Part shown: positions 1 to 64,000 of the stretch, piece after piece
Layout of the letters: each line of letters starts with the position of its first letter
How positions within the stretch are numbered: position 1 is the stretch's first letter
Virus record (IMG/VR): IMGVR_UViG_3300015609_000147
Length of the DNA: 64,000 nucleotides
Source of the DNA: an uncultured virus (IMG/VR IMGVR_UViG_3300015609_000147)
Lineage: Duplodnaviria > Heunggongvirae > Uroviricota > Caudoviricetes
Direction: 5' to 3' (one strand)
The notes under the pieces: generated by a model
What the model saw: only the letters and a program-made list of their open reading frames with translations
The model's database searches: none
Told to the model about the DNA's origin: nothing
Program-made: the position numbers and the translations under genes

Positions 1-1389
1 GTTTTGAACACCATCCTTAGCAGCTGCGCGCAGCATTGGCACTTCATAATATTTACTAAAATTATATGAATCAATTTGAGACAAAAATTTTAGCTCAAGA
101 TCCCAATCAGATCCATGCTTACCAGCCAATTGATAGAATTTCGCAGGAAAATCGCCGCTGCTATTACGAACAAAGGACGCAGCATAATATTGCACCACAC
201 TCTTATGGATAAATGAATACTCAAAACCGTCTTGCTGCATCAAGCACAAAGTTTTTATAAGCTCATCTTTAAATCCGTCTGAATTTACAGACAACCCAGT
301 CGAGGCAGATGCTTTCTTGACCAATTCATGAAATTTGGCATTTGTCAAAACACCAAGACCATACAGTCTCACATAAAAACAGAACGCCGAAAATACATCT
401 TTGATCTTACTATCATCCAGCTGCGTAAACCTCTTTCTTTTGAAACCCGGCTTAGAATTATCATGCCTATAGAACAATACATCAAAAAGCTCTTCATAGA
501 ATTTTGGCACCGTGTCTGGTATGGTATGTAGAGCCTTAAATACGATAACCAAGAGCGTCATCATCAACGGCGTGGTTAATAACTCGCGTATGTCTGATGT
601 ACTTCCCTCTAGGGTTTTAATAAGGTTCTCCGCTTGCTCAGCTTCTTGACAAATTCTTTGCAAAAAAGGCAAATGATCATCATCACTTAGAGGCATTAGC
701 TTACAGACTCTAAATTTATGAGATTTCTGTATTTCTGCATCAGGACGAGAAGTAACAACTATCTGCAACTTGTCCCCATATAAATCTATAATATTTTCTA
801 TCTCATAAATAGATTTACTTGCAAGCGACGGATCGATCTCATCAAATGCATCAAGCAAAAGCACGAACTTTCCAGTACTAGCCAAGTAGGTCCAAGCTTC
901 TTGTGTATGTGGCAACTTATACTTTTGCAGCGCCTCAAGCAGCAAATCATGAACACCCATGTCATCACGAACCCGTCTAAGCTCTACGAAAACAGGAACT
1001 CTATTAGACGTCGTAGCCACATTTAGTTCTTGACCACAAAGATAGCGAAGAAATATTGACTTTCCTTGTCCGGCCGTACCTTGTATAACAATATTCGATC
1101 GCTCACCCAGCTCCTTCAGACTATTCACCCTCTTTTCTATTCCCAGCGGAAAACTTACACGTGACGGATAGTAAAATTCATATAGAGAAACCTCATTCTC
1201 AACATTCCATAGTGTTTTTATCTTAACGATCGAAGTTAGCGCACGGACAATCTTTAGATCATCAATATCACTCCTTTTTTCTGTCAAATTATTGAAAAAT
1301 ACATCTTTAGCCTTCGGATATACATCATCGAGAATTTTTTTCAGAACACTTCCTGCCCCAACAATTCCCAAAGTTTCAACAATAGCCAT
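1..1389 (-). CDS. NACHT-family STAND NTPase (bacterial NLR-like), runs off the window edge
   Basis: Hand translation from ATG 1389: MAIVETLGIVG..., Walker A GTAGQGKS, VPVFVELR, Walker B FVLLLDAFDE, VVTSRP, LLTTPLMMTLL, winged-helix motif YSFIHKSVVQYYAA; still open at base 1; AT-rich. Confidence 0.9.
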   Translation of the reverse strand, partial: MAIVETLGIVGAGSVLKKILDDVYPKAKDVFFNNLTEKRSDIDDLKIVRALTSIVKIKTLWNVENEVSLYEFYYPSRVSFPLGIEKRVNSLKELGERSNIVIQGTAGQGKSIFLRYLCGQELNVATTSNRVPVFVELRRVRDDMGVHDLLLEALQKYKLPHTQEAWTYLASTGKFVLLLDAFDEIDPSLASKSIYEIENIIDLYGDKLQIVVTSRPDAEIQKSHKFRVCKLMPLSDDDHLPFLQRICQEAEQAENLIKTLEGSTSDIRELLTTPLMMTLLVIVFKALHTIPDTVPKFYEELFDVLFYRHDNSKPGFKRKRFTQLDDSKIKDVFSAFCFYVRLYGLGVLTNAKFHELVKKASASTGLSVNSDGFKDELIKTLCLMQQDGFEYSFIHKSVVQYYAASFVRNSSGDFPAKFYQLAGKHGSDWDLELKFLSQIDSYNFSKYYEVPMLRAAAKDGVQN

Positions 1390-1442
1390 ATTAATTAAAT
1401 TTTTAATTTAATGATAGATATTCAAAAATCAATTCATAGCAA

Positions 1443-1483
1443 CCGGCAGCGGAGTTGGCCTGTGCTTGCGCACGGGCTGTGAC
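1443..1483 (-). pseudogene. 41-bp remnant of an Rz spanin allele
   Basis: 36/41 nt identical to 3152..3192; reads VTARAQAQANSAAG vs ATARAQAQANAAAG. Confidence 0.7.
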
Positions 1484-1599
1484 CCACGCCGACCGTGCCA
1501 AGTTCATCAGCATGTATATCAATGATCGACGCTCGGAGAGATCTGCCGAGCGCACCTGCCCTGGAATTGCTTTGAACAAACCAAGAGAAAATCGCATAA

Positions 1600-2862
1600 T
1601 CAATGTTGAGAACTTCTTTCGAAGTTAGCCGGAACTCGTTCGAGGTATTTCTTCAAGATCCAGCCAGTTCTGTATTCCTCATGCAGCCAGCTGTAATACT
1701 CAACTTCAACCCATTTTCCCTTTTTTTTGATAGCTCGCACCACTTCATTGGGCATGAGCTGTGCATCAACGGGAGCGCCATGCTTCGGCCGTAAGCGAAC
1801 AGTAGAGATTCGCCTCCGTACGACCAGGCGCTCTACTTTTTCCTGAGATGCTTGCACCAGAGTGCGTTCAATGAGGACCGTCAACGCTTGGATCTGCTGG
1901 GCATGCACCTGCGTTGAGGCGAGCATATGTGCTTGGTATGCCTCCGTTTTAGCCTGCTGCAAAGAGCTGTTGTACTCTTGGTAAACGAAGATCAAGATGA
2001 CCAAAAGGAAGTTGATCAGGGTGAGGACATCATTTTGCTTCTTGCTGAGGATGCCACTTTCTGGCTCGTCCGCCAATTGATGCATAGAACCATCTGGTTC
2101 GATGCCCAGCAGAGCCAGTTGCTCTTGAATTCCTTCAGGACCCATCGCCTGAGCCAGAGCCGCAGCGGAACCCCAATCGATAGTTGGCAGCGTTAATTTG
2201 CTAAGTCCTAGCTGATGCTGCAACTCCTTGACGGAGCCGAGCATTATTACAACTTCGCTTGGCATCTTCCAACGCTTGTCGACTTGCTCGAAGTCTTTGA
2301 GGTAACTTCGAATGCGACTGCCCGCCCCCAGTTCTTCGAGAAGCTTCTTGCTTTGCATCCGCGACTGTTCGAACTGTTCAGCCAGAATTTGGGCCACTGA
2401 TCCGATGCCCGAGACGTGCTCGGAAAGCCCGTTCATCTGATTGCTAATGGAACTAGCAGCCGCAAGCTCTCGCTGGAGCCGTTGCGCAACCCCATCCTCC
2501 AGCACGCTCTTGCGAATACCAGCCATCGGGTCGAGCATCTTGCGCATCAGCTCCCGCCGAGCACGCTCAGATTTCTGCCAAGCTGTGTACGCAGACCCGA
2601 GGGCTACTTCAGCCCCAAACATGTTGGCGTACTGCTGAGAGAGGGTCTTTGAAGCCGACTGCATGGTTGTGAGTTCACTGTGTAACCGGGAAAGCCCAGA
2701 ACTGCGCGCGAGTTCTCCCAGCTGTTTTCCGACGCGGTCGTTTTGAAGCAGCGCTTTGCGCCAAGCTGTACGCCCCTCTTCGATGAGGGCCAATTCACGC
2801 GCCAGGGCTCCACCAAAGGAAACATCGTAGTTTTTCGATAAATCCAAAACTTGCTCCTCCAT
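1600..2862 (-). CDS. Cargo protein: helical N-region, one TM, C-terminal SH3b-like domain
   Basis: TM VLTLINFLLVILIFVY; SH3b-like VRLRP...VVRAIKKKGKWVEVEY...TGWILKKYL; likely start MEEQVL. Confidence 0.75.
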   Translation of the reverse strand: MEEQVLDLSKNYDVSFGGALARELALIEEGRTAWRKALLQNDRVGKQLGELARSSGLSRLHSELTTMQSASKTLSQQYANMFGAEVALGSAYTAWQKSERARRELMRKMLDPMAGIRKSVLEDGVAQRLQRELAAASSISNQMNGLSEHVSGIGSVAQILAEQFEQSRMQSKKLLEELGAGSRIRSYLKDFEQVDKRWKMPSEVVIMLGSVKELQHQLGLSKLTLPTIDWGSAAALAQAMGPEGIQEQLALLGIEPDGSMHQLADEPESGILSKKQNDVLTLINFLLVILIFVYQEYNSSLQQAKTEAYQAHMLASTQVHAQQIQALTVLIERTLVQASQEKVERLVVRRRISTVRLRPKHGAPVDAQLMPNEVVRAIKKKGKWVEVEYYSWLHEEYRTGWILKKYLERVPANFERSSQH

Positions 2863-2994
2863 GGTTATGTAAATTTCTTCAAGTTGAAATTGAACCAACA
2901 ATACCAAATACGGGATTCAGTAGAAGGCATAGTGCCCGATTGGCACAATGGCCCAGTCAGTGCTCCCGCACCAACCCGGTCGCCACGTTCATTG

Positions 2995-3513
2995 TTAGGG
3001 GGCCAGCAGGCCCCGGTCAACATCGACCTGTCTACGCAGCAGCACTACCTCGTCGTCTCGCCTTGCAAGATCCGCTCGGAGTCCTGCAACCACTGCTGCC
3101 CCGCTTGCAACGTGCTGCGCGAGGGCGCCGTATCGATCTGCAATATCGCGGCCGGCAGCGGCGTTGGCCTGGGCTTGCGCCCGGGCAGTGGCAGCGCTTC
3201 GTTCGGCGGCGAGGCGCAGCCGCTCAACACGGTCGAGATCAGCGCGCACAACAGCGTCGCGCGCAGGGCGAGCCTGGGTGAATGCATCGGATGCCTCCTG
3301 GGTTTGTGTTGCGTGGGTGGATTCGGATGTGGCGAGCTTTCGCTCCAAGGCCAGGCCCGCGACGGCTTGGCCGGCCACTTGCTGGGCCTGGGCCGCGATC
3401 AGTCGCTGGTTGGCGAGCTGCTCGCCGTGCAGGCGACAGGTCTGCAGGGCCAGCAGCACGGCCAGCACCAGGGCTCCGGCCTGCCAGGCCTTGGACTTGA
3501 TGGCTTCGAGCAT
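2995..3513 (-). CDS. Rz-like inner-membrane spanin
   Basis: N-terminal TM (AWQAGALVLAVLLAL), Ala-rich coiled coil, follows the endolysin, contains an embedded lipoprotein gene. Confidence 0.85.
   Translation of the reverse strand: MLEAIKSKAWQAGALVLAVLLALQTCRLHGEQLANQRLIAAQAQQVAGQAVAGLALERKLATSESTHATQTQEASDAFTQARPARDAVVRADLDRVERLRLAAERSAATARAQAQANAAAGRDIADRYGALAQHVASGAAVVAGLRADLARRDDEVVLLRRQVDVDRGLLAP
3045..3287 (-). CDS. Rz1-like outer-membrane lipoprotein spanin embedded in Rz
   Basis: Lipobox LSGC, Pro-rich mature part, nested in another frame of Rz. Confidence 0.85.
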   Translation of the reverse strand: MHSPRLALRATLLCALISTVLSGCASPPNEALPLPGRKPRPTPLPAAILQIDTAPSRSTLQAGQQWLQDSERILQGETTR

Positions 3514-3515
3514 GG

Positions 3516-4511
3516 CTATACCCCAAGACACGGCAAGTACTTCATGCGCCGGGAATGCAGCGGCACGGTGTTGCGCACGTGCTCGCGGTTGATGTCGTAG
3601 GCGCTTTGACCGTAGCCCTGCCACTTCTCGCGGCTCTTGACGCTGTGCAGCTCGACGTGGCCGAACCACTGGTCGGCGTCGCAGCCTGCCCGCAACGTGC
3701 AGAGTTGGCGGTCCTGCTGGAGGTGGCTCCAGCCGCCGTTGTAGGCGGCGTCGCAGAAGGCAACGCGCACCAGCGCATCGAGGTCTGGCGACAGCGCCTG
3801 CAGGCGCGCATCGCAGCCGCGCAGCTTGATGATGGCCGCGCGCACGCTCAGTTCGGGCCGCTCATAAACGGATTGCCAGTCCAAGTCCTCGAGGGCGGAT
3901 GGCGCCATGCGCCGCACTTCGTCCAGGCTATCGAAGCGCAGGGCGCCAGTCTTGGTCCAGGCCCGCGTCAGCTGGGCCAGGCCACCGCCCTCTTCCCGCG
4001 AGGTCTTCAGGCGCGCGGTCGAGGACCAGCACATGGAGTGCGAAAGCGATCGGCAGGATTCCTGCTCGAACAGCGCACCCAGGTAGCTGCGGCGGGGGAT
4101 CTTGGGCCAATGGGCGTTGATCTCCTCGACGACCATCGGCGCCATGCCCTCGGCCCGGGCCAGGCCGGCGGGCTGGCGCGCCGGCACCTCGCCCGCCTGG
4201 GCAAACTGCGTCATGGACGCCCAGACGATGGCCACGACCATGGCGCCGCGCAGCACGCACAGTGCAAGGAAGGCCAGCCCGGCACCGATGGGGTGATCGA
4301 GGGCCTTGATCCATGCGTCGCGGCCGTGGGCATAGTCGGCCATGGCCTTGGAGGCGCTGAGCGCCACGGCCACTGCCACGGCGGTCCACGACAGCCAGAG
4401 CAGACGCACAACGGGCTCGCGCCAGCCGTTGGGGCCAAGGGAGTTGATGACGATCACGGCCAGGGGCAAGGCCAGCACGGCCCACCACCGCCAGCGCTTC
4501 AGGGGGTTCAT
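3516..4511 (-). CDS. Lytic transglycosylase endolysin with N-terminal 3-TM domain
   Basis: SLT motifs EQES, GLAQL, AAYNGG; three hydrophobic segments ending AQA; start MNPLKRW. Confidence 0.85.
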   Translation of the reverse strand: MNPLKRWRWWAVLALPLAVIVINSLGPNGWREPVVRLLWLSWTAVAVAVALSASKAMADYAHGRDAWIKALDHPIGAGLAFLALCVLRGAMVVAIVWASMTQFAQAGEVPARQPAGLARAEGMAPMVVEEINAHWPKIPRRSYLGALFEQESCRSLSHSMCWSSTARLKTSREEGGGLAQLTRAWTKTGALRFDSLDEVRRMAPSALEDLDWQSVYERPELSVRAAIIKLRGCDARLQALSPDLDALVRVAFCDAAYNGGWSHLQQDRQLCTLRAGCDADQWFGHVELHSVKSREKWQGYGQSAYDINREHVRNTVPLHSRRMKYLPCLGV

Positions 4512-4534
4512 AGCGACTCCATTTCTTCGGGACA

Positions 4535-4570
4535 CAAAAAAGCCCGCCGGTGTTGCCACGCGGCGGGCGC
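4535..4570 (-). terminator. Intrinsic terminator-like hairpin between tail and lysis genes
   Basis: GCCCGCCG...CGGCGGGC followed by a U tract on the minus strand. Confidence 0.6.
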
Positions 4571-4588
4571 TGAAAAGCGGATGCAGAT

Positions 4589-4819
4589 CTAGATGTCGAT
4601 CCGGGTGTAGACGAGATCCGGGGCAGGCCCGGTCACGGCGCCGTCGCGCACGAACACAGGCGTACCGACTTCGATATCCAGGGGGTTGTTGACGATCGAT
4701 GTGCCACCGCCCGGGAACTCGACGCGGGCAGTGGTGCCCAGGCGTGCCACCAGGGTGGCGTAGAGGACAGGCGGCTCGGCTTGCAGCCGCTGCAGGCGGC
4801 GGAAGAGGTTGATGATCAT
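4589..4819 (-). CDS. Small tail-module protein
   Basis: 76 aa, ATGA overlap with the upstream tail gene. Confidence 0.7.
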   Translation of the reverse strand: MIINLFRRLQRLQAEPPVLYATLVARLGTTARVEFPGGGTSIVNNPLDIEVGTPVFVRDGAVTGPAPDLVYTRIDI

Positions 4820-6711
4820 GCGATGGACCTTTCGACGTCGAGGGCCTGGCGGATAGACGGTGCGTCGACCGAAACAGTGATGCCGCGCACCAGTCCCCGC
4901 CAGGTCTCATCAGGCTCCTGCACTTCGATCAGGTAACCAGGGAGGATCAGCCCGGGCCGCGTGCCACCCGTGAGCAGCGGCACCGTAATGGGCTGCTGGT
5001 GCGTGATCGCCGAAGCGGCCAGCACGGATTGCCCGCGCATCCGGGCCGCGACGACCTCTGTGATCAGCGCATCCGTGATCTGCGGGGCGAGCCGGTCGCC
5101 TGCAGAGCCTGCACGCGTGACATGGCCCAACGGGCGCCCCGGCGCCGTGCCCGCGATGTAGACGGCATTGAAGTGGGCCGCCTGGGCCGGCTGCAGGCTG
5201 TCGGCGGTGATGATCTGCCCAGGCATGACAACGTCTGCAGGCGCGCCGGCCCAGGCCCACGGAAGATGGGGAAAACGGGGTGCGATCTGCAGCCGGGGCT
5301 CCGACCTGTGGCTGCGCACCACGGCGCCGGCAGCCTCTGCGACCCGCTGGGCCACCGACAACGGCGTGCCGCTGTGGCTCCACACGTCCCCTGGCACCAG
5401 CCAGTCGTCGATCTGCCAATCCAGGCCGATGCCCGTGAGGTCGAGCGCATCGAGCACCAGCTGCTGGGCAGTGCGCGGCACGGCGCTGGTCCAGTCCGTA
5501 TCCGCAAACGCAGGCGCGGAAAGCAGCGAGGTGATGCTACGGCCGGTGAGCTGCACAGCATGCTCGCCAAACTTGCGCGTGCGCGATGGTGGGTCGACCA
5601 GAAACACCCATTGGATGCCATCGATGGTGACGCGGATCTGCTGTGGAACACCCTGCCGGGGCGCCAGTTGGTCCAGCAGCGAAAGCTTGCCCGAGGCCGT
5701 CATGGTCCAGCCGTATTCGTCGTCGTTTGTGGTGATGTTGATGGTCTGCAGCGGCACGCGCTCCAAGCCGGGCAGCAGCACTGCATCAATGGTGTGGACA
5801 GTCATGTAGACCCTTAAAAGCGGAATGACATAGCGCGGCGGCTCGGGGTTGACGCCGCCCTTGCAGCAGAAAAAGACCAGCTCGGTGCTGGCGGTCCAGG
5901 CCTGCGAAAACTCCAGCTCGACCGTGCCCCCAGGCGGCGGCACGTAGCACGGCGGCGGCTTGGGTGGATCGACCGGCCGCCCTGGCGTGATGCCCGGCGG
6001 CGGCACCATGGCGTCCTGATACCGTGCGCCGCCCATGACCACGGCCAGCTGCAGGGCGTCGCCCATGCTGCTGGTGTGCCGGGCGCCCCTCTGCAGGCCG
6101 TCGCCGAAGGCCTGCACGGTGGCACGGCGCACGCGGATCGCTTCCTGGAATCTCTGCAGCACAGATGCCCGGGCGGCCAGGGCGTTGTCCATGCCCTGGT
6201 GCGTGGCCAGGTGGACGCGGATGGCTTCCTGCCAGGCCTGGGCGGTGATTCCAGCCAAGGCCAGGGCGTTGCCCATGCCCTGGCGCGTGTCCAGGCGCAG
6301 TCGCTGCGAGTCCTGCCAGCGGTGCACCGTGGCCGCGCCGGCAGCCACGGCCAGCCCCCCACCGATGCGCGTGGTGCTGCTGGCCACGGCCGACTGCTGA
6401 AAGACAGACACCAGGGCGCCGCGCGCAGCTGCGGCCTCTTGGAAGGCAGACAGCGTGCCGCCCACAGCCGGCCGGTCGGTCCGCGTCTGGTAGATCGCGC
6501 CGAGCGCGACCCGCGCGCCAGGCAGCCGGATGGCAGTGGCAGCTGTCTTGCGCCGCAGGGCACGGATGCCCACGCGGGCGCCTGGCAGGCGGATGGCCGC
6601 CCGCGCGACCGCGTCCTGCCCCGAGCCCGAATCGTCCTCATTGCCGAACACCAGCTCGTTGGGCGAACCACCGGCCAGCGGGCGACGGAAGATCAGCTCG
6701 ATGATCGCCAT
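4816..6711 (-). CDS. Tail tip/hub-like structural protein
   Basis: 631 aa in tail operon; repeated WQEA/FQEA helices, beta-rich C-terminal half. Confidence 0.7.
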   Translation of the reverse strand: MAIIELIFRRPLAGGSPNELVFGNEDDSGSGQDAVARAAIRLPGARVGIRALRRKTAATAIRLPGARVALGAIYQTRTDRPAVGGTLSAFQEAAAARGALVSVFQQSAVASSTTRIGGGLAVAAGAATVHRWQDSQRLRLDTRQGMGNALALAGITAQAWQEAIRVHLATHQGMDNALAARASVLQRFQEAIRVRRATVQAFGDGLQRGARHTSSMGDALQLAVVMGGARYQDAMVPPPGITPGRPVDPPKPPPCYVPPPGGTVELEFSQAWTASTELVFFCCKGGVNPEPPRYVIPLLRVYMTVHTIDAVLLPGLERVPLQTINITTNDDEYGWTMTASGKLSLLDQLAPRQGVPQQIRVTIDGIQWVFLVDPPSRTRKFGEHAVQLTGRSITSLLSAPAFADTDWTSAVPRTAQQLVLDALDLTGIGLDWQIDDWLVPGDVWSHSGTPLSVAQRVAEAAGAVVRSHRSEPRLQIAPRFPHLPWAWAGAPADVVMPGQIITADSLQPAQAAHFNAVYIAGTAPGRPLGHVTRAGSAGDRLAPQITDALITEVVAARMRGQSVLAASAITHQQPITVPLLTGGTRPGLILPGYLIEVQEPDETWRGLVRGITVSVDAPSIRQALDVERSIA

Positions 6712-6714
6712 GGG

Positions 6715-7134
6715 CTACTCGATGAAGCTGGTCGGGGCCAGCGTGAGGTAGCCGCCGGCATACAGCTGCGTGCTGTCCGGGATCTGGATCTGGCCGTCGC
6801 CGCCTTCGGCCGACACATCCACGTCCATCACCAGCGCGCCCGCCGCAGACACGATGCGGCCCCAGGTCGCCATGCCGGATTCGAGGATCATGGCGCCTGC
6901 TGCATCGCGGGCCAGCAGCCGCAGCCGGCCGGCCACGATCTCGCCGCAAGGCCTGGCCAGCGGCAGCTCTACCAGCATGGGCAGAGCCGAGGGCTCGCCG
7001 AAGGCAGGCCGATCGGTATCTGCAAAGAACCGCACGCAGGCCGTGCCCGAGCCCACGTCCAGCAGCAGATCGCGCAGGCCCTGCAGGCGGGCCTCGTTCG
7101 CGGCCATGGTGATTTCAACGCCGCGCTGTGTCAT
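6715..7134 (-). CDS. Phage tail protein
   Basis: 139 aa, translationally coupled within the tail operon. Confidence 0.7.
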   Translation of the reverse strand: MTQRGVEITMAANEARLQGLRDLLLDVGSGTACVRFFADTDRPAFGEPSALPMLVELPLARPCGEIVAGRLRLLARDAAGAMILESGMATWGRIVSAAGALVMDVDVSAEGGDGQIQIPDSTQLYAGGYLTLAPTSFIE

Positions 7135-7535
7135 GGCATGGCCTCCGGCGTGACGCGGTCGGCGACCACGGCGCGGAAGTCGCCCTCATGGTCGTAGCTG
7201 AGCACGGTGTATGCGATGGTGCTGTCGATGCGCAGGAACTCGTAGTCGCCCTGGGCATTGCTCCATGTCTCACGGATCAGCAGGCCATCGCGGTCGCGGT
7301 ACAGACGCACGCGGCGCGAGACGGGCACCTTGGGACTGTTCTTGTCTTCCTGCTCGACGGTGCGACCACGCACGCGGCCCAGGCCGTTGCCGCCGAGCAC
7401 GAAGTCCAGTTGCCCGGCCGTTCGGACCCGCAGCGGCCTGGCGATGTTGGAAGAGATCTCCCGGCCGCCAACGCCGACCACGGCGTTCAGCCCCAACACA
7501 CTGACGGGGTAAGTGACTTGCGCCATGGTCATCAA
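7131..7535 (-). CDS. Tail fibre-associated protein
   Basis: RRVRLYRDRDG...ETWS..G.YEF beta-sandwich-like segment; follows the fibre gene. Confidence 0.65.
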   Translation of the reverse strand: MMTMAQVTYPVSVLGLNAVVGVGGREISSNIARPLRVRTAGQLDFVLGGNGLGRVRGRTVEQEDKNSPKVPVSRRVRLYRDRDGLLIRETWSNAQGDYEFLRIDSTIAYTVLSYDHEGDFRAVVADRVTPEAMP

Positions 7536-8716
7536 CGCCAGGGGCCTGTGATGTCGACGAATCCGTAGCCGGAGGGCGCGCCAGTAGACGTCGAGTGGGG
7601 CAATGCCAGCAGGCGTTTGTCAGTGCCATCTTCCAACAAATAGGTGTCTCGTTCAAAGTACGGTGCGGTATTTGCCTGGGGCACATATCGGAAGCCAGGT
7701 ATGAGCGCCCGAGGAACAGCCACCGAGACCGGACTGTTATCCACGTAGGTGCGTGTGAACTTGAGTTCGCCATCCACATCGCTGGGGAAGTTCCCCAAAA
7801 AGCTGTCTGCCCCAGACGAGGCCGGCCCAATAAAACTGATGTAACGCGGAGCCACAGCGCTACCCAACCCCGTTATTGCCCTCGGCAGATAGAGTCTGGA
7901 ATTCGTTGTGTTCTGCTCAAGCGAACCAGAGGATGGGGTTGCGTATCCATCGGTAAGGTTTGTCGACCCCATTAGCACCGTGGCAAATGCATCGCCTGCA
8001 CGACGCAACGCCAGCAAGTCACCGAATGCGCGACTCCCGCCGGCAGTAGCTGCAGTCGAACTTGAGGAACCCGGAGCCACGTTTTCGAGGAAAAAACGCG
8101 TATCACCGACCAGGCACCACCGCACCGCCGCCGAGCTTGCAACTGTGCTTTTGCCCCAATACAAACCCACAGCCTGCTGGGCGGCAGTAGGAAACGGCCC
8201 TTGCCCCACATCGATGGCCGACATGCTCTCGTAGCCCCGCATGGCGGTCGTGCGGGTGTCTCGGTCATCCACATAGAGGTACATGCCGTAGCTTTGCGGA
8301 TCGGTGGACCGAAACACAGCCTGGTTGGTCCCAGAGAACGGCTTGGCCCAGCCCAGCGGCGCGTACTTGAAAGTGATGCCCACGCCGGTGTCAACGCTGT
8401 CAGGCGCAGCAGTGCGAAACCGGAACAGGCCGCCGGCAGACTCGGACACCCGCTGCTCGCCGTTGAGCAGGGCTTGCGCGGCGCCATCAATCAGCAGCAC
8501 GCTGTCCGGCGGCGGCGGCAGTGCCGCGCCCGCTGTGAATTCCACTGTGGCCACGCCGGCTGCCACGGTGATGCGGGTGGCCGCGCGCAGGCCGAAGCCT
8601 GTGACCAGACAGGCATCGAGCACAGCAATTTTGCTGCCCACCTGGCCGGCCTGCACGGGCGCCCCATACATGGTTGAGAGAAAGTGCTTGACGCTGGTAT
8701 CGACAAGGGATGCCAT
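7532..8716 (-). CDS. Putative tail fibre / receptor-binding protein
   Basis: Start MASLVDTSVKHF; N-terminal LDACLVTGFG, C-terminal DITGPWR; distal half less GC-rich. Confidence 0.7.
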   Translation of the reverse strand: MASLVDTSVKHFLSTMYGAPVQAGQVGSKIAVLDACLVTGFGLRAATRITVAAGVATVEFTAGAALPPPPDSVLLIDGAAQALLNGEQRVSESAGGLFRFRTAAPDSVDTGVGITFKYAPLGWAKPFSGTNQAVFRSTDPQSYGMYLYVDDRDTRTTAMRGYESMSAIDVGQGPFPTAAQQAVGLYWGKSTVASSAAVRWCLVGDTRFFLENVAPGSSSSTAATAGGSRAFGDLLALRRAGDAFATVLMGSTNLTDGYATPSSGSLEQNTTNSRLYLPRAITGLGSAVAPRYISFIGPASSGADSFLGNFPSDVDGELKFTRTYVDNSPVSVAVPRALIPGFRYVPQANTAPYFERDTYLLEDGTDKRLLALPHSTSTGAPSGYGFVDITGPWR

Positions 8717-8733
8717 GGGTGTTCTCCAAAAAA

Positions 8734-10623
8734 TCAGGGACGGTCGACGCTGCCGCGCACCAAGTGCTCGAACTGGTAGTCGTCGGCCACAGCCTCGCTG
8801 GGCTGCACGGTGCGGATGAGGGCATGGGGGGCAATGCCGCCCTCGGTGTTGATGCGCAGCACGTTGCCGGCGCTCCAACCCTGGCCCCAGCCGAGGGCGC
8901 GGATCGTGATGTAGGGCACGCCGCTGATCGGGTTGATGGGCGCGAAATCCACGTTGGTGGAGCCCGTGCCCAGGTTGCCGACGTGCTCGCCGATGAACTC
9001 GAAGGTTGTCGCGCTGGTGAAGCGGCACATCCAGCGCTCGGGCAGCGCGCCGGCATTGGTGACGAGCAGGGGCGCGATGGTGTCGTTGTAGCTGGCGAGG
9101 GCCTCGGGACCATCGACCGTGTCCTGCCATTTGTTGGTCCAGGTGGCCTGGTCAAACATCTGGCTGACACGGGCGCGCAGCGTACCTGCCATCAGCGCGC
9201 TGGAGACCACGCTGCCAACAGGAAACTCATGACTGAGCTGCTTGGTGATCGCCAGCATGCCGTTGATCTGCACATCGCTGACCCGCGCCATCTCTTCGAT
9301 GCGGTGCTGGAAGGTCACGGGCTGGGACCAGCCCGTGATGTCGCTGACGGTGATCTTGCCGGCCTCCAGATCCACGCTCCAGCCCTGCTGGATACGCTGG
9401 CCATCGGCGCCGATGACATAGGCGCGCGAGAGCCGCACGCGGCCGCAGTTGATGACCTGGCCGTTGGCCACGGTGACGGGGCCGACCTGGCCTGTGTGGC
9501 CGATAACGATGTAGCTGCCCACGCGGTAGATGGGCACGCGGCCATCGGGCGGCAGCCGCACGGGGTCCAGGCCGATGACGTCCGCGTCCAGCGGCAGGTA
9601 GAAGTAGCTGACGCTGTTGTAGCGCAGCGTGGTCGGGTCCACGGGCCAGGGGCGCCATATGCGGTTCGGCTGGACGGCGCCGATGTCATCGGCCGAATAC
9701 CACCATTCGGTCTTCTGGGCAGGGGTCAGCGAGGTGTCCAGCACATAGTCGCCAAACTGCAGCTCGACCACGCCGCTCTGATAGTCGATCTTGCCGCGCA
9801 GGTGCGTGCCCGAGATGACGCCATCGATGCCGGCCGATGCCGTGATCTGCTCGCCCGTGGCATCGGACAGGTTCATGACAAAGCCGCTGGGCTTGATGGG
9901 TGCGGCGGCTGTGCGCATGAAGATGCTGGCCGTGGTCCAGTTCTGGCGCACGGTCCACAGGCTCTCGACAGCCAGGTCGGTGGCCGGGCCATCGACCACA
10001 TAGTCGAAGATCCGCGCTACGCCGCTGGAGTAGTCCAGCGCGCCAGCCACGATGCCCAGGGCCGTGGACGTACGGTCGCGCACCAGCACGCCGTCGTAGT
10101 CCTCGTAGACATGGCCCATCCACCGAAACCGCACGCTGCCCGGCACGATGTAGTCGGTGGTGTAGGGGCACAGGTCCAGCACCACCGGCTCGGGCGTGAA
10201 GTTCATGACATGGTGCTGGGCACTGGCGAAGTCCTCTGCGTAGGTCACCGTCACCGTGCTCGCCGCCAGCAGTTCCTCGCTGACCGAGGTATCGCTGCGA
10301 TCACCGCCCTTGGAGACCGTCGAAAAGCTCGGGTCACTACCACCGCCGCCCATCGTGGTCTCTTCAAAGCTCAGGGCATTTTCATAGTCGCTGTTGTAGC
10401 CCTCGGTCTTGCTGTCCAGCTGGACAAACTTGATGTTGAGGAACTTGCCCGCGTAGTTGATGGTGCCATCCGGGCCGAACGTGCCCTGGCCGTCATCGGT
10501 CAACAGGTGGCGCACGGTGTCTTGGGTCTTGCTGGTCTGGTAGCTGGACCGGCTGTGCGTGGACGACGAGCTGGCCGAGGTCTTGGTGGTCTGCAAGACG
10601 ATGCCAGAGGAAACTCCTGCCAT
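8734..10623 (-). CDS. Large tail protein, downstream part
   Basis: 629 aa with own RBS (AAGGAAG), start MAGVSSG, repeated G.IDY.SG motifs. Confidence 0.75.
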   Translation of the reverse strand: MAGVSSGIVLQTTKTSASSSSTHSRSSYQTSKTQDTVRHLLTDDGQGTFGPDGTINYAGKFLNIKFVQLDSKTEGYNSDYENALSFEETTMGGGGSDPSFSTVSKGGDRSDTSVSEELLAASTVTVTYAEDFASAQHHVMNFTPEPVVLDLCPYTTDYIVPGSVRFRWMGHVYEDYDGVLVRDRTSTALGIVAGALDYSSGVARIFDYVVDGPATDLAVESLWTVRQNWTTASIFMRTAAAPIKPSGFVMNLSDATGEQITASAGIDGVISGTHLRGKIDYQSGVVELQFGDYVLDTSLTPAQKTEWWYSADDIGAVQPNRIWRPWPVDPTTLRYNSVSYFYLPLDADVIGLDPVRLPPDGRVPIYRVGSYIVIGHTGQVGPVTVANGQVINCGRVRLSRAYVIGADGQRIQQGWSVDLEAGKITVSDITGWSQPVTFQHRIEEMARVSDVQINGMLAITKQLSHEFPVGSVVSSALMAGTLRARVSQMFDQATWTNKWQDTVDGPEALASYNDTIAPLLVTNAGALPERWMCRFTSATTFEFIGEHVGNLGTGSTNVDFAPINPISGVPYITIRALGWGQGWSAGNVLRINTEGGIAPHALIRTVQPSEAVADDYQFEHLVRGSVDRP

Positions 10624-10643
10624 GGTTTTTCTTCCTTGATTGA

Positions 10644-12506
10644 TCAGGCGCCCCAGCGCCGGTATTCCACGCCGCCGATGGACTTGACGCCCGCCGTGTA
10701 CTCGGCATCCGTCCAGACCACGCCATCGACATCGGGCGGCACGTACTGATTGCCCGTGGGCGAGCTGGTGGCGCCGACCTCGATGTAGACGGACCCGCCG
10801 CTGGCGCGCGCCCCGCCCTGGGCCATGTACTTGCCCGTGGTCGAGCCATCGGACAGGGGCACGCGCGAGGTGATGACGGGCGCAGGCGCCGGGGGCACCT
10901 GAGGCAGGTAGCTGAATTTGCCGCTGCCGCCGTTTTTGGAGGCCGAGGTGCCACCGGATGAGGCGCCGGAGCTGGCCGAGAGATTGCGCACTGTGATCCA
11001 TCCCACGGACACGGTGCCGGGCGCAGGGATGGTGTCCAAGGTGATCGCACCGTAGCCGCCTGCGTCGAGGACGACCGTGACGTTCTTGCTCACTGTCACG
11101 GCATAGTCGTACTCAATGGCGAACTGCCCACCTGCGTCGATCATGAATTGCGGGCGCAGCAGCAGCGCGGCCGAGGCGTAGTTGATCTCGCCCGTGGCGG
11201 CGCCCTGCAGGTCGCCCTGGCCATTGTCCGTGGCCGTGCGCAGCACGCCGCCTGAGGTCCACTTGATGACCAGAGAGCCCGGTTTGATGCCCTGGTGCGG
11301 CAGGCGCATGGCGTGCTCGGGCAGCCGCCAACCCGTGGCACTGGAGCGGTTCACGAAGGCCGAGGCCTCACCCCACTGGAAGATGATGGAGCTGCCCACG
11401 TCTGGCAGTGCGGGCAGCGTCACGGACACCGAGCCGTTCGCATAGTTGACCGTGCCCACGGCCGAGCCCGTCAGCTCGCCCTGGCCGTTGTCGGATGCGG
11501 TGTACCAGACGCCCATCACCTGGAACGACACCACCAGGGTGTTCGGCGCCGGAAAAGGCTTGAGGATGGCCACCCAGCTGAAACTGCGGTTTTCCTGGCC
11601 AACCTTGATGCGGCGCGTGTGCGGCGCATTGGGCACGCGGATCTCGCGCGGCGAGGTGGCGAGCACCAACTCCCGCACGCCGGCCGGGCGCTGGTCCAGC
11701 GCCGCGGTCTCGGTGCGGGAGTTGGGCACCAGCTGGGTGTAGATGCTGGCCACGCGCAGCATGCTCTCGCCCAACTGCACAGCAGAGGTCAGCGGCTGCG
11801 CGCCATAGAAGCTGGCCGCGTCCGCCACGGTCGTGTCCCGGATGCGTGTCTTGCTGGCGTCCACCGCATAGCCACGGTTTGGAGGCGACCCAGGGAATGC
11901 GCTGCGCAGCCGGGGGGTTATCTCGCACGTTGTGACGCTGGCGGTGTAGTCCGTGTAGCCGCCGCTGCTTGAGTAGGAAAACTGCAGTGTCTCGGTCTCG
12001 GCGCGCAGCACGCGCACGTACTGCAGCACCTGGCTGGCCAAGCCCTCGTTGTAGACGAGGATCAGCGTGCGGCCGATGGTCGGCGCTGGCGTTCCGGGCC
12101 GGTGGAAGATCTTGATGGAGGCCTGGCCCTGGACGTGGTTCTCCAGCAGGTAGCCACCCCACTCCGTGCCCGGGATGAGGTAGGCCGCGATGGCGGCGGC
12201 GATTTCAGAACGGCGCGCGAACACGCCGCAGGGCGCGATGGTGATGGACACATTCGGGTCGTTGGGCACGGCCGTGATGACGATGTTGGCGTCCATCAGT
12301 GGCTCGGTGGTGGGCGTTTGCACAGCCGCGTGCACCTGGCGAATGGACACGTCGCCGCCGGCGCGGTCGACCTCGGTGATGTCCTCGAAGACGCCATTGC
12401 TCTTGCCCCAGGGGATGACGTTGCCAGTGGGGCCGCCGCCGCCGTTGGCGTCATCGGTCATCACCTTGGATTCGAGCAGGCGGATGTCGCCGTCTTTGAT
12501 GGTCAT
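10644..12506 (-). CDS. Large tail protein, upstream part
   Basis: 620 aa, MTIKDGDIRLL..., repeated DNGQG.L.G...G.I/VNY motifs. Confidence 0.75.
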   Translation of the reverse strand: MTIKDGDIRLLESKVMTDDANGGGGPTGNVIPWGKSNGVFEDITEVDRAGGDVSIRQVHAAVQTPTTEPLMDANIVITAVPNDPNVSITIAPCGVFARRSEIAAAIAAYLIPGTEWGGYLLENHVQGQASIKIFHRPGTPAPTIGRTLILVYNEGLASQVLQYVRVLRAETETLQFSYSSSGGYTDYTASVTTCEITPRLRSAFPGSPPNRGYAVDASKTRIRDTTVADAASFYGAQPLTSAVQLGESMLRVASIYTQLVPNSRTETAALDQRPAGVRELVLATSPREIRVPNAPHTRRIKVGQENRSFSWVAILKPFPAPNTLVVSFQVMGVWYTASDNGQGELTGSAVGTVNYANGSVSVTLPALPDVGSSIIFQWGEASAFVNRSSATGWRLPEHAMRLPHQGIKPGSLVIKWTSGGVLRTATDNGQGDLQGAATGEINYASAALLLRPQFMIDAGGQFAIEYDYAVTVSKNVTVVLDAGGYGAITLDTIPAPGTVSVGWITVRNLSASSGASSGGTSASKNGGSGKFSYLPQVPPAPAPVITSRVPLSDGSTTGKYMAQGGARASGGSVYIEVGATSSPTGNQYVPPDVDGVVWTDAEYTAGVKSIGGVEYRRWGA

Positions 12507-12922
12507 AGGGTTTCGCTCGCCTCAATAAAGCGCAGCACTAGGCTGCAGTAGTAGTCGCTGTCTTCGGGGTCGCTGTACTCGATGACCGACTGCATCGCGA
12601 TGGCCCGCGTCTCCTCGGCGTCGCCGTGGTCGAAGACGACCTCGAATTCCTCGGCCAGGATGCGCAGCGTCATGCGCAGCCCGGGAATGCCGGACCAGGC
12701 CTTTAGCGTGCGCAGCGTGGCGCGCGAGATCCAGGCGCTGTTGCCGTCGCCCTGCAGCGTGATCGGCTGGCCCCCGTTGCGGGCCATGGCATCGATGACC
12801 AGCGTGCCGAAGATGCCGCGCTCGGTCTTCTGGGTGACCTTCGACCAGGTCAGCTCGTCCACCCAGACCAGGTCACGCGGCAGCTCCAGCACCTGGGCGC
12901 CGTTGGACAAATAAATGCTCAT
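12503..12922 (-). CDS. Distal-tail-like protein
   Basis: 139 aa immediately after the tape measure gene. Confidence 0.65.
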   Translation of the reverse strand: MSIYLSNGAQVLELPRDLVWVDELTWSKVTQKTERGIFGTLVIDAMARNGGQPITLQGDGNSAWISRATLRTLKAWSGIPGLRMTLRILAEEFEVVFDHGDAEETRAIAMQSVIEYSDPEDSDYYCSLVLRFIEASETL

Positions 12923-12926
12923 GAGG

Positions 12927-15900
12927 TCAGGCTCCCAGCTGGATCTTCTGCTGCTCGATCACGCGCAGCACCTCGCGGGCCAGCGCCTCGATGGACTGTT
13001 GGCCCGTCAGGTTGGTGGGAACGGGGTAGGCCATGCTGTTGCCGATATAGATGTTCACGATGCGGTCGATGCGCCCACCACCACCTTCGCCACCACCGCC
13101 GCCTCCTTGCCCACCGCCGCCAGTACCGCCGCCACCAACCTCGCCTTCGGCCTTCTTCTTGGCGGTCTCCATGGCTTCGCGGATCTTCAGCGCGTCAAGT
13201 TCCCGGTCGAACTCGAACATGGTGAGATCGCGCATGTAGTTGCCCAACTGCCCGGCCGTTGTACGGAACGGGTTGTCACGCTCGTACTGCTCCAGCCATG
13301 CCTGTTTCCAGGCCTCGGCCTCCTCCCGGCTGTTGAACGTGGGCACAAGATCCTGGGCAGCGGTCGTGCCCCTGTTCATGTACTTGGAGTCGTCGACCTC
13401 GCGGTTGCGGTTGTCCTGACGCTGCTGGAAGGCTGCGCTCAGCATCTGCCCCTGCTTGACCAGTTGCTGGACCTTGTCGGAGACCTTGTCTGCCTCAATG
13501 CCCATGCTGCGCAGCACCTCGGCCGCCGTGCGGCCCAGCTTCTTGAAGGAGTCGCCCGCGTCATCCGTGGAGCGGCGCAAGTCCCCCATGGCCTTGAGCG
13601 TGGCCCGTCCTGTCTCGTCCACCTCGATCTTGAAGCCGCGCACCGCAGCCATGGACTTGACCCATTCGGGCGCAATGCCCTTGTTGGCGGCGATCGCGTC
13701 TTCGGCCGCCTTCTTGAAGCCTTCGCTCAATTCCCGGGCACTGGCCTTGCCGGAGGCCACCATGAATTCATAGGCAGATCGCGAGCTGCTCGCCACTTGC
13801 TTGAGCGCCTCATCTGAGGTGATGCCCAGCGCCTTCATGGCCTCGCGCAGGCTGTTGATGCCTGGCTTGGCCTTGTCCAGGGCATCGGACAATTCCAGCG
13901 CCTTGGTCTTCGCCTGGTCGAGGAGTCCGTCCGCCACCTTGTCGCCCAGGACCTTGCGCAGTTGCTCGACGCGCACACGCACCTCGTCGAGGGCCTTCTG
14001 GCTGTCGGCGGTGTTGATGGCCTTGACCAGGCTGGCCTCGAGCACGCGGCCGGTGTCAATGCCCTGCTGCTTGAGGCGATCGAGGCCTCGGATCACGACA
14101 TCAAGATCATTCAGCGCGCTGCGCGACGCCTTGCCAATGCCGCCCTCCAGGGCGGTGAACTCCAGCCCCGTGCGCTGCACGGCGGCGCGCAGGACGTTGT
14201 CCATCATCTCGGCCACGCGCTCACCCTCGCGCGTGGCCGCCGCCAGGGCGCCCTGCAGGCGTTGGCGCAGGGCATTGACCACTTCCTCGGAGGCACCGGC
14301 CTGAATGGCCTCCTCGATCTGCTTGCCCAGCTTCCTGGCATCGCTCCCCGCACTGGCGAAGGCCTGGCGCGCCAGGATCTCGAACTTCATGAGATCCTGG
14401 CCTTCGAGTGCCTTGGCCCAGGCGCCCTGGAACTCGCTCGCACTGATCTTGCCGTCCTCGACCAGCTTGTCGAGCACGGCCGAAGCATTGCGGATGCCTG
14501 GCGCCGACCCCAGATCGAAATCCTTGCCGATCTTGGAGATGGCCTCGGCCGCCGTATCGCCCTCCTTGCGCAGCTTGTCGAACTGGCCAATCAGGCCCGT
14601 CGACTCCTTGTTCAGATCGAAGCTGCGATTGCGCACCTCCTCCAGGGCCACGGCCTGGCGGCGCAGGGCCTCGGCCTGCTGCCTGGCAGCCTCTTCGGCC
14701 AGGCGAGCCTGCGCTTCGTTTTCCTTGAGCGCATCGCTGTGCCCCATGACCTTGGCAGCCGTTTCGCCCATCCACGTGCCGAGCTTCTTCAGCTCAGGCA
14801 AGAAAGCGACGACGGCAACAGCCAATCCCACAGGGCCACCCAGAAACCCCGTGACAGCCCCTATGCCCCGTCCAAGCAGCCCGACCTTGCCAGTGGCGGC
14901 CGTTGCGGCGGCCCCCAAGGCACCCTTCGCGGCCGTCGCCGTGGTCAATGCGGCAGTGCTGCGGGCGGTCTGGCGCTGCAGCTCGCCCTGCGACACGCTG
15001 ACACCCTTGAGGGCATCGCCGAACCCTGCCCAGGACTTGGCATTCGCAGCCTGTGCCGCCGTACTGGCAGCCGAGGCCGTGGCGTTTGCCGCCTGGGCCG
15101 CCGCACTGGCGTTCACCGCAATGGCATTGGCGCGGTGCGCAGCCGTGTTCGCGGTGGTGGCCACGCTGTTGGCCTCGACCGCTTGCGTGGCCGCCAGCGT
15201 CTTGGCCGCCCAGCCCGCGAACCATTCCGCGATCTTGGCGATCTGCATGGCGCCCCAGACCTTGCCGGCCGCCGTCAGCGTGTTGACCAGGATGTCGAGG
15301 TTGCCGGCCAGGGCGTCGATGACCTTGGCTGCGTTCGTGCTGCTGATCAGCCCCTTGTCGGCTGCGCCCACATACAGGGTCCACTGCGTGGAAAGATTCT
15401 GCAGGGCACGGCCCACGGTGGGCGGCAGCTTGCCGTACTCGCGCGCCACGACATCTGCCTGGCCCTCCAGGGCCTTCATGACGGTTTCCGCCGTCAGGGC
15501 GCCCTGCCCGGCCATCTCCCGCAGCTCGCCCGTGGTGACGTTCAGACCCTTGGCCAGCGCCTCCGCCAGGCGCGGAGCCTGCTCCATCACGCTGTTGAAT
15601 TCTTCGCCGCGCAGTACACCCGACTGCAGGCCCTGGATCAGCTGCGTCAGCGCGGCCCTGGCGGACTCGGCCGCGCCGCCCGACAGTTGCGTGGCCTGGT
15701 TGATGGTGGTGGTCAGCCGCAGCGCCCGCTCCTGCGCGGCGGCTGCAGCCATGCCCCCCTCCTGCGAGGCTTTGGTCAGGCGCGCGAACAGGTTGCCGGT
15801 TTCCTCCAGCGAGCTGTTGGTCGCCAGGGCCACGCGCTGCACGCCGCCGAAGGACTTCTCAAACAGTGGGCCTTCACCCGTGGCGAGCTTGACACGGGCC

Positions 15901-16850
15901 TCAAGGTTCTTGAATTCGTCGGCCGTCGCGCCTACGTCCTTGATCAGACCACCGAAGTAGCCACCGCCAATCGCCAGCGTGGCGATCTGCTGGATGCGCT
16001 GCAGCTGCGAGCTGATCGATGACATGCCCTCGCGCAGCGTGCGCTGGTTCGCTGCCTGCACCTGGGTGGACTGCGAGGATGCTGCAGCGGCCTGCTGGTA
16101 GGCCGGAGCCATGGCTGCCACCGCTGCGCGGACCTGCTGCACGGCGCCCTGCAAGTTGCGCTCCTGCGCCGTCAGGTTCGTGGTGCTCAGGCCCACGGCC
16201 TGCATCTGGTCGCGAACGGCGGCCAGTGTGCCGTTCTTGACGCGCAGCTCGCTCGACAGCTTCGCGGCGCTGCCGATGGCCAAGTCATATTCCTTGCGCA
16301 GGGCAGCCTCGGCGTTCTGCGCCGTAGTCGCCGCCTGGGCCGCTTCGCGCTGGCCGGCCTGCTGAGACTTCAGCTCGGCGGTCGCAGCCTTGATGCCCTC
16401 CTTCAGGCCCGCAACAGTATTGCGGTAGTCGTCCGTGCGCCTGGCTGTTCCCGTGGTCTCATCGCGCACGGCCTTGAGGGCGTCGCGCTTGCGCTGCAGC
16501 TCAGCCTGGGCCTGTAGGGTTGCGGCTGCAGCCGTCTTTTCGGCGGCAGCCAGCGTCTGGGACTTGCCGGCAGCGTCCTGCACTTCGTTGCCCAGGCGAT
16601 CGACGGTGGAGACAGCCTTCTCGAACTCCTGCGACAGAGACTGCGTCTGCAGCTTCAATGCCCCGAATTCGCCCAGCGCTCGCTGCTTGGCGCCCAGCGC
16701 CTCGAGGGCCTGGGCTGCGTCCTGGGCGCTTTTCTGCAGATCGCCCTCGAGCACATCCCCGACATCCCGCAGCGTCTTCGCCAGTTGCTCGGCATCGGCC
16801 TCGCCCTTGACGGCGGCTTCGATGTCGTATTTGATCTTTGGGTCTGCCAT
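12927..16850 (-). CDS. Tail tape measure protein
   Basis: 1307 aa, Ala-rich helical; QLIQGLQSGVLRGEEFNSVMEQAP tape-measure motif. Confidence 0.95.
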   Translation of the reverse strand: MADPKIKYDIEAAVKGEADAEQLAKTLRDVGDVLEGDLQKSAQDAAQALEALGAKQRALGEFGALKLQTQSLSQEFEKAVSTVDRLGNEVQDAAGKSQTLAAAEKTAAAATLQAQAELQRKRDALKAVRDETTGTARRTDDYRNTVAGLKEGIKAATAELKSQQAGQREAAQAATTAQNAEAALRKEYDLAIGSAAKLSSELRVKNGTLAAVRDQMQAVGLSTTNLTAQERNLQGAVQQVRAAVAAMAPAYQQAAAASSQSTQVQAANQRTLREGMSSISSQLQRIQQIATLAIGGGYFGGLIKDVGATADEFKNLEARVKLATGEGPLFEKSFGGVQRVALATNSSLEETGNLFARLTKASQEGGMAAAAAQERALRLTTTINQATQLSGGAAESARAALTQLIQGLQSGVLRGEEFNSVMEQAPRLAEALAKGLNVTTGELREMAGQGALTAETVMKALEGQADVVAREYGKLPPTVGRALQNLSTQWTLYVGAADKGLISSTNAAKVIDALAGNLDILVNTLTAAGKVWGAMQIAKIAEWFAGWAAKTLAATQAVEANSVATTANTAAHRANAIAVNASAAAQAANATASAASTAAQAANAKSWAGFGDALKGVSVSQGELQRQTARSTAALTTATAAKGALGAAATAATGKVGLLGRGIGAVTGFLGGPVGLAVAVVAFLPELKKLGTWMGETAAKVMGHSDALKENEAQARLAEEAARQQAEALRRQAVALEEVRNRSFDLNKESTGLIGQFDKLRKEGDTAAEAISKIGKDFDLGSAPGIRNASAVLDKLVEDGKISASEFQGAWAKALEGQDLMKFEILARQAFASAGSDARKLGKQIEEAIQAGASEEVVNALRQRLQGALAAATREGERVAEMMDNVLRAAVQRTGLEFTALEGGIGKASRSALNDLDVVIRGLDRLKQQGIDTGRVLEASLVKAINTADSQKALDEVRVRVEQLRKVLGDKVADGLLDQAKTKALELSDALDKAKPGINSLREAMKALGITSDEALKQVASSSRSAYEFMVASGKASARELSEGFKKAAEDAIAANKGIAPEWVKSMAAVRGFKIEVDETGRATLKAMGDLRRSTDDAGDSFKKLGRTAAEVLRSMGIEADKVSDKVQQLVKQGQMLSAAFQQRQDNRNREVDDSKYMNRGTTAAQDLVPTFNSREEAEAWKQAWLEQYERDNPFRTTAGQLGNYMRDLTMFEFDRELDALKIREAMETAKKKAEGEVGGGGTGGGGQGGGGGGEGGGGRIDRIVNIYIGNSMAYPVPTNLTGQQSIEALAREVLRVIEQQKIQLGA

Positions 16851-16873
16851 GTTGGGCGCTCAGAGGTCAGGTA

Positions 16874-17056
16874 ATGAAGGGATTGATCTGGTGCATCGCA
16901 CTGGTGTGCGCGGGTTTGCCGCTGGCCCTGCTGGGCCTGTGGCTGGATTCCGAGCGCCTGATGGCGATCGGCGCCGGGGCCATCGCCACCGTGGTGGTGG
17001 GATGGCCGGTGCTGCTGCTGATGGGCGCGGTACAGACGTCTGCACCGCGCCGCTGA
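16874..17056 (+). CDS. Small 2-TM membrane protein antisense to the late operon
   Basis: 60 aa MKGLIWCIALV..., two hydrophobic helices, GAGG RBS, fills the intergenic gap. Confidence 0.7.
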   Translation: MKGLIWCIALVCAGLPLALLGLWLDSERLMAIGAGAIATVVVGWPVLLLMGAVQTSAPRR

Positions 17057-17833
17057 TCAGTCGCCTGCAGTCGGGAGACGGACCTCGTAGCCCTCGGTCT
17101 TTCCGGGCGGCGTGACGATCTTTCCGGTCAGCGTGATGGCCGAGTAGTCCGAGCCCAGGAAGTCGAAACCGTTGTTGGCGCCCAGCACGCATTCGTGGAC
17201 GTCCGCTTCGATAGGCGACCCGTCGACCATGTTCTTTCCATCGAAGCGCGCCTGGCAACGCACCTGGGTGACACGCCCGCCCAGGATCTTCTTGCCGTCG
17301 ACAGCCTGGTACGTCGCGGACAGCTTCACCACATCGTTCTTGGCAGGCGCGCCGGCGGCCGCAAGTACACGGATCTCCCCGCGCAGCCAGTTGACCTCGT
17401 AGTGGGTGCCAAGGACAAAAGGATCGCCTGCGCCATCAGGAGCGAGAGAGAAGCCCTGCTCCACCAGGTTGCGCTTACCCACTGCCAACCAGACGCCCAC
17501 GGCGCTGATCGTCATTTCCTGAGCGGTGATCGTGCCGGCGCCCTGGGTGAGCTTCGCGACCAAGCCCTGGAACTGCATCGCCATGGCGGTCGTGCTGGCG
17601 GCCGACAGCTCGATGGTGATCTCGGTGGGCTTGGGCAGCACCACCGAGGCCCGGGCCTGGCCATAGTCGAGGTGCGACCGGGATTCCGAGACCTTCTCCT
17701 CGAAATTGGGCTTGATCTCGAACTTGTCGGCATCCAGTGGTGGCCCGAAACCGTCATAGGCCAGTGTGGCCGTGTTCCAGGGGTTCAGCGAGACAAGGCC
17801 GCCGGCCAGGATGGCACGTGCTGTGGTGGACAT
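17057..17833 (-). CDS. Major tail tube protein
   Basis: 258 aa MSTTARAIL..., GGAAGGA RBS, position upstream of tape measure. Confidence 0.8.
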   Translation of the reverse strand: MSTTARAILAGGLVSLNPWNTATLAYDGFGPPLDADKFEIKPNFEEKVSESRSHLDYGQARASVVLPKPTEITIELSAASTTAMAMQFQGLVAKLTQGAGTITAQEMTISAVGVWLAVGKRNLVEQGFSLAPDGAGDPFVLGTHYEVNWLRGEIRVLAAAGAPAKNDVVKLSATYQAVDGKKILGGRVTQVRCQARFDGKNMVDGSPIEADVHECVLGANNGFDFLGSDYSAITLTGKIVTPPGKTEGYEVRLPTAGD

Positions 17834-17898
17834 GGTGATTTCCTTCCAAAAAAACAAAACCCGCGCGAGGCGGGCAATCTGCTGAGTCGATCCGACGC

Positions 17899-18360
17899 CT
17901 ATGTCGGATCGCGGTAGGCGAGCGTGAACAGGCCCAGAACCAGGGCGCCGCCCACGTCGATGTTTTCGAGCTGGTAGCGCACCTCGCCCTCGGCCATGCC
18001 GCCGCCCTCGATCTCGATGCCCATCTGCGTGAGCAGCGGCATGCACTCGAGCACGGCACGCTTGGCGACGCGGTAGTCGGCATGGGCCTGCTCGCGTGCG
18101 GCTTCCACCCGGCTGATGACACCGAGGGAGAATCTGTAGGAGCGTCGGGGACGCTGGCCGGGCTGGTCGCCCCTGGGCTTGTCCGCCTGGTCCTCCACGA
18201 ACAGCACCCGCCCGCCTGTCTTCAGGTCGGCAGCGGCCAAGGGGTTGTCGCGCAACACAGCACCCTGCAGACCTGGTGCAGCCTGCAGCGCCTGGTAGAC
18301 GGTGCGCCCGATCACGAAAGGCGCGCCATAGCGCAGCACGTCAGGATGGGGCTGGCTCAT
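17899..18360 (-). CDS. Tail completion/terminator-like protein
   Basis: 153 aa, position before the tail tube gene. Confidence 0.6.
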   Translation of the reverse strand: MSQPHPDVLRYGAPFVIGRTVYQALQAAPGLQGAVLRDNPLAAADLKTGGRVLFVEDQADKPRGDQPGQRPRRSYRFSLGVISRVEAAREQAHADYRVAKRAVLECMPLLTQMGIEIEGGGMAEGEVRYQLENIDVGGALVLGLFTLAYRDPT

Positions 18361-18692
18361 GGCTGCACGCTGCCCAGCAGCGCCTCCATCTCAGATCCAT
18401 CGTTGACGCGCTTCGGCTCGGCCAGTACGCGGAAACGGTCACCGATCCGCACGCCGATGGTGGGCTCATCGGCCAGCATGATCAGCACATCGCGCTCGCG
18501 CAGTTCGTGCATCGAGGGCAGCCGCAGCGTGCGCTCTGCAGCGAAGACCCGGCCATCCAGGGCCTCGTCGTCCATGACGCCGAGAATCCCTGCGGCCGAG
18601 CCCACGACAGCGCCCTGGCGCTCGATGGAGAACGTCAGGGCGAAGTCGTCGCCGTAGAACACCTCGCGCAGATCGCGGTCGAGGTCCAGCAT
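18357..18692 (-). CDS. Head-tail joining protein (gpFII-like)
   Basis: 111 aa, F..DDFA start, position after the capsid genes. Confidence 0.65.
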   Translation of the reverse strand: MLDLDRDLREVFYGDDFALTFSIERQGAVVGSAAGILGVMDDEALDGRVFAAERTLRLPSMHELRERDVLIMLADEPTIGVRIGDRFRVLAEPKRVNDGSEMEALLGSVQP

Positions 18693-18694
18693 GG

Positions 18695-19009
18695 TCAGGC
18701 CTTTCCGCCCTTGGCCTGCTCAGCTGCTGCCTTCTCAGCGGCCAGGCGCTCGGCTTCGGCCTGCTCGGCCGCTACCTTCTCGGCAGCCAGGCGCTCGGCT
18801 TCGGCCCTCTCGGTTGCCGCCTCCTCGGCAGCCTGGCGCTCGGCTTCGGCCTTCTCGGCTGCAGCACGGGCTGCGTCGATCGCTGGGTCCTCCAGCACGC
18901 CCAGCGCGACCAGAGCCGCGCCCTCGTCGGCCTTGAGCGTGATGGGGCTGCCCACGCTGTGGCGCTTCCCGTCATGCTTGACGGGCGACAGTACGGTGTA
19001 CTTCGGCAT
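18695..19009 (-). CDS. Small head-module protein with Ala/Glu repeats
   Basis: MPKYTVLSPVKHDG...; three ~15-aa repeats AEAERLAAEK.AAEQ. Confidence 0.7.
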   Translation of the reverse strand: MPKYTVLSPVKHDGKRHSVGSPITLKADEGAALVALGVLEDPAIDAARAAAEKAEAERQAAEEAATERAEAERLAAEKVAAEQAEAERLAAEKAAAEQAKGGKA

Positions 19010-19014
19010 GGCCG

Positions 19015-19953
19015 TTACGCTGCCGCGCCCTGGAACAGGAAGCCCGCCGTAGCGCCGACCAGCTCGGGGCTGTAGGCGTCGCAGACAGGGTAGTACCAGG
19101 TCTGCTCGTTCTTGCCGAAGTACGGCTCTTCGACCTGGGGGCGGTCCTTGAGCTGGTAGGTGTAGCCGTAGTTGGGAGATCCGCGCTGTTGCATGGAGGC
19201 CGGCGTGGTGTAGGCCAGGATGGCGTCCAGGCCCCACATGTCCTTGAAGCCACCGTCCTCGAAGTAGGTGGCTTCGCCTTCGACGATGCGATCGATCTCC
19301 AGCAGGCGCTGCAGCTGCTCGATGGTCGCCGGCACACGGTCCACCGTCACGCTGATGCGATCCAGGATCTTGGGGTGGTTGCGCAGCGCCGACAACACCC
19401 GGGGGCCGAGGGTCATGACATTGGGCTTCTTGCCGATCTTCTTGCGGATCACTTCCTTGGCCTCGTTGAGATCCTCGGCCGGGTTGCTGTTGGGGTCGGT
19501 CCACTTGCTGGAGCCAGACAAGGCCGTCTTGTTCTCCGTGGGGTAGTTGGCCGGGTTGCGCGCCAGATCGGCTGCGAGCTTCTCGCGCTCATTCGCCATC
19601 ACGTCCTGCACCGTGTTGACCGCCATGGCGCCCATGTCGATGCCGGGAACGGCCTGGGCTTCCTCTTCATTCTCGATGGGGACTTGGCCTTCCAGGCGGT
19701 GATCCACCAGCGAGTACTTGCCCTTGGCATAGCCCAGCTGGATGCGCTTGGTGTTCGCACCGGGCGCACGGGCCGTGTTCACCAGGCGAAAGCTCTCAGG
19801 GCCGAAAACCAGGATGGTGCCGGCGCGCTGGCCGACCTGCACGACGGGAAACAGGATGCTGGCGATCTTGGCATTGGGCGAGCCATAACCGCGCGCCACC
19901 TCGGTGAGGATGGGATCGACGACGCGGAGATCGGAAAGGTTGGGTTGCGGCAT
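19015..19953 (-). CDS. Major capsid protein
   Basis: 312 aa, DPILT.VARGY start, follows the protease and decoration genes. Confidence 0.85.
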   Translation of the reverse strand: MPQPNLSDLRVVDPILTEVARGYGSPNAKIASILFPVVQVGQRAGTILVFGPESFRLVNTARAPGANTKRIQLGYAKGKYSLVDHRLEGQVPIENEEEAQAVPGIDMGAMAVNTVQDVMANEREKLAADLARNPANYPTENKTALSGSSKWTDPNSNPAEDLNEAKEVIRKKIGKKPNVMTLGPRVLSALRNHPKILDRISVTVDRVPATIEQLQRLLEIDRIVEGEATYFEDGGFKDMWGLDAILAYTTPASMQQRGSPNYGYTYQLKDRPQVEEPYFGKNEQTWYYPVCDAYSPELVGATAGFLFQGAAA

Positions 19954-19989
19954 GAGTTTCTCCAGAGAATGATTCAGGGATGGGATGGA

Positions 19990-20361
19990 TCAGGCAGCAG
20001 CGCTGACCAGGCCGGCGGACGGAACCAGCAGCACCTCGATGCGCTCGCCCGCTGCGGCAGCTACGCCGAGCGCCCGGGCCACAGGGCTCTTGCTGCCCAC
20101 GGTCAAGGGCACGACGCGGCCCTGCGCGTCGACCATGAGGGCCGCGTCCAGGGAGATGGCACCGCCCGCCTCGACGATGGAGGTGCCCTGCACATCGACG
20201 GGCAGCAGATCACCGGCCTGGGCTGCGCTGGTGCGCGTGACGCCGAAGGCAACGCCGCCGGCGACGGGATAGCCGCCGGACTGCGTGACGAAGCGTTCGG
20301 CAGAGACGGCGGCGCTCGCCACCACGGTCAGGGTCAGAGTGGAAATGTTCCCGGAGGGCAT
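19990..20361 (-). CDS. Capsid decoration/cement protein (DUF2190-like)
   Basis: 123 aa, VEAGGAI...DAQGR...ALGVAAAAGERIEV pattern. Confidence 0.75.
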   Translation of the reverse strand: MPSGNISTLTLTVVASAAVSAERFVTQSGGYPVAGGVAFGVTRTSAAQAGDLLPVDVQGTSIVEAGGAISLDAALMVDAQGRVVPLTVGSKSPVARALGVAAAAGERIEVLLVPSAGLVSAAA

Positions 20362-20398
20362 GTTGTGCTCCTAGTGAGGGGGTTGACGATCCGGGCGC

Positions 20399-21751
20399 TC
20401 AGCTGGCGTAGCCCAGTTCCTTGAGCGCGGCGACGAAGCTGATGCCCTTCTCCTTCGCCAGGGTCTTGGCCTCTTCGATCTGCTGCACCCTGGACTTTTC
20501 GCCCTTGTCGGCCGGCGCGGCGCTGCCCTTGGCAGCCGGCGGCGCATCCTGCTTGTGGGCCTCGATGGCAGCAGCGCGCAGCGCCTTCTCTGCGCCCAGC
20601 ACCGCCAGGCTGGCGTCGGCGGCCGAGGTCTTGCCGTCGAACGCCAGGCCCTGCAGCAGCTCCTCGTGGCCGGGCAGGCCCTCGCCCACGGCGAGGACCG
20701 CCTTGATGCGGTCGCGCTCCTGGGTGGAGCCCAGGACGATGAACTCGGCCTTGAGGGCCGCGAAGAGAGGGGCGTGGTCCTGCTCGAAAGACGCACGCGT
20801 GATGGAATCGGACATTGCTGTTTCCTTTGGATCACGGGTTGAGGTTTTGTCTTTGGGCGCAGCACCGGCGCTTGCTGACGGAGCCACCGGCTTGATCACG
20901 GCCTTGCGGCGCGACGCGAACTCGGTGGGATCTGCGGCCATGCGCTCCAGCAATGCGTCGAGGGTGGAGACACCGTCCACCAGCCCCGCATCGATGGCCT
21001 GCTGGCCACGGAACACGCGGCCATCGGCCATGTGCTCGAGAACTTGCTCGGCGCTGACGCCGCGGTAACGCGCAACGTCGTCCACGAACAGCGTGTAGAC
21101 GTAGTCGACGTCCGCCTGGACAACCGCCCGGGCCTCATCGGACAGGGGCTCGTTCGGCTTGGACAAGCGCTTGTATTTGCCGGCGGTGATGCTTTCCTGC
21201 TGCACGCGAGACGAGGGGTCGAACTCCCGGTCCACCACCACGCCGATGCTGCCCACGCTGACGACGGAGCCGCTGACGAAGATAGCGTTGGCGCCGCTGC
21301 CGGCCCACATGCCCGCGCTCAGCAGCATCTCGCTGGCGTGCACGACCAGCGGCTTGATGGCACCGGCATCGTGGATGGCCTGGGCGAACTCCGGCACGCC
21401 GATCACGTTGCCGCCGGGCGTGTCCATCGCCACGACGATGCTGCGCACCCGCGCGTCTGCCAGGGCGCTTTCAATCTGCAGCGTGGCCTGCCGGGTGCTG
21501 ATGCCGCCCGACACGCGCATGAACAGGTTGGCCTTGGGGGCCATCACGCCGGACAGCTTCAACAGCGCCACGCCGCCGGGCAAGACCTCGTACTCCTGCT
21601 GTTCGTGCGCCAGCGGCCGGCCCAGCCGGGCCTCGATGGCGTCAAGGTCCAGCTTCTCGCCGCGCAGATGCATGGCGTAGATGCCCTGGATCTCGCGCAG
21701 CATGCCCGGCTCGATGGCCCAGGCGCCAAGAATCATGTCGTGCAGCGTCAT
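20399..21751 (-). CDS. S49 prohead protease (gpC-like) with probable internal scaffold start at 20815
   Basis: DTPGG, SAGMW, GSIGV, AGKYK motifs; AAAGGA RBS before in-frame MSDSITR (Nu3-like). Confidence 0.9.
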   Translation of the reverse strand: MTLHDMILGAWAIEPGMLREIQGIYAMHLRGEKLDLDAIEARLGRPLAHEQQEYEVLPGGVALLKLSGVMAPKANLFMRVSGGISTRQATLQIESALADARVRSIVVAMDTPGGNVIGVPEFAQAIHDAGAIKPLVVHASEMLLSAGMWAGSGANAIFVSGSVVSVGSIGVVVDREFDPSSRVQQESITAGKYKRLSKPNEPLSDEARAVVQADVDYVYTLFVDDVARYRGVSAEQVLEHMADGRVFRGQQAIDAGLVDGVSTLDALLERMAADPTEFASRRKAVIKPVAPSASAGAAPKDKTSTRDPKETAMSDSITRASFEQDHAPLFAALKAEFIVLGSTQERDRIKAVLAVGEGLPGHEELLQGLAFDGKTSAADASLAVLGAEKALRAAAIEAHKQDAPPAAKGSAAPADKGEKSRVQQIEEAKTLAKEKGISFVAALKELGYAS

Positions 21752-21755
21752 GGTG

Positions 21756-22067
21756 TCAGCCTCCCCTGCTCGGCCCGCTGCTCAGGTAGCGGTTCACATC
21801 GTTCATGGACTTCTGCAGATCCTTGACGTCGCGCCGGATGTCCGTCAGCGTTTCTTTCATGCGCGAGTCCTGCTCGCGCATGCGCTCGATGGCGACGGTG
21901 GCCTGGATCTCGGTGACGCTGACGCGCTTGTCCAGCGTGCTGTACGCGGAAAAGCCGGCCACCAGAAAGCCGACGAAAGTCAGCATGTGACCGAGGTTGA
22001 TCGTCGGGTCGAACACCATGCGGCGGCGGTGATGGGTCTCGGTCAAGGGGGCGAGATCAGTGCTCAT
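21756..22067 (-). CDS. Single-TM coiled-coil protein, possible holin
   Basis: 103 aa; TM INLGHMLTFVGFLVAGFSAY then heptad-rich tail; ATGA overlap with portal. Confidence 0.65.
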   Translation of the reverse strand: MSTDLAPLTETHHRRRMVFDPTINLGHMLTFVGFLVAGFSAYSTLDKRVSVTEIQATVAIERMREQDSRMKETLTDIRRDVKDLQKSMNDVNRYLSSGPSRGG

Positions 22068-23665
22068 TCCTGCTCCTGGGGGGCTTGTTTCGGAGGGGTT
22101 GTTTTGGGTTGCTGGGGCGCCGCTGCGCCGGCCTTGGGTGTGGGCAGCATTCCGTCCTTGACCAGGCGCTCGTACTCGGCCAGCTTCTGGTCGTAGGTCT
22201 CGTCCCAGCCGCTGCCGAACAGCTCCCACTCCGCGCGCTCGCGCGTCATCAGCCGCGCGTCGATGGCCTCGACGTAAGCCTCCACTTCGGCTTTGGGATC
22301 GATGCTGCCCATGCTGTCGCCCGGCCAGGCGGCACGCGTGTAGGCCCAGCGCAGCAGCGGGTCGGCAAAGAAACCCGGCGCGGGCACGCGGCCGCGCGCC
22401 ACCGCCTCGGTCAGCCAGGTCTCGAACACCGGCTGGCAAAAGCTCAGCGACAGCCAGTAGCGCACGCTGCGGAAATACACCCAGGCATCCAGCAGCGCGG
22501 CCTTGCTGGCGGAATAGCTGGAGTTGAATTGCTTGACCAGCAGCTCGAAGGGAAGGCCCAGGGCAATACCCATCTGCTTGATGACTGCCTGAATGAAGGG
22601 CTCGAAATTGGGATTCGGCCGCGACGGGTTGACGAAGGTTGCCTTCTCGCCAGGTGCCAGACCAACCACGGCGCCCATGCCCAGGGCAATGTCGGCAGGT
22701 GCCTCGCTCTGCGTCGCGCTGCCGCCATCAAACACCGGCGCCGCATTGCCGCCTGGTGCCTCAATGAACACCGTGAGGTAGGCGGTCAGCACCGCAGCCA
22801 TGATCTCGGCTTCGGTGTAGCGCGAGATCTGCTTGATGCAGTCGATGATCGGCGCCAGATAGGGCACGCCACGTGGCATGCCCGGGCGCAGGCAGCGGAA
22901 GTGGTGCAGCATGCGACGCCGGCCGCTGCGGCCCAGGCGTTCGATCCATTCGCCCTTGTAGGCACCGCCCGGCTTCGGCAAGCCGCTGCCTGGGTGCTTG
23001 TCATACAGGTGGTAGGCCTCTGGGGCACCGTGGGCGTTCAGGCGCACGCCGCCGGACTCGGTGTCGCTGTCAGCCTTGCCGCCGGGGTTGCCGACACGAT
23101 CCGCTTCCAGCACCTGGATGCGCAGCTCGTAGGGCTGGGTGGCCGTGCGCTCGCCATCTGGCAGCAGAGAGAAGCAGTCACCACTTTCCAGCGCGGACCG
23201 CAGGACCAGCGCCTGCAGCTGGTAGAAATTCTGCTTGCCCTCGATATCGCACTCGGTGCTGTCGGCCCACAGGCTGAATTCCTGCTGCACCTTGGCTTTC
23301 CACGCCAGAGCGCGATCGCGCGACCAGCCCAACACCGCAAGATTCGGCTGCGCGCTGAGCGCCAGGCCCGTGCCCACGACCCGGTCGATGTTGGTGTTGA
23401 TGGCACCCACCGCGATGGGACTGGTGCGCGCCAGCTCGCGCGACGCGCCACGCTGGAAAGGCAGTTGGCGCATCGTGTCCGACCGGGCATCCCGGGGACG
23501 CGGATTCCAGAAGCGGCGTGGAGAGGCAGAGCCGGCGGATGGCATCTCGCCGCCCATGGCCTGCATTGCTCCCAGCGCCTGGACCTTGGCGCGGGACAGC
23601 GCCCTATCAGCCGCCCAGCCGGGAGCCACCGCCGCAATCGCGCGATCAAGCAGATTGAGTTGCAT
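22064..23665 (-). CDS. Portal protein, lambda family
   Basis: 533 aa; RPG..RGVPYLAP, SYSASKAALL, IDPKAEV motifs. Confidence 0.95.
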   Translation of the reverse strand: MQLNLLDRAIAAVAPGWAADRALSRAKVQALGAMQAMGGEMPSAGSASPRRFWNPRPRDARSDTMRQLPFQRGASRELARTSPIAVGAINTNIDRVVGTGLALSAQPNLAVLGWSRDRALAWKAKVQQEFSLWADSTECDIEGKQNFYQLQALVLRSALESGDCFSLLPDGERTATQPYELRIQVLEADRVGNPGGKADSDTESGGVRLNAHGAPEAYHLYDKHPGSGLPKPGGAYKGEWIERLGRSGRRRMLHHFRCLRPGMPRGVPYLAPIIDCIKQISRYTEAEIMAAVLTAYLTVFIEAPGGNAAPVFDGGSATQSEAPADIALGMGAVVGLAPGEKATFVNPSRPNPNFEPFIQAVIKQMGIALGLPFELLVKQFNSSYSASKAALLDAWVYFRSVRYWLSLSFCQPVFETWLTEAVARGRVPAPGFFADPLLRWAYTRAAWPGDSMGSIDPKAEVEAYVEAIDARLMTRERAEWELFGSGWDETYDQKLAEYERLVKDGMLPTPKAGAAAPQQPKTTPPKQAPQEQE

Positions 23666-23671
23666 GGCAGC

Positions 23672-23914
23672 TTACCGGGGGGACAGGTAGACGACGCGGC
23701 GCACGCGGCCGGCCAGGCCCTGCAGGCGCTCGATGTTGGCGCGGCACTGCTGGATGCCACTGCGGACCTGCTCAAGATCGGCGCGGCGATTGCGCCTGGC
23801 GGTCTGTCCGTTGCCGATCATGTACTCCTGCGAATTCAGGATGCGTTGCTCGGCGTCGAGATAGGACTGCAGGCGCTCCCGCTCCTGCTGCAGTTCGGTG
23901 GCGGCATCAGTCAT
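23672..23914 (-). CDS. gpW-like head-tail joining protein
   Basis: YLDAE..IL..QEY.IG.....RRADL, directly before portal. Confidence 0.75.
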   Translation of the reverse strand: MTDAATELQQERERLQSYLDAEQRILNSQEYMIGNGQTARRNRRADLEQVRSGIQQCRANIERLQGLAGRVRRVVYLSPR

Positions 23915-24666
23915 TACCAAGATCCTTTGGATTGCAGGCCAGCGATCGCGCGCTCGAACTCGGGACGGAAGCGCTCCAGCGCCACGCGCTGCACGGTGCC
24001 GCTGAAGTCGAGCCGGACCGAGTAGTCCGGCGCATTGCTGGTGAAGACGAACAGGGCGCGCAGACGCTTGCCCTCGCGCCGCCAGATGCCGTCAGGCCGA
24101 CCACCGCCCTGCGGCTGGCCTACGAACATGTCGTTGGCCAGGCGCCGGCCCTTGCGCAGCTTGGCGCCCGTGGCACGGTCGCGCGTGGAGCTGGCGGCGC
24201 GGATGCCCTTGAGGGCGTTGAGGATGGTGCGGACCTGGGCGCCGCTGACGTTCCCGTACGCATCCAACTTGGCCGCCGCGCCTGGCATGGCGTACTGCGT
24301 GGGCGACAGCACGCCCTGGTAGCGCAGGGCCATCTCCAGGCCCTTGTGCTTGCGCACGCCGCCCTCGACCTCGGGGAACAGGAAGTTTTCCGGGGCCACG
24401 CCCGGGGCATGCGCGCCCGTCTTGACCATCACGCGCGCCACCAGGTTGTCCTTGGTGGCGGGCTCGATGCGCAGTGCGTTGAGCGTGTAGGGCACGGGGT
24501 TGGAGAACACCTTGCGCATCTCGGCCGGCAGGTCCTCGGTCTGCGCCTGTTTGGCGCAGCGGGTCAGCGCCGTGGCCGCCGCATAGGGAATCATGCGCGA
24601 CGGCACGCCGCGCACGGACGCGATCACGTCGGCGATCGAGGCGCCCGTGCGGTGGATGGAAAGCAT
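23914..24666 (-). CDS. Neck/tail completion protein (gpZ-like)
   Basis: PYAAATALTRCAK...VFSNPVPYTLNAL, basic 250-aa protein. Confidence 0.6.
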   Translation of the reverse strand: MLSIHRTGASIADVIASVRGVPSRMIPYAAATALTRCAKQAQTEDLPAEMRKVFSNPVPYTLNALRIEPATKDNLVARVMVKTGAHAPGVAPENFLFPEVEGGVRKHKGLEMALRYQGVLSPTQYAMPGAAAKLDAYGNVSGAQVRTILNALKGIRAASSTRDRATGAKLRKGRRLANDMFVGQPQGGGRPDGIWRREGKRLRALFVFTSNAPDYSVRLDFSGTVQRVALERFRPEFERAIAGLQSKGSW

Positions 24667-24680
24667 GAATGGAGGCTCCA

Positions 24681-24719
24681 AAACAAAGCCCCCGACTCCT
24701 TTCGGAGACCGGGGGCTGA
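24681..24719 (-). terminator. Terminator just upstream of the late structural operon (tR'-like)
   Basis: AGCCCCCG-GTCTCC-GAAA-GGAGT-CGGGGGCT hairpin then UUGUUUU on the minus strand. Confidence 0.65.
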
Positions 24720-24817
24720 TACCGACTTTCGCTGCTGCGGTGGGGTGTCGGGAGGGTGTTTCTGCGTCAGGCGGATTTTTTAGACCTACCTGAATTACTG
24801 CGAATTTTGGGGTGTTT

Positions 24818-24862
24818 TGTCACCTGCCGTCCACGGAAAAAGTGTCACCTCTGGAGGTGACA
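24818..24862. promoter_or_regulatory. Putative late-regulator binding sites
   Basis: Palindrome TGTCACCTC-TG-GAGGTGACA (24843..24862) plus half-site TGTCACCT (24818..24825). Confidence 0.55.
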
Positions 24863-24919
24863 AAACAGGCTTTGACACTTCGGTCGACTGCAGCTAAAGG
24901 AACGAGGAATTGCCAGCAC

Positions 24920-25360
24920 TCACTGCGGCGACTGAATGGACGTGACCACGCCATTCTCGAGATAGACGTACTGGGATACACCGCCGCCACGGCGATAGAC
25001 CCACTGCTCATTCACACCATTGCTGCCAATGGTCTTGTTGATCTTGGTCGGACTGCCCCAAGAATTCTTGACCTGCGATTCAGACATCCCGCGCATGACC
25101 TTGCCGGAGATCATGGCGTCGAACTTCTCGTTGTCATCCCGCATCTTTGCCAAACGCGCTTGCGCACTGGCCTGATCAGCCCCCGTGTCCATGGCAGGGG
25201 CTGCATTGATGACCTCCGCTGACTTGGAGTCGTTGGTACAGGCGTGCTCCTGGTAGGTGACCTTGCCATTGGCATCCTTGCACTTGTTGATGGCCAAAGC
25301 TTGACCGCCAATGGCCAAAAGACAAGCCGCCAACGCAACGGCATGACGAGTACTGCGCAT
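24920..25360 (-). CDS. Exported DUF4124-like protein (cargo)
   Basis: Signal peptide ending ALA, then INKCKDANGKVTYQEHAC; C-terminal GMSESQV..SWGSP...EQWVY. Confidence 0.75.
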   Translation of the reverse strand: MRSTRHAVALAACLLAIGGQALAINKCKDANGKVTYQEHACTNDSKSAEVINAAPAMDTGADQASAQARLAKMRDDNEKFDAMISGKVMRGMSESQVKNSWGSPTKINKTIGSNGVNEQWVYRRGGGVSQYVYLENGVVTSIQSPQ

Positions 25361-25382
25361 TACCTCTCTCCTGAATAGATTC

Positions 25383-25853
25383 CTATGGGCCCATTCGTTC
25401 CGCAAGAATGGACTGCGCTGCGCAATATAAGCGCTTTCTGAAATCCCCCAGCACTGAATAGAAGTGTTTTCGACTGATTTTCAAGGCTGAGGCCGCCACC
25501 TTCACAGGTGCAACCCGGTGCACGTAGTACAGGTCGAAGACCTGCTTGTCGAGTGCGTCCGGCTGGCAGGTATAGGCCAGATGAAAGGCCGCCAGCTCGG
25601 CGCTGCAGGCCGCGTTCGGCCCGTCGGTGCGCAGTGGCCTGGTGCGCGAGCCGCTGAGCTGCCCCAGGATCGAGCCCATGTTTGGCGATGGTCCGTAGAA
25701 GCGCCGCGTGGCCTTCCACGCTACCCAGCGTTCGCACAGCTGGTCCAGATCACGCTGCTCGTCGCTGGCTTCCGGGTCGACGTCATCGTCCGGGGTCGGT
25801 GCAGTGGCGGCCAGGCGCAGAGCCTCGGGGTCATACAGTTCGGGGCGGATCAT
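25383..25853 (-). CDS. Q-like / sigma-region-4-like late regulator
   Basis: LCERWVAW start motif, C-terminal HTH VKVAASALKISRKHFY. Confidence 0.6.
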   Translation of the reverse strand: MIRPELYDPEALRLAATAPTPDDDVDPEASDEQRDLDQLCERWVAWKATRRFYGPSPNMGSILGQLSGSRTRPLRTDGPNAACSAELAAFHLAYTCQPDALDKQVFDLYYVHRVAPVKVAASALKISRKHFYSVLGDFRKRLYCAAQSILAERMGP

Positions 25854-27934
25854 CGGATTCCCTTTGAATAGATGCGGCGGCCGGCCGGCGCAGAGGGCGC
25901 AATCGGCGGCAGGAGGATGGACGGTGCGGCCGGTGGCGGCGCCAGCGGCTGGGCTGCGGGTGCGGCGTTTGCCCTCTCGGCAGGTACAGACGTCTGTACG
26001 GGCAGATCGGTTGGTGCAGCGGGCGGCTGGGTTGCGGTATCCATGGCAGGCACAGGCGCGAACAGATCGCCGATGGGCGGGATCAGTTTGTCGCGCAGCC
26101 GCTGCCAGTCCAGCGGGGTCCATTTGTGCAGGCCCAGCTGGTGGGCGATGGCCAAGTTGTAGACGCTGACGTCCCAGGCCTCATTGCGCTTGCCGTTGGG
26201 CTTGATCCATTCGCGGATGGCGCGGCCCTTGTGCCAGCGCACCCGGGGCTGCTCGACCACCATCTGGTCAAACCACTCGATCGGCAGCGCCTGGTTGAAG
26301 TGCATGGCGCCCGCGCCTTCGGCGAGATGCATGCGGTTGGACAGCCAATCCTTGGCAACGTCGGTACCTACGGTCCACAACTCCACGCCGCCCGGCGTCT
26401 TGCTGCCGCCCCAATCGATGTCCACACGGCTGGGCGAACTGCCCATGATGGGCTTGTTGGGGCGCGACGAGCCGTGCAACACGGTGCAGTTCAAGGGCCT
26501 TCGGGCCGAGCCGTAGTTGTATACGTCCTGCGTGTTGGCGCCACCGGCGTCGATGCCGTAGGCGCTGATCATGATGGGCCGGCCCGAGGCGTGCAGCAGA
26601 GGTGTGCGCCGGATCTCGTCCAGCCGCTGCCAGACACTGCCCGGCGCCTCGGGGGGCTCCGAGGGTGAGCCTTGCAGCACGATGTAGTCGATCACCCAAT
26701 GCTCCAGGCCCGGACCCCAGGCCTCGATCTGCACTTCCAGACGGTCGGGCTGGGTGTCGGCCGTCATGGTCGCAACCAGCGCCGGATCGGGCAGCACGCG
26801 CAGCGGGTACTTCTCGGCGCGGTCGCGCAGCTGCGTCGCAGTGGTGATGGTCTCGGCGTTCTTGTACGACAGGCCCAGCCGCGTGTTGTAGAACACCTGC
26901 ATGGCGTTGTGATCGCCCCGCTGCAGCTGCGCCTTGGCGTGCGAGTAGTCCCGCGCCAGCGTCAGCCAGGTGATGGCGCCGACCGGCATGTAGAACGCCG
27001 ACAGTGTGAAGCTGACGGTCTCGCCATCGCCCTTGGATGTGGCAACCCAGCGCGCCTGCCCACCGGCGGCCACGTCGCGCAGCATGGCGGTCTTGTGGCG
27101 TTCGTCGATCTCGCAGCCGCAGGCTGGGCACACGAACCAGGCGCGGTCCATGAAGCCGGTCTGCTCATCGCGGGCGAACCTGAAGTTCTCCAGCGCCAGC
27201 ACATGCAGGTGCTCACAGTGCGGGCAAGGCACGTGGTAGTACTCCTGCGTGCCCCGGGCAAACAGCTCGTCGATCTTCGAGAAGCCCTCGATGGCCGGGC
27301 TGGAGGTGTAGAAGAACTTGCAGTCGTTCTCGTACTGCGAGGCCCGTGCCTCGGCCAGGCGCACCGGATCGCCCTCGCCATCGATATTCAGCAGCAGCCG
27401 GTCTATCTCGTCGACATAGATGTAGGGCGCCGAGACTTCGGCCAGGTTGGCGGCAGAGCCGGCCGTGTTCATGAACAGCGTGGCATCGCCCAGGAAATCC
27501 TTGGCCTGCACCGTGTTGCGGGAGTCGCGGCTCTTCGAGGCGGCCACGCGCTCGGCCAGCACCGGCACGTTGCGGATCATCGTCGTAACGCGCGCCGAGA
27601 AGCGCTTGACCAGGGTGTCCGTGGGCTGCAGGGCCAGGATGTTGCGCGGGCGGCAGTGGATCAGCGAGGCGATCCAGTTGAGCGCTGTCTGCGTCTTGAA
27701 CATCTGGGACGCCACCTTCGCCACCACCCGCTTGCACGGATGGCCGGGCGACAGCACCTGGTGCACACGCCGCGCCGGGTAGCTGCGGTCGAACCGGAAC
27801 GGGCCGGGCTTGGGGCCGCTCTGCGGCAACTGCATGAACTTCTCTGCCCAGACATCGCACTGCAGTTCGGGATCAGGGCGCATGCCCTCGATCGCCGCGG
27901 CCACCATCAGGGCGTATCCATCTGCCAGGTTCAT
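25850..27934 (-). CDS. Terminase large subunit, lambda gpA family
   Basis: SQMFKT, YVDEID, SSP, CPHC...CPAC, FYNTRLGL, RNEAWD. Confidence 0.95.
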   Translation of the reverse strand: MNLADGYALMVAAAIEGMRPDPELQCDVWAEKFMQLPQSGPKPGPFRFDRSYPARRVHQVLSPGHPCKRVVAKVASQMFKTQTALNWIASLIHCRPRNILALQPTDTLVKRFSARVTTMIRNVPVLAERVAASKSRDSRNTVQAKDFLGDATLFMNTAGSAANLAEVSAPYIYVDEIDRLLLNIDGEGDPVRLAEARASQYENDCKFFYTSSPAIEGFSKIDELFARGTQEYYHVPCPHCEHLHVLALENFRFARDEQTGFMDRAWFVCPACGCEIDERHKTAMLRDVAAGGQARWVATSKGDGETVSFTLSAFYMPVGAITWLTLARDYSHAKAQLQRGDHNAMQVFYNTRLGLSYKNAETITTATQLRDRAEKYPLRVLPDPALVATMTADTQPDRLEVQIEAWGPGLEHWVIDYIVLQGSPSEPPEAPGSVWQRLDEIRRTPLLHASGRPIMISAYGIDAGGANTQDVYNYGSARRPLNCTVLHGSSRPNKPIMGSSPSRVDIDWGGSKTPGGVELWTVGTDVAKDWLSNRMHLAEGAGAMHFNQALPIEWFDQMVVEQPRVRWHKGRAIREWIKPNGKRNEAWDVSVYNLAIAHQLGLHKWTPLDWQRLRDKLIPPIGDLFAPVPAMDTATQPPAAPTDLPVQTSVPAERANAAPAAQPLAPPPAAPSILLPPIAPSAPAGRRIYSKGIR

Positions 27935-28506
27935 GATGCCGCTCCCTCGGGCAAGGCCCGCTGCAGGCGCTGCTCTGCAATGGCAAAAGCCTTGCGCAGC
28001 TCCTCGTTGATCAAGCGCTCGATCTCGCGCGAATCGGCCAGGCCCACCAGCAGGGGCGCCGCCCGCTGGCCCACGCCCATGGCTTCGTCACGCAGCGCGC
28101 GGAAGGCATCGAACACGCCGCGCCAGGCGGCCTCGCGCTCCACCAGGCGGCCAGCCTCGCGGGCGTTCTCGCGCTCCTCCCGCTCCACGGACGCGCGCTC
28201 CCGGCGCACGCGCAGGGCCTGGTAGTCGTCGCTGGCCGCAGGCTGGGCCGAATCCGGGGCCTGTGGCGGGTTTTTCGCTTCGCCCTCGCTTGCCCCTTGC
28301 TCGATGGGCAACAACGCGCCAGCGCGCCCGCTGTCGGCCCTGGCGCGCGTGTTCTGTGCCCACTGCAGGTCCGCCAGCGCGGCATGGATCTTTCCGTCGA
28401 TCAGCGCGATCCGGCCTTCCTTCACGGCCTTGGCCACGGCGGACTTCGCCACGCCACGGCGCCGCGCGTACTCGGCCTGCGTGATCAGGTCCATTCGCCC
28501 GTTCAC
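27931..28506 (-). CDS. Terminase small subunit (Nu1-like)
   Basis: wHTH QAEYARRRGVAKSAVAKAVKEGRI plus coiled coil; start may be ATG 28494. Confidence 0.85.
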   Translation of the reverse strand: MNGRMDLITQAEYARRRGVAKSAVAKAVKEGRIALIDGKIHAALADLQWAQNTRARADSGRAGALLPIEQGASEGEAKNPPQAPDSAQPAASDDYQALRVRRERASVEREERENAREAGRLVEREAAWRGVFDAFRALRDEAMGVGQRAAPLLVGLADSREIERLINEELRKAFAIAEQRLQRALPEGAAS

Positions 28507-28611
28507 TTCGACCCCCGGCGTTCACCGCTTTGTTCACTTTTCCCCAAACCAGCCACTGGCGCCTGCGCGGGGGCCGAATTACCCCCGTGATTCCATGCGC
28601 CGGGAGTACCT
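28501..28611 (-). other. Candidate lambda-type cos region
   Basis: Minus strand AGGTACT (cosQ-like), TCACGGGGGTAATTCGGCCCCCGCG (cosN-like dyad), three GTGAAC repeats at the terS start. Confidence 0.5.
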
Positions 28612-28693
28612 ATGCCGGGGGTGGTGGTGCCGCCGGCCGTCAACAGATCCAGCCCTTCCATTTCTTCTTTCCTCTCTCTATACAAACAAAGAA

Positions 28694-28925
28694 GTGATTA
28701 CGTGGTTACGAGCGCGCGTAACAGCGAAACCCGCGCCAGGCTTGGCGCGTTACACGATTACGCCGTTACACGCCTCACGCATGTGCATGCACGCGCCCAC
28801 ACACACCCGCCCACCCGCCTGCATGCACACACACATACGCGAGGCTGCTGTAACGCTGTAATCGTGTAACGACCCGCGCCAGTGCTGGATTCCAGCGTTA
28901 CGCGTCCATGTAATGGCGTAACGGC
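28694..28925. repeat. Iteron-rich inverted-repeat region, candidate replication origin
   Basis: GTTAC/ATTAC pentamers at 8-bp period; 22-bp inverted repeat 28748..28769 / 28850..28871 with 2 mismatches. Confidence 0.6.
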
Positions 28926-28931
28926 GCTGCA

Positions 28932-30581
28932 CTACTGACCTCCCTGTGGTTCTTGCTCGTTGGGGGCCGGGGCACCGCTGCCATAGCCCGAGTACTTGCG
29001 CAGCGCATCCGCGAAGTCGCGCACGGCAGACGTGGCCCAATCGCCCTCGGTCATGCGCTGCTCGCCCTCGCCCAGAATCGGCTCGGTCACCAGGAACATG
29101 CGCTCGGTCTTCTTGGCCTGCCCGGGCCGGGTCACGTTCATCGGCTTGGTGCGCACCGGGCAGCCCTGCCCCTCGGCAAAGCGCACCACCGTGGGCGTGA
29201 AGCGGGTCTGGGGGAAGGGGTAGCGGTCGCCCGTGCGCTGGCACCATTTCAGATAGGCGGCATAGGCCTGGGTGATGGCGCAGGAGTGGTAGGGCAGATC
29301 CAGCTCGCCCGCCTGCCACTCGGACCAGAACAGCTCGGGGCTCTTGCGGTTGATCGCAATCAGTGCCGACTTGGCTTCCGTCATCGGGGCCGGGGCAAAG
29401 GGGTGGAAATCGCCCAGGGGGTAGTTGAGCAGGTAGTGGTAGAACGCCTCCACCCCGCCGCTGTCGCGCCAGTCGCCAAGTGCCTTGTAGTACTCGAAGC
29501 CCTTGGCCCGGGGCGTGTAGACCACCAGGTAGCGCCGGTCGGAGTTGTCCAGCGCCAGCGGCTGCAGCTCGTTGGAGAGGAACACGATGTTCATGTGGTT
29601 CTTCTCCTCGCGCCGCGTGAGGTGCTTGGGGTTGATCTGCACCGTGGGCGAGGTGATCAGCGCCTTCAGCCGGTTCTTGTTGTGGACCAGCTCGGCCCGG
29701 CTGGACACCTCGTCGCCCACCACGAACAGCTTGCAGCTGCGCCAATCGTTGTGCTTGTCCTCCAGCTCGTCCTGCCCCACCAGGGCGCCGTACTTGCCGT
29801 AGATGGCGACCATGATGTCGAACAGGAAGTTCTTGCCCGCGCCCTCATCGCCATGCATCACCACCGCCGTGCGCAGCTTGGTGCCGGGATGCTGCAGTGG
29901 GTAGGCCAGCCAGCACAACAGCCAATGCATGATGTCGCCGGTATCGCCCTCATCGGGCGTGGCCCGGCTGGTCAAGAAGGAAACGAGTTCCAGCATGGGC
30001 TGCACGTCGCCCTCTTTCGGCACCATGGCCATGCCGTCGAACAGGTTCACGGTGGAAGCCGGGTCGGCCTGCAGGGTGGGGTCGAACACCACGTCTTCCA
30101 GCCGCACCGTGCGCCGCTTCTCGCTGGCCTTCCACATCCGCACCATGTCGGCGCCATGGGCGTGGCCCATGTTGGCGATCTTCATGATCAGCCGCTCCGA
30201 TCCGTCCCACACCGTGTCCGTGCCGTAGATCAGCGCGAAGTTCTCGATCAGGTGGTTGAACCGGCCCCAATCGATGGTCTTCTCCTTCTTTCGCCCCTGC
30301 ACCGGCTGGTCAGTCGCAGGGCTCTTGCCACCCCCATCCCCAGAGTCGCGCGCAGCTGCGCCTTTTTTGGGGGACGGGGGGCGCTGGGCGAGATCCGGCG
30401 CCGGCCGCGCCTCGCCCGCGATGCGCACACCCGACTGAAAGTCGACGTGCACAACAGCCCCATCCAGCGGCGCTGGCGCGCCGTGAGTGGACGAAGCATG
30501 CGACTCTCCGGTCGCATGCGGTGGCGCCGTTAACGGCAATGGCGCCGCGCTGGGGTTGAGGTTGTCGGTGTTCTCAGCCAT
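28932..30581 (-). CDS. SF3 (D5/DUF5906-type) replicative helicase
   Basis: Walker A GDEGAGKN, Walker B FVVGDE, FLSN, DRRY. Confidence 0.9.
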   Translation of the reverse strand: MAENTDNLNPSAAPLPLTAPPHATGESHASSTHGAPAPLDGAVVHVDFQSGVRIAGEARPAPDLAQRPPSPKKGAAARDSGDGGGKSPATDQPVQGRKKEKTIDWGRFNHLIENFALIYGTDTVWDGSERLIMKIANMGHAHGADMVRMWKASEKRRTVRLEDVVFDPTLQADPASTVNLFDGMAMVPKEGDVQPMLELVSFLTSRATPDEGDTGDIMHWLLCWLAYPLQHPGTKLRTAVVMHGDEGAGKNFLFDIMVAIYGKYGALVGQDELEDKHNDWRSCKLFVVGDEVSSRAELVHNKNRLKALITSPTVQINPKHLTRREEKNHMNIVFLSNELQPLALDNSDRRYLVVYTPRAKGFEYYKALGDWRDSGGVEAFYHYLLNYPLGDFHPFAPAPMTEAKSALIAINRKSPELFWSEWQAGELDLPYHSCAITQAYAAYLKWCQRTGDRYPFPQTRFTPTVVRFAEGQGCPVRTKPMNVTRPGQAKKTERMFLVTEPILGEGEQRMTEGDWATSAVRDFADALRKYSGYGSGAPAPNEQEPQGGQ

Positions 30582-31647
30582 ACCGCCTCGCCATCGCATC
30601 GACCACCGCCACCAGCTGCCGGCGGACCACGTCCAGGCCCTCGAGGACGTGCAGATCGTTGAAGTCCGTATCCTTCGGCCCCCGTGTCGAGGCCTTGAAG
30701 ATGGGCCAGACCAGATCGCAGCCGTCCGTGGCTTTGGCAGCGCGGGCAGCGGCCGTGCGGCCCGGGTTGATCAGCGCGCCCGTGCGCTTGTCCCGGGTCA
30801 TGTAGTCGTCATCTGCCAGGATCAGGATGCGCGTGGCCGGGTACAGCGCCCGCAGCACGCGCACGACCTCGGCCAGGTTGCCGGCGTCGAGGGCCACGAA
30901 CACCGGGTGCTGGTGGTCCACCGCCATGCGGGCGGTCAGGCCTGTGGCATAGCCCTCGACCACCATCAACAGCGCCGTGCTGCCGGCGTCGATCTCACCG
31001 AGGCGGATGCAGCAGCCCGGCTTGTCGAAGGCCCGCAGGTAGATCTTCATCCCGTCCGGCTTGATGAACTGCAGGCCGCGCAGCGCCTGGTCACGCGGCA
31101 GATCCGGCCGCACCAGGGGCAGCAGCGTGGTGCCGGCCGGCAAGCGCACCACCACGTCTTCATCACCACGCTTGCGGGCAGGCCAGCGCAGCGACAGCTG
31201 GCGGTCCAGCGCGCGGAAGGCCTCGCCCTGTACCTGCTTGCGGTCCAGATAGGGCGTGGTGGCCACGCGCACGCCCTTGCGCCAGATGTCGATGGCTTCT
31301 GCCATCGCATTGGCGATCTCGGCAGCACGTTCGATCGCCGCAGCCTCGGCCAGCGCCTTGCGGTGGGCCGCCTGGCGGGCGCGCTCGGCCTCGGACAGCG
31401 GCGCCAGGTCAATCTCCACCTTCTGCCAATCGCCGCCATGCCGATAGGTGCCGAACGAGCCGACCACATACGTGCCGCCAGCGTCTGGCTGCCACAGGTG
31501 CAGCTTGTACCAATCCTTGCCGCCGGCGCCGCAGGTGGTCTTGCGCCCTGCCCTGATCCTGTCAGGCAGATCACGCCGATCCCGGTCGCGCAGCGCGATG
31601 CCGAAATGCTCCATCTGGTGCAGCACGCTCTGGTAGTTGTCCATCAC
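30574..31647 (-). CDS. TOPRIM primase
   Basis: LQFIKPDG, VVEGYATG, DAGNL, ADDD, DFNDL. Confidence 0.9.
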   Translation of the reverse strand: MMDNYQSVLHQMEHFGIALRDRDRRDLPDRIRAGRKTTCGAGGKDWYKLHLWQPDAGGTYVVGSFGTYRHGGDWQKVEIDLAPLSEAERARQAAHRKALAEAAAIERAAEIANAMAEAIDIWRKGVRVATTPYLDRKQVQGEAFRALDRQLSLRWPARKRGDEDVVVRLPAGTTLLPLVRPDLPRDQALRGLQFIKPDGMKIYLRAFDKPGCCIRLGEIDAGSTALLMVVEGYATGLTARMAVDHQHPVFVALDAGNLAEVVRVLRALYPATRILILADDDYMTRDKRTGALINPGRTAAARAAKATDGCDLVWPIFKASTRGPKDTDFNDLHVLEGLDVVRRQLVAVVDAMARRYG

Positions 31648-32027
31648 GCCCTGCCCTCTTTCAGCCGCTCCAGGCGTGCCACCAGTAGCGACGCATGGCC
31701 CACCGTGCGCTCCAGCTCGCGCGTCAGCTTCGTGGCCTCGGTCACGGGGTCCAGCGGCATGGGCGGCGCGTAGCCTGCCTCATGCAGCAGATAGGCGGTC
31801 AGGCCGTGAAAGCCGATCTCGCAGCACTTGCGCATCAGCAGCAGCAACTGGCCGGGGCTCAGCCGCTCGGCCCGGGCCGGGTTCAGCGCATCCAGCAGAT
31901 AGCGCGCCGCCGCGTCGGGCTGCTTTTCGGGGAACAGCAGTTCGCCCACCTTCTTCGGGCCGCCCAGGTACTTCACAGCATCCTTGGCAGCCTCCAGCTC
32001 ATCGTCGTAATTGAGTGCTGGGTCCAT
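31644..32027 (-). CDS. CII-like regulator
   Basis: LGGPKKVG...LFP...LNP..AERLS, position between cro and primase. Confidence 0.6.
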   Translation of the reverse strand: MDPALNYDDELEAAKDAVKYLGGPKKVGELLFPEKQPDAAARYLLDALNPARAERLSPGQLLLLMRKCCEIGFHGLTAYLLHEAGYAPPMPLDPVTEATKLTRELERTVGHASLLVARLERLKEGRA

Positions 32028-32057
32028 ATTCAGACCTCCAAAATCAGGGGAAACCCT

Positions 32058-32212
32058 TTCCGACGCGTTCCGAATTTTTNNNNNNNNNNNNNNNNNNNNN
32101 NNNNNNNNNNNNNNNNNNNNNNNNNNNNNNNNNNNNNNNNNNNNNNNNNNNNNNNNNNNNNNNNNNNNNNNNNNNNNNNNNNNNNNNNNNAAAAATTCGG
32201 AACGCGTCGGAA
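32058..32212. repeat. Perfect 22-bp inverted repeat flanking an assembly gap (N 32080..32190)
   Basis: TTCCGACGCGTTCCGAATTTTT / AAAAATTCGGAACGCGTCGGAA. Confidence 0.9.
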
Positions 32213-32365
32213 TGACTCAGCCAGGCAATACCGGGAGACTTCGATGCATGAACCAATGCACCGAACCCTCGCAAGAAAAAGCCGCCACGGCCCATGCCGG
32301 GCACGCGGCGGAAAATGCGCCAGGGGCAGCCCATAACCCAAGCACCCAGCCAATCGGAGATACCA

Positions 32366-32593
32366 ATGAGCGAACAGAACAGCATCCCGTTGAATGCAGA
32401 TTCCCTGAATGCCATCGTCAATGCACTGGGCGCGCTGGTCTTCGCCACCGTGCGGCAACTGCCTGCGGACAGGCAAGAGGCCTTTGCCATCGACCTGGCA
32501 CGCTTGGCACGCAACGAAGAAAGGCAGGGCAATCTCATGACGGAGACGCTGCTGCTCGACATGCACCGCGCCGCCCGGGCTGCGACGAACTGA
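32366..32593 (+). CDS. Hypothetical protein antisense to the early-right operon
   Basis: 75 aa MSEQNSIPL..., GGAGA RBS. Confidence 0.65.
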   Translation: MSEQNSIPLNADSLNAIVNALGALVFATVRQLPADRQEAFAIDLARLARNEERQGNLMTETLLLDMHRAARAATN

Positions 32594-32643
32594 GCGCAGG
32601 CAACGTCAAGCGAAGGCACAAGCCTGTCAGTGAGCGCAGCCAC

Positions 32644-32883
32644 CTACTCGACCTCGGGCAGCGCCGCGCTGGCCCGCTGGCAGCCCGCAGAGGCACTGAT
32701 GTAATCGTCCAGGCTGTCGCGCAGAAACTGCGCGTGCTCCAGCGTGATTGCCACGCGCACCGTCGACTGGCCCGGAATATCCAGTCCCAGGCCCAGGCGC
32801 TTGCGGCCTGGACAGACGGGGGTAACGTTGCGCACGCCCGCGTCAAGGTAGATGGCGGGCAGCAGGTTTATGGGCGAAGTCAT
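32644..32883 (-). CDS. Hypothetical early protein
   Basis: 79 aa MTSPINLL..., GGAGG RBS, ATGA overlap. Confidence 0.65.
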   Translation of the reverse strand: MTSPINLLPAIYLDAGVRNVTPVCPGRKRLGLGLDIPGQSTVRVAITLEHAQFLRDSLDDYISASAGCQRASAALPEVE

Positions 32884-33131
32884 CGCTTTGCACCTCCTGC
32901 AGGGTGGAACTGCTGCGTAGCGCACCACTCACGCCAGCGCTGCTCCAGTCCATCAGCCGGAACCGTGTGTACCTCGCGGATGGATACCGCGTCGAACGCT
33001 GCGGCCACCTCTCTGATGTCTGGAAAAGGGCATTCTTTGCTGAGCGCCTTCGGCGCGGCCCTGCTGACCCCAAACCATGGCAGGGCCAACGCGCCAAGCA
33101 GCAGGCGGCGGCGGGTGACGCTGTTACGCAT
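32880..33131 (-). CDS. Hypothetical protein with Tat-like N-terminus
   Basis: MRNSVTRRRLLLGALAL...; overlaps the cro stop and the next start. Confidence 0.5.
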   Translation of the reverse strand: MRNSVTRRRLLLGALALPWFGVSRAAPKALSKECPFPDIREVAAAFDAVSIREVHTVPADGLEQRWREWCATQQFHPAGGAKR

Positions 33132-33348
33132 GTGCAGCCCCAATCTCGGCGGTTCTGGGATTCACCAGCTCGCGCAAGCCCACCTCGCCCTGCGTCAGCA
33201 CCTCTATCTGCAGCGCCTCTTCCAGGCTCACACGCCGCGTGCCACGCAGCCAGTGATTGACCTTTCCGGCGCTGACGGGGGGGTCCAGGCGCTGCCCGAA
33301 GGAAGCCATGGTGATGCCATGCACTTGAAGGTAAGTCTTGAGCTTCAT
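33124..33348 (-). CDS. cro: Cro/YdaS-like HTH regulator
   Basis: 74 aa, VSAGKVNHWLRGTRR...IEVLTQGEV; divergent from the repressor. Confidence 0.85.
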   Translation of the reverse strand: MKLKTYLQVHGITMASFGQRLDPPVSAGKVNHWLRGTRRVSLEEALQIEVLTQGEVGLRELVNPRTAEIGAAHA

Positions 33349-33350
33349 AG

Positions 33351-33378
33351 ATCCATTATGGATCAATCCACAATGGAT
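33351..33378. promoter_or_regulatory. OR-like operators
   Basis: ATCCATTATGGAT (33351..33363) and ATCCACAATGGAT (33366..33378). Confidence 0.8.
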
Positions 33379-33441
33379 CACAACGAAATGGACTCCGTTT
33401 TGTGCATTCCCTCCCCGGAGACTGATTGGGACACTATCCCC

Positions 33442-33840
33442 ATGGAAACATGGACAGACAGGGCCAAGGCCCGCATGCGCGAACTTGGCGTGTCTCAGGA
33501 GCGCCTTGCAGAGCAGTTCGGCATGACCCCGGCAGGCATGCAGAAGTGGCTGGCAGGGACTCGGCAGCCCGCGTTTGAAGAAATCAACCAGATTGCGGAT
33601 CGCCTAGGTGTGCCGCGCACTTGGCTGACTTATGGCACAGACCCAAACGACTCAACAGATGGGCTCACAGATCCCGCTAAAACGGTTCTGCGCAAGCTGA
33701 TCTCAATGGAAAGGGCCGGCCGGATGCCAGAAACCCTCTGGGATGCGATCGGCTTACTGGCGACCGCAGTGGCTCCGCTGCCTGACGAAACCGCCCAGGT
33801 CAAAAGTCCTGCCGAAACGAAGAACGGCACAACAAACTAG
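33442..33840 (+). CDS. cI: CI-like XRE repressor lacking an S24 peptidase domain
   Basis: 132 aa; HTH VSQERLAEQFGMTPAGMQKWLAGTRQP. Confidence 0.85.
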   Translation: METWTDRAKARMRELGVSQERLAEQFGMTPAGMQKWLAGTRQPAFEEINQIADRLGVPRTWLTYGTDPNDSTDGLTDPAKTVLRKLISMERAGRMPETLWDAIGLLATAVAPLPDETAQVKSPAETKNGTTN

Positions 33841-33908
33841 AGCGCCGCCTGGCCAAGGCAGCGCCAAGATCTATCAGTTCTCAAGACAGCCATCAGGAGG
33901 GAGTTCCG

Positions 33909-34388
33909 ATGACACAAAGTAAGCACTGCCTCAAATGCGGGGCGTCCACAGCATTCAGTGACGAGCCACCGCTTGCCTGCCCCACTTGCGGCGCGGTCTA
34001 CAGCAAGGTCGAGCAGGCATGGCGAGAAGGACAACCCACCCGCCCTCAGCCGACGTCACGCTCCACCTCGACAACACGGCAACATCGGGACGCAGATCAC
34101 CACGCCTTTGCAGCCAGGCTTAGAGAAGAAAGCATCTACCCAACATTTCGTGCTGTTGTGAAGATCGCCTACTGGCTGGGAGTGGCACTGGCCGTCCTCA
34201 TCGTGGTGGGCGGGATCTTCACATCGTTCAGTACAGGAGCTGGTGCTTTTATTGGAGGCATCGTTGTTGGCGCACTCGTGTTCGTCCTCGCCAAGGTAGC
34301 CAAGGAGATGAGCCTGATGCTGGCCGATCTGAGCGACGCCACCGTCAGATCCGCAGCTCAGGCAGAGGCATCGCGTCAGTCAAGCTGA
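33909..34388 (+). CDS. Zn-ribbon plus 2-TM membrane protein downstream of cI
   Basis: CLKC...CPTC and two hydrophobic helices. Confidence 0.75.
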   Translation: MTQSKHCLKCGASTAFSDEPPLACPTCGAVYSKVEQAWREGQPTRPQPTSRSTSTTRQHRDADHHAFAARLREESIYPTFRAVVKIAYWLGVALAVLIVVGGIFTSFSTGAGAFIGGIVVGALVFVLAKVAKEMSLMLADLSDATVRSAAQAEASRQSS

Positions 34389-34406
34389 GCTGACGCGCGG
34401 AATAAA

Positions 34407-34446
34407 ATCCAAAATGGATTGACACAAATAATCCAATTTGGATAAT
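34407..34446 (+). promoter_or_regulatory. pL-like promoter overlapped by two operators
   Basis: TTGACA (34419)-16 nt-GATAAT (34441); ATCCAAAATGGAT 34407..34419 and ATCCAATTTGGAT 34431..34443. Confidence 0.85.
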
Positions 34447-34481
34447 CACCTCCAACACCCATCCCGGGTGCTGGAGGTTCC

Positions 34482-34712
34482 ATGTCCCTTGCCCCTCTTC
34501 TGGCGCTCCATGAAGCGCTGCAGGAAGCCGAGCAGTTCATCGCCGGCTTCGAGAACGATCCCCATCAAGAAACTGATGTCGGCCGCCTGCTGAAGAAGCT
34601 GCGCGGCCAGCTCGACGTCACCCGCCTGGTCGTCGATGTCACGCGCGCCCAGGCTGCGGCCGATGCTGCCGGTGCCGTGCTGACGGGCGCTGAAATGCGG
34701 GGTGCGGCATGA
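34482..34712 (+). CDS. Hypothetical early-left protein
   Basis: 76 aa, GGAGG RBS, first gene after the promoter. Confidence 0.75.
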   Translation: MSLAPLLALHEALQEAEQFIAGFENDPHQETDVGRLLKKLRGQLDVTRLVVDVTRAQAAADAAGAVLTGAEMRGAA

Positions 34713-35746
34713 GCGTGCAGCCCATCCTCGATCTGGTGGCCCACCTCACGGGCGGCGCTCGCAGCCCCGACCACGACCTGCTGCTGTCATGGCTGGCCTA
34801 CCCGCTGCAGCATCCCACTGGCAGATTGACCAAGGCCATGGTGCTGCACGGCCCGCAAGGCAACGGCCAAGGCACCCTGCTGGAAACCATGGCGCGCATC
34901 CATGGGAGCGCCTACCTCTCGCTGAGCAGTGCGCAAAGACTGCTGGACGGCGGCAACGGAGTGCTGGCCGGCAAGCGCCTGGTGGTGTTCGACAAGGCTC
35001 CGCAGGGAGAGGCTGCCCATGACGCCCTGGCGCAGCTGCTTGATTCACTCACCCTGCACATCACACGCAAGGGCCACGCCCCCCGCACCGAGCCCAATCA
35101 CCTGAACCTGCTGTTCGCGTGCCGCGACAAGTCCACTCAGGGCTGGTCACCGGCCCGGTTTCTCACCATAGAAACCGCGCCGCCGCGCGAGCCTGAGTTC
35201 TACCGCGCCCTGATCAACTGGCGGGCGACGGACGGACATGTGGAGTTCGCTCAGTACTTGCTCCAGTACCCCATCAGTGCCGCCTTCCTGGCCAACTGCA
35301 CGCTGGCGGAAGAGACCGCCGCAGCGATGACCGAGGCATCACCCATCCGCACAGCCACGCTGGCCGAGGTGCTGGACCGCGCCAGCGCCACGATCTGGGA
35401 CGCCGAGCGCACGCTGGACAGGCTGCCCGAAGGCTCTCCGCTGTGGAACCACTGGTATGGCCGCATGTGCGGTCTGTACACGCTGCTGCAGTGCTGTGGC
35501 GCCCTGCCCGTCGGGCCGTTCGGCCGGTCAGCCCATGAGCTGCAGGGCCTGCTCAAGACTGCCCGCCCCCAGCTTCCCGGTGGCTTTGAACGCTTCCCGG
35601 TCGTTGAGGCGCAGCAGTGGCTTGGCGAGCATGGAATCCAGGCGACCGTCGACGAGATCCCGCACCTGCAGCGCCACCTCGTCGCGGGGTTGGCCAAGCG
35701 AGCACCGACCGAAACCACAGCCCATGGAGACCAGCCATGGAACTGA
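34709..35746 (+). CDS. Degenerate paralog of the phage SF3 helicase ATPase domain plus unrelated C-terminal region
   Basis: Shares WLAYPLQHP with the helicase; Walker A GPQGNGQG, Walker B VVFDK. Confidence 0.8.
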   Translation: MSVQPILDLVAHLTGGARSPDHDLLLSWLAYPLQHPTGRLTKAMVLHGPQGNGQGTLLETMARIHGSAYLSLSSAQRLLDGGNGVLAGKRLVVFDKAPQGEAAHDALAQLLDSLTLHITRKGHAPRTEPNHLNLLFACRDKSTQGWSPARFLTIETAPPREPEFYRALINWRATDGHVEFAQYLLQYPISAAFLANCTLAEETAAAMTEASPIRTATLAEVLDRASATIWDAERTLDRLPEGSPLWNHWYGRMCGLYTLLQCCGALPVGPFGRSAHELQGLLKTARPQLPGGFERFPVVEAQQWLGEHGIQATVDEIPHLQRHLVAGLAKRAPTETTAHGDQPWN

Positions 35747-35874
35747 AAACCTTCCGCGTGCGCGTGGCCGGCCGCAGCTTCACCGGCGCCTACCTGAGCG
35801 GTGCCCTGGCCGTGGCCCTGGCGCAGTGTTTCTACCGCGTGCACAACGCGTCGGCCATCCGGGTGCAGCCATGA
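35737..35874 (+). CDS. Small hypothetical protein
   Basis: 45 aa MELKTFRV..., GGAG RBS, coupled to neighbours. Confidence 0.55.
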   Translation: MELKTFRVRVAGRSFTGAYLSGALAVALAQCFYRVHNASAIRVQP

Positions 35875-36032
35875 ACACGCGCCGCATTGAACTGGACGGC
35901 CCGCACCGCAGCCGCCTGCACCAGCGCCGCGTGCGCCGGCAACTGCTGGCCCTGGGCATCCTGGCCGCAGCGCTGATCTGCAGCCCCTGCATCGCCCTGC
36001 TGATCCACAGCCTGACCGGAGGCGCGCCATGA
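35871..36032 (+). CDS. Small single-TM protein
   Basis: 53 aa, ATGA overlaps at both ends. Confidence 0.6.
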   Translation: MNTRRIELDGPHRSRLHQRRVRRQLLALGILAAALICSPCIALLIHSLTGGAP

Positions 36033-36334
36033 CCATGGAGCTGCGTATCCACGGCCAGGTCACCGCCTGCATCTGCCGCACCACCACCGATGGCCGGCCG
36101 CTGCTGGAGGTGGAGTTGAAGACGCCAGACGGCCAGGCCGTGCATGCACGGCACATCTACCCCGACAACACAGCCGCCAGCAGCCATGCGGCCATGACGC
36201 TGGCGCGCCAGCTCAAGGGCCAACAGGCCGAGCTGTACACCACCAACCCGCGTTTCACTTGGCAGCGCATGGACTGCCTAGCGCAGCACATCCGCGCCAC
36301 GTCCACGCCCTGCCCTCGCAAGGATCTCGCATGA
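36029..36334 (+). CDS. Hypothetical protein, possibly OB-fold
   Basis: 101 aa; IHGQV...RTTTDGRPLL is SSB-like (weak). Confidence 0.55.
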   Translation: MTMELRIHGQVTACICRTTTDGRPLLEVELKTPDGQAVHARHIYPDNTAASSHAAMTLARQLKGQQAELYTTNPRFTWQRMDCLAQHIRATSTPCPRKDLA

Positions 36335-36621
36335 AACCCGCTCTGACCTCCATCGCTCACGGCAACGGCTTCGGCACACGCAGCAGCCGCGGCTCGGACC
36401 TTCAGCAGCCCGCCCCCACGCCCAAGGCGCTGCGCCAACGCAGCCTGCGCGAGCGCGTGGCCACGCCCGTCAACGACCGGCCCATCCGCAACAGCACGGT
36501 CACCACTGCGGCCTACAAATTCCCCGAGCTGAATGCATCAGTCCGCCGCGGCGCCATGGACGCCTTTGCCCTGCCCAGCGTTGTCATGGGCGAGCGCATC
36601 TACCGCAAGGCACGGCCATGA
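36331..36621 (+). CDS. Hypothetical early protein
   Basis: MKPALTS..., VRRGAMDAFALPS, ATGA overlaps. Confidence 0.65.
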   Translation: MKPALTSIAHGNGFGTRSSRGSDLQQPAPTPKALRQRSLRERVATPVNDRPIRNSTVTTAAYKFPELNASVRRGAMDAFALPSVVMGERIYRKARP

Positions 36622-36851
36622 CCAGCACCGCCGCATGCAAGGCCTGCACCCACTGGCTGCCTGACACCAGCGACCCGCGCATGGTGCGCCTGGGCTTCGC
36701 CCAATGCGCCAGGCACCTGATGCCGGGCCGCACCTTCAATGCCGATTCGCGCTGCGACCAATTCAGCGCCATGCCCGCCGACCAGCTCGCCGCCCGCCGC
36801 GAGATCGCCGTGCAGCGTGTGCGCCAGCTCAAGCACAAGGAGGTGCGCTGA
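36618..36851 (+). CDS. Small Cys-containing protein
   Basis: CKACTHW...C...CDQF. Confidence 0.65.
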   Translation: MTSTAACKACTHWLPDTSDPRMVRLGFAQCARHLMPGRTFNADSRCDQFSAMPADQLAARREIAVQRVRQLKHKEVR

Positions 36852-39013
36852 TGGCACCCAAGACCAAAGACCCATTGATCCAGCGCGAAGTGGTGATCAG
36901 CGCCGAGGCCACAGGCAAGGGCGGCAAGCCCCACCCCCAGGCGGGCCAGCGCGGCAAGGTGATCGGCAAGACGCCCGGCGGGCGCCAGTACCAGATCGCC
37001 GTGGGCGACAGCCTGGTCAACCTGCCCATGGACGCCTTCGAGGTCGTGCAGGCCGAGCGCGAGGACAGCACTGACGCCGGCGCGATCGTGCACCCCACGC
37101 TGCCCATCGCCCAGATCGCGCCCAGCCGCACGAATCGCAGGGTGATCGAGGACGACGCGCTGCACGACATGGCCGCCACCATGAAGCTGTACGGCGTGCT
37201 GCAGCCCCTGCTGCTGCGCCGCCTGCCGGCAGAGCGCCTGCAGGACACCTTCGAGGACGAAGCCACGCGCCGCGCCACGCACGAAATCATTGCGGGCGAG
37301 CGCCGGTACCGTGCCGCCCAGATTGCGGGCCTGCGCGCCGTGCCCTACATCGAGCGCGACGCGGACAACATGCACGCGCTGCTGATGCAGCTGATCGAGA
37401 ACCTGCACCGCAGCGACCTCACGCCGCTGCAGGAGGCCTTGGGCGTGCAGCGCCTGACCCTGGACCACGGCCTCTCAATCGACGGCGCCGCCGAGGCCCT
37501 GCACAAGAGCCGCACCCATGTCTTCGAGTCGCTGCGCCTACTCACACTGTGCCCCGAGGCCACAGCCGCCCTGGCCGCGCGCACGCTGACGCGCAGCGTG
37601 GCCCTGCTGGTGGCCCAGCGCCCTACCGAGGCCATCCAGACCGAATTCACCAAGCGCGTGCTCACGGGCGGCCCTGACGGCGGCCCCATGAGCTATCGCA
37701 GCGCCCTGGACCTGGCACGCCGCAGCTACATGCTCAAGCTGGACCAGGCCCCCTTTGCGCTGGACGATGCCACGCTGTGCCCGGCCGCCGGCGCCTGCTC
37801 GGTCTGCCCCAAGCACACCGGCGCGTCGCCCGAGCTGTGGGACAAGAACGATGCAGACGTCTGTACCGACACCGCCTGCTTCGCCGAAAAGAAGGACGCC
37901 CACTTCGAGCGCATGAAGGCCCAGGCCCAGCAGCGCGGCCAGCAGATCATCACCGGCCGCCAGGCCCGCGACATCATGCCCAGTGAGAACGGCGCGCCCC
38001 GTGGCTACCTGCTGCTGGACAAGCCCAGCCAGGGCAGCAGCGCGCCCGTGCGCCAGGTGCTGGGCCAGGACGTGCCGGCAGCCAGCGTGGTGCTGATCGA
38101 GGCGCCCAGCGGCAACCTGGTGGAAGCCGTGCCCACGCACACCGCCAGCGCGGCCGTGAAGGTCAACGGCGAACGGCAGGCGGCTGCCAATGCCCAGGCC
38201 GAGCCGCCGGCCGAGCCCACGCGCCAAGCGCTGCAGCGCGAGTACGAAATGCGCTGGCGCGAGCGCGCGGCCGAGGCAACGATCGACGGGCTTCTGCAGT
38301 GCGTGCCCGAAGGGCTGGACCACATTCCCAGCCGCATTGCCCTGCAGATCCTGAAAATGCTGGCCGTCCAGACGCCCCCTCGCCTTCTGTACCGCATGTT
38401 CCAGGTGGACGGCAAGGATGGTCGGGCAGAAACGGACTTGGAGAATGCTCTGGAGGATCTCGCCGAGCAGGATCTGCCCGCGCAGATCCAGTACATGCTC
38501 ATGATGGGCTGCACCCTCGGCCTGGACCAGGGCGAGCCACTCCTCGAGGACTTGGTGGACCTGGCCAACGTGGATCTCGAGTCGATCCAAAGCCAAGTGC
38601 AAGACGAGATGAAAGCCGAGGCCGCCGCACGCGCAGGCAAGGCAGCCCTCACAGACAAGGCCACGCCCAAACTCAAGAAGGGCAAGGCCACGGCCGCAGA
38701 GGCCAGCCGCGCGATCGCCGACGCGATGGCCGCCGCCGAGGTCACCACGCCCAACTCCATCGAACCGCTGCAGCAGGTCCGCATCCGCGTCGACCTGCGC
38801 GGACCCGGCAAGAAGCTCCTGCCCACCAGGGGCCGCCTGGCCGTCGCCATCCAGCCCATGGGCGACCGCGCCTGGATGGTCGAGCTACCCATCGATTCCT
38901 CGGTGTCCCTGGAGGATGACGAGGCCATGGCCTCGACCAAGTGCTGGGAGCTGAGCGCCGACTACACCGAGCTGGAAATCCTCAATACCGAACCCCAGGA
39001 GGCCACGCCATGA
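36851..39013 (+). CDS. Large ParB/Spo0J-family protein
   Basis: GVLQPLLLR, IIAGERRYRAA, ENLHRSDL; Cys cluster CP..GACSVCP...CTD.ACF; 720 aa. Confidence 0.88.
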   Translation: MAPKTKDPLIQREVVISAEATGKGGKPHPQAGQRGKVIGKTPGGRQYQIAVGDSLVNLPMDAFEVVQAEREDSTDAGAIVHPTLPIAQIAPSRTNRRVIEDDALHDMAATMKLYGVLQPLLLRRLPAERLQDTFEDEATRRATHEIIAGERRYRAAQIAGLRAVPYIERDADNMHALLMQLIENLHRSDLTPLQEALGVQRLTLDHGLSIDGAAEALHKSRTHVFESLRLLTLCPEATAALAARTLTRSVALLVAQRPTEAIQTEFTKRVLTGGPDGGPMSYRSALDLARRSYMLKLDQAPFALDDATLCPAAGACSVCPKHTGASPELWDKNDADVCTDTACFAEKKDAHFERMKAQAQQRGQQIITGRQARDIMPSENGAPRGYLLLDKPSQGSSAPVRQVLGQDVPAASVVLIEAPSGNLVEAVPTHTASAAVKVNGERQAAANAQAEPPAEPTRQALQREYEMRWRERAAEATIDGLLQCVPEGLDHIPSRIALQILKMLAVQTPPRLLYRMFQVDGKDGRAETDLENALEDLAEQDLPAQIQYMLMMGCTLGLDQGEPLLEDLVDLANVDLESIQSQVQDEMKAEAAARAGKAALTDKATPKLKKGKATAAEASRAIADAMAAAEVTTPNSIEPLQQVRIRVDLRGPGKKLLPTRGRLAVAIQPMGDRAWMVELPIDSSVSLEDDEAMASTKCWELSADYTELEILNTEPQEATP

Positions 39014-39423
39014 TCCCCGCCCTCAGCATCCGCCAGCCCTGGGCCTGGCTCATCGTCCACGGGCACAAAGACATCGAGAACCGGGATTGGTCAACACCGT
39101 TTCGCGGCCAGTTGCTGGTTCATGCAGGCCTGACCATGACCCGCACCTACTACGACCAGATCACCGAGGAGCTGGGTAACGCCGACATGCTCCCCGCCGG
39201 CGGGCTGCCTGCTTTTGAGCAGCTGCAGCGGGGCGGCTTGGTCGGCTGGACACGCATCGTGGACTGCGTGGAGCACAGCACGTCGAAGTGGAAACAGGAG
39301 GGCAGCTTTGGCTTCGTGCTGCGCGACAGCAGGCCCATTCCCTTCGTGCCGTGGAAGGGGCGCCTGCAGTTTTTCAACGTACCAAAACACGCACTGGAGG
39401 CAAGCAGCGATGACCAGCGCTGA
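39010..39423 (+). CDS. ASCH domain protein
   Basis: LSIRQPWAWLIVHGHKDIENRDW...LVHAG. Confidence 0.9.
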   Translation: MIPALSIRQPWAWLIVHGHKDIENRDWSTPFRGQLLVHAGLTMTRTYYDQITEELGNADMLPAGGLPAFEQLQRGGLVGWTRIVDCVEHSTSKWKQEGSFGFVLRDSRPIPFVPWKGRLQFFNVPKHALEASSDDQR

Positions 39424-39778
39424 CACCGAAATCCTGACGGTCGAAGACCTGGCAGCGATGTTCGACTGCGACGAGGAAACAGCCTCGGCGCGCTTGAAAT
39501 GTGGAGACCTGCCTGGCCTCAAAGTAGGTCGCGGCTGGATCATCCCGCGCCAGGCCCTCTTCGAGCGCCTCAATGAAATGGCACTCGAAGAAGCGGCCGC
39601 GAGGCGTGCGCAGTTGAGTGCGACGCGAACTGCGGCCCACAACCGGGGAAACGCCATACATTCCGATTCAGCCGCCAAAAAGGTAGAGCCGGGCGCTCTA
39701 CTGCTGCCGAGCGCCGCCTCTAACCAACGTGGGCGCAAGCGGCGCACACCACCTCCCCTGCCAACCCTGAGCGCGTAA
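39410..39778 (+). CDS. xis: Excisionase-like HTH protein
   Basis: LTVEDLAAMF...GDLPGLKVGRGWIIPR; last early-left gene. Confidence 0.75.
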   Translation: MTSADTEILTVEDLAAMFDCDEETASARLKCGDLPGLKVGRGWIIPRQALFERLNEMALEEAAARRAQLSATRTAAHNRGNAIHSDSAAKKVEPGALLLPSAASNQRGRKRRTPPPLPTLSA

Positions 39779-39809
39779 GGCGCCACAAAAAATCAAGTGG
39801 CCAACTCCT

Positions 39810-41678
39810 TCAATCACCCGAAGGAGGGCTCCTATGCTTGCCTGCGCTTGATGACCTAATGCCACTTCCCACAACTAGCCGGAAAATCCACCACCAAGCA
39901 TAAATACTTTCCACAGATCGCCCTTCCTCACTCCCCAACAAGCCATGCGCTACCGCATTGCGAAAATTTGCTCCGAGAGGAGAGCAGAAAATCGCTTTTA
40001 TCTGAAAAATAGTGTTTTCATCGAAGACTTTCTTCAGTTCAATTTTTTCCACTAGCGAACTCAAACCCACTTCATTCTCTATACCGTATTGATCTATAAA
40101 AGTTGTCTGCGCACCAAGCCGCTTGAGATGAAATCTAGTCAAAGCCTCCAGTTGCGGGGCCAGCAAGTAAATAGCAGCAGCGAAATCCCCGTTGAAACCC
40201 TCCCAAAATCCTTTAGTAAATTGATCTACACGACCAGGAGGAACGATAGGAGAAGCGGCAACAATTTGACTAATGTCATATTTAGCAATGGTGTATTCCA
40301 TTGCCAAGACTCTCCAAGCAGGAAGCACTAAGCCTTGGCCCACAAATTTCATTTCAATGGCATGATGCTCCATTATTTTTGCAAACAATGCATCCTCATG
40401 CACCTCAGAATCTGCATTCAAACCGGCAGCAGGCGTCTTAGCAACTACTCGCCCATCTTCACTAATATGCGTAGATGATGCCAGTCTGCCAAAGACGAAC
40501 CTTTTCAACGAATCTTTGGCATTTATAGTTAGATTCGATATATTTGCGAACGGATGGAGATCTGCAAATTTGATCAAAGCCTGCAATTTATCCAATCCAC
40601 TAACCGAAGCCTCTGCCATCTGAACAAGCTCGGTTAAATCGGTAGACTCAGTAGTAAAAGTCTGCATGGACTTTACTGCCTCCTCCCCAATCTCGGTAAG
40701 ACGCTGTGACAGACGGCTAATTTCTTCGTCGACTCGCCTTGAACCCCGGAGCCTCCTAGAAATTTTTCTTAGCGCCTGAATTGCATCCTCTATAAACTCT
40801 TGTGCAACAAGATAGCCGGACCCAGGATCTGATGCAATCCTTGCATCGGCTTCTTTCTCATAACTTTTTGCTGACTCCAAATCCATATCAGCTGCACGCT
40901 CAGGGTTGCCCAAGCGACTAAACCACTGATTAGCCAACGCCAAAAACGATCTAGCCTTAAAGTAATGAGATCCTTGCTCAACCATAGAATGACCTTGTTG
41001 AGCAACAAGCTCAGCAAGAATATCACCCTTATCACCTTCAATCTTACAATCAAATATTAATTGAGCCAAACTCAAACCTAAACTACCCTCAACCTTCAAG
41101 GCCCTGTCGGCCTCATCGAATAATCTACTAGAAATATTCACCAACAGGGCATCAGCGTCACCGCGTAGTTGTTTGCACAAGGTAATTGCGCGACGCCATT
41201 CATTAATAGTCTCTACCCAATTATCCTCGTTAGGAACAAATTTTACATACGAATCGATTGCTGTAAGAGCAGCATTTTTATCTTTAGGCCTCGACAACAA
41301 CCAAGCCAAATCAGATAACCTAGCGCGCAGCTTTCTGTTAATGGCCACCTGAGCTAACACAGAGAAAACGGCTACTTCATCGGGTCCAAAATATTCAACG
41401 AGGGCCGAGTGCCTATCAGGAAACCAAACAGACGGAATAAATGGACTATTAACTTCTTCTGCCTGCAGTCTAAGTGAACAGGCGTCCGCGACAATCCATA
41501 GAACCTTCACCACAGGCCAATCTTTTTCATCCATCTCCGCAAGACGTCGCGCCGCCGAAGAGAAAATCATCCAAAGTTCATGGAAGCTCAATGAGTCGTT
41601 TATAAGTTCTTTATGAGCATCTAATGCAGCAATTGCAACCTCGGCAGATATCTCCGTACCTTCAGGAAATTTATGCAT
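39810..41678 (-). CDS. DUF4209-like protein with HEPN-type Rx4H motif
   Basis: 622 aa, AT-rich; LAPQLE...GLSSL...FCSPLGANFRNAVAHGLL. Confidence 0.78.
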   Translation of the reverse strand: MHKFPEGTEISAEVAIAALDAHKELINDSLSFHELWMIFSSAARRLAEMDEKDWPVVKVLWIVADACSLRLQAEEVNSPFIPSVWFPDRHSALVEYFGPDEVAVFSVLAQVAINRKLRARLSDLAWLLSRPKDKNAALTAIDSYVKFVPNEDNWVETINEWRRAITLCKQLRGDADALLVNISSRLFDEADRALKVEGSLGLSLAQLIFDCKIEGDKGDILAELVAQQGHSMVEQGSHYFKARSFLALANQWFSRLGNPERAADMDLESAKSYEKEADARIASDPGSGYLVAQEFIEDAIQALRKISRRLRGSRRVDEEISRLSQRLTEIGEEAVKSMQTFTTESTDLTELVQMAEASVSGLDKLQALIKFADLHPFANISNLTINAKDSLKRFVFGRLASSTHISEDGRVVAKTPAAGLNADSEVHEDALFAKIMEHHAIEMKFVGQGLVLPAWRVLAMEYTIAKYDISQIVAASPIVPPGRVDQFTKGFWEGFNGDFAAAIYLLAPQLEALTRFHLKRLGAQTTFIDQYGIENEVGLSSLVEKIELKKVFDENTIFQIKAIFCSPLGANFRNAVAHGLLGSEEGRSVESIYAWWWIFRLVVGSGIRSSSAGKHRSPPSGD

Positions 41679-41818
41679 TATCTAAATCCTATTAAGTTTA
41701 AATCTTCCATACTGCCAAAAAATACGCCCGAAGGCAGCTTCCAGTTAATTCTCAACGGCGCGATTATTTTTAGTAACCTGTCTTGCACAACCGTAGAGCC
41801 ACTCCGAAAGCAGTCCTG

Positions 41819-43033
41819 CTAAAGCCACATTCGTGCTGCCAAGTCTTCCGCTCGGAAGCTCGCGTAACGCTGAGCCATCTTGCTCCCCGGCGCCCAGCCC
41901 ATGATGCGATGGATCTCTGCCTCGCGGAACATCCAGTCCCCCGTCTTGGTGCGCATCTCGAACCAGAGACACGTCGCCTCATGCCGCAAGTCGTGCTCGG
42001 TGAGCCCATCGCACTGCGCATAGCCGAACAGGCTGGCGAACCGATTGGACAGCCGCGACGAGACCCTGGCCAGCTCCTGCGCATCCTCTTCCCCCGTCCA
42101 CCACGGAAACACCAGCTGCTGCTCGCCCTCATCCGGCAGGGCCTGAAGGTAGGCTTCCAGCACCCCGAGCAGCTCGGGCCGAATGGGCACCTCGCGGTAC
42201 TTGACCTTGCCGTGCCACTGCTTGCTAGCCTTGGCGCGGATCACCCGCGTCGCCAGCCCGAACTGCCCACGCCGAAGCGTATAGGCCTCGCGCAGCCGCA
42301 GCCCGGTGTACAGGATCAGCAGGAACATCGCGCGCAGGGCTGGCGCGTCGTCCAGCTTGATGGTGCGCTCACGGTCCGGCCGGCGCTCGCCGGCCAGCAC
42401 CCGCTCAATGCGGTCCAGCTCGCCAGGCAGCAGCCGGCGCTCGCGCTGAACATCTTCCTTGGCAAACTTGGGCTTGGCCTGGTCTCCGGCCGCAGCATTG
42501 AGCGCCTCGATATCAGCCCGATCCTTCGGGGTGTATGTGGCCGCACCCTTGGGCAGCAGGCGCAGCGGGTTGCCCACCATGGCATCGGGATGCTGCCGCA
42601 GCCACCAATCCAGGCAGCGTGACAGAGAGCCCACGCGCTTGCGGATGGTGCCGGGAGAGAAGTTGCGCTCCAGCTTGAGGCTGCGCACCCAGGCCTCTGC
42701 CCACTTGTAGGTGAGGTCGGCGATCAGCACCTTGCCCACCTCGTCGACCAGCAGCTCAAGGACCGGAATGTCGGTGGCCGCAGGCTGGCCGGTGTTGATC
42801 CAGGCCACCAGCACGAATCGCAGCCGCTCAGTGGGCTTCGGGGCTGAAGCCGTCTGCTGCACCAGGCCAGCTGGCACCACGCCGGCAGCGAGCAGCTGGT
42901 CGACCTGCTGGCCGTACTGCTCGGCCTCGGCCTGGTCGTCGAACGTCATGTAGACGGGCTTGGGCAGCAGCTTGCTGCGAATCGTCAGCTCATATCGCCC
43001 TCGGGGCGTTTTGCGCACACTCGACAAACTCAC
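41819..43033 (-). CDS. int: Tyrosine integrase
   Basis: TGLRLRE, HDLRH, MGW, RY catalytic motifs. Confidence 0.95.
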   Translation of the reverse strand: MSLSSVRKTPRGRYELTIRSKLLPKPVYMTFDDQAEAEQYGQQVDQLLAAGVVPAGLVQQTASAPKPTERLRFVLVAWINTGQPAATDIPVLELLVDEVGKVLIADLTYKWAEAWVRSLKLERNFSPGTIRKRVGSLSRCLDWWLRQHPDAMVGNPLRLLPKGAATYTPKDRADIEALNAAAGDQAKPKFAKEDVQRERRLLPGELDRIERVLAGERRPDRERTIKLDDAPALRAMFLLILYTGLRLREAYTLRRGQFGLATRVIRAKASKQWHGKVKYREVPIRPELLGVLEAYLQALPDEGEQQLVFPWWTGEEDAQELARVSSRLSNRFASLFGYAQCDGLTEHDLRHEATCLWFEMRTKTGDWMFREAEIHRIMGWAPGSKMAQRYASFRAEDLAARMWL

Positions 43034-43195
43034 CTCCCTGTGAAGTTCGGCCGGAGTGTACTCACCTCATCGACAAACTATGCAAATTAGGCGTGGTTCG
43101 ACCGCAGTTTCTGCGCGGTTTGAGATCGATTGAGCCTATATTGAATCGTGCCGGAAATGAAAAAAGGCCCCGGAGGGCCTTATAAGTATTTGATT
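43021..43195. other. att-arm region: direct repeats and IHF site
   Basis: TCGACAAACT at 43021 and 43070; IHF consensus match AATCAAATACTTA on the minus strand at 43183..43195. Confidence 0.6.
43160..43181 (-). terminator. Terminator downstream of tRNA-Cys
   Basis: AAGGCCC-TCCG-GGGCCTT followed by a U tract. Confidence 0.7.
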
Positions 43196-43209
43196 CTCTT
43201 TAGAATTTT

Positions 43210-43283
43210 TGGAGGCGCGAACCAGAGTCGAACTGGTCTAACCGGATTTGCAATCCGGGGCATAACCGCTTTGCTATCGCGCC
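43210..43283 (-). tRNA. tRNA-Cys(GCA)
   Basis: GGCGCGA...TTGCAAA...TTCGACT...TCGCGCCTCCA. Confidence 0.97.
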
Positions 43284-43329
43284 AATATCACTATCAAACA
43301 ACTACAGCATTGCTGCAGCTTTTAGAAAC

Positions 43330-43405
43330 TGGAGCGGGAAAACGGGTTCGAACCGTCGACCTCAACCTTGGCAAGGTTGCGCTCTACCAACTGAGCTATT
43401 CCCGC
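43330..43405 (-). tRNA. tRNA-Gly(GCC)
   Basis: GCGGGAATAGCTCAGTTGG...TTGCCAA...CCCGCTCCA. Confidence 0.97.
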
Positions 43406-43463
43406 AAACATTCAAGCAACTACCCGTCACCTGAATCGAACGTACACAAGGCACATTCAAAAC

Positions 43464-43539
43464 TGGAGCGGGAAAACGGGTTCGAACCGTCGACCTCAAC
43501 CTTGGCAAGGTTGCGCTCTACCAACTGAGCTATTCCCGC
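43464..43539 (-). tRNA. tRNA-Gly(GCC)
   Basis: Identical copy. Confidence 0.97.
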
Positions 43540-43606
43540 TTGAATCATCCATTCTGGCAGCCAACCGCCACCAGAACCGAACACACCCGAAAGCATGTTC
43601 AAAATC

Positions 43607-43682
43607 TGGAGCGGGAAAACGGGTTCGAACCGTCGACCTCAACCTTGGCAAGGTTGCGCTCTACCAACTGAGCTATTCCCGC
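43607..43682 (-). tRNA. tRNA-Gly(GCC)
   Basis: Identical copy. Confidence 0.97.
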
Positions 43683-43785
43683 GTTTCTATCGAAGCCTGA
43701 CATTCTACAACGTCGTTTGCTGCGATGGGATGAATTGTAGCGTAGTTCTTGGAGGGTTCAGGAAAAACGCTACATTTTTTCATCT

Positions 43786-46200
<2,415 letters not shown>

Positions 46201-46320
46201 GGGAATCCTCGGTTTGTCAGCGGAAGATGGTCCGCCCACCGGTGTATTTCAACCCCGCAGCCCGAAAGGATTTCGGGCCACAGGGACTTGCGCTGCCGGA
46301 CCTTTGCAGGCAGCGGCGCA

Positions 46321-47511
46321 TCAGGCTTTCTTGGCCGCCTCGCGGTAAACCAGCAGCGGTGCTTTTCCGTCTTCGATGGTGGACTCGTCCACCACCACCT
46401 TCTCGACATTGTCGGCATTGGGCAGCTCGTACATGGTGCCGATCAGCGATTGCTCCAGGATGGAGCGCAGGCCACGCGCACCCGTCTTGCGCGCCAGCGC
46501 CTTGCGGGCGATGGCCTTGAGCGCGGCAGGCCGGATCTCCAGCTCCACGCCTTCCATGGCCAGCAGCTTGCTGTACTGCTTGACCAGGGCGTTCTTGGGC
46601 TCGGTCAGGATCTGCACCAGGGCGTCTTCGCCCAGCTCGGCCAGGGCCGTGACCACGGGCATGCGGCCGACCAGCTCGGGGATGATGCCGAACTTGATCA
46701 GGTCTTCAGGCTCGATCTCCTGGAACACTTCCGAGATGGAGCGCTGCTTCTTGCTCTTGACCGTGGCGCCAAAGCCGATGCCCGACGCCTCGGTACGGTT
46801 CTCGATGACCTTCTCCAGGCCCGCGAACGCGCCACCGCAGATGAACAGGATGTTGGTCGTGTCGATCTGCAGGAAGTCCTGGTTCGGATGCTTGCGGCCG
46901 CCTTGCGGGGGCACGCTGGCCATGGTGCCTTCGATGAGCTTGAGCAGGGCCTGCTGCACGCCNNNNNNNCCGCGCTGCGCACGCTCGACGTCGTATTCGC
47001 AGCTTTGCAGCAGCTTCTGGATGATGTTCTCGACGTCCTCGCCCACGTAGCCGGCCTCGGTCAGCGTGGTGGCATCGGCCATGACGAAGGGAACGTTGAG
47101 CATGCGCGCCAGCGTCTGCGCCAGCAGCGTCTTGCCGGAGCCCGTGGGACCGATGAGCAGGATGTTGCTCTTGGCCAGCTCAATCTCGTCCTTGCCGGCC
47201 TTGTCCTTGTGACGCAGGCGCTTGTAGTGGTTGTATACGGCGACAGCCAGCGTGCGCTTGGGCAGGTCCTGGCCGATCACGTAGTTGTCCAGGTTGGCCT
47301 TGATTTCGGCGGGCGTGGGCAGGTCGCCTCGGCCGTCCTTGGCCTCGGTGCTGGGCTGCTCGTCGCGGATGATCTCGTTGCAGAGATCGATGCACTCGTC
47401 GCAGATAAAGACTGACGGACCCGCGATCAGCTTCTTGACCTCATGCTGGCTCTTGCCGCAGAAGGTGCAATAAAGGTTTTTTTCGCTGGAGGAGCCTTTT
47501 TTCTCGGCCAT
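46321..47511 (-). CDS. clpX: ClpX ATPase (internal N gap 46963..46969)
   Basis: CTFCGK Zn finger, [11 protein letters not shown] loop. Confidence 0.97.
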
Positions 47512-47618
47512 GGGGTCGGTGCCTTGTTACAGAAATATGGAAAAGGATGATAACCAAATGGAAAGCGGCGTTTTCCGTAGGGGGAAAACGCCGCCCATTC
47601 TCATACAGCCTCCGGGCT

Positions 47619-48227
47619 TCAGGAGCGCTTGTTGATCACCTGATCGACCAGGCCGTAGTCCTTGGCTTCGTCGGCGGACAGGAAGTAGTCGCGCTCGGTG
47701 TCGTGCTGGATCTTTTCCAGCGGTTGGCCCGTGCGCTCGGCCAGGATCTTGTTCAGGCGCTCGCGGGTCTTGAGGATCTCGCGGGCGTGGATCTCGATCT
47801 CGGTGGCCTGGCCCTGCATGCCGCCCAGCGGCTGGTGGATCATGACCTGGGAATTGGGCAGCGCAAAGCGCTTGCCCTTGGTGCCAGCGGCCAGCAGGAA
47901 GGCACCCATGCTGGCTGCAATGCCGGTGCACAGCGTGGACACATCGGGCTTGATGAAGTTCATCGTGTCGAAGATGGCCAGGCCAGCGCTCACGGAGCCG
48001 CCGGGGCTGTTGATGTAGAACGAAATGTCCTTGTCGGGGTTTTCGCTTTCAAGGAACAGCAGCTGGGCCACGACGAGGTTGGCCGTCTGGTCATTGACAG
48101 GGCCCACCAGGAAGATCACCCGGTCCTTGAGCAGGCGCGAGTAGATGTCGTACGACCGCTCTCCGCGGCCGGACTGTTCGATGACCATTGGGATCATGCC
48201 CAAACCCTGAGTTTCCAATGCGCTCAT
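47619..48227 (-). CDS. clpP: ClpP proteolytic subunit
   Basis: DIYSRLL, YINSPGG, AASMG, MIHQP. Confidence 0.98.
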
Positions 48228-48362
48228 GTTTTCTCCAGTACTAGGGGGCTACTTTAGCCGTATCCGGAAAGAAAATGGGGCTTGTGCGCCAAAGCACAAG
48301 CCCCGCAGATGCCAACCCGCCCGCCGATCTCACGAAGCGGCAGGCAGGCGGTGCTCAAACCC

Positions 48363-49673
48363 TCAGGCCTGGCCCATCAGTTCGTCGAAGGACACGGCCT
48401 TGTCGGAGACCTTGGCCTTGCCCAGCACGAACTCGGTCACGTTGTTTTCGATGACAACGGCTTCGACTTCAGCCAGGCGTTGGCGGTCGCCGAAGTACCA
48501 GCGTGCCACGTCTTCGGGCTTTTCGTAGCTGGCGGCCAGCTCTTCCACGTGGGCCTTGATCTGCTCGGGCGTGGCGTGCAGCTCGTTGGCGCGCACCAGC
48601 TCGGCCACCACCAGGCCCAGGCGCACGCGGCGCTCGGCTTGGGGCAGGAACACGTCTTCAGGGATCTCGGCCTTGTCGGCGTCCTTGATGCCGCGCTGCT
48701 GCAGCTCGGCGCGGGCGCCTTCCAGCAGACGTGCGACTTCAGCCTGCACCGAAGCCTTCGGCAGTTCCAGCTCGGCCTTGGACACCAGGGCGTCCATCAC
48801 GGCTTGCTTGTTGCGGCCCTGGACGCGGAACTTGACTTCACGCTCCAGGTTCTTCTTGATGTCGGCGCGCAGGCCTTCGACCGTGCCTTCAGCCACGCCC
48901 AGGGCCTTGGCAAAGGCCTCGTCCACTTCGGGCAGGTTGGCGGCTTCGATCTTCTTGACCGTCACCAGGAAGTCGGCAGTCTTGCCGGCCACGTCCTTGC
49001 CGTGGTAGTCGGCGGGGAAAGCCAGGGGGAAGGTCTTGGACTCGCCGGCCTTCATGCCGCGCACTGCGTCTTCGAATTCCTTGAGCATCTGGCCTTCGCC
49101 GACCAGGAACTGGAAGTCTTCGGCCTTGCCGCCGGAGAAGGTCTCGCCGTCGATCTTGCCTTCGAAGTCCACGGTCACGCGGTCGCCGTCCACGGCCACA
49201 TCGGCCTGGGCGCGCTGCGCGAAGGTGCGGCGCTGCTTGCGCAGGATGTCCACGGTCTTGTCGATGGCGGCGTCGTCCACTTCGGCGGTCAGCTTCTCGA
49301 CTTCGGCCGAGGTCAGGTCACCGATCTTGACTTCAGGCATCACTTCGAAGATGGCTTCGAACTGTGCCTCGCCCTCGGGAGCGCCTTCCTTTTCGGAGAT
49401 GCGGGGCTGGCCGGCCACGCGCAGCTTGGCTTCGTTGACAGCCTGTGCGAAAGCCTCGCCGACCTTGTCGTTGAGCACTTCGTACTGCACCGAATAGCCA
49501 TAACGCTGGGCCACCACGCTCATCGGCACCTTGCCGGGACGGAAGCCGTCCATCTTCACGGTGCGCGCCACTTGCTTGAGGCGGTTCTCGACTTCGCTCT
49601 GGATGGAGTTCAGGGGCAGGCTCAGCGTGATCTTGCGCTCGAGCTTTTCAAGGGTTTCAACAGTAACGGCCAT
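48363..49673 (-). CDS. tig: Trigger factor
   Basis: GFRPGKVP signature, FKBP-like middle domain. Confidence 0.98.
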
Positions 49674-50000
49674 GTTTGTTCCTATGAGGGATTGGACCGT
49701 GCCGGCTGCTGTACAGCCCGCACCGTATTGCGCAAAAGTCACGGTGCAACGCGAGCCAAAGCCAGTCGGCCGCGCGGCACCTCAGATTTCAAGGGCTTAC
49801 ATCACATGCGCCTGGCCGCTGGGGACCGCACATGGTTCGCTCAACCCGTGATGTAAGCGAAGCCGGACATTATAAACGAGGCGGTTTTAACCTCCGGACG
49901 CACCCACTTGCGGGGAATCCCCCAATCCGTTTGCAAACGGGCCGTCCCTACAGGGAGCGGGCTTGAGCAGTGTTGGCCGCAGTTGAGCGGCGTTGGTGCG

Positions 50001-50046
50001 TGGTGCGCGGGGGGCGGGACGAAAATCAATAAAAATCAAAAGCTTA
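50001..50046 (-). other. Probable att site: tRNA 3'-end remnant (Leu-like) plus IHF site
   Basis: Minus strand ...CGCCCCCCGCGCACCA without the rest of a tRNA; AATCAAAAGCTTA at 50034..50046. Confidence 0.6.
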
Positions 50047-50261
50047 TGCACCAAATGCGGGATTACAGCGGGCCTCGGGGCTTGTTGTTGCGCTTATCGC
50101 AAGCCCTCCGCCCACGCAGGCCGCCGGGCAACCGTCAAAAGACCTATTTGATCGTCAAATATCGTCATGTGAAATACAGGCCACATCGCCGCGCAAGCCG
50201 CGCCGCGCTTGGTGCTGGGCCCGGCCGGCAGGGCCGTCGAAAGCCACACATTTAGCGCGGG

Positions 50262-50280
50262 AGCGAGGCGGGGGTCTCGG
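50262..50280 (+). other. P2-type cos-like site
   Basis: AGCGAGGCGGGGGTCTCGG vs P2 cos GGCGAGGCGGGGAAAGCAC. Confidence 0.6.
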
Positions 50281-50468
50281 CGCGCGCTGGCGGTCAAAGG
50301 GGGCTGTTTCGAGGGGGTGGCGGGGATGGGGCGCAAGGCGGGTGCGCGGGCCCGTGGCGGGGCGCTGGTGCGCGTGAAAGGCGATGGGCAAGGGGTAGAG
50401 CACCCCGGCAGGCTGCGGCGCGCTGTGGGCCTCGCAGTCGCGTATGCGAAAGGTTACAGATTCAGAAC

Positions 50469-50509
50469 TACTGTATATTTAAACAGTAGAACACTGTATA
50501 TTCCACCAG
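50469..50509. promoter_or_regulatory. Two LexA (SOS) boxes
   Basis: TA-CTGT-ATATTTAA-ACAG-TA (core 50471..50486) and CTGT-ATATTCCA-CCAG (50494..50509). Confidence 0.85.
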
Positions 50510-50564
50510 CATCAGAGACACCAAGGGCCCAGGGATGAACAGCAGCAATCAGACAGAGGATCCA

Positions 50565-50717
50565 ATGCCTACGGCGGCGGCCATGCGGGACATTTATGCA
50601 ACGATGGTTGCCCTGGATGCCCTACTGCAGGCCGCCCAGACCACCCCGGTGCCTGCCTGCCATGTGCGGCAGCTGCTGCAGCCTGCACTCAGAACGCTGG
50701 ACCGCGCCACCAGCTGA
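50565..50717 (+). CDS. Small SOS-regulated helical protein (possibly DUF1484-like)
   Basis: AGAGGA RBS before MPTAAAMRD; alternative start 50535; lies between LexA boxes and a terminator. Confidence 0.6.
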   Translation: MPTAAAMRDIYATMVALDALLQAAQTTPVPACHVRQLLQPALRTLDRATS

Positions 50718-50727
50718 ATGTCCCAAG

Positions 50728-50757
50728 AAAAAAGGGCCTGCGTGCAGGCCCCTTTGC
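50728..50757. terminator. Bidirectional terminator-like hairpin
   Basis: A tract, GGGCCTGC-GT-GCAGGCCC, CTTT, between convergent genes. Confidence 0.7.
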
Positions 50758-50772
50758 TTCGTCGATTTCCGG

Positions 50773-51810
50773 CTACACCAGCCCTTGCTGCGCAGGCTCC
50801 ACGCTGGGCAGCATGTAGGGGTCGAAGCGACAGACCTCCTCCCCCATCCATTCATTGATAGTCTGCGCAAAGTAGGTTTGCAGCGGCTGGATTTCGTGGC
50901 GTGCGAACACCCGCGCAGCGTTGATCACGTCACCGAATCCGCCCGCGTTGGCTGGAACCACCCCGATGAGCTGCGGCGGCACGCGATGGGCCGCAAGCTG
51001 GTCATCGCGGCTCACGTTCTTGATGTTGAAAAATTCGTCCTTGGCTGCGGCTTCGCCGATGGGCAGCAGCTGGATGGCCTTGTCTTTTCCGCCTGGCGAA
51101 TGGAAGAACAGATTGCGGAAATTGCCCATGCCCTTCGAGGATTTCAGGGCCTGGCGCAGCGCGTCCACATCGTCCTTTGCCACTTCGGGATCGCTCAGAT
51201 ACAGGATGTAGCCGGCGTGGCTCCCGTTGTTGTAATACCGACGGCGAAACAGCGTGGCGGACTCATTGAGCCATGCCGATTGCAGGGCGGCCAGGTACTG
51301 GGGCAGGCCATAGATTTCCTGGTGCACGTCGGGCTCGAGCAGGTGGCATATGCTGCCATTGGAAAAGATGTGCTCGCTTTGCCAGGAGCGCACGAAACCG
51401 AAGCGCCGCAGATCACGATGGCGCCGGGTGTACTTGGCCAGGGCATGGCGCAGCGGCATGGCACCGCCGAGCCGGTTTAGCGGCCGCTCCAGATAACCAT
51501 TGCCGAACACCTGAAAATCCAGTGCAGCCCATTGCAGCGTGGCGCGACTGAGCAGGGGATGCGGGCGCAGCGTGCTGGCCAGCACCTGGGCCTTGAAGTG
51601 GATGGCGCTGGCGTGGTGCGTGGATGCGCGCAGGGAGCGCGCCAGGCCGTCGAAGCTGATGGGCGTTTCGTACCAATCCCCATTGAGCCAGCATTCCACA
51701 TAGTCCAAGATTTCGCGCCGGTCCAGCACGGCCTCGGGATCGCCAAAAGAGAAGGCCTCGGCCGTCGCCGGCGCCGTCAGGGTGCCCGCTGGGGCTGTGG
51801 TGTCTGTCAT
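50773..51810 (-). CDS. P2 gpQ portal (PBSX family)
   Basis: QEIYGLPQYL, FRRRYYNNGSHAG, AAHRVPP. Confidence 0.95.
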   Translation of the reverse strand: MTDTTAPAGTLTAPATAEAFSFGDPEAVLDRREILDYVECWLNGDWYETPISFDGLARSLRASTHHASAIHFKAQVLASTLRPHPLLSRATLQWAALDFQVFGNGYLERPLNRLGGAMPLRHALAKYTRRHRDLRRFGFVRSWQSEHIFSNGSICHLLEPDVHQEIYGLPQYLAALQSAWLNESATLFRRRYYNNGSHAGYILYLSDPEVAKDDVDALRQALKSSKGMGNFRNLFFHSPGGKDKAIQLLPIGEAAAKDEFFNIKNVSRDDQLAAHRVPPQLIGVVPANAGGFGDVINAARVFARHEIQPLQTYFAQTINEWMGEEVCRFDPYMLPSVEPAQQGLV

Positions 51811-53660
51811 CCGTAAATCTCCAATGTCGTGCGACTGGTCACGCCGCCCACGGCGACGGCCTCAAGCGGCTCGTTTTCCATTGCATTCATGCAGGCCCAT
51901 GCCAGGTCCGCGTGGCCGGTTTCGTTACTGCGGCCGGCCGTGTAGGTCACGCTCTTGCCCGATTCCGTCATCTCCCGCTTGATGGCCATGAAACTGCGCT
52001 GCAGGTCCACATCGCCGGAATCGAACTCGAAACGGCCCGCGCGCATGAGGCTTTGGGCCTTCATCACAAGGCGCGACTTCAGTTCCACGCTGTATTGCAA
52101 GGCCTTCACGCTCGGGAAGAATTTCTTGACGATCTGATGCACGCCGTGGCCCAGTCCCGTTGCATCCAGCCCGATATGCACCACGTTGTATTTCTCCGTC
52201 ATCAGCCGGATTTGCTCTGCCTGGTCCTCGAAGTCCGAACCCTTGAACTGCATGCGCTCCAGCACGCGAAACTTGCCGCCGGGCTTTTCTGGCGGCGCCA
52301 GGACAACCAGCCCCGCGGAGTCCCGCGAAAGGCTCGGGTCATAGCCAATCCACACGGGTTTGCGGCCGAACGGGCGCAGGGCGAAGGGCTTGAAGTCCTG
52401 CCACGCATCCCAGCTGTCCGCGTGGCAGCGCATCAGCGTGGACAGTGGGAACACGGCGAACGTGTCATCGACAAACCCGCACATGAGCAGGTTGTCCCAT
52501 TCCTCGTCCGAATACTCGAAGCGCAGCTCATCGAGGTCGAACAGGTTGCAGCCGCCGCGCTGGGCATCCAGCACCGTCACGATTTGGCGCCATATCAGGT
52601 CTTCGCCGGTGAAGCCGCCAGCCAGGTGCGAATGGCTCAGATCCAGCTCGATACGGTCTTTCTTGGCGCGCTTCTTGTTGATGCGCTCGGCGCTCCACAG
52701 GGCATAGGCCTGGTGTTGCAGGCTGCTGGGCGTGGAAAACAGGGTCTTGCGCCAGTGCTTGTGAATGGCCATCCCGCTGGCCACCTTCCACAGCTCCGTG
52801 AAGTTGTTGACCCAAAAGAATTCATCGAAATAGAGGTTGCCGTGATACGACTGCGCGGTGCGCGCGCTCGTGCCCAGGAAATACAGCGTGGCGCCGTTGC
52901 TCAAGACAATGGGATCGCCCTTCAAATCGATATCGCAATGCTCTTTTGCGAACGCGATGATGTACTGCCGAAAAACATGGGCCTGCGCGCGGCTGGCGGA
53001 TAGAAAAATCTGATTGCGGCCCGTCTGCAGGGCATCAATCAAGGCCTCCCGGGCGAAGTACCACGTTGCACCGATCTGGCGGGATTTGAGGATGGCGCGC
53101 GTGCGCTGCTGGATCTGCTCCCACCATGTTTTCTGGTAGTTGAAAAGCGAATCCAGAAAGGCCTGCGTGATCTTGTCCACATCCTCGGACGTGAAGTGGT
53201 TGCGCTCGGGCTGCTTCTTCGGCCCGGCATTGCGGCGCTCGATGGCCGGATTCAGATCCGTTTCGCGCCCCGTGCGTTCGTACTTGTGCACGCGCGCCAG
53301 GCGCTCCATGGCACGCCCCAGCGCGTCGATTTCCTTGTAATCGCCGCCGTTCTTGCCCTCCTTGTGGATGAGGGTGCACATGCGCATTTCCAGCGAGCCC
53401 TCGACACGCTCCACGGGCTTGGCCGCGTCCCAGCCATCGGCCTTTTTCCAGTCGTGCAGCGTGGTGCGCGCAATGCCCAGGTGCTCGGCGATGTGGGTGA
53501 TCCGCCAGCCCATCCAGTACAGCGCGCGGGACTGGCGCCGCTGGCCGGCCTCGCCGTCTGCCGTCAGGTCATGCAGCAGCTGCACCTGATCGCCGGGCGG
53601 GGCTTCGGGGGGATTGGAAAAGGGGGTTGCAGGCCTCTTGCGGCGCACGGCAGAAGTCAT
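51807..53660 (-). CDS. P2 gpP terminase ATPase subunit
   Basis: LKSRQIGATWYFA, YFDEFFW, GHADLAWA. Confidence 0.95.
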   Translation of the reverse strand: MTSAVRRKRPATPFSNPPEAPPGDQVQLLHDLTADGEAGQRRQSRALYWMGWRITHIAEHLGIARTTLHDWKKADGWDAAKPVERVEGSLEMRMCTLIHKEGKNGGDYKEIDALGRAMERLARVHKYERTGRETDLNPAIERRNAGPKKQPERNHFTSEDVDKITQAFLDSLFNYQKTWWEQIQQRTRAILKSRQIGATWYFAREALIDALQTGRNQIFLSASRAQAHVFRQYIIAFAKEHCDIDLKGDPIVLSNGATLYFLGTSARTAQSYHGNLYFDEFFWVNNFTELWKVASGMAIHKHWRKTLFSTPSSLQHQAYALWSAERINKKRAKKDRIELDLSHSHLAGGFTGEDLIWRQIVTVLDAQRGGCNLFDLDELRFEYSDEEWDNLLMCGFVDDTFAVFPLSTLMRCHADSWDAWQDFKPFALRPFGRKPVWIGYDPSLSRDSAGLVVLAPPEKPGGKFRVLERMQFKGSDFEDQAEQIRLMTEKYNVVHIGLDATGLGHGVHQIVKKFFPSVKALQYSVELKSRLVMKAQSLMRAGRFEFDSGDVDLQRSFMAIKREMTESGKSVTYTAGRSNETGHADLAWACMNAMENEPLEAVAVGGVTSRTTLEIYG

Positions 53661-53817
53661 GCCATCGAGTGTCGGCATGCCCTCGCGCGCGCGCATCACC
53701 TTTGCCCGCTGCAAGGCTCTCGCACCGGGCATTCAGTTGGACGCCTACGCGGCGCGGCGGGAGCATAGAGGCATCCCCAAACGGGGCCGATCAACACCAT
53801 CCACCGAACTGCAGCAC

Positions 53818-54651
53818 ATGCCCACCAAGTCCAAATGGTTCTGTGTGGCCACCGAAGGCGCCACCACCGACGGCCGCGAAATCACGCGCGCCGAAATCCA
53901 GCAGATGGCCGCCAGCTACGACCGCGAAAAGACCTACGGCGCGCGGGTCTGGCTGGAGCACTACCGGGGCACCGTGCCCGGTGGGCCGTTCGACGCCCTG
54001 GGCGATGTGCTGGCCCTGAAGGCCGAAGAAAACGGCGACAAGAAGCTGCAGCTGTTCGCGCAGATCGAGCCGCTGCAGGGCCTCATCGAGATGAACAAGA
54101 AGGGGCAGAAGATTTTCAGCTCCATCGAAATCCACCCCAGCTTCCCCAAGACGGGCGGCGCCTACTTCTTTGGCCTGGCCGTCACCGATAGCCCCGCCTC
54201 GCTCAGCACCGAGGTGCTGAAGTTCTCGGCCGGCGATCTGGCGAAAAGCCCGTTTGTCGGTCGCAAGGTGGACCAGGCGCTGATGTTCTCGGCGGCCGAA
54301 CCTGCGGAGCTGGTGTTTGAAGAGACGCCGACTGGTGGCGAAAGCGGCGCCGTGCAAGCAGTGGTTGGCGCCTTCACCAAGGTGCTGGAACGCTTCATGC
54401 CGCAGCCCGAGAAAAAGCCCGAGCCTGTGCAGTTGCACAGCGTGGACCCGGACAAGGTGCTGGAGGCCTTTACCGGAATCGGCAAGGTGCTCGAAGGCAT
54501 GGCGAAAAAGCAGGACGAGGTGGCCAGCCAATTCGCCCAACTGCAAACCCAGCACACCGACCTGGTGAAAAAGCTCAGCCAGGAAGAGCAGCCCGGCCAG
54601 CAACGCCCGCCCGCCACGGGCGGCAATGGTGCGGAACTCGTGGACTACTGA
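53818..54651 (+). CDS. P2 gpO capsid scaffold
   Basis: ATEGATTDGR, GLAVTDSPAS, RPPATGG. Confidence 0.95.
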   Translation: MPTKSKWFCVATEGATTDGREITRAEIQQMAASYDREKTYGARVWLEHYRGTVPGGPFDALGDVLALKAEENGDKKLQLFAQIEPLQGLIEMNKKGQKIFSSIEIHPSFPKTGGAYFFGLAVTDSPASLSTEVLKFSAGDLAKSPFVGRKVDQALMFSAAEPAELVFEETPTGGESGAVQAVVGAFTKVLERFMPQPEKKPEPVQLHSVDPDKVLEAFTGIGKVLEGMAKKQDEVASQFAQLQTQHTDLVKKLSQEEQPGQQRPPATGGNGAELVDY

Positions 54652-54704
54652 CCTGGTGCCACGCAACACAAGACCACCACCACACGCGAAATAGGAAACA
54701 GATC

Positions 54705-55718
54705 ATGCGCAACGAAACCCGCGTCCTCTTCAATGGCTACATGGGCCAGCAGTCCCGCATCAATGGCGTGGACAACGTCGCCAGCAAATTCAACGTTGCG
54801 CCATCGGTGCAACAGAAGCTGGAAACCAAGATTCAGGAAAGCAGCGAATTTCTGAAGCGGATCAACGTGATAGGCGTGGCTGAAATGAAGGGCGAAAAGC
54901 TGGGCCTCGGCATCGGCGGGACCATTGCCAGCCGCACCGACACCAAGGACACCGCCGAGCGAAAAACCGTGGATCCCACCGGCCTGGAAAAGGACGACTA
55001 CGAGTGCAAGCAAACCAACTACGACACCCACATTCGCTATGCCACGCTGGATGCATGGGCGAAGTTCAAGGACTTTCAGGCGCGAGTTAGCGGCCAAGTC
55101 CTGGTGCGCGGTGCGCTGGATCGCATCACCATCGGATGGCACGGCACCAGTGCCGCAGAAACCACGGACCGCGTGGCAAACCCACTGCTGCAGGACGTGA
55201 ATATAGGGTGGCTGGAAAAGCTGCGCACCCGTGCCGCCAGCCGCGTGATGAAGCAAGGCGACAAGGTGGCCGGCAAGGTCATGGTGGGCGCAGGCGGCGA
55301 CTATGCCCACCTGGATGCCCTGGTGTACGACGCTCACAAAACGCTGATGGATCCATGGTTTCAGGACGATCCGCAGCTGGTGGCGCTCGTGGGCCGCGAC
55401 ATCATGCACGACAAGCTTTTCCCCCTGGTGGAGAAGAACGACGCGCCTACCGAGCGCCTTGCCGCCGATATCGTGGTGAGCCAGCGCCGCCTGGGTGGCC
55501 TGCAGGCCATGGTGGTGCCCTACTTCCCGGCCGGAAAGATCCTCGTCACACGCTTGGACAACCTGTCCGTCTACTACCAGGACGGCGCCCGCCGCCGTGC
55601 CGTGGTGGACGCCCCGAAGCGTGATCGCATCGAGTTCTACGAAAGCTCCAACGACTGCTTTGTGGTCGAGGACTACGGCCTGTGCGCCATGGTGGAAAAC
55701 ATCGAACTCGTCGCCTGA
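54705..55718 (+). CDS. P2 gpN major capsid protein
   Basis: MRNETR, NPLLQDVNIGWL. Confidence 0.97.
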   Translation: MRNETRVLFNGYMGQQSRINGVDNVASKFNVAPSVQQKLETKIQESSEFLKRINVIGVAEMKGEKLGLGIGGTIASRTDTKDTAERKTVDPTGLEKDDYECKQTNYDTHIRYATLDAWAKFKDFQARVSGQVLVRGALDRITIGWHGTSAAETTDRVANPLLQDVNIGWLEKLRTRAASRVMKQGDKVAGKVMVGAGGDYAHLDALVYDAHKTLMDPWFQDDPQLVALVGRDIMHDKLFPLVEKNDAPTERLAADIVVSQRRLGGLQAMVVPYFPAGKILVTRLDNLSVYYQDGARRRAVVDAPKRDRIEFYESSNDCFVVEDYGLCAMVENIELVA

Positions 55719-55789
55719 GCGACTGAGCCAAGACACAAGGCCGCGACAGCCGAATGGCGGCGGCCAACAACTCAAGGCACCACTGAACC

Positions 55790-56509
55790 ATGGCCCAAAC
55801 ACCCGCACAACGGCACCGCGCGCGCGTCCTGGCCGCAGAGCATGCAGCGAAGGCCGCCGCCACCGACCCCCATGGCCCCATGCAAGGCAGCGAACACCAG
55901 CTCATGCTGGCCACGCTGCACGCCCACAAGGCCACGCTGAAGACCATCAAGGCCGTCGAAAACAAGATCGCGGCCAAGGCCAAATTCCTGCCCGACTTCG
56001 ACGCCTACCTCGACGGCGTGCTGCAGGCCGATGCCGGCGCCCAGGATCCCGTGCTGGTGGAAATCTTCGTCTGGCACATGGACGTGGGCCACTGGCCACG
56101 CGCCCTGGAGCTGGCCGACTACGCGCTGCGCCACAGCCTGAAGATGCCCGACCAGTACAACCGCGATCTGCCGGCCGTGCTGATGGAGGAATCGGCTGAT
56201 GCCGCCATCGCCGGAAAGCTCACCGGCCCGGATGCCCTGGCGACGCTGGCCAGGGTGGACATGCTCACCACCGGCCTGGATATCCACGACCAGGTGCGCG
56301 CCAAGCTGCACAAGGCAATCGGCTGGGCCGCCATGGGCAAGACCACCACCACCGATGTGGACCCCAAACAGCTGGAGCTGCAGCCTGTGCAAATCGCGCT
56401 GGAGCACCTGGCGCGCGCCGTCACCTTGTTTGAAAAGGTGGGGGTGAAAAAAGACGTGGAGCGATTGGAGCGCCGCTTGATCGAGCTGCAATCCGACGCT
56501 CCCACCTGA
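55790..56509 (+). CDS. P2 gpM terminase subunit
   Basis: TPAQRHR, DQVRAKLHKAIG, GVKKDVERLER. Confidence 0.93.
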   Translation: MAQTPAQRHRARVLAAEHAAKAAATDPHGPMQGSEHQLMLATLHAHKATLKTIKAVENKIAAKAKFLPDFDAYLDGVLQADAGAQDPVLVEIFVWHMDVGHWPRALELADYALRHSLKMPDQYNRDLPAVLMEESADAAIAGKLTGPDALATLARVDMLTTGLDIHDQVRAKLHKAIGWAAMGKTTTTDVDPKQLELQPVQIALEHLARAVTLFEKVGVKKDVERLERRLIELQSDAPT

Positions 56510-56616
56510 GCGCACCCCGCGCCCGGGCGGCCCTGTGGCCACGGCCATCTGGCCCAGCCACGCACTGACCAACGCCGCAGACCACCGCCCACCTACAACC
56601 CCCACCGCTGCCCGCC

Positions 56617-57102
56617 ATGTCCTTCATCGCCACCGCCAACCCGCCCGCATCGACCGCCGAGCCCACCGTGACCAATGACGGATGGTTCCCGGACATGTCG
56701 CCCGCCGCTGTGCGCGATGCCTGCCGCCTCGATGGCACCGCTACCAGCCACCGCCTGCTGCCCGCGCTCAAGGCCGCCATGCTCAGCGTCAATGACGAGC
56801 TGGCCGAATGGGCGGACGAGCAGCGCAGCCGCTGGGGCTATGCGCAGCTCGCCGACGTGCCCGCACCGCAGGTGGGTGGCGAAAGCGCCAAGCTGCTGCA
56901 CTACCGCCGCGCCGTCCACGAATGCCTGCAGGCCGACCTGCAAGAGGCCTACCGCGAAAGCGCGGCCACCAAGGTGGGCGGCGGCGGCGAGGAGGCCGTG
57001 CGCGAGGCCCTGGCCGCCAAGGTGGACTATCACCGCAAGAACCAGCGTTGGGCCATCTCCGACCTGCTGGGCCGTGCCCGCTGCACCGTGGAACTGCTGT
57101 AG
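56617..57102 (+). CDS. P2 gpL head completion protein
   Basis: NDGWFPD, YRRAV, RWAISDLLG. Confidence 0.93.
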   Translation: MSFIATANPPASTAEPTVTNDGWFPDMSPAAVRDACRLDGTATSHRLLPALKAAMLSVNDELAEWADEQRSRWGYAQLADVPAPQVGGESAKLLHYRRAVHECLQADLQEAYRESAATKVGGGGEEAVREALAAKVDYHRKNQRWAISDLLGRARCTVELL

Positions 57103-57104
57103 CC

Positions 57105-57335
57105 ATGGCCACCACCGCAAGCACCACCCCCACCACCACCGTGCGCGCCCGCGAGCACGACACGCTGGACGCCCTGTGCCACCGCCACCTGGGCCGCACG
57201 GCCGGCACCGTCGAGGCCACGCTGGCCGCCCACCCGGGCCTGGCCAAGCGCGCCGCAGGCCTGGGAGCGGGTGAGCCCGTCGAACTCGTGGCCGCGCCCG
57301 CGCCGGCGCGCCCCATGATCCAACTGTGGGACTGA
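57105..57335 (+). CDS. P2 gpX tail protein
   Basis: DTLDALCHRHLGRT...QLWD. Confidence 0.9.
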   Translation: MATTASTTPTTTVRAREHDTLDALCHRHLGRTAGTVEATLAAHPGLAKRAAGLGAGEPVELVAAPAPARPMIQLWD

Positions 57336-57338
57336 CCA

Positions 57339-57590
57339 ATGGACCGCGAAACCATCCTCAAAGCCGCCGCCGTCGAAGGCGCCAAGGCGGCGCCCCCGGT
57401 CACCGTCGTGGCCACCAACCTGGCCAACGGCTGGACCATGACCCACACCGTGACCGCGCTCACCATCCTCTACCTGCTGCTGCAGGCCGCGTATCTCGTG
57501 TGGCGCTGGAGCAATGAGCGCGAGGACCGCCGCGCAAAGCAGGCACGCGATGCCATCGACCAGGCCGAGGCCTGCAAGGTGCGGCCATGA
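57339..57590 (+). CDS. Putative holin
   Basis: 83 aa with TM, between X and lysozyme. Confidence 0.75.
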   Translation: MDRETILKAAAVEGAKAAPPVTVVATNLANGWTMTHTVTALTILYLLLQAAYLVWRWSNEREDRRAKQARDAIDQAEACKVRP

Positions 57591-58171
57591 GCGGCCAGCG
57601 CATCCCCGCCAAGCTGCTGGGCATCGGTGCGGCCATCGTCACCGCCTGGATGGCGGCCGAGGGTTTCAGCTCGGCGCCCATCATCCCCGTGCTGGGCGAC
57701 GTGCCCACCATCGGCCACGGCGCCACGCACTACGAGGACGGCACGCGCGTGGCCATGGCAGATCCGCCCATCAGCCGCGAGCGCGCCCGCCAGCTGGCCA
57801 CCAACCTGCTGGAAGCCCAATACGGCAGCTGTGTGCGCGACTCCCTGGGCGACACGCCCATGCACGCCGCCGAATTCGCCCAGGCCGTGGACTTCGCGGG
57901 GCAGTATGGCTGTGGCGCCTGGCGCGGCTCCAGCATGCTGGCGCGCACCCGGGCCGGCGACTATGCCGGCGCCTGCCAGGCCTATCTGGCCTATCGCTAC
58001 ATGACCAGCGCGCGCCAGGAGGCCGCAGGCTGGAGCGCCTACCAGTGGGACAGCGCAGGCCGGCCGCGCCGCTGGCGATTCGATTGCAGCACCCCGGGCA
58101 ATCGCGTGTGCCGTGGCGTCTGGACCCGGCAGCTCGCGCGGCACAGCGCCTGCATGGAGGCCCAGCCATGA
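57587..58171 (+). CDS. GH24 lysozyme, probable SAR endolysin
   Basis: E-x8-D-x2-T region AEGF...GDVPTIGHG preceded by a weakly hydrophobic N-terminal helix. Confidence 0.88.
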   Translation: MSGQRIPAKLLGIGAAIVTAWMAAEGFSSAPIIPVLGDVPTIGHGATHYEDGTRVAMADPPISRERARQLATNLLEAQYGSCVRDSLGDTPMHAAEFAQAVDFAGQYGCGAWRGSSMLARTRAGDYAGACQAYLAYRYMTSARQEAAGWSAYQWDSAGRPRRWRFDCSTPGNRVCRGVWTRQLARHSACMEAQP

Positions 58172-58764
58172 CGGCCCCCGCCCACCGCCTGCGCGGCATC
58201 ATCGCCGCCCACATCCTGGTGCCCGCTGCGCTGCTGCTGGTCCTGCTGCTGGTCCTGCTGGTGGCCACCTTCTATGCGGGCGTGTTCCACGAGGGCCGCC
58301 GCGCCGCCAAGGCCCAGCAAACCGCCCTGCAGGCCCAGCAGCGCAAGGCCGACCAGGCCGTGGACAAGCTGCGCGCCGAACGCGACGACACAGAGCGCGA
58401 CTTGCGAAGGCAGATCGCCACCCAGAAAGACCAGCTCGAAACCACCCAGGGAGCCGCCAATGCATCTCACCAAACTCTTGCCGCTGGCCTGCGCGCTGGC
58501 ACTGTCCGCGTGCGCGTCCCCGTCGTCCCTGCAGTGCCCGCCAGCTGTGGACCTGCGCAACGCGGCACCGCCCAGGATGGAGCCGCTGGGCCTGAAACCG
58601 CGCACGCCCAACTTGACCCAACGGCAGCGGCAGATCTTGCCGATATCGCCCACGACGGAGACCAAGGCATCCGGGAGCTGAATCACTGCATCGACCGGTA
58701 CGAGCTGATGCGCAAGACCCTGGACATATGGACCGAGCGGGTGCTGCCCGGCATCGGGGGCTGA
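58168..58764 (+). CDS. Rz-like i-spanin
   Basis: N-terminal TM, coiled coil, GTVRVRVP, GD.GIRELN.C. Confidence 0.85.
   Translation: MTAPAHRLRGIIAAHILVPAALLLVLLLVLLVATFYAGVFHEGRRAAKAQQTALQAQQRKADQAVDKLRAERDDTERDLRRQIATQKDQLETTQGAANASHQTLAAGLRAGTVRVRVPVVPAVPASCGPAQRGTAQDGAAGPETAHAQLDPTAAADLADIAHDGDQGIRELNHCIDRYELMRKTLDIWTERVLPGIGG
58460..58681 (+). CDS. Rz1-like o-spanin embedded in Rz
   Basis: Lipobox LSAC, Pro-rich. Confidence 0.8.
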   Translation: MHLTKLLPLACALALSACASPSSLQCPPAVDLRNAAPPRMEPLGLKPRTPNLTQRQRQILPISPTTETKASGS

Positions 58765-58765
58765 C

Positions 58766-59305
58766 ATGCTCAAGCTGCAAAGCCTGCGCGACTTCCTGGC
58801 CCAGTGCGCGCCCGACCTCGCGCGCAACCCCGAAGATTTCATCGTCTACGGCGACGACGGCCGGCTTGTGGCCTCGGGCACGCCCTCGCTGTCCTTCGAG
58901 TACCGTTACACGGCCTATGTCACCCTGCTGGGTTATGCGGGCCACCCGGACGCCATCATGGTGCCGCTGCTGGCCTGGTGCCAGGTCAACCAGCCCGAGC
59001 TGCTGGACAACCCCGACAAGCGAGAGAACGCCATCCGCTTTGCCGTCGCGCCGCAAAGCCGGAACACCTACGATCTGGGGATAGAGATCGACCTCACAGA
59101 GCGCGCCATCGTCAAGCCCGACCCCGACCACGACACGCGCCTGCGCATCACCCACCCACCGGAACCCGGCCATGTGGGCCTGCAGCGATTCGATGGCCAG
59201 GACGTGCTGCAGCGTGAAACCTGGGAGCTGTGGCTGCGCGACGAGCAGCTGCTGGCAAAATGGGAATTTCTGCCTCCCATCTGGCGCCAACGCATGCCGC
59301 TGTAA
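58766..59305 (+). CDS. P2 gpR tail completion protein
   Basis: MLKLQSLR, SLSFEYRY, NQPELL, LTER. Confidence 0.9.
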   Translation: MLKLQSLRDFLAQCAPDLARNPEDFIVYGDDGRLVASGTPSLSFEYRYTAYVTLLGYAGHPDAIMVPLLAWCQVNQPELLDNPDKRENAIRFAVAPQSRNTYDLGIEIDLTERAIVKPDPDHDTRLRITHPPEPGHVGLQRFDGQDVLQRETWELWLRDEQLLAKWEFLPPIWRQRMPL

Positions 59306-59308
59306 ACC

Positions 59309-59779
59309 ATGGCCCAAGACCTCAAGGCCCTGGAGGACTGGGCCGGCGCCTTCCTCGAAAAGCTCAGCCCGCCCCAGCGCAAGCGCCTGGCCGCGCTGAT
59401 GGCCCGCCACCTGCGCACCAGCAACACGCGCCGCATGACGCAGCAGCAGGCCCCGGACGGCGCGCGCTGGGAGCCGCGCAAGCCGGCCCCCGCGCCCAAG
59501 GGCCGGCGCAAGCCCCGCTTTGAACCCAAGACCGGCCCCATGATGGCCAAGCTCAAGCGCGCCAAGTCGCTGCAGGCCAAGGGCCAGGCCGACGGCGCCG
59601 TGGTCGAATTCCTGGGCCGCGCCCAGCGCGTGGCCCGCGTCCACCACTTCGGCGAAGCCGATGACGTCAACCCCGGCCGGGGGCCGCGCTACGACTACCC
59701 GGCGCGCGAACTGCTGGGCTTTGCCGGCGACGACCTGGACAAGCTGCGCTCCCTGCTGCTGCAGCACCTGGACCTCTGA
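59309..59779 (+). CDS. P2 gpS virion morphogenesis protein
   Basis: QQAPDG..WEPRK, ARVHHFG, YPARELLG. Confidence 0.92.
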   Translation: MAQDLKALEDWAGAFLEKLSPPQRKRLAALMARHLRTSNTRRMTQQQAPDGARWEPRKPAPAPKGRRKPRFEPKTGPMMAKLKRAKSLQAKGQADGAVVEFLGRAQRVARVHHFGEADDVNPGRGPRYDYPARELLGFAGDDLDKLRSLLLQHLDL

Positions 59780-59860
59780 CCCCCCGGCAAATCGGGTTAG
59801 ACCGCCTCGCACCGGCCCCGCTGCTGGCCTTCGCGCACGCGCGTGGCCACCATCGAGGGC

Positions 59861-60460
59861 ATGGAATCGCCCATTGCACAAACCGAATCGCCCTACGAGG
59901 CCGCACGCCGCACAGAGAACCTGATACGGCGCGGCACCGTGGCCGCCGTGCGCCTGGGCAAGCCGGCGCGCGTGCGCGTCAAGACCGGCGACAACACCAC
60001 CGACTGGCTCCCCTGGCTGGCCCTGCGCGCGGGCGGTGCCCAGGGCGGCCGGCACTGGCACCCGCCCGTGGTGGGCGAGCAGGCTGTGGTGCTGTCCCAG
60101 GGCGGCGACCTGGCCCAGGGCGTGGTCCTGCTGGGCCTGTACTCCGATGCCATGGAGCAGCCCAGCGAACAGGCCGACTGCGAGCGCCTGGAATGGGCCG
60201 AGGACAACTACCTGCAATGGCTGCGCGGCGCCCTGGAAATCCTGTGCCTTGAGTCCATCACGCTGGACGTGGGGCAGGGCCAGTGCCGCCTGCGCATGAC
60301 GCCCGACAGCCTGCACATCAACGTGGGCGGCGCCACGCTCAGCATGACGGCCGGGGGCATCACCACCAACGTGGATATCGGGGCCAAGGGCATCAGCCTT
60401 ACGCGCCACCGCCACAGCGGCGTGGAGCCCGGCCCCGCCAACACGGGGGGGCCACTCTGA
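59861..60460 (+). CDS. P2 gpV baseplate spike
   Basis: ENLIRRG, TDWLPW, PVVGEQ, HRH iron-binding tip. Confidence 0.92.
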   Translation: MESPIAQTESPYEAARRTENLIRRGTVAAVRLGKPARVRVKTGDNTTDWLPWLALRAGGAQGGRHWHPPVVGEQAVVLSQGGDLAQGVVLLGLYSDAMEQPSEQADCERLEWAEDNYLQWLRGALEILCLESITLDVGQGQCRLRMTPDSLHINVGGATLSMTAGGITTNVDIGAKGISLTRHRHSGVEPGPANTGGPL

Positions 60461-60816
60461 TGATGGACCGCCACACCGGCCGCAGCATCACCGAGCTGGA
60501 GCACCTGCGCCAATCCGTGGGCGATATCCTGGCCACGCCCATCGGAACCCGCGTCATGCGCCGCGAATATGGCTCGCTCGTGCCCGCGCTGCTGGACCAG
60601 CCCGACAACAGCACCACCGAAATCCGCGTCCTCTCCGCCGCCACCAGTGCCCTGATGCGCTGGGAACCGCGGCTCTCCGTGCGGCAGATCCGCATCGAGC
60701 GCGAGGCCGGCACGCCCGGCCGCGCCACCCTGGAAATCTGGGGCGACTTCCTGAGCCCGGCCGCCGCCAAGGCCCGCGCCCTGCGCCTGGCCGTCAACGT
60801 CGGGGGCGCACCATGA
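60460..60816 (+). CDS. P2 gpW baseplate protein
   Basis: HLRQSV.DIL.TPIGTRVMRREYGS, RWEPR. Confidence 0.93.
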   Translation: MMDRHTGRSITELEHLRQSVGDILATPIGTRVMRREYGSLVPALLDQPDNSTTEIRVLSAATSALMRWEPRLSVRQIRIEREAGTPGRATLEIWGDFLSPAAAKARALRLAVNVGGAP

Positions 60817-61655
60817 GCATGGACCTTGCCGCCCTCCCCTCCCCGCTGGTCATCGAGCCGCTGGACTTCGAGCAGATTTATGCGGACCTCAAGGCCGACA
60901 TACTGGCCCGCTACCCCGAGCTGGCCGAGGTGCTGCAGCTCGAATCAGATCCCCTGGTCAAGCTGCTGCAGGCCTGCGCCTACCGTGAGCTGCTGTACCG
61001 CGCCCGCGTCAACGATGCCGCCCGCGCCCACCTGCTGGCCTTCGCCACGGGCGCCGACCTTGACCACCTGGCCGCGCAATACGGCGTGGAGCGCCAGGCC
61101 GGCGAAACCGACGAGCGCCTGCGCGCCCGCCTGCAGCTGCGCATCGCGGCCCTGGCCGGCCAGGGCACGCGCGAGCACTACGAATTCCACGCGCTCACCG
61201 CCTCGCCCCTGGTGCGCGCCGTGCGCGCCAGCCAACTGGCCCCGGGCAGCGTGCTCGTCATGCTGTGGGTCACCGACCAGGCACAGGCCCAGGCCGTGCG
61301 GCAGCTCGTGTCCGAGGCCCTCAACGCCGACAACGCCCGCATGCTGGGCGTGCCCGTCAATGTGGCCGTGGCCGTGCCGCGCGCCATCGATATCACGGCC
61401 CGCATCACGCGCACGCGCAGCGCGCCGGCCGGTCTGCTGCAGCAGCTGCAGGCCCGCCTGCAGGCCGCCTTTGCCGGTATGGCCAGCCTGGAGGGCAGCG
61501 TGGCGCGCAGCTACATCACCACCCTGCTGCATGTCGATGGCGTGCACGCCGTGGACTACCCGGACAACACCCGGCCCGCGCCCATCACCCCCATCGCTGC
61601 CGGCGAATTCCCGGCCCTGGGCGCCGTGGAACTGATCGACGCGGGAGTGGCCTGA
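60813..61655 (+). CDS. P2 gpJ baseplate protein
   Basis: LESDPLVKLL, RVNDAARA, DLDHLAA. Confidence 0.92.
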   Translation: MSMDLAALPSPLVIEPLDFEQIYADLKADILARYPELAEVLQLESDPLVKLLQACAYRELLYRARVNDAARAHLLAFATGADLDHLAAQYGVERQAGETDERLRARLQLRIAALAGQGTREHYEFHALTASPLVRAVRASQLAPGSVLVMLWVTDQAQAQAVRQLVSEALNADNARMLGVPVNVAVAVPRAIDITARITRTRSAPAGLLQQLQARLQAAFAGMASLEGSVARSYITTLLHVDGVHAVDYPDNTRPAPITPIAAGEFPALGAVELIDAGVA

Positions 61656-62602
61656 TGGACGCGCGCCGCAGCATCCTGCCGCCTGCATCCACCACCTTGG
61701 AGCGGGTGATAGACACCACGCTGCCACGCGACTGGGGCGCGCTGGCCGACGCGGCCGAGCCGGCCAGCACCGCCCAGCACCCGGCCCTGCTGCCCTGGCT
61801 GGCCCAGCAGTGGCAGCTGGGGCAATTCGAGCGGTATTTTTCCGACCCGCGCGAGCTGCTGGCCAAGGGCCTGCCCTGGCTGCGCGAGCGTGGCAGCGCA
61901 GCCGCCGTGCGCCGTGCGCTGGTCTGGCAGGGCTACCTGGCCGTAACCCTGGAAGAGGACGGCGCCCGCCTGCACATCAACCCGGGCCGCGAAGTCAGCA
62001 ATGCCGATATCGCGCACATGGCCCATGTCGTGCGGGCCAGCATCCCGTTGCACGTCCATTTCTACCGGGTGTTCTACCGCTTCGATTTGCGCGCCCTGCG
62101 CTGGGATCGCGCGCCCAAACTCGATGGTGCCCTGTGGGACAACGACAGCGGCACGCCCGTCGACGTGGGCGAGGGCGAGCCGCCCGTCATCGGAAGCCAA
62201 GGCCGCATCAACCAGTCCCAGGCCCAGGCGCCCCGGCTAACCCCGCTGCGCAGCGCCGACCACCAGCACACCAGCGGCCGCATGCGCCGCGCCGATGAGA
62301 TGCGCCTGGACGTTTGGCGCTGGGACGGCCGCCTGCAGCGCCTGGCCACGGGCGGGCAGCTGCAGCTGACGCCCAGCGATGCACCGCCGCGCGCCCAGCA
62401 CCCGCCATGGAGCAACCACGGCGAGGCCTGGGCCGCCAGCGCGGGCACGCGGCCCGGCCTGTGGCCTGGCGTCGCCAACGCCTGGACGGCCGGGGCCTGC
62501 CAGCCGCGCATGGCGCCGGCCCGGGGCTGGACCGGCCGCTGGGATGGCGACCGCTGGCAGCAATCCAACATCCACAGCAAGACCACCGAATCAACGGAGT
62601 AA
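61655..62602 (+). CDS. gpI-like tail/baseplate protein with Trp-rich extension
   Basis: SILPP..T.LER, LLPWLA.QW, RGS..AVRRAL. Confidence 0.75.
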   Translation: MDARRSILPPASTTLERVIDTTLPRDWGALADAAEPASTAQHPALLPWLAQQWQLGQFERYFSDPRELLAKGLPWLRERGSAAAVRRALVWQGYLAVTLEEDGARLHINPGREVSNADIAHMAHVVRASIPLHVHFYRVFYRFDLRALRWDRAPKLDGALWDNDSGTPVDVGEGEPPVIGSQGRINQSQAQAPRLTPLRSADHQHTSGRMRRADEMRLDVWRWDGRLQRLATGGQLQLTPSDAPPRAQHPPWSNHGEAWAASAGTRPGLWPGVANAWTAGACQPRMAPARGWTGRWDGDRWQQSNIHSKTTESTE

Positions 62603-62605
62603 GAC

Positions 62606-63094
62606 ATGCAGACACTGCAAGACGCTGGCCGCATCGCGCTGGCCAAGGCCCTGGCCGCCATGGGCGCGCACATCGCATGGGGCCGTGGCGATGGCGCGTG
62701 GACCGCCCCGCCGGCCAACCCTTCCGACCGCACCGCGCTGCAGGACGAAATCGGCCGCCGCGCCGTGGTGGACGTGGGCTATGCCGTTCCCGGCACCGCC
62801 CAGGACCACGATATCGAGATGCCAGGCCAGGTCTACTACAAGACCAGCGCCCAGCCCACGCCCTTTCTGCTGCTGCGCACCACCTTTGCTTTCGCGGATG
62901 CCCAGGGCGAAACCGTGCGCGAGTGCGGCGTGTTCTTCGGCACCATGGCCAAGGCGGACGTACCGCCAGGCCAGCGCTACCTCACGCCGGCCGAGGTCGA
63001 GAACCCCGGGACCGTGTACTGCCTGGAGTTGCGCCCGCCCGTGCTGCGCAGCGGCACGACCAAGGCCACCGAAGAAATCGTGATCCCCCTGTGA
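62606..63094 (+). CDS. Tail collar/fibre-attachment-like protein
   Basis: 162 aa, AWGRGD..W, EIGRR, VRECGVF. Confidence 0.65.
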   Translation: MQTLQDAGRIALAKALAAMGAHIAWGRGDGAWTAPPANPSDRTALQDEIGRRAVVDVGYAVPGTAQDHDIEMPGQVYYKTSAQPTPFLLLRTTFAFADAQGETVRECGVFFGTMAKADVPPGQRYLTPAEVENPGTVYCLELRPPVLRSGTTKATEEIVIPL

Positions 63095-63112
63095 TCCCCG
63101 TGTGAGCCGCCC

Positions 63113-64000
63113 ATGACCAGCTACAACCGACACGACCCCGCCAAGGGCTATATCGCCCATGTGTTCCACGCCGACCGCGTGGCGCAATCGGCCGAGCCCA
63201 ATGAAATGCAGTCCGAGGCGCGCTACCAGTTGCGCCGCGTGGCCGATGCCCTGTTCGCCGATGGCGAAATCACCACGGGCGCGCGCTGCACCGTGGATGC
63301 CGAAACCGGCGCCTGCCAGCTGGAAGCCGGCAGCATCTACCTGGCCGGCGGCGTGCGCGACGTGCCGGCCGCGCAGCTGCAAATCTCCGTGCAGGGCACC
63401 GTCACCGTGGGCGTGCACTACAGCACGCGCGTGGTCACGGCCGAGGAAGACCCCAGCCTCTACAACCCTGCCCAGGGCACCAGCGGCTACGGCGAGCCCG
63501 GCGCCGACCGGCTCAAGCTCACCGTGGCATGGGGCCTGCAGGGCCAGGGCGCGGGCGATTTCTACCCCGTGTGGACCATCGAAGACGGCATCGTCAAGCC
63601 GCGCGACGCGGGCCTGCAGGCCAATGCCGTGGCCGAGGCCATCAAACGCTATGACGTGGACAGCGCGGGCGGCACCTATGCTGTGCGCGGCCTCAAGGCC
63701 CTGCAGCTGGACGATGACAGCGAGGGCCGCCAGGTCTACGCCATCGGCGCGGGCGCGGCGCGCGTGGGCGGCGCGGCCGTGGAAGTGCCCGCCGACCGGC
63801 GCCTGGTGTTCACGGCCCAGGCCGACATGGCCGCCATCAGCAGCGAGCCCCACAGCAGCAGCACCGATGCCCTGCAGCATGTGAGCTTTGACCGCTGGCC
63901 CGTGCTGGAGCCCGCCCAGGTGCGCATCCAGCGGCGCCGCACCGACCCCGTGGTGCACGGCAGCTTCGTGGGTGCGGCCGATCCGCTGCCGGTCAATAGC
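63113..64000 (+). CDS. Large tail fibre/baseplate protein (DUF4815-like), partial
   Basis: MTSYNRHDPAKGY...QSAEPNEMQ...GEPGADRLK; runs off the window edge. Confidence 0.7.
   Translation, partial: MTSYNRHDPAKGYIAHVFHADRVAQSAEPNEMQSEARYQLRRVADALFADGEITTGARCTVDAETGACQLEAGSIYLAGGVRDVPAAQLQISVQGTVTVGVHYSTRVVTAEEDPSLYNPAQGTSGYGEPGADRLKLTVAWGLQGQGAGDFYPVWTIEDGIVKPRDAGLQANAVAEAIKRYDVDSAGGTYAVRGLKALQLDDDSEGRQVYAIGAGAARVGGAAVEVPADRRLVFTAQADMAAISSEPHSSSTDALQHVSFDRWPVLEPAQVRIQRRRTDPVVHGSFVGAADPLPVNS

Follow-up and report, generated by a model that had tools for sequence, protein, structure and literature searches.

The early-left operon of a 64,000-nucleotide stretch of DNA from an uncultured caudoviricete virus (IMG/VR record IMGVR_UViG_3300015609_000147; the whole stretch is referred to below as the window) has as its second gene an ORF, 34709..35746, whose product resembles the ATPase core of the SF3 helicase that the same virus, a temperate phage, encodes on the opposite strand, and which the initial annotation took for a motif-dead copy of that helicase. 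SF3 primase-helicases drive replication in many temperate phages, satellites and islands, and the question that the locus raises is what a phage gains from an additional helicase core that has lost its catalytic residues, where that core came from and whether it still has anything to do with a helicase. The features that bear on the answer are collected in Table 1.

Table 1. Features of the window in and around the early-left operon, with the basis for each assignment
Feature	Position	Strand	Basis
Intact DUF5906 SF3 helicase (GAGKN, GDE, FLSN, DRRY), probable start 30581	28932..30599	-	BLASTP, Pfam, PHROG
Toprim primase, here a separate polypeptide	30574..31647	-	Pfam, PHROG
Two further operator copies (33351..33363, 33366..33378) over a promoter-like site facing the replication genes	33351..33383	-	Motif scan
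cI-like HTH repressor gene, first ATG taken as start	33442..33840	+	PHROG transcriptional repressor, best 1.2e-16
Zinc-ribbon membrane protein (DUF4282), between repressor gene and PL-like promoter	33909..34388	+	Pfam
PL-like promoter TTGACA-16-GATAAT (34419..34446) with two operator palindromes (34407..34419, 34431..34443)	34407..34446	+	Motif scan
Module A, 76-aa helical ORF, N-terminal part of ancestral A-C gene	34482..34712	+	P0002 identity
Dead SF3 ATPase core and unrelated helical domain in one ORF (345 aa)	34709..35746	+	GC3 0.82, BLASTP, Pfam, model
Module B, residues 1-205, whole SF3 AAA+ core; collar and C-terminal domain absent	34709..35323	+	Structure match, motifs
Module C, residues 213-328, all-helical, hypothetical-protein family, LQRHLVAGL motif	35345..35692	+	P0002 identity
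ParB-like protein, farther down the early-left operon	36704..39013	+	Pfam

A helicase core with its catalytic residues replaced

The ORF product matches Pfam DUF5906 (PF19263) over residues 46-138 with 39 bits against a cut-off of 27.6 (E 1.4e-9; the intact helicase scores 69.7 bits) and also matches PHROG DNA primase families, the best at 3.4e-15. In its model (pLDDT 90.3) residues 1-197 were superimposed by VIA-align on residues 402-604 of the NrS-1 helicase with Z 21.4 and rmsd 2.4 over 194 residues, further matches of module B being SaPI5 PriRep5 (Z 16.4) and vaccinia D5 (Z 15.4), with AsfvPrimPol, PriRep1, E1 and Rep below these, and Foldseek on the same module reached E 2.4e-11. The model shows the ORF product to be a folded ATPase core of the SF3 helicase type. 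Pairwise alignment bears out the co-linearity with the ATPase domain of the resident helicase: BLASTP places ORF residues 2-189 on helicase residues 198-395 (numbered here from 30599) with 72 of 199 identities (36%, E 1e-29), and as homology begins at ORF residue 2, equivalent to helicase residue 198, the N-terminal region of the helicase is missing.

All four replacements that had been reported at catalytic positions are real. Walker A is GNGQG where the helicase has GAGKN, with its Lys present in 124/124 long relatives; Walker B is FDK versus GDE, with a Glu frequency of 0.95 among the long relatives; sensor-1 (motif C) is FACR versus FLSN, with the Asn in 123/124; and the Arg finger is PARF versus DRRY, with RR again in 123/124. 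Nor do close homologs keep what the ORF has lost, since both orthologs have all four motifs replaced; at the Arg-pair site L004 has PAR as in the window, and L005 has PAQ and so is without the last Arg too (SPAQF). Retaining none of the four, the window ORF is the most motif-degenerate member seen, and its sequence indicates that the core cannot bind or hydrolyse ATP. Structural motif positions W230, A232, P238, N334 and N337 are retained, as is the beta-hairpin Lys (helicase K325), which we infer to be equivalent to the Lys that was mutated in the SaPI5 PriRep5 hairpin. With helicases of the DUF5906/D5 type (NrS-1, SaPI5 PriRep5, vaccinia D5 and the P4 alpha type) the ORF has in common family PF19263 and the ATPase core fold; unlike them it is without the Walker A Lys, the Walker B Glu, the sensor-1 Asn and the Arg finger, and also without the N-terminal primase/collar region and the origin-binding C-terminal domain. 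Because both catalytic residues and flanking domains are missing, it is not a helicase.

Relation to the resident helicase

The most likely start of the intact helicase is at 30581, as initially annotated, because the MAENT there fits the starts of its relatives. Helicase and primase each match a part of phrog_2249, an 802-position profile annotated as DNA primase, and in other phage groups the primase-helicase is a single polypeptide of 911-961 aa.

The supposition that the ORF is a copy of the phage's own helicase fares less well than the alignment itself. The ORF is 33-41% identical to every helicase within its phage group, its own being no closer; in the best tree it falls outside the 98* clade of true helicases, although its placement as sister of the true-helicase clade or of the phage's helicase type is not rejected (AU p 0.17). 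By these comparisons it is not a recent copy. The identity of 26 of 27 nucleotides across the WLAYPLQHP segment, which had drawn attention to the pair, does exist; as a sign of recent copying or gene conversion it fails, for the motif is family-wide (among about 145 aligned rows 141 have the W and 143 the A) and the nucleotide match fits codon bias. Of 75 identical residues in the alignment of ORF and helicase 49 use the same codon, and with a chance of 0.125 that at least 8 of 9 codons would be identical, the match is no evidence of gene conversion. The core is also not visibly tuned to the helicase with which it resides, since the L005 and L018 helicases are 99% identical and the accompanying cores just 50% identical to each other. 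A Spearman coefficient of 0.84 between helicase and core identities was dropped as evidence, the pairs not being independent.

Interruption of an unrelated gene

What flanks the core has a different ancestry. Module A is identical at 54/55 positions to residues 1-55 of P0002, a near-isogenic variant without the core, and module C has 71% identity to P0002 residues 81-249 (E 6e-81). In the A-C family, which includes P0002 and P0005-P0007, from Comamonas testosteroni and others, the two halves of the protein correspond to the 76-aa ORF and to residues 213-345 of the longer ORF; the family gene is uninterrupted, whereas the window version is split by the SF3 core into two coupled ORFs. A phmmer search with module C matched 15 A-C family members, the module C family comprises 23 proteins, none of them named, and the A-C family consists mostly of single ~250-aa proteins. 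Comparison with these indicates that module B was inserted inside an unrelated A-C gene of that length, cutting off the 76-aa leader. Because the insert-free P0002 carries the same stretch, the AMTEAS/PMTEAK correspondence has to be removed from the list of helicase similarities in the initial annotation, which was right that the last ~135 aa of the ORF have no relation to the helicase: by hhalign against the helicase C-terminal profile (probability 0.2%), module C is not a diverged helicase C-terminus.

Pfam searches with 28 A-C family members at E up to 10 yielded no family, Foldseek with the A-C model found nothing in PDB or BFVD at E <= 0.001, and the best VIA-wide match of that model (Z 9.0) involves only the helical hairpin 1-79 and lies below what is meaningful for helical folds, the C-domain alone being barely covered. 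An Atlas lead for module C, with a score of 0.90 to a cluster with 17% Pox_D5 members, is weak and was not relied on. PADLOC assigned 0 families to the ORF, the 76-aa ORF, the helicase, P0002 and module D.

The slot is mosaic, the arrangements seen being A/B-C, A-C, C-D, A/B/D and B alone. In a contig of run X18 module C is lost through a 378-nt deletion that keeps the frame, and a 36-aa tail of module C present in L004 and L005 is missing in the window copy. The 345-aa form is also present in IMG/VR contig L003 and is covered without gaps by contigs from two more runs of one study. Its start codon (ATG at 34709) shares an ATGA with the stop codon (TGA) of the 76-aa ORF 34482..34712, an arrangement retained in the window and in L006. 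That the ORF is intact and retained agrees with the seven sequence variants being free of frameshifts and stops, with no broken copy among those seen. The proposed check on selection gave dN/dS of 0.20-0.38 for the N-domain and 0.28-0.39 for the ORF, compared with 0.04-0.24 for the replication genes; module A has 0-0.07 and stand-alone relatives of the core have 0.23-0.48, with p <= 0.0015 in 6/6 pairs. At dN/dS values of 0.2-0.5 the gene is constrained, and by this measure purifying selection is acting on the ORF. Contigs from RNA libraries span it too; as they may reflect DNA carry-over, they are not taken as evidence of transcription.

Promoter and operon

The description of the ORF as second gene after a pL-like promoter and translationally coupled stands. 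The promoter, overlapped by two of the operators, matches at 11/12 positions, with 2 such sites found versus 0.3 expected, and the operator ATCCA-N3-TGGAT has 8 strand matches versus 1.66 expected, a number that 0/100 shuffles reach. The same palindromes recur at the divergent immunity promoter (33351, 33366). Because the operators at both promoters match, the dead core would be co-induced with the helicase. The DUF4282 gene corresponds in position to the lambda rex genes. A ParB-like gene shares an operon with a short core in L022 and L105 as well, three phage groups in all.

A family of short core-only paralogs

The window gene probably belongs to a larger set, termed here short core-only SF3 paralogs, a grouping of 55 clusters made in the present analysis and named after the tree had been seen. 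They constitute a family so far undescribed, whose members are currently labelled "primase-helicase family protein" or hypothetical. The proteins are 209-273 aa long, the window ORF reaching 345 aa through its fusion with module C. Among the 53 clusters scored, the Walker A Lys is kept in 25, the Walker B Glu in 11, the sensor Asn in 5 and the Arg-Arg in 52, and all four motifs are intact in just one, a 531-aa protein. When 66 short proteins are set against 124 long helicases, R355 (0.94), R356 (0.95), K312 (0.95) and N334/N337 (1.00) are kept, and retention falls to 0.08 for N343, 0.21 for E297 and 0.53 for K256. The family has, to judge from these alignments, lost the residues with which a subunit handles its own nucleotide, namely the Walker A Lys, the Walker B Glu and the sensor-1 Asn. 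The window subclade departs from the family in K312->A, R355->A and G381->D.

The ORF groups with P0004 at 98*, and a tree in which 20 short rows were held as one clade was 4.23 lnL better than that from the free search (p-AU 0.575), a comparison in which long-branch effects are possible. The short family appears to be an old and fast-evolving lineage of core-only paralogs. It is carried by temperate Burkholderiales phages with a full-length DUF5906 primase-helicase in the early-right operon, and its members sit in the early-left operon of three groups of such phages, the layout with the immunity region between the two genes being seen in the window, L021 and L105. An intact opposite-strand helicase is present in 11/11 window-type viral contigs, in 2/5 contigs of the second group (within a 7-kb flank) and in 1/1 of the third, and wherever a contig reaches across both sides, a full-length helicase gene of that family is present. 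A short paralog accompanies just 2/80 helicase loci in species-representative genomes. Profile scanning of genome contigs brought up true helicases in nearly all cases, with <= 36% identity, and did not reveal an ortholog from the clade of the ORF, and viral-contig scans with P0010 and P0202 as queries gave no matches.

What the dead core may do

In SF3 rings an Arg pair reaches into the ATP site of the neighbouring subunit. Its retention in 52/53 clusters while cis-acting residues decay is what would be predicted of an interface with an active ATPase, though a part in the structure or in DNA binding might instead explain it. On this pattern the short dead relatives probably act through binding helicase rings, and for the dead core of the window it is quite possible, if short of probable, that it too is a helicase-subunit mimic that binds SF3 rings. 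The trans-acting argument fits the family more than the window gene, because the window subclade lacks R355, K312 and G381. The predicted mimic would dock on the AAA+ tier of a helicase of the SF3 type, which could belong to the phage itself or to another phage or a satellite in the same cell, and because the mimic's own nucleotide face is dead it would cap or interrupt the ring, with helicase assembly and unwinding being slowed, blocked or otherwise modulated; the C-domain would supply a second contact. The N-terminal region helps ring formation in other SF3 helicases, and a core without it may therefore be incorporated only weakly. With a short paralog at so few helicase loci and a mosaic slot, the gene would be accessory and outside the core replication machinery. 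Work on the closest relatives of solved structure places the nucleotide site at the junction of neighbouring subunits, and a Walker A mutation and a C-terminal truncation of SaPI5 PriRep5 each abolish replication (PMC9371898); a further paper describes inactive subunits in AAA rings as reducing the activity of wild-type subunits (PMC3711915). Making a poison alongside one's own helicase looks costly.

A different use of the fold, somewhat unlikely but the strongest competitor, is as a scaffold that binds DNA, the operon's ParB-like protein or a host factor, with the likeness to a helicase being historical. The substitutions that set the window subclade apart, the lack of match between core and resident helicase, the unrelated module C or D, neither from a known family, that is fused to the core or follows it, the recurrence of the ParB-like gene in the operon of three phage groups and the retained beta-hairpin Lys all fit such re-use. 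It does not predict the kept Arg pair beside decaying cis residues, nor the full-length helicase of the same family on every contig that spans both sides.

Were the target of ring binding foreign, short dead cores could be weapons between mobile elements that stall the SF3 rings of rival prophages or satellites, which is unlikely. They would be made early after induction with the own helicase spared or tolerant, an arms race would be the reason for the hypervariable slot and for fast core divergence beside near-identical helicases, and the fusion to module C in the window would be a further step, with the inert core serving as a targeting handle only.

It is very unlikely that the core is a by-product of recombination that landed in an A-C gene and persists without function or slowly decays. 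The near-isogenic P0002, the in-frame loss of the C-domain in X18, the missing tail and complete motif loss of the window copy, and a dN/dS above that of the replication genes are as would be expected of it, but all seven variants are open, dN/dS stays far under 1 for each of the two domains and significantly so in stand-alone relatives, the model is confident, the ATGA start is kept, and the 345-aa form recurs in L003 and in the two further runs. Least credible is a decoy for host defences that sense a phage helicase core, which a variable accessory slot in an early operon would suit: in one report Avs (STAND) receptors can indeed detect phage primase-helicases by their ATPase core, with no need for catalysis and for RecA-type rather than SF3 cores, but target binding there activates cell death (bioRxiv 10.64898/2026.01.04.697583), so an extra copy would supply a further trigger instead of taking one away, and the literature search found no sensor of SF3 cores and PADLOC no match for the ORF.

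Comparison with known systems

For the favoured reading of the dead core as a subunit mimic, three kinds of known protein offer comparison. The small SF3-core-only proteins Rep40 and Rep52 of AAV are made alongside full-length Rep, and the ORF is alike in being a core-only SF3 protein besides a full-length initiator-helicase; the Rep40 structure 1s9h matches the ORF model with Z 10.2. However, Rep40 is an active ATPase from the same gene as full-length Rep, and in the window the short form has a gene of its own, strongly diverged, catalytically dead and placed in a different operon. The clamp-loader subunit delta-prime is an AAA+ subunit with a dead ATP site that keeps its arginine finger, much as the short family combines a decayed nucleotide site with a kept Arg pair, and by analogy the pattern suggests a place on the margin of a hetero-oligomer; delta-prime belongs to a different AAA+ clade, and the window subclade, unlike it, lacks the Arg pair. 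The proposed mode, an inactive subunit lowering ring activity, is that of dominant-negative subunits of ring ATPases (PMC3711915) and of trans-dominant truncated Rep, which are laboratory mutants or transgenes, whereas the window gene would be natural and kept by selection.

Implications

A literature search, thin on subscription journals, found no description of a dead SF3 paralog and no natural protein that regulates or inhibits an SF3 helicase while being made of that helicase's own fold. A selected, catalytically dead family of core-only paralogs would form a new class of phage pseudo-enzyme. The question of its function is directly testable because near-isogenic natural variants exist with the core, without the core and without the C-domain. 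If ring binding proves true, the family would provide a natural tool with which to dissect ring assembly, and would offer a candidate for the means by which replication is controlled or mobile elements compete.

A folded SF3 core without catalytic residues

The ORF encodes an SF3 core that is folded but has no working nucleotide site; the gene is selected, accessory and fast-evolving. The ORF is uninterrupted, its GC3 of 0.82 is similar to that of adjoining genes, and in a six-frame scan it and the helicase gene of the opposite strand were the only two DUF5906-like frames in the window. In BLASTP, residues 2-189 of the ORF pair with 198-395 of the helicase (72/199 identities, 36%, E 1e-29); Pfam DUF5906 is passed by both, and PHROG 'DNA primase' families also match the ORF. 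The Walker A 'GKN' of the helicase is usual for its family, and so it is an ordinary member. All four catalytic motifs of the ORF are replaced just as the initial annotation had it: GAGKN by GNGQG, GDE by FDK, FLSN by FACR and DRRY by PARF.

An AlphaFold2 model made with a 66-sequence alignment has a mean pLDDT of 90.3 and two domains, residues 1-200 and 215-328, with a linker of low confidence between them. The stretch 1-197 superposes on the SF3 core of the NrS-1 helicase with Z 21.4 (194 residues at rmsd 2.4), on those of SaPI5 PriRep5 (Z 16.4) and vaccinia D5 (Z 15.4), and more weakly on PriRep1 (Z 13.0), papillomavirus E1 (Z 11.7) and AAV Rep40 (Z 10.2). As modeled, the N-domain is an entire AAA+ core and nothing more; helicase residues 1-197 and its C-terminal region have no counterpart there. 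Unrelated to the C-terminus of the helicase (hhalign probability 0.2%), the C-domain belongs to a small family of 23 hypothetical proteins with no match in Pfam, PDB or BFVD. In SaPI5 PriRep5 the nucleotide site is formed between neighboring subunits, and mutating Walker A, mutating the beta-hairpin or truncating the C-terminus is in each case enough to abolish replication (PMC9371898). Measured against this, the ORF product cannot be a helicase; though homologous to DUF5906 SF3 helicases in sequence and fold, it lacks every catalytic and architectural feature of a helicase.

Feature coordinates, in the window unless a related locus (L-number) is named
Feature	Coordinates	Strand	Remark
ORF (dead SF3 core + C-domain)	34709..35746	+	345 aa
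76-aa ORF (module A)	34482..34712	+	
GAA-stop/ATG junction	34700..34712		
PL-like promoter	34419..34446		TTGACA-16-GATAAT
Second palindrome pair	33351..33378		over minus-strand promoter
Immunity segment	33141..34448		1306 nt
Helicase	28932..30599	-	probable start 30581; residues numbered from 30599
Primase	30574..31647	-	
Slot-edge ~100-aa gene	36029..36334	+	conserved motif
Slot-edge gene, L006	9773..10072		conserved motif
Slot-edge gene, L027	906..1316	-	conserved motif
Slot-edge gene, L036	1765..2100	-	conserved motif
Module D, L006	8633..9487	+	~285 aa, HFTEWECGHH...
Left-edge low-GC ORF	1600..2907	-	435 aa, GC3 0.57
Low-GC ORF	39810..41678	-	622 aa, GC3 0.39
Prophage integrase	41819..43033		
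N runs (masked or unresolved)	32080..32190; 46963..46969		

Relation to the helicase of the same phage

The ORF had been described as a copy of the phage's own helicase, and it is not a recent one. Among nine phages of the window's group, helicases are 66-99% identical and cores 24-96%; loci L005 and L018 have helicases 99% identical and cores just 50%. Every core is 29-41% identical to each helicase of the group, its own being no closer. FastTree on 139 cores groups the ORF with relatives P0001 and P0004 (support 98), outside an 80-row clade (97) containing the window phage's helicase, and in an IQ-TREE of 67 rows a 35-row true-helicase clade (98) has neither the ORF's clade nor 15 further short forms in it. 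A topology with the ORF's clade joined to the phage's helicase type was not rejected by the AU test (p 0.17). When all 20 short rows were constrained to one clade, the resulting tree was better by 4.23 lnL units than that of the free search (p-AU 0.575), so a single old short lineage is the best topology found, with long-branch effects possible and the short group having been named only once the first tree was available. The 26/27-nt identity at WLAYPLQHP is real, yet it does not mark a copy of the own helicase: the motif is family-wide (of ~145 aligned rows, 141 have its W, 143 its A and 135 its Q), and the identity is compatible with codon bias because 49 of the 75 identical residues share a codon, giving P = 0.125 for at least 8/9 identical codons. 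Overall nucleotide identity is 55%.

A family of short cores

A profile of 21 short forms retrieved 55 clusters at E <= 1e-10, all but one with lengths of 209-273 aa. Several members are on contigs of 30-384 kb and so are whole genes; those family members that have a name go by 'primase-helicase family protein' (Delftia) or 'putative DNA primase/helicase', or are labeled hypothetical. Of the 53 scorable clusters, 25 still have the Walker A Lys, 11 the Walker B Glu, 5 the sensor-1 Asn and 52 the Arg pair, and all four are intact only in a lone 531-aa protein. All 124 long relatives have the Lys, and the Asn and the Arg pair are each retained by 123. Both sets came out of searches started from the ORF and its kin and include close relatives, so the counts are descriptive. 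By helicase column, 66 short proteins keep W230, A232, P238, K241, G255, K312, N334, N337, R355 and R356 at 0.91 or above, while compared with the 124 long ones N343 drops to 0.08, E297 to 0.21 and K256 to 0.53. The window subclade is the most degenerate, departing from this signature at K312 (to A), R355 (to A) and G381 (to D); the last Arg of the pair is also gone in L005.

Three concepts come nearest: laboratory dominant-negative subunits, AAA+ subunits that are dead yet retain an arginine finger, and AAV Rep40, which is core-only like the short family but active. Full-text searches of a library that covers few subscription journals gave no account of naturally occurring dead SF3 core paralogs in phages.

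Selection and the mosaic slot

Between the window, L004 and L005, dN/dS by the Nei-Gojobori method is 0.20-0.38 for the N-domain (on small counts, 10-18 non-synonymous and 14.5-17 synonymous substitutions), 0.36-0.40 for the C-domain, 0.04-0.24 for the helicase and 0.04-0.06 for the primase. Four stand-alone cores give 0.23-0.48, with a significant synonymous excess in 6/6 pairs (binomial p 4e-9 to 0.0015). The ratios below 1 looked for at the outset are thus present in ORF and relatives alike, and judged by them the gene is constrained, less so than the replication genes.

Members of the C-domain family are mostly single ~250-aa proteins in which a helical N-terminal module A precedes the C-domain. 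In one, P0002 (249 aa), residues 1-55 match the window's 76-aa ORF at 54/55 positions and those from 81 onward match ORF residues 213-345, which marks it as this same gene lacking the ATPase core. By this comparison the window core is placed between A and C, creating a stop-start junction. The AMTEAS/PMTEAK stretch, formerly read as helicase homology, belongs to the unrelated A-C gene. In L004 and L005 the ORF has 381 aa, and 36 aa of that tail are missing from the window and L003. Four loci (L006, L009, L015, L018) have a stand-alone 211-aa core gene of P0004 type, with an 80-aa A-like ORF before it and the unrelated module D after it; P0003 is a C-D fusion. In a contig of sequencing run X18 an in-frame 378-nt deletion (35328 to 35707, 6 nt microhomology) has removed the C-domain and left the core. 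Sequence comparison thus presents the early-left slot as hypervariable, mosaic and accessory.

Many modules end in GAA-stop overlapping ATG (the window, P0004, P0005-P0007, the L027 short form and the L006 80-aa ORF), and this conserved junction may have a dual role in translational coupling and module exchange. Module D, also P0003 residues ~170-449, has no Pfam or PADLOC match. The slot's downstream edge in the window, L006, L027 and L036 is a gene with R-I-x-G-x-V-T-x-C-x-C-R-T-T-T and no family match.

Promoter and genomic context

The ORF is, as first proposed, second after a pL-like promoter: its ATG overlaps the stop of the leading 76-aa ORF as ATGA, and the layout of cI-like repressor gene, membrane protein, operators with promoter and early genes is that of lambda cI-rex-PL. 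The promoter matches at 11/12 positions and is overlapped by two ATCCA-N3-TGGAT palindromes, which occur twice more over the promoter facing the replication genes (8 strand matches against 1.66 expected; 8 was reached by 0/100 shuffles). The promoter ahead of the ORF and that facing the helicase genes bear the same operator. In a related phage (contig of run X17) 1563 other letters replace the immunity segment, and early-left genes are ~95% alike to the window's, which looks like an immunity-module swap. The first N run, between a phrog_24214-like gene and the immunity region, makes genes inside it unreadable.

Core and opposite-strand helicase (545-596 aa) occur together in 11/11 viral contigs of the window's group. 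In a second group (P0027 type), whose cores have 251-302 aa, 2/5 contigs show a primase-helicase of 961 aa within the 7-kb flank, and the layout is the window's: minus-strand helicase, cro-like and cI-like genes, small ORF, core, xis and int. In a third (L105), a primase-helicase of 911 aa is accompanied by genes for cI-like and ParB-like proteins, a 234-aa core with ATGA coupling, and an integrase. Among 80 helicase loci of species-representative genomes (9-kb flanks each), two have a short paralog, L027 (Acidovorax) and L036 (Comamonas), in the same slot yet with other motif patterns, and one further locus is a split helicase. The core is not universal among helicase-bearing loci. Primase (~356 aa) and helicase are separate polypeptides in the window's group and a single 911-961-aa protein in others (L021, L105).

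The lambda-like prophage bearing the ORF (~3-43 kb) encodes tape measure, capsid E, S49 protease, lambda-type portal and GpA terminase. At its left edge, the 435-aa ORF matches SH3 weakly at its C-terminus (E 2.7e-4, short of the Pfam cut-off). The 622-aa ORF adjoining the integrase has DUF7380 and DUF4209, matches the PADLOC candidate defense system PDC-S39 (E 7e-181) and is likely a prophage-borne defense gene. The stretches 43786..49742 and 50773..64000 take in host lon, clpP and trigger-factor genes, which separate this prophage from a P2-like one, and the P2-like prophage itself, which extends to the window end with portal, terminase, GpO, P2 capsid, GpM, GpL, GpR, GpS, GpV, GpJ and GpI.

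Possible function

The tentatively preferred explanation, whose chances we put somewhat short of even, is that the core docks on SF3 helicase subunits as a mimic of one, where it would complete the ATP site of its neighbor and offer none of its own. It is suggested by retention of the Arg pair family-wide while cis residues decay, as expected of such a subunit, and is weaker for the window gene than for the short family because the window gene has lost its Arg pair. Clamp-loader delta-prime is a precedent for an AAA+ subunit that completes a neighbor's ATP site and has none itself. Inactive subunits are known to depress AAA rings (PMC3711915). Re-use of the scaffold with a different partner is rather unlikely, and a mere by-product of recombination is improbable. 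A decoy is more doubtful still, the one helicase-core sensor in print being switched on by target binding (bioRxiv 10.64898/2026.01.04.697583). Were the core to act as a subunit mimic, rivals might be inhibited, the phage's own replication controlled, or something else affected.
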